A stretch of 25,713 bases of DNA from Candidatus Brocadiia bacterium (GTDB lineage Bacteria; Planctomycetota; Brocadiia; SM23-32): positions 1-25,713 of the forward strand of contig JBKHIT010000066.1 of the NCBI GenBank assembly GCA_046538485.1, given 5' to 3'. How positions within the stretch are numbered: position 1 is the stretch's first letter; every line of letters starts with the position of its first letter. Under the pieces are notes generated by a model. The model was given only the letters and a program-made list of their open reading frames with translations, made no database searches and was not told the DNA's origin. This document shows, one piece after another, positions 1 through 25,713 of this stretch. The position numbers were made by a program, and so were the translations under genes.

Positions 1-151
1 TTTTATCAGGACTTTTCTTTGGTAAAACTACCCCTTAAAATGGCTGCTTTGCGGGGTCTGGAGTTCAGAACGCGGGACACTTAGGCGTAGTACCCGCAGT
101 TAACATTCCGCACTCTGTCAGAATGCGATCTAAAACAGTTTCTTCCCCATA

Positions 152-1684
152 TCACTTCGCCCCACTTTCTTGTACCTTCCCCGTCGGATGCATTCCGTCT
201 GCGTCCAGCAACTCAAGAACAGCTTTTCCATCCTCCAATTCCCCGTAATAAACAGAACCGGCAGGACGGGCCTGGAGCTGGACTTCGCCGAGTTCCGGGA
301 CCTTCACGGATACCTTCCTCGCATCTCCCCCGTTCGCCCAGGCCGTCAGGAACCATTTCTTTTGCGTCTTGTGGCGACGTGCCAGCACTCGCGCTTCGGG
401 ATCGCCTGTGGGAAATTCGTATGCGGGGACATTCTTATTCCACCTATGTTTGTTCGGTCCGGGTAGCAATCCCCCGTCCCGAAGCATCTCCTCATGGTGC
501 GAGAAAAATGCATGGGCCCGCCCCAGAATCATCATCTGCTTGAGCCAGTGAGGTATATCCTCGCCGACCTTCCCGCTGAACCCACCCGGTTGCGGATACG
601 AAAAATACCCGGCCACCCCCCCTGTCATGCCGGCCGTATAGTAACATTTCAGGTATCCCATGTAACGTTCGAGATCTCCAAACGCTTTGTCGCCGAGCTT
701 CTTGCGTTTCCATCCGGCGCACAACCAGTTGTACGACAGCGGCTGACCGAGCTGAAGATTTCGCGCCGTAGAATTAAGAGCCATCGTCAGCATATCGTTC
801 TTGCCCGTCCAGCCGCTGTTGAAATGTTTATAGTAGATTGAGCTGTTGGGCACATCGGAAACCTTGCGCATATACTTATAATCGAACGCCCATTTCCACC
901 AGTGACCATATCGATCACGATGCGGGCAGCCTGCGGTGAAATAGAAAAGATATAGTTCCCGTTTCGGGACAATTTTCCGGATTGCGTTGCTGATGATCGT
1001 TTCCTGGTATCCTTTACGCCGTGAAATATATTCGAACCAGCTCATATCACCCTTGGCTTTCATAACTCTGGGACACTTTTTCCATTGTTTCCCGCGCCAC
1101 CCATAGACGTTCAGACCGTATTCGCCCCCGTTGAGCACGATGGCGATGGGAGCTTTCTTCCGTATTGCCTCCAACGGCTCAGCAGCCTCCGCACCGGCCT
1201 TTTCGAAAACCTCATCGGGAGCCTCGGGACTCCATATCCTTTTGCCTTCGACAAGTTCGCCATCCTCATTATGACACCACGTCGATTCAGGGAGGGATTT
1301 TCGAAATTCAGCGTTGTTGCACGCCCGGTAGGCCAGCACGCAGAGGGGATATTTGTCCGGATTGTCCGCCGTCAGTTTGCACAATCTGGCGGCTGTACTT
1401 TTCGGATTCTTCAGTTTCTCCTCCGTTCCGGGTCTGGCGGTCCCGAATTCCAGGGCATAACCCCATTTCTCGGCAAGTTCCACCCGCACATCGAACGGCA
1501 TACTCCATCCCCAGCGGGTCAAAGGCGGAAGCGAGTGGTCGGACCGAAAATTGGGCGCGGTTGATTCTTTCAGGTGGTCGAGCGCGGTTTTTGATTCGTC
1601 ACCGGAACCGACCCCGGCAATAAGCACAGCAATCGCAAACAATACGAGTTCTGGCACCCGAAAAAGATGAGATTTTGGGTTCAT
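152..1684 (-). CDS. Secreted hypothetical protein (510 aa), possibly a glycoside-hydrolase-like barrel
   Basis: Long ORF; AAAGGTG SD-like sequence before the ATG; hydrophobic N-terminal signal-like segment (ELVLFAIAVLIAGVGSG); Trp/Tyr-rich with NGGEYG. No family motif recognised, so the product call is weak. Confidence 0.6.
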   Translation of the reverse strand: MNPKSHLFRVPELVLFAIAVLIAGVGSGDESKTALDHLKESTAPNFRSDHSLPPLTRWGWSMPFDVRVELAEKWGYALEFGTARPGTEEKLKNPKSTAARLCKLTADNPDKYPLCVLAYRACNNAEFRKSLPESTWCHNEDGELVEGKRIWSPEAPDEVFEKAGAEAAEPLEAIRKKAPIAIVLNGGEYGLNVYGWRGKQWKKCPRVMKAKGDMSWFEYISRRKGYQETIISNAIRKIVPKRELYLFYFTAGCPHRDRYGHWWKWAFDYKYMRKVSDVPNSSIYYKHFNSGWTGKNDMLTMALNSTARNLQLGQPLSYNWLCAGWKRKKLGDKAFGDLERYMGYLKCYYTAGMTGGVAGYFSYPQPGGFSGKVGEDIPHWLKQMMILGRAHAFFSHHEEMLRDGGLLPGPNKHRWNKNVPAYEFPTGDPEARVLARRHKTQKKWFLTAWANGGDARKVSVKVPELGEVQLQARPAGSVYYGELEDGKAVLELLDADGMHPTGKVQESGAK

Positions 1685-1779
1685 AAAACACCTTTTGAGT
1701 TGAGACCGGTGTTATCGACGCGCCGCGTTCTGAACTTTTCGCTGTACGGTGACCAGAGCCCTACTGAAGTCCAGTCCCC

Positions 1780-3267
1780 TCATTTCGGTTCGGTTTCTGT
1801 CTTTTCTTCTGCCTCGTCCTTCGCTTCTTCCGGATTATTCTCAGTCTTTTCTTCCCCTGCCTCTTCTTCTCCCTCTTTTTCTCCCGCCGGTTTCCCGGTG
1901 CGTTTGATGATATGGAAACCGAAAGGGGTTTCGACGACGTCTGAAATCTCGCCGACTTTCAATTTGAAAGCGGCTTTTTCGAACGCAGGATCCATTTGAC
2001 CTTTTCCGAAGGTGCCAAGATCCCCGCCTTTTTCGGCGGTCGGGCCGTCGGAATATTCCCTGGCGAGTTTCGCAAAATCGGCCCCTTCCCTTTTCGCCTC
2101 GCTCAGGACCTTTTTCGCAAGAGTTTTAGCTTCGGCCCTGGTGCGTTCTGTGTCGGACTTTTCAGCCTCTTTATGGCTGATCAGGATATGACGGGCCGCG
2201 ATTTCGTCGGGAGCTTCCTCTTTGGGTTTATCTTTCACCAGATCTTCAAAAGGGTTCCGCAGTTTCTTGGCTTTCCAGCTCGAGACCTCATAGACCCAGT
2301 TTCTGTGCGTCTCATTGATCTCTTTTGCTTTGTCCTGTGCTTGGAGAAGCTCATCCTTTTTTTTCAGGCTTTCCTCCGACTCGGTTTTGGTAATGGTCAC
2401 CTGCTCGACTCCCGGACCTTCCGCACCCAATTTCACATAATAGGAATCGTTCTTCTCCGCCGTCCTCAGGACGCAACTCAGGCCCGATTTCAGGTCGCAG
2501 CGGTAAGTGGCGTCCCACTCCACTTGTTTCTTGTCCGCAGCAAACACGTCGCTGAAACGGAAACCAGATAGCGCATTGAAGACCCCGTCCACCTGGCTCT
2601 GTTTGGCCTCTTTTTCCTCTGGCACACCAAGGAGTCGCACATCTCCATCTTCGTTGCGTGCAATCACATAGACCTCATCTTTTAGTTTGACGGTAATCTT
2701 CCTGATTTTATCTTTTTCAACATCGACAAGCTCTTTGTCCATATAGGACGTTGCCGAGGTGGAGACACGCAGGTAATCTTCGGTCTCGTAAACGTCGTTC
2801 TCACCGAGTCGTCTGACATACGCTCCGCTGGCATTGGGGACCGATCTGCCTTTGACGAATCCAACGATGCGGTCTCCCTGGCTGTTGAGGAGAGAAACCA
2901 CGACATCGGCCGGTTTTTTTTCGTTAACGCCGAGTTCATCATGGTTTTCAGGCGACGAGGTCACCTTTTTTTTACACCGGATATCGAGTGCATCAACCAG
3001 CAGGCTGTTGATTTCACTGACGGAGGCCGGATAGTTATCTTTTTCGACGACCACGAATCCTTCCTCGTTCTTCTGCAGAGTCAGCACATCATTTCCGTCA
3101 TTGATAACGACCGTGCTGACCTTTTCCGGTGTGAGTCCGGGGATCAGAGGCGTTCCACTTTCGAACCTCGTGGGAGTTTTGCCCTGATCTGCGTAGAGCA
3201 AGACGGTCACAACGACCAGGACAGCGGCAACGACGGCAAGAATTGCGAGTTTCGTGTTCGAAATCAT
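1780..3267 (-). CDS. DUF4340-domain protein fused to a C-terminal parvulin (PpiC/rotamase) peptidyl-prolyl isomerase
   Basis: N-terminal TM anchor; DUF4340-like body at its usual position after a GldG-type gene; parvulin motifs ARHILI, FAKLAREYSD, GGDLG, FEKAAF, VETPFGFHII (about 1897-2205); acidic tail; ATGA overlap with the upstream gene. Confidence 0.85.
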   Translation of the reverse strand: MISNTKLAILAVVAAVLVVVTVLLYADQGKTPTRFESGTPLIPGLTPEKVSTVVINDGNDVLTLQKNEEGFVVVEKDNYPASVSEINSLLVDALDIRCKKKVTSSPENHDELGVNEKKPADVVVSLLNSQGDRIVGFVKGRSVPNASGAYVRRLGENDVYETEDYLRVSTSATSYMDKELVDVEKDKIRKITVKLKDEVYVIARNEDGDVRLLGVPEEKEAKQSQVDGVFNALSGFRFSDVFAADKKQVEWDATYRCDLKSGLSCVLRTAEKNDSYYVKLGAEGPGVEQVTITKTESEESLKKKDELLQAQDKAKEINETHRNWVYEVSSWKAKKLRNPFEDLVKDKPKEEAPDEIAARHILISHKEAEKSDTERTRAEAKTLAKKVLSEAKREGADFAKLAREYSDGPTAEKGGDLGTFGKGQMDPAFEKAAFKLKVGEISDVVETPFGFHIIKRTGKPAGEKEGEEEAGEEKTENNPEEAKDEAEEKTETEPK

Positions 3268-5258
3268 TGTCCCCTCCTTGCGGCGTAACGTTTGGCCCGG
3301 AGATAGCGTGCTATGGCGAGCACAAGTGCGATGAGCAGCACCGCGGCCGGCGCCCAGACCATATTGTGGGTTTGGAGACTGGCTTTCAGCGATTCTATCC
3401 TTTTGCGTTCATCGGCTCTGAGCTTTCGCAGTTGCCTTCTGGCTTTACTTATTTCCGTGTAAATTTCTTGTCGCTCTTTCACAGCCTGGCTCTGGAGCAA
3501 TTCTCCATCCCCCCCGGCGCTGGCAAGTTGTTGCAGTCTGGCTTCGTATTCCTGAATCTTTTTCTCCAGAGCGTCGACTTCTTCGGCCGTCGCTTCCTCA
3601 GCTTCTGCCTCGATTTTATCCACCACTTCGAACGGCCTCTGGAACTTGCCCCGCGACCGAATGGAGATAAGATTGCGGTTACCGGCCAGGAATTCAATGG
3701 CGTTCAGCACAAGGGCGGGGTTGTCCCCCTTCGCGCTTTTCCCGAAGAAAGTATCCTGGTAAGCAATCATATCGGAGATCATATCGACATCTGAGAAAAC
3801 CAGCACTGCGGTTTCCGAAGAAGCGACCTGGACCACCTCAGGCTCTTTGGTTTCTTCGTCCTCTTCGGGCTCCTTCTCTGTATCGGATTTTTCCGCCTCT
3901 GGATCCGTCTCTTCTCCGCCCTCCTCCGGCTCTTCTTCTTCAGTTACCGGCGGGCCGTCGGGGTAATTTGTCCTCAGTTTTCCTTCGATACGGCATCCCA
4001 ACATCACGGGTTCGTCTCCGGGGGTATAACCCCGGCGGATCGCACCCGCGTCGAGCATTCGCACTTCCATCGGGTTGGTAGGAGCCCACTCGTTGCCTTC
4101 GGGAGTTGTGTACATCAGCGGTGTAACGCTCACGTCCGGCTGCTCGACTTCCTTGAGAACTCCCGCAAATAGCATACGAAGAGAGTCGAGCTGCGCAGTG
4201 ATGACCTGGTTCTGGTTAAAATTACCTTCACTCAATTCCAGGTAGGTCAAGAGCGTTTGGGGCCGAGAGTTACGCCTCGGGGGCACTTTCAGCGCGAGGT
4301 TGTGGTCGGCCGCAAATTTTTCCATCTCCATCTCCACCCCCCACTGTCTCAGCAAACTGTTGAGCCCGGAGGAAGATTTCTGCTGCATCGCGGCCATCGG
4401 ATTCCTGGGATTTTGCTCGGGTCGATCGCTAAAGCAGAACGGATCGACAAAGACCAGCAATCGCCCCCCCTTCATGACGTATTGATCGATCGCAAAAAGC
4501 GTCTCTTCGGGCAGATCTTTTGGGTGGACGACCATCAGGAAATCGATATCATCTGCAATTTCATCCGTTTCTTCGTCGACGCCTGTCACCTCGTATTCTT
4601 CTTTCAGCCGCTCGACAATAGTCCAGGGTTCGGGAGGGCGGCGCCCCTGTTGCATCATCATCTGCCGCATGTAGGGCGACAGATCGGCACCGGCAACATC
4701 CAGCGAGGACAGCACACCGATTTTTTTCTTCTGACGACGAGTGACGTTCACGATGGCCCGCGAGATGTCATATTCCACGAGTTGCTGCCGACCGGGCTCG
4801 AAAAACTCAATGACCTCCTTTTCCCCCAATTCCGTCTCGACCACAAGCCCGAAAAAGAAACTCTCATTCCCGGAAAGTGGGAATTGTTTCACCCCGGCAT
4901 CAACGGCTTCTTTTTCCTCCTCGCTGAAAGGGCGGGGATCGACGACAGTATATGTGAGTCGCCCCCTCGAACGCTGGACGTATTCCTGGACCAGATCCCG
5001 GACGTAGACGAAATAGTTGTTATATTGCCGGATCTGCTCCGGACCTTTCATCGCCGCAGTGCGGGAATAGTAGAGTTTCAGATTCACGTGCTGCTTCAGA
5101 TCGGAAAGAATATTCTTCGTGCTTTTGGAAAGCGTGTAGAGTTTGTTCTCGGTTAAGTCCACGCCCGTCCGGCGCAACGCTTTCTGTGCGATGAGGATCG
5201 CGCACAGGGTGATAACGAGGATGCAGACAACTCCAATGTATGTTTTCAGTTTCTTCAT
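3264..5258 (-). CDS. GldG-family ABC transporter auxiliary component
   Basis: N- and C-terminal TM helices; DLTENKLYTLS, EYDISRAI, LMVVHPK, IDQYVMKGGRLLVFVDP, DVDMISD, LISIRSRG motifs; C-terminal coiled coil; translationally coupled on both sides. Confidence 0.88.
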   Translation of the reverse strand: MKKLKTYIGVVCILVITLCAILIAQKALRRTGVDLTENKLYTLSKSTKNILSDLKQHVNLKLYYSRTAAMKGPEQIRQYNNYFVYVRDLVQEYVQRSRGRLTYTVVDPRPFSEEEKEAVDAGVKQFPLSGNESFFFGLVVETELGEKEVIEFFEPGRQQLVEYDISRAIVNVTRRQKKKIGVLSSLDVAGADLSPYMRQMMMQQGRRPPEPWTIVERLKEEYEVTGVDEETDEIADDIDFLMVVHPKDLPEETLFAIDQYVMKGGRLLVFVDPFCFSDRPEQNPRNPMAAMQQKSSSGLNSLLRQWGVEMEMEKFAADHNLALKVPPRRNSRPQTLLTYLELSEGNFNQNQVITAQLDSLRMLFAGVLKEVEQPDVSVTPLMYTTPEGNEWAPTNPMEVRMLDAGAIRRGYTPGDEPVMLGCRIEGKLRTNYPDGPPVTEEEEPEEGGEETDPEAEKSDTEKEPEEDEETKEPEVVQVASSETAVLVFSDVDMISDMIAYQDTFFGKSAKGDNPALVLNAIEFLAGNRNLISIRSRGKFQRPFEVVDKIEAEAEEATAEEVDALEKKIQEYEARLQQLASAGGDGELLQSQAVKERQEIYTEISKARRQLRKLRADERKRIESLKASLQTHNMVWAPAAVLLIALVLAIARYLRAKRYAARRGQ

Positions 5259-5989
5259 CCTGCAGCCTTCCTTTCCTCAAGCGCCACAACGGTTGCCCAC
5301 AGCCAGCCCGCTGTCAGAAACACAAAGTACAGAATATCGCGAACCCGAATTATGCCTCTTTGAATCGACTCAAATCGGGTTCGGAAGCTGAGGCTCTCCA
5401 CAGCTTCCACAAGCCCCATCGAGAGCATGCCGCGCAGGTAATTCAGCACCGTAGGACTCGCCGCGAAGAGAAACAGCGCACAGACGACAACCGAAAGAAC
5501 AAAAGCAATAACCTGATTGCGGGTCAGGCTTGAGAAAAACCCTCCGATTCCGAGATAGGCTCCGGCCAGGAGGAACGAACCAACGTAGCCGGTGATTATC
5601 GGGCCGGGATCGGGATTGCCCAGATAGCAAACCGTAAACAGCATCGGGGCGGTAAGAACAAGCGCCAGCGCGATCACGCTCCAGGCCGCAAAAAATTTCC
5701 CCAAAACGGCCTGCGCGGCCGTTACCGGAAGTGTGAATAACAATTCAATTGAATTTGTATCTCTTTCCTCAGCCCACAACCGCATCGAAATGGCCGGTCC
5801 CAGAAAGATAAACAACAAAGGGATATTCGAGAAAAACAAGCGCATAGAAGCCTGACGCATCTCAAAAAAGCCCTGCTGGAACGTCAAAAAACTGCTGAAA
5901 AACAAGAATATGACAAGGAAAACATAGGCCAGAGGAGTTGAAAAATAGCCTCTCAACTCGCGTTTCAGGACGCTCGTGAAACCTCTCAT
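5255..5989 (-). CDS. ABC-2 type permease, GldF-like
   Basis: KRELRGYFSTPLAYVFL, PAISMRLWAEER, ELLFTLPV, LGKFFAAW, SSLTRNQVIAF; six hydrophobic segments. Confidence 0.92.
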   Translation of the reverse strand: MRGFTSVLKRELRGYFSTPLAYVFLVIFLFFSSFLTFQQGFFEMRQASMRLFFSNIPLLFIFLGPAISMRLWAEERDTNSIELLFTLPVTAAQAVLGKFFAAWSVIALALVLTAPMLFTVCYLGNPDPGPIITGYVGSFLLAGAYLGIGGFFSSLTRNQVIAFVLSVVVCALFLFAASPTVLNYLRGMLSMGLVEAVESLSFRTRFESIQRGIIRVRDILYFVFLTAGWLWATVVALEERKAAG

Positions 5990-6729
5990 TCCGCGCCTCC
6001 TTTCGCCGCCTTCACCTTCTGACTCGTAGTGAGTTTGCGAAACACCTCTTCAAGACTTCCCCCTTCGCGCTCCCGCAGATCCCCCGGAGTGCTGTCCACC
6101 AGAAGTTTCCCGCGGTCGATGATGATGATTCGGTTGCAGATGGCGTTAACCTCTTCGAGGATATGGGTTGAGACAACGATGCTCTTTCTTTGCGCCAGAT
6201 CCGTGATCAGTTCGCGCACGTCATGTTTCTGGTTGGGGTCAAGCCCATCGGTGGGTTCATCGAGAAGCAGCACCGGCGGGTCATGAACAAGTGACTGGGC
6301 CAGCCCTACCCGACGTCGGAACCCCTTTGAGAGAGTCCCGATCGGCTGGTGCATTACGTCGCCGATCGCGCAGGATTGGGCTGATTTCGCGATTTTCTTG
6401 CGCCGCTCCTTCCCCTTGATACCCCTGGCATCACAGACGAATCGCAGGAACGCCACGACCGTCATCTCATCGTAGGCCGGGGCATTCTCCGCCAGGTAGC
6501 CAACCCGCCGTCGCACCTCAACAGGATCATCAAGAATACTGTATCCTTCAATCTCCGCCGTGCCGCTATCGGGGGGGAAGAAACAACTCAAAATCTTCAT
6601 GGTCGTGGTCTTACCCGCACCATTCGGACCCAGAAACCCAAGCACGTCTCCCTTTTCTACCTTGAAAGAGACGCCGTCAACGGCTTTGATCGGTCCGAAG
6701 GACTTGTATAAATCAAGGGCCTCAATCAT
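5986..6729 (-). CDS. ABC transporter ATP-binding protein, GldA-like
   Basis: Walker A GPNGAGKTT, signature LSKGFRRR, Walker B LLLDEPT, H-loop STH. Start moved from 6798 to ATG 6729 (MIEALDL), which follows AAGGAGG. Confidence 0.93.
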   Translation of the reverse strand: MIEALDLYKSFGPIKAVDGVSFKVEKGDVLGFLGPNGAGKTTTMKILSCFFPPDSGTAEIEGYSILDDPVEVRRRVGYLAENAPAYDEMTVVAFLRFVCDARGIKGKERRKKIAKSAQSCAIGDVMHQPIGTLSKGFRRRVGLAQSLVHDPPVLLLDEPTDGLDPNQKHDVRELITDLAQRKSIVVSTHILEEVNAICNRIIIIDRGKLLVDSTPGDLREREGGSLEEVFRKLTTSQKVKAAKGGAE

Positions 6730-6931
6730 CGTTCCGTTCTGTCCTCCTTTGCCGATAGCTTCAGTTTTCCGTCTCCAACTTACAAAGGAACTGCACAATC
6801 TAAACTTTGGGATGCGGCTGCCAGTCGCCGCTCATAGGCAAGAGTTATCCATTACAATACAACATTACCTTCTGTCGCACTCTCTTCTGGTAAAGGCAAC
6901 ATTAAGCGCAATCGTTTCAAACGAATATTTC

Positions 6932-6960
6932 ATTATAGAAAGACCCGGAGAATCTGTCAA
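6932..6960 (-). promoter_or_regulatory. Perfect-consensus sigma70 promoter for the Gld-like ABC operon
   Basis: Minus strand reads TTGACA-gattctccgggtctttc (17 nt)-TATAAT, about 200 nt upstream of ATG 6729. Confidence 0.85.
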
Positions 6961-6975
6961 TCTTCCAGGATACGA

Positions 6976-7071
6976 AAGGAATTTGCGTTGTAGGTCTCTT
7001 CAGTGGTCGGCAGCCGGACATTCCCCGGAAATCCTACCGGACTCTGCCGTCGGACCGGGCGCAAATTCCTT
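6976..7071. repeat. 96-bp palindromic (MITE/ERIC-like) element
   Basis: Perfect 12-bp terminal IR AAGGAATTTGCG (6976-6987) / CGCAAATTCCTT (7060-7071); inner stems GGTC/GACC, GGCAG/CTGCC, CCGG/CCGG. Confidence 0.6.
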
Positions 7072-7180
7072 AATTTTCCTTCGGAAACGGGTCAGACAGA
7101 GTGACAAGTGAAAATGTCCTGCTGTAGGCCTGTGCCTTTTCTTCACGGCACACCGCAAAATCCGGGTTTAGCCTTAAATT

Positions 7181-9163
7181 TCAGTCTGAGTTCAACACTT
7201 CCGGATCGTGCCATTCAGGATTATGATGGCGTTCATACAGTTTCCGGATAACGTCGTTGCGGGGATCATTATACCAGCCCCGAAACAGCAGGATGTCGCC
7301 CCGCTCCACGAGTTTGCCTTTTTGTCGGACGCTTTTCGGATCGTCGGGCTTGAAATGCTGCATAAGGTTGACAGCGAATGCGTCAGGCCAGACCTGCTGG
7401 ACCTTCACCGGCGTGCCGCTTATGGGAGCAGAGTGGGCCCAATACATGAAATACTCGTGTTCAGGGACAATCAGGCACTCCGGATGACGGCGTTCGAGCT
7501 GCGCAAAGATCTCGGCCGGCATAACTTCCCAGCGAGTCGGTTTCCATTTCCCCGTTTTCTCATCTTTGGCCCACTTCGACGAGACATTGCTGTCCACATA
7601 ATAGATCGTGCATCCCCAGCGTTTTTTGGCGTAGCTGAGCTTGCGATCCAAAACCTCGATGATATCCTCCACCGGTATCCTGTCACCATCCCAGAGCTGC
7701 TTCTGACGGGGCTTAACTTCGTCACTTTCCGGCACTTCTTCGGGAATGATAAGTTTCTGAGGACGTATACAGACGCCCGTTCGAAGCCCGGCGTCACTGA
7801 ATACATTAAAGAACTCGTCGGCCACAGAATCCATTTCTGGAGCAAGACGCCCAATTTTATCAGGTGAACCGATATAGCTGATGGCATGTGGATACTGCTG
7901 TCCTTCAATGGACCACACGATCACGCCCTGAGCGTTCATGCCCCTGCATACCTTCACGCAATTGCGCGCCCAGCTGAGCGCTTGCTCTTTGAATCGATCC
8001 CGGCCTTTTTCCGTGGAAAGGTCAACTTTCCCTCCGCCCAGTTTCCATCCACGAGGATTCTTCGGATTGCCCGCTTTGAACAGTCCTTTTGCGGATGATG
8101 ACGGGTGCAGGGCGGCAATAGGACGCCGGTCGGACCACTCGAAGAGCCGGGGGTTCTCCTCCCGGAAGGCCTCATACACATCTTCAACCAGCGCGTGGGG
8201 ATCACCCCGAGCTGCTCTGCCCAAACCGAAACGAAGCGAACCCCGGACAGCTCGCGTCTTTCCGGCTGCCACATTTCCAATTTCAACCGCCAGACGTCGC
8301 TTATCTCGAAATCCAAATCTGGTATCATCGATCTCGCCGGTGAGACAGGCGGCCACCGCGCCCTGACCATAATCCCCAAAAACCACCGGCGGCGCTTTCT
8401 GCGGGTTCGGCGTCATAACACGGTTATGTTTCCACCAGTATCCCCGGGGTCGGGAAGGAAAAGTGAAGTTCTGGCTCAGGTATATTTTCAGGTTCTGGAT
8501 GGGCGAATCCATCGCATTACGCACTTTGATGTTGAGATCCAACCGGTCGTCTTTCGGAACGTAAGCGACGGTGTAACCGCCCCATTCGTGTTGCGCCCTG
8601 AAAGTGCGGGTGTCGGCATCGTATGACGTCTCGGCCTTTCGCGCCCACTCATAAGCTTTCCGGGGTTTCTCGTCCTTCTTCCACGTCCCTCGGAAAAGCC
8701 CGACCCTCGGATACTTTTCAGCCGGTTCCAACAGCTGGTCCGGCCCTAATTTTATGCTTAAACCGCCAGAAGCGCTCACAGACAGGTCCAGATCAACGGT
8801 TTGGTAGTAAACATGAAAGGTGACCTGAACCTTCTGGCCGGGTACAGGAGCCGGTTTCGTGTCGACGGATGCCACCACGAACCGCTCCATCTTCTCGACA
8901 CGTTCCCGGTCTTCCTGGAGGGCCTGCTGTTTGAGTGATTCGCCAACTTCCAACTGAATACTTTTTCGAATCCTCGCCCGGTCAGTTTTGCTCACCCCCT
9001 TGATGGTAACTGTAGCGATTTCCGGGCCGGCATTCACTTCTTCACCCAGCGAGATCAAATCTTGCTCCTCGTCAGCAAGCGACACAGGGCAGATCACCGT
9101 CTTTGCCAATGAAATCAACATCAGCAGGAATAAGACCTGTTGTGCGCTTTCCGTTTTCCACAT
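7181..9163 (-). CDS. Secreted protein: single N-terminal POTRA domain plus probable glycoside-hydrolase-like catalytic region
   Basis: Signal-like N-terminus ending VSLA-DEE; POTRA pattern IATVTIKG..RIRKSIQLEVGESL..LQEDRERV..F..V..VQVTFHV (8804-9025); C-half has barrel-like motifs GVIVWSIEG, GLRTGVCIRP, IYYVDSN, LIVPEHE. ATG 9163 preferred (GAAAGG upstream); the ORF track starts at 9187. Confidence 0.65.
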   Translation of the reverse strand: MWKTESAQQVLFLLMLISLAKTVICPVSLADEEQDLISLGEEVNAGPEIATVTIKGVSKTDRARIRKSIQLEVGESLKQQALQEDRERVEKMERFVVASVDTKPAPVPGQKVQVTFHVYYQTVDLDLSVSASGGLSIKLGPDQLLEPAEKYPRVGLFRGTWKKDEKPRKAYEWARKAETSYDADTRTFRAQHEWGGYTVAYVPKDDRLDLNIKVRNAMDSPIQNLKIYLSQNFTFPSRPRGYWWKHNRVMTPNPQKAPPVVFGDYGQGAVAACLTGEIDDTRFGFRDKRRLAVEIGNVAAGKTRAVRGSLRFGLGRAARGDPHALVEDVYEAFREENPRLFEWSDRRPIAALHPSSSAKGLFKAGNPKNPRGWKLGGGKVDLSTEKGRDRFKEQALSWARNCVKVCRGMNAQGVIVWSIEGQQYPHAISYIGSPDKIGRLAPEMDSVADEFFNVFSDAGLRTGVCIRPQKLIIPEEVPESDEVKPRQKQLWDGDRIPVEDIIEVLDRKLSYAKKRWGCTIYYVDSNVSSKWAKDEKTGKWKPTRWEVMPAEIFAQLERRHPECLIVPEHEYFMYWAHSAPISGTPVKVQQVWPDAFAVNLMQHFKPDDPKSVRQKGKLVERGDILLFRGWYNDPRNDVIRKLYERHHNPEWHDPEVLNSD

Positions 9164-9246
9164 AAAAATAGACCTTTCAACAGTCAACGTTTAAAGTGAT
9201 TCATGCTCTTTTTTGGAACTTGATAGGCTTTCTCTGTGAGGAACAA

Positions 9247-10038
9247 CTATTCTTTGAGCCATCCACCCCGGCTCGAGCCCGGTGTTCGCCCCGTCCAGAG
9301 ATATTCCCGGGGATTCGAATTGTAGAGCCCCCCATAACCGGCCGGAACCGGGTAACCGAAAAGCGAATGAGGTACGACCTCTTTCCAGCGGTAGTTCCGC
9401 ACACTTGTATCGAACCGAACACAGTTTGTCGTGGATTTCTGCCCGTGCAGGGGATATGGCAAATACGCCCTGTGGTAAGCCTGATACAGGCAACCGACGT
9501 AATCCGTGCTTCCCCCGTTCATCCAGTTATCAACCGGTCCGATGGGCAATTTGCAGAAAAACATGTAGGTTGTCGCCGGATGAGGCAGAGCCGAAAGCCG
9601 CCACGGCTTATCCCATCCGTTTGTCACGGTCGGCCAGTTGCATCCCGGGATACTTGGATTCCCATATCCGCCATAGCCATAATGCCACCAATCCTTGTTG
9701 TTCGTCTTGCTCTTTGAAGCAGGATCAAGCCATTTTATGCTGACGTAGGGCGAAAGCCATCCGTAGATTATTTCGCTCCAGGAAATACCCCCGTAGCCAA
9801 TGTTCGGAATCGTATACCCATCGTGATCGTTGACGTACAACTGGTAGCCCAACCCAAATTGTCTTATCTGCCCCACGCACGCCGTTGTTCGCGCCGCATC
9901 ACGAGCTCGTTCAAGCGCTGGCATCAGCATCGCCGCCAGAATAGCTATAATGGCAATGACAACGAGAAGTTCTATAAGCGTAAAGCCCCTAATAATGAAC
10001 TCCGCACGTCTTTTCAGTGCCGATCGCAAACTTCTCAT
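9247..10038 (-). CDS. Prepilin-type N-terminal cleavage/methylation domain protein (DUF1559-like)
   Basis: [54 protein letters not shown]; degenerate C-terminal H..N....D motif ([16 protein letters not shown]). Confidence 0.9.
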
Positions 10039-10085
10039 ATCTCGCGTTCATGCTTTCCAAAAACACGGAAGAATTTACGCCATCC

Positions 10086-10105
10086 TTATTGTACACGATC
10101 AATAA
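10086..10105. promoter_or_regulatory. Putative operator palindrome upstream of the DUF1559 gene
   Basis: TTATTG-tacacgat-CAATAA dyad overlapping a minus-strand TACAAT (-10-like) hexamer. Confidence 0.35.
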
Positions 10106-10214
10106 AAAAATCAAAAATGAACCTCCGCTCCTCTGCGCAATAACAGCGCTCGCGCCTGTCCGTTTGGCAGCTATAATGCGAAACGATATGCTTTCAGTCT
10201 CAAAATTCAAGGCG

Positions 10215-10319
10215 TTACGTTCCGCCACCAAACAAATCAATCGCGATAATCGCAATGACGACGAGAAGCTCAATCAATGTAAACCCCGTTTCCCGCACGT
10301 CAGAGGCCGACTGTTGCAT
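10215..10319 (-). pseudogene. Truncated prepilin-type gene (34 aa: [34 protein letters not shown])
   Basis: Translated by hand; too short for the ORF track. AAAGGA upstream of ATG 10319, TAA at 10215-10217; 16 aa identical to the neighbouring DUF1559 gene, then unrelated sequence. Confidence 0.8.
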
Positions 10320-10404
10320 TCGTATTAATCCTTTACGTTGAAAGCAACAGAGAAAAGTATCTTATAAAAATCGTCGAAGGCCCCCAAAGCATCAACGCAC
10401 TTTA

Positions 10405-10433
10405 ATTCTACCGCTCGAATGCGAATAGGACAA
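10405..10433 (-). promoter_or_regulatory. Putative sigma70 promoter for the prepilin cluster
   Basis: Minus strand TTGTCC-17 nt-TAGAAT, about 85 nt upstream of ATG 10319. Confidence 0.5.
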
Positions 10434-10500
10434 GAACCCCAAGGCTTCTTCTGACAGCTAACCTGGCTCTTTGACCTTATATTTTTGAACGGGGAAAACT

Positions 10501-11211
10501 CTATTTGCCATCCCGGATAAGATGTTGCCGGTGCTGGTGGTAACCGTTGCGGATCGCCACATAGGGATCCAAAGCGTCTTCTTTTATACCCTCGTAATCC
10601 CCGATATGAAGAGAGATATAGTTCAGTTTATCGTAGAGAGGCAGGTAGTCTACGTAATTGGGGGGATATAGATAGCCATCGGCGATTTTTCCGATCGTGC
10701 CTCGAACTGAGGATGATCCCAGCACTGGCCACACCAAATAGAGCAACGGAGGCATTCCATAAAACCCCAGGGTCTGGCCAAAATCTTCTTTCTGCATTTT
10801 CAATCCCCATCCTGTGGCAACCTCTCCAAAGCCCAGCACCCCGACCGTTGTGTTGACTCCAAAACGTCCCAGCTCTATGCCTGTGCCCGAGATATCCCCC
10901 TGAAGAAGGCAATTAACTGCCCTGATAGGCATTCCAAGGTTCGAGAAAAAATTTTCGACACCCCGGCGGGCGATTTTTGGCACGATGGCAGAATAACCCT
11001 GAGCCACAGGTTTCAGGACCCAGAAGTACAACTTGTCATTGAAGACAAAAAACACGCGATTCACCGGTTCCAGGGGATCAGGGATCGGTTTAGGCCCCCG
11101 CTGCTGCATTTGTGCTTTCGCCCCTTCAGGTGAACTATTACCGGCGTTTCTTGTATTGGCACAACCCGCAGCAAACAGCAATAAAACGATCAGCAAAAGT
11201 GCTTTTTTCAT
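10501..11211 (-). CDS. mlaA: VacJ/MlaA family outer-membrane lipoprotein
   Basis: Lipobox AAGC; DPLEPVNR..F.FND, NFFSNL, RFGVNTTVG, EDFGQTLG, DPYVAIRNGY; GGAGG SD. Confidence 0.93.
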   Translation of the reverse strand: MKKALLLIVLLLFAAGCANTRNAGNSSPEGAKAQMQQRGPKPIPDPLEPVNRVFFVFNDKLYFWVLKPVAQGYSAIVPKIARRGVENFFSNLGMPIRAVNCLLQGDISGTGIELGRFGVNTTVGVLGFGEVATGWGLKMQKEDFGQTLGFYGMPPLLYLVWPVLGSSSVRGTIGKIADGYLYPPNYVDYLPLYDKLNYISLHIGDYEGIKEDALDPYVAIRNGYHQHRQHLIRDGK

Positions 11212-11253
11212 AACGGCCTCCGTAATTTGTGGCTTTTCTGACCAATCTCTGCG

Positions 11254-11922
11254 CTATTTTTTGACTTTCTTTTTTAATAGTTTAATCAATTTCTTATACG
11301 AACCTCCAACAATTATGTCGTTAAACTGTGAACGGTAATTATTGATCAAGCTTACTCCTTCCACTTTTACATCGTATATGAGCCATTCGGCAGCCTCTTC
11401 CTCATCTTTGTCCTTGGTCGCTTGATGAAGCCGGTATACAATAGGCACTTCCGTTCCATCTTTGGCCTTTCCCACCGCATTCACCGAAGCATAACCATCT
11501 TCCACTTCCTGTCCTTCGTAAACAATTTCCGCATCGGCGTGTTCTTCGATTCGTCTCAGGTATGTCTTCTCGACGAGACTCTGGAACAGGCTGACAAATT
11601 CTTTTCGTTCTTCCTCCGTGCGCGGACGCCAGTGCCGGGCCAGTGCACGCTGTGCTATGGCACGCCAGTCGAAGACGTCTTCGACGGCCTCTCGCACTTT
11701 CTGACGTCGCTCTTCTGTTTTCTTTTCCTTTTTCAACTCGGGATCACGCAGCACGTTAAGCACTTCTTCTGTGGTATCCTTGACGATCTCCTCCGGGGAT
11801 TTCATCTCCTTTTTTTTCTCTTTCTCTTTATTTTCTTCTCCCGCTCTCAGAGCCAGCAAAAAAGCGGAAAATGCAACAATAACCAGGATCCCAACCACCA
11901 CATGCTTCGTGTATCTCCTCAT
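11254..11922 (-). CDS. mlaC: MlaC/Ttg2D phospholipid-binding periplasmic protein
   Basis: FDWRAIAQRALARHW, EFVSLF, WLIYDVKVEGVSLINNYRSQF. Start moved to ATG 11922 (GAAAGGAG SD), which removes the overlap with mlaD. Confidence 0.92.
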   Translation of the reverse strand: MRRYTKHVVVGILVIVAFSAFLLALRAGEENKEKEKKKEMKSPEEIVKDTTEEVLNVLRDPELKKEKKTEERRQKVREAVEDVFDWRAIAQRALARHWRPRTEEERKEFVSLFQSLVEKTYLRRIEEHADAEIVYEGQEVEDGYASVNAVGKAKDGTEVPIVYRLHQATKDKDEEEAAEWLIYDVKVEGVSLINNYRSQFNDIIVGGSYKKLIKLLKKKVKK

Positions 11923-11953
11923 TGTCGTACTCCTTTCGTGGCTTGTCGCGGTA

Positions 11954-12400
11954 TTATTCTTCAACTTCCCCAAAAGCATATTTTGATATGAGAGATTCCA
12001 GATCGACCGCCGACTGTGTCTCACGAATCTGGCCCCCGGGCGGAATATTTTTCAAGGCCCCCCCCGGACTCAAAGCAATATACTTCTCGCCAATCAATCC
12101 GCGAGTTTTCACCGCCGCTATCGTATCTTCTGGAAGATCAATATCACCGCGGACCCAAAGACTTACTCTCGCCGTATAATCTTTGAGCGATACTTTCGTA
12201 ACTCGCCCGATATTGACCCCTGCAATGAACACAGGTGCTCCGCTGCGAAGGCCACCAATTTCACTGAACTTTGCCTTGACCTCGTAACCTTCCTTTTTGA
12301 AAACATCCACCCCGCCGAAACGGATCGACAGGTAAGCCAGGCACAGGACTCCTGCCAGAACAAAAAAGCCAGCTGTCAATTCGACATAGAATTTTTTCAC
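11954..12400 (-). CDS. mlaD: MCE-domain protein MlaD
   Basis: Single TM, then AKFSEIGGLRSGAPVFIAGVNIGRV, TRGLIGEKYIALSPGG, TQSAVDLESLISK; GTGA overlap with mlaF. Confidence 0.94.
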   Translation of the reverse strand: MKKFYVELTAGFFVLAGVLCLAYLSIRFGGVDVFKKEGYEVKAKFSEIGGLRSGAPVFIAGVNIGRVTKVSLKDYTARVSLWVRGDIDLPEDTIAAVKTRGLIGEKYIALSPGGALKNIPPGGQIRETQSAVDLESLISKYAFGEVEE

Positions 12401-13191
12401 TGTGTTTCCTCACTCGATCCCGGGAGATTTCTGAACATCTTCGCCGGTCTCCAGTAACGTTCAGGGGGCATACTGCCTTCAATGAATTTCCGGACCGGCT
12501 GATCGTCGCACTCCAGGACTTCCTCTGGCGTTCCTACAAACCTCATAACACCCTCATGCAACATAGCAACTTTGTCGACAATCGCAAAAATGTTCGGTAT
12601 TCGATGCGAAACGATAATCGCAGTCAGCCCCAGACGCTCCTGCAGAGAAGCGATGAGATCATGTATAGAATGCACAATAATCGGATCAAGCCCGGTTGTC
12701 GGTTCATCAAACAACATTACTTTCGGAGATTGTACCAGCGAGCGGGCCAATGCGGCTCGCTTTGCCATTCCACCACTGATTTGAGCCGGGTATTTTTCCT
12801 CTGAACCGAGCAAGCCCACATTTTCCAACTCTTCGAGAACTCGCCCCCTTATTTCATTTTCGCTCATTCGGGTGCATTCCCGCAAAGGAAAAGCGATATT
12901 GTCGTACACCGTCATCGACTCAAACAGTGCCCCGCCCTGAAACAAAAATCCGAGTCGCCCACGTAGTTTCTCAAGTTTCTTCCCATGCAAACGGGAAATG
13001 TCTTTCCCTTCAAAAAACACGTGCCCTTCGTCCGGCTGGAGCAGGCGAGCCAGGTGTTTCAAAAAAACCGTTTTACCGTCGCCGCTTCCACCAATAAGCG
13101 CGATCACTTGGCCTTCTTCGACCCGCAGAGAAGCCCCCCGGAGAACCTTCAGCGTTCCAAAAGACTTGTGCAGGTTTTTGGCTTCAATCAT
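12397..13191 (-). CDS. mlaF: ABC ATP-binding protein MlaF
   Basis: Walker A GGSGDGKT, LFQGGALFESMTVYDNIAFPLRE, ISGGMAKRAALAR, FDEPTTGLDP; operon context. Confidence 0.93.
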   Translation of the reverse strand: MIEAKNLHKSFGTLKVLRGASLRVEEGQVIALIGGSGDGKTVFLKHLARLLQPDEGHVFFEGKDISRLHGKKLEKLRGRLGFLFQGGALFESMTVYDNIAFPLRECTRMSENEIRGRVLEELENVGLLGSEEKYPAQISGGMAKRAALARSLVQSPKVMLFDEPTTGLDPIIVHSIHDLIASLQERLGLTAIIVSHRIPNIFAIVDKVAMLHEGVMRFVGTPEEVLECDDQPVRKFIEGSMPPERYWRPAKMFRNLPGSSEETQ

Positions 13192-13200
13192 CCTTTGCTC

Positions 13201-13995
13201 TCAGAAAAAAAACGATGTTAAGAAGTAATCCGAGACAAGAATCAAAACCGAGGAAAGCACTACCGCCTGAGTTGTCGAACGGCTTACGCCTTCCGAACCG
13301 AATCCAGCGTTGTAGCCTTTGTAACAGGAAACCCAGGCGATCAAACCTCCAAACGCAAGAGCTTTGTAACAGGAACCCCAAATATCGCTCATGCGCACAT
13401 AGTCCTCCATTTCTCCGAAATACACCCCCTTGCCAACTCCCAGCAAACCCACACCGACCAGATATCCTCCGCCAATCCCAACAGCATTGAAAATAGCTGT
13501 CAATAAAGGCATACAAAGCACCGCCGCGACCAGAACCGGCAACATAAGGTAACGGTGCGGGTTCAACCCCATCAGTTCCAGGGCATCTATCTCCTCATTG
13601 ATCCGCATAATCCCAATTTCCGCGGTGATGGCCGATCCCGCCCGGGCCACCACCATCAGGGCAGCGATAACAGGACCGAGTTCACGCAACAAGGATAAAG
13701 CGACCATCGGACCCAAAAAACCCGATGATCCGACCCTATGAAGCGTGTGAAAACTCTGGTATGACAGAACCATTCCCGTAAAAAGACCGGTCAAAACGAT
13801 CACCAGAAGGGACTGAAACCCAATGAATTCCATTCGTTTGATAAAACGTCCAATTTTCAAAGGGGGTAAAAGTAAAACGGTGAGAGTCTTTGCAAGGAAA
13901 ATTCCCATGCGACCGGTCTCGCGAGGAACCCACAGGGCCGCTCTACCGAGCCTGGCGACACGAGAAAGGATCGGATTTTGTTCGAAACCGCCCAT
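13201..13995 (-). CDS. mlaE: ABC permease MlaE
   Basis: RELGPVIAALMVVARAGSAITAEIGIMRINEEIDALELMGLNP, EGVSRSTTQAVV. Confidence 0.95.
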   Translation of the reverse strand: MGGFEQNPILSRVARLGRAALWVPRETGRMGIFLAKTLTVLLLPPLKIGRFIKRMEFIGFQSLLVIVLTGLFTGMVLSYQSFHTLHRVGSSGFLGPMVALSLLRELGPVIAALMVVARAGSAITAEIGIMRINEEIDALELMGLNPHRYLMLPVLVAAVLCMPLLTAIFNAVGIGGGYLVGVGLLGVGKGVYFGEMEDYVRMSDIWGSCYKALAFGGLIAWVSCYKGYNAGFGSEGVSRSTTQAVVLSSVLILVSDYFLTSFFF

Positions 13996-14216
13996 TGCAA
14001 AACCTCTTTGCTAAAAACCAGAAATCCAGACCGGTCGCAGATTTGCTCACCCGCCGAGCAGCTCTCTCCGCAAACGATGTCGGCAAAAACACTCCATTTA
14101 TAATAACACAAAACGACACATAAGAAACAACTCTTAATACAAAACAGGCCACGTTCCGGGCAAGTGAAGAAACTTTTCATTACCACAAAACCTCCGACAG
14201 CGCCCTTTTGAATAGC

Positions 14217-14245
14217 TTGACAGCCCCTAGAATCGGCCCTATAAT
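14217..14245 (+). promoter_or_regulatory. Perfect-consensus sigma70 promoter facing ycfL-lpoB
   Basis: TTGACA (14217-14222)-17 nt-TATAAT (14240-14245). Confidence 0.85.
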
Positions 14246-14563
14246 TTCCCGCTCAGGAAGGATGCAGAGCAAATCTGCTCTAAAGCTGTGTTTTTACATG
14301 CGAACGGGCAGATAACCTTGTTCATATGCCAGCTCACATACCACGGGAAGGCAAAGATGAGGGCACCTAATCCTAAAATCCGGGCTTTAATGGGCGCCTA
14401 CCTTCGCATCATAGATATCAATTATCGAATGCGGCAACATTTGTCATTTTACTCAAACATCAAATAGAGACAAAGTATTACGGCTCTGTTCAATGCGAAA
14501 AGCGAGAATAAATCGCAAAAAGCGTACTCTCCGAAAATCATCGACTCTAGAAGGAGATTAATT

Positions 14564-14992
14564 ATGACGATGGTAGATGCTGTCAAAATCGGGACATTCG
14601 CGGTTCTGGGAACACTTGCCCTTTTTGCATGCCAAATCCCTGAAAAGGAAGTGGAGACCAAAAAGGACTCCGCAGGTATTTCCAAAATGGCCAGGAAACA
14701 CATTGTTGTTGAGCCCGGCCTCGCAAAGGGCCTCACATTCGTGAGCTTTCGCAAGAATCATAGCAAGGGCCGAATACTATTCGCTCAGGTCGGGGTACGT
14801 AATGAAACCAGCTCCGGAATCGGGCTTGGTTATAAATTCCTGTGGTTCGACGAAAATGGAATGCAGATCAAAACGCTCCTTTCCTCATGGGGCCAGCATT
14901 ACATCCTGCCGGGCGAAACATTCCACGTTCGGGGAACGGCACCGGGACAAAGGGCAAAAGATTTCTCCATACAGCTACGGAGAGAAGAATAG
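14564..14992 (+). CDS. ycfL: YcfL (DUF1425) family lipoprotein
   Basis: AAGGAG SD; lipobox LFAC; VRN....LGYKFLWFDENGM and C-terminal AP...A..F.I.L pattern; directly upstream of an LpoB-like gene. Confidence 0.75.
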   Translation: MTMVDAVKIGTFAVLGTLALFACQIPEKEVETKKDSAGISKMARKHIVVEPGLAKGLTFVSFRKNHSKGRILFAQVGVRNETSSGIGLGYKFLWFDENGMQIKTLLSSWGQHYILPGETFHVRGTAPGQRAKDFSIQLRREE

Positions 14993-14995
14993 AGA

Positions 14996-15628
14996 ATGTT
15001 CCTGTTTCGCGGAAACGGTCCAAAAAAGAAGCGCGTCTTGTCCGCGATCATTTTGCCCGTAATCGCAAGCTTTTTCTACGTAAGCTGCGCGACCAAAACA
15101 AGGAACGTGCAACGTAAGAGACGGCCGAAGACAACAGATGGCCCGATTGAAACTCCCGAGATAGATATACAGGATTTTCGTAAAGCATCGTCTCGCCTGG
15201 TTGAAAACCTGTCCAAGAGCTTTGATTTCCACAAAGGAAAAGGCGAAACAAATACGGTGGCTGTAGGACAAGTGCGTAATAATACTGCCTTAAAAATCCA
15301 ACCACATTTACTGACGACCAAATTCGAAATGGAAATTGCAAAACGGCAGGATGCAGAAGTTTATGCCGGCCCCGATATAATTGCCCAACAATGGGTTAAG
15401 CGGGCAAGAGAGATGACTGAGTCGCCGCAAACCACTAAAAACGCACTTTCCGAAATCGGCAATACGCGCCCACCGAAATACGTCCTGATCGCTGATATTC
15501 TTGAACGCGATCAACAACACAAAGGCGTAAAACAAAACACCTACGTATTTCAGGCACGGATCTTCGATATCGAGAAGAACGCCTACCCGTGGGTTGACGA
15601 GGTGACGATTATTGAAAAAAAGAAGTAA
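14996..15628 (+). CDS. lpoB: Penicillin-binding protein activator LpoB-like lipoprotein
   Basis: Lipobox-like YVSC; QDFRKASSRLVENL, VAVGQVRNNT, YVFQARIFDIEKNAYPWVDE; pairing with ycfL. Confidence 0.65.
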   Translation: MFLFRGNGPKKKRVLSAIILPVIASFFYVSCATKTRNVQRKRRPKTTDGPIETPEIDIQDFRKASSRLVENLSKSFDFHKGKGETNTVAVGQVRNNTALKIQPHLLTTKFEMEIAKRQDAEVYAGPDIIAQQWVKRAREMTESPQTTKNALSEIGNTRPPKYVLIADILERDQQHKGVKQNTYVFQARIFDIEKNAYPWVDEVTIIEKKK

Positions 15629-15754
15629 AACCAGTCGAAATCAGGCAGCCCGAAGAGCAGTGCCCAAATTGCAAATCGTGTCCGCAGACAGTAATCAGCT
15701 GACAAAAAATATGCATACTCCGATCCATGTCGTGAGCGGATAGAAAGTCCGTTA

Positions 15755-15846
15755 TTCCCAATGTTGAAGGCGTACGGATTCTTCCTGACCTGTCCAAATC
15801 CCGTTTTGAACATATAATCCACTTCAAACGCCTATCGCATTGGGAA
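15755..15846. repeat. Imperfect 19-bp inverted repeat enclosing a putative promoter
   Basis: TTCCCAATGttgaAGGCGT (15755-15773) / ACGCCTatcgCATTGGGAA (15828-15846), 15/19 match. Confidence 0.5.
15790..15818 (+). promoter_or_regulatory. Putative sigma70 promoter of the kinase/nucleotidyltransferase gene
   Basis: CTGTCC-17 nt-TATAAT; the -10 is bracketed by TTTGAA/TTCAAA. Confidence 0.45.
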
Positions 15847-15871
15847 GAGAAATGTCGAGAAGGGAACTTGG

Positions 15872-18445
15872 ATGCCCGAAAAGGTTTACAGCGTTACATT
15901 GGCAGCCGGCTCCGGCAACCGTATGCCTGACCACATGCCTCCCAAATCGTGTTGTCGGATCGGCCCCGTTACAATCATTGAAAACGCTCTGAGATCCTAC
16001 GAAGAAGCAGGTATAACCAAACATGTCGTCGTGGTCGGCTGTGACGCTACCAAAGTCATGAAAGAGATCCGCCGTACGGGCCGCCAGGTGCTCTTTGCCT
16101 ATCAGCCTGAGCCGCGAGGAACCGGTGATGCTGTTGCCCAGGCGCTCGAACTGCTTCACGCGGAGGGTTCCCCTGACCATATTCTCATATCATCAGGTGA
16201 TAAAATGGTGGCTCCCCGCGTCCTTCGAGGTCTGGTCGAGCTATATGCCGAGTCTGATTGTCACATGGCACTTGTTGGTGGTTTAGCCCGGCATAATCCG
16301 ACGGGTGGTCGAATTGTGGCTGAGAACGGTTTCGCCCGTGCAATCCTGGAATGGCCTGACATTCGACTCCGGCAGCTTGCCGCCCATTTGCGTTCACTTC
16401 CTGATACGGAAAAACCTGGCACCGGAAATGAGTTTCGGAAGCTTGTGCGAGATTTCCACGACCGTCCCGGAAAACTCGCCGCTCGCAGGCCAAAACTTCA
16501 GAGGTTATTGGAAGCAGAACCACAGGAGCAAATTACCCCTGCAGAAATAGCAGCCGCCCTGGAAGATGTGCCGGGGGACTTTCAGCTCCCAGGAGGGTCA
16601 CTCCCTGCCGAGCAGGCGGCTAATTCAGAATTGTCAAACCTCAGCCTTTACGCCGGCGCTTTCAAAGATTTATGGCAGGCTGTCAGGAAACTCGGCGCGG
16701 AAAATGTCCAGGGGGAATGTTATTTCACCGACGTTGTAGAGAACCTTGTAGCCACAGGTAGGAAAGTCCGTATCTTCACGGTGCAGGATCCCGAACAAGT
16801 AATGGCGTTCAACACAGCCGAAGAACTCGAGGCAGTGCGTCGGGTGCATGCTTTGCGAACCAGCGAAAAAACACGGTACCCTGATCTGCAGGAGTGGGGA
16901 AAACAATTTTCAAAACCCGAACAGGATGGTCTTGCTTGCCGAGCTGCGCGAGGTCTGGCCGACAAAATCGATGCCAACAGGCAAGCCATCGTTGTGCGTT
17001 CTCCCGGACGTATCAATCTGATGGGCCGACATATTGACCACCAGGGCGGGACATGCAACCTGATGGCCATAAACAGGGAAATTGCACTTGTAGCATCGCC
17101 AAGAGAAGATGATCGCATCAATCTCTGGAACGCAGAAAGCACATCTTACCCCCGGAGGAGCTTTTCCTTCGAAGAATTGACCAGGGACATCATCTGGGAA
17201 GACTGGTTGAAAACACTGAATTCGCAGTTCGTGCAACGCATGGCCGCTCAAAATCCCGGGGACTGGTCGAACTACATCAAAGGCGCAGCTTTACGATTGC
17301 AGCACCGATTCCGGGAAAGAAAACTGCGTGGCATGGACGCCTGCATATGCGGGAATATACCCGTGGGAGCAGGGCTCAGCTCGTCTTCCGCGCTGGTCGT
17401 CGCCGCCGCCGAGGCCCTCTGCGAATTGAATGCCCTCAACGTCCAGGCAAAAGAATTCGTGGACCTTTGTGGCGAAGGAGAGTGGTTCGTCGGAACCCGC
17501 GGCGGGAGTGGAGATCATGCGGCCATCAAGTTCGGCAAAGAAAGAGAGGTCGTCAGCGTAAAATTCTTCCCATTCGAGGTGGCCGCCCGACATCCTTTTC
17601 CCCGTGACCAACGTGTAATGGTTTGCTATTCTGGCATCAGCGCAAAAAAAACTGAAAATGCCCGCTCGCGGTTCAACTCGCGCGTTGCGTGCTACCACAT
17701 GGGCAGAGAACTCATCCGAAAGCAGCATCCGAGCCTCGCACCACATGTAAAACACCTGCGTGACCTCGATCCTGCCCTGCTCGGGATCTCGTATCCGGCC
17801 TTTTACCAGATCCTGAGAACCTTGCCCCAGTCGGTCGGCTGGGAAAATGCCCAAAGGCTCGCAGCTGACTCCGAGGATGTGTCGAAATGCCTGGAAGGAC
17901 TCGCACCGGCGGAAAACAGTTTCCCGGTAAGAGATGTCGTTCTGTTCGGCCTGGCCGAATGCAGTCGGGCGCGGATGGCCGGAAGCTTACTTGACCGGGG
18001 CGATCTCGAAACGTTCGGCGAACTCATGAAAATATCGCACGATGGCGACCGTGTGATGCGATGGGGCGAGGATCAAAAAGAGTGGTGCTTTTCCGCTACC
18101 GACGAACGTCTGCTCAATCTTGAAAAAAAGGCCAGCAAGGCCCAACCTCTACAGGATTCAAACTCGGCCCTCTGGCAACAGCCCGGCGGTTACCGCTGCA
18201 GCACATCGGAAATCGACCAAATGGTGGATATTGTGCTCACGTCCCCCGGCGTCATAGGAGCGCAACTCGCGGGAGCAGGCCTCGGCGGATGTATTATGGT
18301 CCTGCTGGAAAGGGGAGCAGAAGAACACGTGCGTGAAGTACTTGTCGAAAAATACTACGAACCCGCGAATATCGAGCCACAACTGTTTGTGTGCGAGCCT
18401 TCAAGAGGCAGCCGGGTCCTGACAACGTTGCAACCCGTAAATTGA
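15872..18445 (+). CDS. Bifunctional GlmU-like sugar-1-phosphate nucleotidyltransferase / GHMP (galactokinase-family) sugar kinase
   Basis: N-domain: LAAGSGNRM..PK, QPEPRGTGDAV, SGD, GGRIV, NVQGECYFTDVV, FNT..EL. C-domain: SPGRINLMGRHIDHQGG, WSNYIKG, IPVGAGLSSSSA, GGSGDH, FGELMKISH, GAQLAGAGLGGC. No GlmU acetyltransferase hexapeptide domain. Confidence 0.88.
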   Translation: MPEKVYSVTLAAGSGNRMPDHMPPKSCCRIGPVTIIENALRSYEEAGITKHVVVVGCDATKVMKEIRRTGRQVLFAYQPEPRGTGDAVAQALELLHAEGSPDHILISSGDKMVAPRVLRGLVELYAESDCHMALVGGLARHNPTGGRIVAENGFARAILEWPDIRLRQLAAHLRSLPDTEKPGTGNEFRKLVRDFHDRPGKLAARRPKLQRLLEAEPQEQITPAEIAAALEDVPGDFQLPGGSLPAEQAANSELSNLSLYAGAFKDLWQAVRKLGAENVQGECYFTDVVENLVATGRKVRIFTVQDPEQVMAFNTAEELEAVRRVHALRTSEKTRYPDLQEWGKQFSKPEQDGLACRAARGLADKIDANRQAIVVRSPGRINLMGRHIDHQGGTCNLMAINREIALVASPREDDRINLWNAESTSYPRRSFSFEELTRDIIWEDWLKTLNSQFVQRMAAQNPGDWSNYIKGAALRLQHRFRERKLRGMDACICGNIPVGAGLSSSSALVVAAAEALCELNALNVQAKEFVDLCGEGEWFVGTRGGSGDHAAIKFGKEREVVSVKFFPFEVAARHPFPRDQRVMVCYSGISAKKTENARSRFNSRVACYHMGRELIRKQHPSLAPHVKHLRDLDPALLGISYPAFYQILRTLPQSVGWENAQRLAADSEDVSKCLEGLAPAENSFPVRDVVLFGLAECSRARMAGSLLDRGDLETFGELMKISHDGDRVMRWGEDQKEWCFSATDERLLNLEKKASKAQPLQDSNSALWQQPGGYRCSTSEIDQMVDIVLTSPGVIGAQLAGAGLGGCIMVLLERGAEEHVREVLVEKYYEPANIEPQLFVCEPSRGSRVLTTLQPVN

Positions 18446-18561
18446 ACGTGCATTCCGGCAAAAAACGCAGCAATACAAAAGACCCTAAATCAATGGCTTG
18501 TAAGTTCCGATTACTTGCGCGTAAAGATAAAATCCTAAATGTCTCTTTTAAAACCTTCTGT

Positions 18562-18591
18562 TTGACAACTTCCACGTCTGATTACGATAAT
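18562..18591 (+). promoter_or_regulatory. Putative sigma70 promoter
   Basis: TTGACA-18 nt-GATAAT, 45 nt before ATG 18637. Confidence 0.45.
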
Positions 18592-18636
18592 TCAATAAGT
18601 TATCTTCCGTTCTCTGCGAGGTTAAATTAACACCTC

Positions 18637-19350
18637 ATGCCATTGAAATATTTAATTACAAAACACAAATGTAAACGAATCCCCTCTCGCCTGACCTTTT
18701 TGCTCGCTACTTTTTTGCTGTTTTTGCCATGGCTTTCGGGATGCAGAGGGTTCTGGAAACAGTATGACATCTATTCCACCGGCGGCCCGGTCTCAGATAA
18801 ACATGCCCCTGGAACCCTCGACGGCAAAATATGCGTCCTCGGCGCACGCGTCCCCACCGGCAGCGAAGGCTATCAAAATACTGCTTCCGACCTGCTGACA
18901 TCGGTCCTGCGGAAACATTTGGCCGATGCAGAAGATTCTTCCCGCGTCGTCTCTTATGCCCAATTTCTCAATGAAATCAACCGCAAAGGACTTGTCGGGG
19001 AATACATTGAGTTGACGGAAATATATCAAATAACTGATTTGTACCCAAAAGCTCTGCTCCGCATCCTCCATGAAAAATTGGGAATACGGTATTTTGTCAA
19101 ACCTGCCCTGTTGCAACTGGACCAGAGTTCAGATGTCAGGCTCAGCGTTTGGGGACTCAGGCTGATCGTAACCAAAGAAACCAACGCAAAAGTCTCTCTG
19201 GAAATCTGGGACGCGCGGATCGGCTCCAAGGTATGGACCGGCGCAGCAGGCTGCACAATCGCCGGGGAAAAGCTTAGCCAACGGCGAATTGCACCCCAAA
19301 AAGCAATTGATGATGCCTGGCGTGAACTCCTGGAAAAAATTTTTGAATAG
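18637..19350 (+). CDS. Hypothetical lipoprotein, possibly CsgG/LpoB-like fold
   Basis: Basic N-region, hydrophobic stretch, lipobox LSGC; C-terminal VSLEIWDARIGSKVWTG resembles that fold. Fold call is inference. Confidence 0.65.
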   Translation: MPLKYLITKHKCKRIPSRLTFLLATFLLFLPWLSGCRGFWKQYDIYSTGGPVSDKHAPGTLDGKICVLGARVPTGSEGYQNTASDLLTSVLRKHLADAEDSSRVVSYAQFLNEINRKGLVGEYIELTEIYQITDLYPKALLRILHEKLGIRYFVKPALLQLDQSSDVRLSVWGLRLIVTKETNAKVSLEIWDARIGSKVWTGAAGCTIAGEKLSQRRIAPQKAIDDAWRELLEKIFE

Positions 19351-19391
19351 TTCTCGCCATCAAAAATCATTCTCTTCCGGGTTTGCACTCA

Positions 19392-21170
19392 TCAAACTCG
19401 TTCATCTTCTGCCTGGTCGTGATCCCTGCCCTTGATGTCTTTTTGGAATTCCTGTTTTAATTTGGGTACCCTGACGGCCCCCTTGAAGTTGCGAGGTATT
19501 GCGGCAAAACGAAAATATTCCGGACGGGCCGGCTTTGTCACAGCTTGCCGGGCCTCCTGGAGAAACGTCTCCCCGATAATGTCCTGTTTATCCTGCGCCC
19601 TCTCGGAAAGCAGCTCCAGCGTCACGCAACAGGAATCCTCGTGCTCACTCTCGACTCTCAAACCCACGACGGCAAGATCAAAATCCCCGTCTTCCAGCTC
19701 GTAATGTGAACAACCAAACTCCCTCAGTTCGCCCTCAATGCAAGCGTAAGCATAATTGGCACCTCCCCGAATAAGAATCGTCGACTCACGGCTGAGCCAA
19801 TAATAGTCCTTACTGCCGTCGGGTGACCCGAGCCAAAAGCACACATCCCCGAAACCGCCGTACCACCCATCCTCATGGAAAACTGCGCGAGTCGCTTCAG
19901 GATCCCCCACATAATTTTTCATAACGTTGTCACCCCGGGCAACAAGATACCCCGGCTCGCCCGCCTCGCAATGCTCAAAATAGTCTTCTGCTCTGCGATC
20001 CAGGCTCCGCACCACAAGCGTTTCCGTGTGCGGCGGATGTGGCCGACCAATGTAATAACCGGGCTGCTCTTCCCCATCCCACCTGTGCGACCAACCCCGC
20101 TGAAATGCCTTCAGCCGTTGCTCCTCGGCAAGCTCCGGGGAAGTGCCCATCACCTGCAGACAGGTCTCTGTCGACCCAAACCGCACCAGGGGAAGACGGC
20201 CTGTCCACGACCTGACCCGCTCCACAGTCGTCGGGCCAACGGGCGCTGAACCAAGCAAGAACTCGATCTGGCTCATGGCCTCCTTCAACTTCTCCTTCCC
20301 CACCGGCAATTTTCCCTCAGCACAACGATTCTCGAGATAATCAAAATGCCGCGCCACCAAGGGCGCTACAACACGTCCCTCTTCGCAAACGATCTCCGGC
20401 AACAGCCCCCAATAAAGCGTTGAGTAGCGTTCCACCAGGTGCAAACGCGCCCCCCGTCTCCTCAATGCCCAATCCGTGATGGCTGTCGAGTTCGTGTGAT
20501 GAAGAGGATTAACCACCAGGACCACAAGCCGTTCGTCCGACGCGAAGCCCAAAAACGATTCGAATGTCCGTCGGTTCACCCGATAACTCCGGTAAGGCAA
20601 CTCCACACCTTTTGGCTGTCCCGACGTGCCCGAAGTGAAAATGACAATCCTCGTCGACTCTGGCCCCAGCTCCCAACCTTCGGTCATTTTCTCCTCGGAC
20701 AAATCTTCGTATTCGGCAAGATTATGGCCATTAAAAACCTCCAGGCCGGGCACTCTCGCCTCCAAAGTTTCCAGAACATCGCCGGGCGTCCCGGAATCCA
20801 CGACCACAAGTCGACTACCCGTCAGTTCCATTTTGTAAAAAATTCGCTCCGGAGTGTCAGCCTGCCAGTTGACAGTCACCGGGATCGCCCCCACCATCAC
20901 AGCCCCCAGTCTAAACGCCAGGTCCTCCGGCCGGTTGGACGTGAAATAATGCGTGAAATGCTTGCCGGAAACCACGTTTCGCTCACGAAGCACAGAAGCC
21001 GCCCTGCGTGCAAGCGACCATAAATCACCCCTCGATAGTTCCCGTGTTTCGATCGTCCGTTCGGGCGTAAAACGATGGCAAATCAGGAACGGCTCATCCG
21101 GATCCTCGAAGGCGAGCAGATAATCTCGCAGAACCGGGGAATAATTCCCTCTGGAATTCGTTCTTGACAC
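19392..21170 (-). CDS. Class I adenylate-forming (AMP-binding) enzyme, acyl-CoA ligase-like, divergent
   Basis: IFTSGTSGQPKGV, FGSTET, RGDNVMKNYVGDPEATRAVF..DGW, IRGGAN; GTG start after GAGGAG. Confidence 0.85.
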   Translation of the reverse strand: MSRTNSRGNYSPVLRDYLLAFEDPDEPFLICHRFTPERTIETRELSRGDLWSLARRAASVLRERNVVSGKHFTHYFTSNRPEDLAFRLGAVMVGAIPVTVNWQADTPERIFYKMELTGSRLVVVDSGTPGDVLETLEARVPGLEVFNGHNLAEYEDLSEEKMTEGWELGPESTRIVIFTSGTSGQPKGVELPYRSYRVNRRTFESFLGFASDERLVVLVVNPLHHTNSTAITDWALRRRGARLHLVERYSTLYWGLLPEIVCEEGRVVAPLVARHFDYLENRCAEGKLPVGKEKLKEAMSQIEFLLGSAPVGPTTVERVRSWTGRLPLVRFGSTETCLQVMGTSPELAEEQRLKAFQRGWSHRWDGEEQPGYYIGRPHPPHTETLVVRSLDRRAEDYFEHCEAGEPGYLVARGDNVMKNYVGDPEATRAVFHEDGWYGGFGDVCFWLGSPDGSKDYYWLSRESTILIRGGANYAYACIEGELREFGCSHYELEDGDFDLAVVGLRVESEHEDSCCVTLELLSERAQDKQDIIGETFLQEARQAVTKPARPEYFRFAAIPRNFKGAVRVPKLKQEFQKDIKGRDHDQAEDERV

Positions 21171-21290
21171 TGTGGAGCTCCTCAGCAGTTGACAACCATC
21201 CGACTTGATTTCTCACCGTTCAAAGATATTATAGGTTACCAGTGATGCGTTTAAAGTATATTCCCGAAGATAAGGGAGGAGGTGGCGATT

Positions 21291-23519
21291 ATGAAGAATA
21301 AGATGGTGTGTTTTGTAGCATTTTTTCTGCTGGGAATGATTCCGCTGAAAACATACGGCGCTCCCCTTCTACTCGTTGAAAACGGACAGGCTAAAACAAA
21401 AATTTTCCACGCCGGTGACGCCCCCAGAGCGGCCAAAGACCTCGCGGCCAATGTCCAGAAGATGTCAGGGGATAAAATGCAAATCCAACAAACTGCCGAT
21501 AAAAATGAAATCCCCAAAAACACACCCGCTATCGTGGTCGGCTCCCTCACCGTGAAAACCGGCCTGAACGCCCCACCCAAAACCCGTTCCGGCGACGGCT
21601 ATCGCGTGCTGCGCCGCGGCAATCTGCTCTTAATGGCGGGGGAGACTCCGCGTTCTACTTTCTATGCCACCAGTCATTTTCTTGAATCCCTGGGATGCAG
21701 ATGGTTCTTCGGCAATCCGCTCGGCACCGTCATTCCGAACAAAAAGACCATCGCGGTTGAAAAACTCGACGTCGCGGAAAAACCCGATTTTATCTCCCGA
21801 AGAGTCTGGGGACCAAATTGGCACGGCCCAAAACCGTGGCACCGCCACAACCGCGTTGGCGGTCTGTCCATGTCCGCAGGCCACGACTGGGGTCACGTCC
21901 CCCCGAAAAAATACGCCGAAGAGCACCCCGAGTATTACACCCTCCGTGGCGGCAAAAGACGCCCGGGCAACTGGCTCTGCACATCCAACAAAGACGTGCA
22001 ACGTATTTTCGCCGATTCCATCATCAAAAACGTCAAAGGTAAAGGCACCACCAGTGTATCTATCTCCCCACCGGATGGCCGGGGTTATTGCCAGTGTGAA
22101 AAGTGTCGCGCCCTCGACGATCCTGATTATCGCGAACCCTCCTCGGGTCATGTGGTGATAACCGATCGATATATGCGGTTCTTTAATGCCGTCGCAAAAC
22201 CAGTCCGTAAAGCCAACCCCGATGCGATTCTGAATTTTTACGCCTACGCCGACTATTCCCGCCCTTCGAAACATGTCAAAACCGCGCCGGATAACCTCTG
22301 CGTCTGGGTGGCTCCTATCCGATACTGCCGTTTCCATAGTCTGCTGAGCCCGATCTGCGAGGACCGCCAGCGCCTCCGCAAAGAACTGGACACCTGGATG
22401 AGCGTCGTCTCAAAAATGGGCTGGCGCGAATACAATTACAACCTCGCCGAAGCAACCGTCCCCTTCAGTAAAATCAGCCTCTGGGCTAAAGATATCCCCT
22501 ATCTCCACCGGATCGGCTGTATCGGTGTGAACATCGAATCTCTCTATCTCTGGCATATCTACGGTCCCCATACCTACCTCATCCCCCGACTGTTATGGGA
22601 TGCCGAGGCCGATGTCGATGCCATAATGGATGATTTCTACACGAAATTCTGCGGGGGCGCCGCTCCCCACGTCAAAGCCTACTGGGAACGTATCGATAAA
22701 GCCTACCAGACGACCGATACACACGTGGGCTCCTTCTACGGAATCCACGAAATCTGGACGCCAGAACTGGTCAAGGCCTGCCAGGCCGATCTCAAGGCCG
22801 CGGCCAAAGTCGCCAAAAGAGATATCACAAGAAAAAGAGTCGAAATGTTCCAGATGGGACTCGACAACGTCAAATATTTCAGAGACCTGAGGGAAGCAAC
22901 CAACCGGTGCGATTTCCACAAGGCGAAAGAAATATACGACGCATGGCTGGCACATATGGACGCTGTCAACAAGAAAAAAATCCATTACATCGGCGAGTAC
23001 CGACGGGGCTACGTCCCTCGCTTCCTCGGGAAAGTAGTCAAACAGGGCTACGAGTGCACGACCGGGAATAACAAATTGCTCGTTCGCCTGCCGGATACGT
23101 GGCTGTTCCGCTACGATCCCGACGATAAGGGAGAGAAAAAAGGCTGGCACACCCCCGGCGCGGACAAAAAAGGCTGGAAAGAGGTTCGCACGTATTCCGC
23201 CACGCTCTCCGAACAAGATGTGGAAGAACAGCTGACCTGGATGTGGTATCGGACCGAAATTCAGGCCCCCAAACCGCCGGGGAACAAACGCCTGATGCTC
23301 TGGGTGGGCGAGGTCGACGGACGCCCGACGAAGGTTTTCCTCAACGGGAAACTCGTGGGCGAAACGCGTGCAAAACGCCGTCCCTTCGAAATGGAGGTGA
23401 CCGATCGTCTCCAGAAGGGCAAAAATACAATTGCCCTGAAAATCGACCATCACAACATCTCCGAGCTGCATCTCGGGGGTTTGATCAAGCCATGCATGAT
23501 CTACTCCGCGCCAAAATGA
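21291..23519 (+). CDS. Secreted DUF4838-domain protein with C-terminal sugar-binding (GH2-N-like) jelly-roll
   Basis: GGAGGAGGT SD favours ATG 21291; signal peptide; FLESLGCRWF, EHPEYYTL, LCTSN, SPPDGRGYCQCEKC, YAYADY, LLWD..DVDAIMDDFY..F.G.AA; C-terminal WYRT..GEVDG..VFLNGKLVG. Confidence 0.85.
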   Translation: MKNKMVCFVAFFLLGMIPLKTYGAPLLLVENGQAKTKIFHAGDAPRAAKDLAANVQKMSGDKMQIQQTADKNEIPKNTPAIVVGSLTVKTGLNAPPKTRSGDGYRVLRRGNLLLMAGETPRSTFYATSHFLESLGCRWFFGNPLGTVIPNKKTIAVEKLDVAEKPDFISRRVWGPNWHGPKPWHRHNRVGGLSMSAGHDWGHVPPKKYAEEHPEYYTLRGGKRRPGNWLCTSNKDVQRIFADSIIKNVKGKGTTSVSISPPDGRGYCQCEKCRALDDPDYREPSSGHVVITDRYMRFFNAVAKPVRKANPDAILNFYAYADYSRPSKHVKTAPDNLCVWVAPIRYCRFHSLLSPICEDRQRLRKELDTWMSVVSKMGWREYNYNLAEATVPFSKISLWAKDIPYLHRIGCIGVNIESLYLWHIYGPHTYLIPRLLWDAEADVDAIMDDFYTKFCGGAAPHVKAYWERIDKAYQTTDTHVGSFYGIHEIWTPELVKACQADLKAAAKVAKRDITRKRVEMFQMGLDNVKYFRDLREATNRCDFHKAKEIYDAWLAHMDAVNKKKIHYIGEYRRGYVPRFLGKVVKQGYECTTGNNKLLVRLPDTWLFRYDPDDKGEKKGWHTPGADKKGWKEVRTYSATLSEQDVEEQLTWMWYRTEIQAPKPPGNKRLMLWVGEVDGRPTKVFLNGKLVGETRAKRRPFEMEVTDRLQKGKNTIALKIDHHNISELHLGGLIKPCMIYSAPK

Positions 23520-23557
23520 ACCGCGAATAAGCCCTGATTAAAAATCCGGGATCTACC

Positions 23558-25021
23558 GTGAAACTGGATGAAATCCCACTTCTGCCGCAAGACGAATCGC
23601 TGATTCCGCGTATCTCCCGCGAAAATCTGTCCTTCTCCCCTGAACAGGTCTGGAGCCCCAGCCCGTCAGTCCATCATCGCACGACCCCCTACCCCGTCCC
23701 CAAAACGTTACGGCAGGGACTACGCGTCACCGTGGAGACGGGAGCCAAGTTCTCCCCCCCACCGTTCGCCGCCATCGTCGAGGGCGATGACCATCGCGTC
23801 CTGATCGGGGTGGAAGCGGATGCAGGATGGCACCTCTGGAATTTTATCGACTTCACCGTCACCGAAAAAAGCGCTGAAATCCGGATCGATCTGGAAGGAC
23901 ACAGCGATCCGGCCGAGGTCGCTGAACATGTGCGTGTCGTGCTGGCCAGAAGCCCAGAAGACGAGCCGAGGATGGGCCTGCTTGCCCGGACGATGCGCGA
24001 ATTATACCCCGAAGGGACCAGTGCACAGGAACAGATCCCCGACTGGTGGCTCAGACCCATTTACTGCGGATGGGCGGATCAGGTCGCGCAAGCAAAGTAC
24101 GAAAACGGTGCCCGCGCAGGAGGCGGTGGGCGGTACTGCACTCGAAAGCTCTACGAACGGTGGATCGAACGGCTTGAAGAGGCGGAACTGCCGATCGGCA
24201 CGGTCATTCTGGACGCGGGCTGGGCCACCGGCGTGTGGGAACCGGATCCCGAAAAATGGCCGGACCTGAAAGGTTTTATCACCTCCCAGCACAACGCCGG
24301 TCGAAAAGTGCTGCTGTGGATCGGCACCTGGGTCTGCGGCGGGGTCCCCGCTGAATTGTGCGTTATGGCCGGTAACCGAAAAATATGCGTTGATCCCACC
24401 AACCCCCAATACCGTTCTCTGATCCGGGAACGGATCGAGGAATTGCTCTCGCCTGAAGGTTACGACGCCGACGGGTTCAAAATCGATCAATTGGGGCGAC
24501 CGCCGTCCGAGCGGCCCGCGAAATCGCCAAAATACGCCCACCTGCCGGCTTATCACGAAGAACAGGAAAATCTCCTGCAAATCCATGGCGACCGCTGGGG
24601 ATGTGAGCTCCTGCATCTTCACCAGGCCGATTTCCACCGGGCGGCCGTCGCAGCCAAACCCGACGCCCTCCTGACCAGCAGCACCGTTCATCCCTACTTT
24701 CACGATACCTTCGGAATGGTCCGGCTGCATGACACCGGGAAGTTCGAAGGCGATATCATGGATGTGATGGGGGCTCGGGCGGACCTTTCACGCGCCGCAC
24801 TGCCCGGCAAACCGATCGACACCGACAACTGGATCAGCCGAAACTACGATATGTGGTTGCGCTACACCTGCAACAGCTACAGGCTCGGGGTACCCTGTAT
24901 TCTTTATTCCGAGAGATTCATCGAAAACTGGGAAGAAGAACCCGCGACCCGCCCCATCCCCATGGAAGACCTGCGCGAGATAGCGCGCACCTGGCGCGAG
25001 AACTATATGCACGCATCGTGA
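23558..25021 (+). CDS. Clan GH-D (GH27/31/36-like) alpha-glycosidase, no signal peptide
   Basis: YCGW, VILDAGW, PDPEKWPDLKGFI, KVLLWI, DPTNP, DGFKID (nucleophile-like), RLHD (acid/base-like). Confidence 0.78.
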   Translation: MKLDEIPLLPQDESLIPRISRENLSFSPEQVWSPSPSVHHRTTPYPVPKTLRQGLRVTVETGAKFSPPPFAAIVEGDDHRVLIGVEADAGWHLWNFIDFTVTEKSAEIRIDLEGHSDPAEVAEHVRVVLARSPEDEPRMGLLARTMRELYPEGTSAQEQIPDWWLRPIYCGWADQVAQAKYENGARAGGGGRYCTRKLYERWIERLEEAELPIGTVILDAGWATGVWEPDPEKWPDLKGFITSQHNAGRKVLLWIGTWVCGGVPAELCVMAGNRKICVDPTNPQYRSLIRERIEELLSPEGYDADGFKIDQLGRPPSERPAKSPKYAHLPAYHEEQENLLQIHGDRWGCELLHLHQADFHRAAVAAKPDALLTSSTVHPYFHDTFGMVRLHDTGKFEGDIMDVMGARADLSRAALPGKPIDTDNWISRNYDMWLRYTCNSYRLGVPCILYSERFIENWEEEPATRPIPMEDLREIARTWRENYMHAS

Positions 25022-25140
25022 CATTCCGGGACAGAAGTGGGGCGCCAAAAACTTTCTCCTGAATTCCGCACAGGCCAGTTTTCAAACCCGGGGGAGGTCC
25101 CTTCCGCCGTGATCATCTATGCTGAAACCGTGTCATACTA

Positions 25141-25226
25141 TGTGGGATTGGTCAGGGACTGGCTGGTGAGCTGTGTCTTGCCAGCGCGATGCGCTGGTAT
25201 ATGTTTTGCCTGAAGTCCCGCCCACA
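25141..25226. repeat. Palindromic module A (REP-like ends)
   Basis: TGTGGG/CCCACA, GGGACT/AGTCCC, apical CCAGCGC-gat-GCGCTGG; the intervening stem closes with G-T pairs. Confidence 0.5.
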
Positions 25227-25229
25227 CAG

Positions 25230-25329
25230 GTCATTGCAAGTCCATCGTTAGATGGACGAAGCAATCTCGTCGTTTTGTTGGCCCAGCAGCGAGATTGCCG
25301 CGGCGTCCCGCTTCGCGGAACGCCTCGCA
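25230..25329. repeat. Palindromic module B (GTCATTGC...GAAGCAATCTC...GAGATTGC type), 3'-truncated
   Basis: GTCCATC-gtta-GATGGAC; GCAATCTCG/CGAGATTGC; GGCGT-c-CCGC-ttc-GCGG-a-ACGCC; ends TCGCA without the ATGAC needed to pair with the 5' GTCAT. Confidence 0.7.
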
Positions 25330-25332
25330 CAT

Positions 25333-25435
25333 TTCTCTGCTTCGAGGCAGGGGGACTTATCGACTTCATTTCTGCCCCGGCTTTCATTCATACCACGTAC
25401 TCCTGCCTGTCAACGGCCTGCCTGCAAGCAGAGAA
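25333..25435. repeat. Palindromic module C (ERIC/MITE-like)
   Basis: TTCTCTGCTTcgAGGCAGG (25333-25351) / CCTGCCTgcAAGCAGAGAA (25417-25435), 17/19 IR, followed by a T7 tract. Confidence 0.6.
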
Positions 25436-25445
25436 GTTTTTTTGA

Positions 25446-25584
25446 CCGTCCTGTCTGCTGGATTTCGACCCCCGCGGCCTTGTGCCGCGGGTGAGAAAGA
25501 TTGACGGGCTAGAAATCGCGGCCACTCCGCATCGGCCCCCACGGGCTTGTCCCGTGGGGGAAGGAGATTGAGGCTAGTGGTCCG
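25446..25584. repeat. Modules D and E: two GC-rich hairpins sharing a CTTGT loop (REP-like)
   Basis: CCCGCGGC-cttgt-GCCGCGGG (25471-25491) and CCCCCACGGG-cttgt-CCCGTGGGGG (25536-25560), each with imperfect outer stems. Confidence 0.65.
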
Positions 25585-25607
25585 TTCCATTTGATTTTGT
25601 GGGTTCA

Positions 25608-25706
25608 GAGCAATTCTGCCGAGGTCAGTTCGAGGCGCGGCGCCAAAGGTGACCCGGACGGGTCCCTGCGAAGCCGCAACGAAGAAATGGCCCGGCAGAA
25701 TTGCTC
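25608..25706. repeat. Palindromic module F (MITE-like)
   Basis: Perfect 14-bp IR GAGCAATTCTGCCG (25608-25621) / CGGCAGAATTGCTC (25693-25706); inner TTCG/CGAA, GCGGC/GCCGC, GACCC-ggac-GGGTC. Confidence 0.7.
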
Positions 25707-25713
25707 CCTACGG

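Follow-up and report, generated by a model that had tools for sequence, protein, structure and literature searches.

A fused GlmU-type nucleotidyltransferase and galactokinase-like kinase that probably converts a free, possibly acidic amino sugar to its UDP form

Domain organization of the fusion protein

The window analyzed here is a stretch of 25,713 nucleotides from a Candidatus Brocadiia bacterium (contig JBKHIT010000066.1 of assembly GCA_046538485.1). It contains an ORF (Table 1) that starts with ATG and comprises 857 codons plus a stop, and the encoded 857-aa protein has full-length homologues with 36-59% identity. From the N terminus, the protein consists of a GlmU-type nucleotidyltransferase, two linker helices and a GalK/GALK2-like GHMP kinase, and the AlphaFold2 model (pLDDT 90, pTM 0.75) has two globular domains. 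Using Pfam, we detected NTP_transf_3 at residues 9-171 (E 4.7e-10), NTP_transferase at 8-145 and GalKase_gal_bdg (PF10509) at 371-410 (E 4.1e-13), together with GHMP_kinases_N (PF00288; 467-555, E 1e-15, 58.2 bits) and GHMP_kinases_C (PF08544; 762-829, E 5.8e-11, 43.1 bits), the last two above their cut-offs. According to Pfam and the alignments, the catalytic motifs of both domains are all intact. The initial annotation, which described one continuous 857-aa ORF carrying both motif sets, thus agrees with the ORF list, Pfam and the alignments. In the linker, Trp342 is invariant in alignment A1 and conserved to at least 90% in alignment A2. Around the gene, scans for promoters and terminators found sites no more numerous than in shuffled sequence, and a look-up in the ESM Atlas returned same-family or generic galactokinase clusters only.

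Table 1. Features of the fusion gene, with positions in the window and the evidence for each
Feature	Position	Strand	Evidence
Whole gene	15872..18445	+	ORF list; 100% self-match; homologues; AF2 model
GlmU-type sugar-1-phosphate nucleotidyltransferase domain, residues 1-335	15872..16876	+	Pfam, NCBIfam, GlmU alignment
NTP-binding signature L10-A-A-G-x-G-x-R17-M...K25	15899..15946	+	Aligns to GlmU LAAGKGTRM...K
Lys111, directly after conserved Asp110 (GD-K/R)	16202..16204	+	Alignment A2, GlmU alignment
Mostly helical insertion of ~85-90 residues (165-252) inside the transferase domain	16364..16627	+	GlmU alignment gap, model
Linker of two helices, residues 336-369	16877..16978	+	Model helices 339-346 and 353-365
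GalK/GALK2-like GHMP kinase domain, residues 370-857, enlarged to ~490 aa	16979..18442	+	Pfam, PDB matches, Foldseek
Galactokinase signature region, PGRINLMGRHIDHQGG	16982..17101	+	PF10509 at 371-410, GALK1 alignment
Arg386 codon CGA, replacing the signature Glu	17027..17029	+	Sequence, GALK1 alignment
GHMP motif II, phosphate-binding loop, P497-V-G-A-G-L-S-S-S-S-A507	17360..17392	+	Conservation in A1, Pfam GHMP_kinases_N
Loop G541-T-R543-G-G-S-G-D548-H549	17492..17518	+	Conservation, GALK2 and P. furiosus GalK alignment
GHMP motif III, G801-A-G-L-G-G-C807	18272..18292	+	Conservation, Pfam GHMP_kinases_C

The N-terminal nucleotidyltransferase half

The NCBIfam GlmU models match the fusion over their N-terminal ~165 positions plus a second stretch, with scores far below the cut-offs (82.8 against 366.85 for TIGR01173). 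On the N-terminal domain they outscore every other transferase model listed (E 2.6e-27 to 1e-8). The alignment with S. pneumoniae GlmU covers residues 6-155 and 258-327 and includes the segments LAAGxGxRM...K25, Q78...GTG, GD110, GR147IV and NxQGExYxTD (278-287). At sixteen aligned GlmU positions the residue is invariant or conserved to at least 90% (R17, K25, Q78, G83, T84, D110, G146, E160, N256, Y260, N278, Q280, E282, Y284, D287 and N314). In alignment A2, G13 and R17 are each present in 61 of 66 sequences, with five gaps each, and M18 and K25 in all 66. Asp110, which we take from the residue roles in GlmU to be the metal-binding Asp, is followed by Lys in 52/66 and Arg in 14/66 sequences of this alignment, where S. 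pneumoniae GlmU reads AGDTP, with Thr at that position.

The insertion corresponds to the gap in the GlmU alignment (fusion 155 to 258 against GlmU 149-171), and its helices in the model span residues 161-175, 185-193, 199-213 and 223-229. The Acidobacteriota forms match GlmU 2-240 in one stretch, and their insert is therefore likely to be short or absent.

GlmU is a bifunctional GlcN-1-P acetyltransferase/GlcNAc-1-P uridylyltransferase. The fusion keeps the aligned uridylyltransferase motif positions but, unlike GlmU, has no left-handed beta-helix acetyltransferase half, contains the insertion of ~85 residues and reads GD followed by K/R rather than T. The Pfam search of the 857-aa protein returned no hexapeptide, LbH or acetyltransferase family, which together with the S. 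pneumoniae GlmU alignment upholds the earlier description of GlmU-type segments without an acetyltransferase domain. Because this half is GlmU-like, the nucleotide that it uses is probably UTP.

The C-terminal kinase half and Arg386

The C-terminal half has motifs II and III and the N and C domains of the GHMP kinase superfamily. P497, G501, L502, S505 and S506 of motif II are invariant in alignment A1, as are G801, G803, G805 and G806 in motif III. The sequence matches of this half in the PDB include GALK2 (2a2c, 1.5e-25) and P. furiosus GalK (1.6e-25), and Foldseek places human GALK1 (E 2.7e-25, TM by target 0.83) at the top of its matches, together with GALK2 and yeast Gal1p. The Foldseek result confirmed the fold and did not distinguish the substrate.

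With GALK2 (2a2c/2a2d), GALK1, Gal1p and archaeal GalK, the fused kinase has in common the fold (Foldseek E ~1e-24, TM by target 0.78-0.86), the P-G-R-x-N signature, motifs II and III and a D-containing catalytic loop; with GALK2 it also shares the GT-x-GG-x-x-D loop and an F-N-x-R-V segment. Unlike GALK1, GALK2 and GalK, to which it is ~21-22% identical, it is fused to a transferase, and it is ~100 residues larger than galactokinases, including an insertion of ~40 residues between S-H-D-G-D-R and Y774. The fusion scores 156.3 bits with the galactokinase model TIGR00131 (EC 2.7.1.6; cut-off 226.65) and 58.8-158.2 bits with the other galactokinase equivalog models (cut-offs 385-509).

The galactokinase signature G-R-x-N-L-I-G-E-H-x-D-Y is altered, with the Glu and the Tyr replaced throughout the family. 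In the window, DNA 16997-17056 encodes R S P G R I N L M G R H I D H Q G G T C, and phmmer pairs PGRINLMGRHIDHQGG of the fusion with PGRVNLIGEHTDYNQG of human galactokinase, which places Arg386 on the signature Glu (Glu43 of human galactokinase) and His390 on the Tyr. Both substitutions had been read from the sequence before, and the DNA and the GALK1 alignment support them. In galactokinase, this Glu contacts the galactose C6-OH. Arg386 is Arg in 66/66 aligned full-length homologues. The conservation survey that had been suggested as a check gave the same picture, with Arg in all 234 family proteins that hold the region (236 were collected, two of them N-terminally truncated so that the region is absent). 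Arg386 is therefore no chance feature of one protein.

The loop at residues 541-549 aligns with GTEGGGMDQ of GALK2 and GVPCGILDQ of P. furiosus GalK and has Arg543 at the position of the GALK2 Glu. R543 and D548 are present in 66/66 sequences of alignment A2; outside this alignment Arg543 is not universal, the loop of one protein (P0047) reading GDQAATADH. R380 (63/66) and D548 are aligned with the Arg of P-G-R and the Asp of G-x-x-D in GalK and GALK2, and from GalK-type roles they are presumably the catalytic pair. Arg386, Arg543 and Lys/Arg111, all at positions predicted by sequence alignment to lie in the substrate sites, would fit an anionic sugar.

Distribution and related systems

We found the full-length fusion in at least 588 species genomes from many phyla, including Planctomycetota, Verrucomicrobiota, Lentisphaeria, Chloroflexota, Acidobacteriota, Armatimonadota, Clostridia and other groups, and its retention in so many genomes argues that both halves work together. 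Many members carry the JGI label N-acetylgalactosamine kinase, an automatic name. The literature searched contained no characterised member of the family, consistent with the remark in the initial annotation that such a salvage route was not known to have been described in bacteria, and no paper on PDB entry 9ulx ('AbGHMP') was found there.

In FKP, a nucleotidyltransferase is N-terminal and a GHMP anomeric kinase C-terminal, and the fusion likewise combines these two in the same order in a single polypeptide. FKP (FKGP) is described as a bifunctional L-fucokinase/GDP-L-fucose pyrophosphorylase of Bacteroides fragilis and plants that converts the free sugar to its nucleotide sugar (PMC11982464). 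Unlike in FKP, both halves of the fusion come from other subfamilies, the transferase being GlmU-like and the kinase having a galactokinase-type signature. There was no Pfam match of the fusion to Fucose_pyrophosphorylase (PF07959) or fucokinase, and FKP was absent among the listed Foldseek matches.

Anomeric salvage also occurs with two separate enzymes. MurNAc is salvaged by AmgK and MurU. For HexNAc, the pair NahK and GlmU/AGX1 is described with the same two-step logic (PMC9875253). NahK and AmgK differ from the fused kinase, having the APH rather than the GHMP fold and being separate proteins.

Zebrafish GKUP is described as an N-terminal bacterial-type nucleotidyltransferase joined to a C-terminal GHMP sugar-1-kinase and proposed to act in uronic acid salvage (PMC3938481), so that the idea of a uronate kinase/pyrophosphorylase fusion has a precedent outside bacteria. 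The same description sets it apart from the bacterial fusion, GKUP being eukaryotic, with a glucuronokinase-type kinase of ~357 aa and a putative pyrophosphorylase activity (PMC3938481).

Genomic context

Neighbours were scored within two ORFs of the fusion at 72 loci. NagA lies directly downstream in five of these, and a UDP-HexNAc-type nucleotide-sugar dehydrogenase is nearby in four (one TviB-like, 502 bits), an NAD-dependent epimerase in three (one TviC-like, 324 bits), polysaccharide assembly genes (Wzx/Wzy/Wzz/GT4; EPS loci) in three and LpxA in two. Single loci have KduI-KduD directly downstream (L071) or a heparinase II/III-like gene (L073). We also detected a PcRGLX-like gene (L069), a YkuD L,D-transpeptidase (L013), an Amidase_3 gene (L066) and an adjoining sulfatase (L004). 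The flanking genes in the window encode an LpoB-like lipoprotein and an unassigned lipoprotein and are uninformative on sugars. The informative neighbourhoods point to N-acetylhexosamine metabolism; the NagA, dehydrogenase and EPS neighbours fit N-acetylhexosaminuronate and neutral GlcNAc/GalNAc equally well.

When 827 ORFs, drawn from 80 loci and the window, were compared all against all by BLAST, the result argued against a conserved operon partner, the commonest neighbour family, the fusion itself apart, being present in 8/81 sources. One neighbour cluster of nine loci was an artefact of antisense ORFs over the fusion gene itself. A UDP-HexNAc dehydrogenase adjacent to the fusion is as compatible with an enzyme that makes UDP-GlcNAc for the dehydrogenase as with one that salvages its acid product. 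Dehydrogenase-like genes of this type occur in 18 of 21 relatives, whether or not these have the fusion, and are missing from G009 and G017, which both carry it; their co-occurrence with the fusion is thus uninformative, and we discarded it as evidence.

Predicted function

The two predicted activities together very likely take a free sugar through its 1-phosphate to the UDP-sugar. The fusion would be a cytoplasmic, self-contained sugar-activation enzyme whose kinase half uses ATP to phosphorylate the anomeric hydroxyl, with Arg380 and Asp548 as the presumed catalytic pair, and whose transferase half would then couple the sugar-1-phosphate to UTP, forming the UDP-sugar and releasing pyrophosphate. 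The substrate is most likely a 2-acetamido hexose derivative, since such a sugar suits the motifs, which resemble those of GlmU and GALK2, and the neighbours that recur better than plain GalA or GlcA does. We consider an N-acetylhexosamine-type substrate, acidic or neutral, fairly probable, and the explanation as a whole, a two-step enzyme that makes the UDP form of a 2-acetamido sugar, somewhat better than evenly balanced. The fusion probably converts a free, possibly acidic amino sugar to its UDP form.

Among 2-acetamido sugars, we lean slightly towards those that are anionic at or close to C6 (GlcNAcA, GalNAcA or ManNAcA) over neutral GlcNAc or GalNAc, because Arg386, Arg543 and Lys/Arg111 are basic residues fixed across the family at positions that line the substrate sites in homologues. 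More tentatively, and with the balance against it, the fusion may serve a dedicated bacterial salvage of N-acetylhexosaminuronic acids or of some other 2-acetamido sugar that is anionic at C6. The free acid sugar would be phosphorylated at C1 in an Arg-lined GalK-type pocket, and the GlmU-type domain with its added Lys/Arg would make UDP-HexNAcA directly, bypassing the UDP-HexNAc 6-dehydrogenase step. We know of no kinase for N-acetylhexosaminuronic acids in any organism and found none. The initial annotation had proposed salvage of a uronic acid or an N-acetyl-hexosaminuronate; the architecture, the motifs, Arg386, the two further basic residues and neighbours fitting N-acetylhexosaminuronate speak for this proposal, which is thereby partly supported, and its plain GalA variant has become less likely.

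In that variant, phosphorylation of free GalA or GlcA at C1 would lead on to UDP-GalA or UDP-GlcA, with Arg386 pairing with the C6 carboxylate. Plant galacturonokinase (GalAK, At3g10700) has the motif GAHIDHQGGT, without the signature Glu. Its bacterial look-alikes resemble the fusion in having H-[IV]-D-H-Q rather than H-T-D-Y and in having lost the signature Glu; these kinases, whose JGI label is galacturonokinase or galactokinase/galacturonokinase (5 of the 120 listed matches), contain GAH[IV]DHQ. This common motif, Arg386 itself, the KduI-KduD, heparinase-like and PcRGLX-like neighbours and the identical domain order of zebrafish GKUP (PMC3938481) are consistent with hexuronate salvage. The look-alikes are, however, stand-alone proteins of ~400 aa with P-Y-R-x-x-P-L-G-A-H-[IV]-D-H-Q and Ala where the fusion has Arg. 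One of them, with GAHIDHQ, is encoded separately in the same genome, which makes plain GalA a less likely substrate of the fusion, and in BLASTP the fused kinase is no closer to this paralogue (54 bits) than to the canonical GalK of that genome (100 bits). The GlmU-/GALK2-like character of both domains, including the retained N-x-Q-G-E-x-Y-x-T-D of the transferase half, also speaks against plain GalA, and amino-sugar neighbours outnumber uronate-pathway ones. We regard hexuronate salvage as unlikely.

Similarly improbable is another anionic sugar, either MurNAc, for which the fusion would be a GHMP/GlmU-type analogue of AmgK-MurU, or a 6-sulfo sugar (GlcNAc-6-sulfate, GalNAc-6-sulfate or sulfoquinovose). 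MurNAc carries a lactyl carboxylate, and AmgK-MurU functions in cell-wall recycling. The three fixed basic residues suit such an anionic sugar, as do the scattered cell-wall neighbours (the LpoB-like gene of the window, YkuD, Amidase_3 and NagA), the sulfatase in L004 and the closest paralogue of the fusion in its own genome, which has Lys at the position of Arg386 and lies between three sulfatases. Against MurNAc, Asp389 of the kinase and Glu160 of the transferase are kept (65/66 each); these presumably align with residues that bind O3/O4, and their retention argues for a free O3. As for sulfo sugars, we know of no use of UDP-6-sulfo-HexNAc in bacteria, and the abundance of sulfatases in these phyla makes a neighbouring one weak evidence.

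A Leloir-independent conversion of galactose or another neutral hexose to its UDP form, with Arg386 structural or catalytic rather than involved in sugar choice, would account for galactokinases being the best-scoring curated models and the nearest folds. We consider it very unlikely, as no galactokinase model reaches its cut-off, the family as a whole has lost both the Glu and the Tyr of the signature, the canonical GalK of the same genome scores 344.8 bits and the transferase half is GlmU-like rather than GalU-like.

Least probable is a transferase half that acts as housekeeping GlcNAc-1-P uridylyltransferase in place of a missing GlmU, the kinase half adding an entry for GlcNAc salvage: GlmU at the curated cut-off is found in 0/21 relatives (own genome counted) and 0/5 distant carriers, the fusion ranks at or near the top of the GlmU N-domain matches in each of these five, and one complete Acidobacteriota chromosome (G001), whose other transferases resemble GalU, MocA and RmlA, also has no UDPGP-type enzyme, but we rejected this as the main reading because the fusion is patchy (7/21 relatives, those without it likewise having no GlmU), a UDPGP-family pyrophosphorylase is present in 19/21 and some Acidobacteriota (e.g. 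G067 and G101) hold both canonical GlmU and a fusion of ~850 aa. In the Acidobacteriota class sample, 20/81 genomes had no match at E<=1e-25, and the sample tally of 30/81 includes one genome flagged as unpublished (G038).

Implications

If both predicted activities are real, the fusion would represent a new and very widespread type of one-protein sugar-activation enzyme and would assign a role to genes whose present label is galactokinase family protein or NTP transferase domain-containing protein. The switch from Glu to Arg would then be a clean, testable specificity determinant of the galactokinase fold. Should the substrate be an acidic amino sugar, the family would reveal a previously unknown route for recycling the uronic amino sugars of capsules and cell walls, and would offer a practical one-enzyme catalyst for UDP-HexNAcA donors, which are hard to make.

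Domain composition and predicted structure

The fusion pairs an N-terminal GlmU-like transferase with a GalK/GALK2-like GHMP kinase in one uninterrupted frame (table). Its four Pfam domains score above the gathering threshold, and the same scan detected no hexapeptide or acetyltransferase family in the protein. The NCBIfam galactokinase models (156-158 bits, cut-offs 227-443) and GlmU models (34-96 bits, cut-offs 367-725) remain below threshold, with the GlmU matches spanning only the first ~165 GlmU positions. Translation of 16997-17056 gives RSPGRINLMGRHIDHQGGTC, in which CGA at 17027-17029 encodes Arg386. In the phmmer alignment to human galactokinase, PGRINLMGRHIDHQGG is paired with PGRVNLIGEHTDYNQG, thus the Glu and Tyr positions of the galactokinase signature are taken by Arg386 and His390, respectively. 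In GALK1, Glu43 presumably contacts the C6-OH of galactose, a contact that we take from published structures. The initial annotation had described the frame, the domain make-up, the motifs and both replacements, and was right in every detail checked (ORF, Pfam, NCBIfam, codon and phmmer alignment).

An AlphaFold2 model based on 66 full-length homologues (mean pLDDT 90, pTM 0.75, no segment below 50) resolves two domains joined by linker helices. Residues 4-149 and 171-240 of Streptococcus pneumoniae GlmU align to residues 6-155 and 258-327 of the fusion, and the break coincides with a mostly helical insertion in the transferase domain. The best fold neighbour of the kinase half is human GALK1 (Foldseek E 2.7e-25, TM by target 0.83), and other near folds are human GALK2, yeast Gal1p and archaeal galactokinases (~21-22% identity). 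FKP, in which a transferase precedes a GHMP kinase, is not among the Foldseek matches listed for this half.

Features of the fusion, of its window and of related loci (G000, the window's own genome; G023, a class-level relative; L102-L104, loci of other kinases in G000)
Feature	Location	Strand	Remarks
Fusion gene	15872-18445	+	ATG start, 857 codons, no interruption
Nucleotidyltransferase domain	residues 8-171		Pfam
Galactokinase galactose-binding signature	residues 371-410		Pfam
GHMP_kinases_N	residues 467-555		Pfam
GHMP_kinases_C	residues 762-829		Pfam
Alpha/beta transferase domain	~residues 1-335		AlphaFold2 model
Helical insertion	~residues 161-252		within the transferase domain
Two linker helices	residues 339-365		AlphaFold2 model
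Kinase domain	~residues 370-857		AlphaFold2 model
LpoB-like lipoprotein	14996-15628		intergenic gap to fusion 243 bp
Lipoprotein without family assignment	18637-19350		intergenic gap to fusion 191 bp
ABC-2 transporter (ATPase, permease) and ABC_transp_aux/DUF7088 protein, then DUF4340 protein fused to PpiC-type rotamase	1780-6798	-	layout resembles GldA/F/G
Complete Mla-type lipid transport set	10501-13995	-	MlaA, MlaC, MlaD, ABC ATPase, MlaE
Two glycoside-hydrolase-like genes	21282-25021	+	3 kb downstream of fusion; DUF4838 and GH2-type sugar-binding domain; weak GH31 TIM-barrel match
Stand-alone galacturonokinase-like GHMP kinase	G000:C143:55708-57030 (L102:7711-9030)	-	reads SPYRICPIGAHIDHQLGE
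GHMP kinase	G000:C143:86178-87614 (L103)	-	478 aa
Sulfatase cluster with a GalK-like paralogue of the fused kinase	G000:C92:829-8136 (L104)		paralogue 503 aa; GKHTDY and GTFGGSQDH; Lys at the signature Glu position
Kinase-only paralogue directly upstream of a full fusion gene	G023:C4:13886-17962		638-aa frame, 40% identity to the kinase half

Conserved residues

Across the 66 aligned sequences, the GlmU-motif positions R17, M18, K25, Q78, G83, T84, D110, G146, E160, N256, Y260, N278, Q280, E282, Y284, D287 and N314 of the transferase half are invariant or nearly so. In every sequence Asp110 is followed by a basic residue (K in 52/66, R in 14/66); at the same site S. pneumoniae GlmU reads AGDTP. 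The kinase half keeps R380, R386, H387, D389, H390, motif II, D548 and motif III.

Arg386 is Arg in all 66 aligned sequences and in 234/234 family proteins that hold the region (236 were collected, two of them truncated at the N-terminus and lacking it), which bears out the conservation on which the initial annotation had made its reading depend. His390 is replaced by Tyr or Trp in five of the 234. Arg543, five residues ahead of the presumed catalytic Asp548, is also invariant in the alignment (66/66) and is not universal beyond it, the family protein P0047 being an exception. Its loop, G-T-R-G-G-S-G-D-H, is matched in the alignments by GTEGGGMDQ in GALK2 and by GVPCGILDQ in Pyrococcus furiosus GalK. 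Two positions of the substrate-site loops that are glutamate in GALK2 are arginine in the fusion.

Distribution of the family

In a search of 5.8 billion proteins, at least 1601 relatives were scored among the 8000 candidates passed on. Full-length fusions among the matches listed are ~840-940 aa long with 36-59% identity to the query and, where named, are annotated as galactokinase family protein, NTP transferase domain-containing protein or, automatically by JGI, N-acetylgalactosamine kinase. Shorter kinase-only proteins with the same Arg also occur, many of them plainly truncated gene calls.

Scanning a single genome for each species gave at least 599 matching stretches, at least 588 of them confirmed, and 80 loci were kept for the survey of taxa and neighbours. 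These include Planctomycetota (among them Brocadiaceae and Phycisphaerae), Chloroflexota, Verrucomicrobiota, Lentisphaeria (with L064, whose record bears the label Victivallis vadensis), Acidobacteriota, Armatimonadota, Clostridia, Actinomycetota, Bifidobacteriaceae, Aminicenantes, Sumerlaeota, Hydrogenedentota, TA06 and Spirochaetales. The fused form, in open frames 873-1007 aa long, was identified in seven of 21 genomes, namely the window's own and 20 relatives, and a kinase-domain match of any kind (E<=1e-20) in 11; it is therefore an accessory rather than a core gene.

Gene neighbourhoods

Both flanking genes of the fusion in the window encode lipoproteins, and the fusion gene seems to be transcribed on its own; promoter and terminator scans around it performed no better than on shuffled sequences. 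An AMP-binding enzyme is encoded on the opposite strand between the fusion and the glycoside-hydrolase-like genes.

When ORFs were called and clustered in the 80 loci plus the window, no neighbour family was found in more than eight of the 81 sources. Two ORFs on each side were scanned in the 72 sources where the fusion gene was recovered (235 proteins against Pfam); nine loci with a split gene or one covered by a longer antisense ORF were excluded, and the window's own neighbours were scanned separately. NagA is the next gene downstream, in the same orientation, in 5/72 (L007, L027, L032, L039 and L057), and the three copies scored reach 209-238 bits with TIGR00221 (cut-off 226). A nucleotide-sugar dehydrogenase of UDP-ManNAc/UDP-GlcNAc type is present in 4/72 (L012, L015, L024 and L030, the last TviB-like at 502 bits), and an NAD-dependent epimerase occurs in 3/72 (the L010 copy TviC-like, 324 bits). 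Hexapeptide acetyltransferases and GH78-like rhamnosidases occur in four of the 72 loci each and LpxA in two, while a 511-aa MFS transporter is encoded upstream in four loci from Acidobacteriota or Aminicenantes. Genes for polysaccharide assembly (Wzx, Wzy, Wzz, GT4 and a WecB-type 2-epimerase) surround the fusion in L030, L070 and L079. KduI and KduD lie directly downstream in L071, and single neighbours are heparinase II/III-like (L073) or a sulfatase (L004).

Other sugar-1-kinase-like genes in the genome

The window's assembly (5.19 Mb, 143 contigs, 88.3% complete) encodes a range of sugar-1-kinase-like proteins besides the fusion, including a canonical galactokinase (344.8 bits, GEHTDY). 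The galacturonokinase-like kinase directly adjoins an FtsW/RodA gene and has relatives that are common in Brocadiia-type MAGs. The strict pattern G-A-H-[IV]-D-H-Q, of a type that we take to be the plant GalAK motif, is present in 81 of the 120 relatives listed, five of which bear the JGI names galacturonokinase or galactokinase/galacturonokinase; a motif of this type was also seen in nine of ten further proteins inspected, a mix of pattern-unmatched and JGI-named ones. These counts lend indirect support to the plant GalAK motif given in the initial annotation. The organism thus already holds a candidate galacturonokinase. The fused kinase scores 54 bits against it and 100 bits against the genome's GalK, and so shows no special closeness to the GAHIDHQ kinase.

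The 478-aa kinase carries GRLDVMGGIADYSGS, presumably a motif of the plant L-arabinokinase type, and belongs to a row of genes on one strand, the others being an RNase H-like gene, GlgC, a GHL6-type glycoside hydrolase and a PfkB kinase. The 503-aa paralogue is preceded by two sulfatases and followed by a third, then by an APH-family kinase, an SMP-30/gluconolactonase-like gene and a DegT aminotransferase; possibly the cluster forms a pathway that handles a sugar freed from sulfated glycans.

GlmU and the supply of UDP-GlcNAc

In the window's genome and its 20 relatives, no GlmU reached the curated TIGR01173 cut-off (0/21), and none reached the curated cut-off in five distant carriers (0/5). 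In those carriers the fusion ranks first, or near the top, among the matches to the GlmU N-domain, as would be expected of a housekeeping UDP-GlcNAc pyrophosphorylase replacing GlmU. However, relatives without the fusion lack GlmU as well, and a eukaryote-type UDPGP-family pyrophosphorylase (PF01704, frames of ~480-590 aa) is present in 19/21 and in 4/5 carriers, compared with 0/14 control genomes. In an Acidobacteriota-class sample of 81 genomes, canonical GlmU was detected in 30 (a count that includes G038, flagged unpublished) and no match at E<=1e-25 in 20, and some genomes encode both a canonical GlmU and an ~850-aa fusion. Other GlmU-type forms in this sample are transferase-only (~250-300 aa, ~240-270 bits) or span ~330 positions. 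GlmU and the fusion show no complementary pattern across genomes, and replacement was set aside. In the window's lineage, UDP-GlcNAc and other UDP-sugars may be products of a UAP/USP-like enzyme.

Proposed function and substrate

The GHMP kinase half would convert a free sugar to its 1-phosphate, which the N-terminal transferase half would turn into an NDP-sugar. This two-step route is very likely, since both halves keep their catalytic motifs, are co-inherited across phyla and follow the domain order of FKP and GKUP. UTP is the predicted nucleotide because of the GlmU-like positions Q78 and G83, whose nucleotide role we assume from GlmU.

Two lines of evidence on the substrate pull apart and can be reconciled. 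A 2-acetamido sugar is favoured by the GlmU-like motifs of the transferase, by loops resembling those of GALK2 and by the amino-sugar neighbours. A negative substituent at or near C6 is favoured by three basic residues that stay fixed and by the H-x-D-H-Q common to the galacturonokinase-like family. An N-acetylhexosamine-type sugar is the probable substrate. Its acidic form is proposed tentatively: an N-acetylhexosaminuronic acid satisfies both lines, and would also be sensible beside the TviB/TviC-like genes and in the EPS loci. The neutral form (GlcNAc or GalNAc), with the arginines serving another purpose, is likewise no firmer than a possibility. A plain hexuronate would suit the basic residues and is improbable, given that the organism has the GAHIDHQ kinase and that the fused kinase does not score particularly well against it. 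Anionic sugars of other kinds (MurNAc or a 6-sulfo sugar, for example) are improbable too, and galactose or another neutral hexose is highly improbable. The small remainder goes to other readings, GlmU replacement included.

The same order of N-terminal transferase and GHMP kinase is found in FKP and in zebrafish GKUP (PMC3938481). In FKP (PMC11982464) the kinase makes a sugar-1-phosphate that the transferase activates, and a like route is proposed for GKUP. By each family's defining features, the fusion falls outside the galactokinase, GlmU, FKP and galacturonokinase-like families. Full-text literature, with subscription journals mostly beyond its coverage, yielded neither a characterised member of the family, in line with the novelty first claimed for it, nor a description of a natural GHMP-GlmU-type fusion. 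We predict by analogy that the fusion acts in the manner of bifunctional salvage enzymes of the FKP/GKUP class: the logic of kinase and pyrophosphorylase in one chain is known, and what is new is its assembly from different subfamilies with a distinctive, invariant active-site signature.
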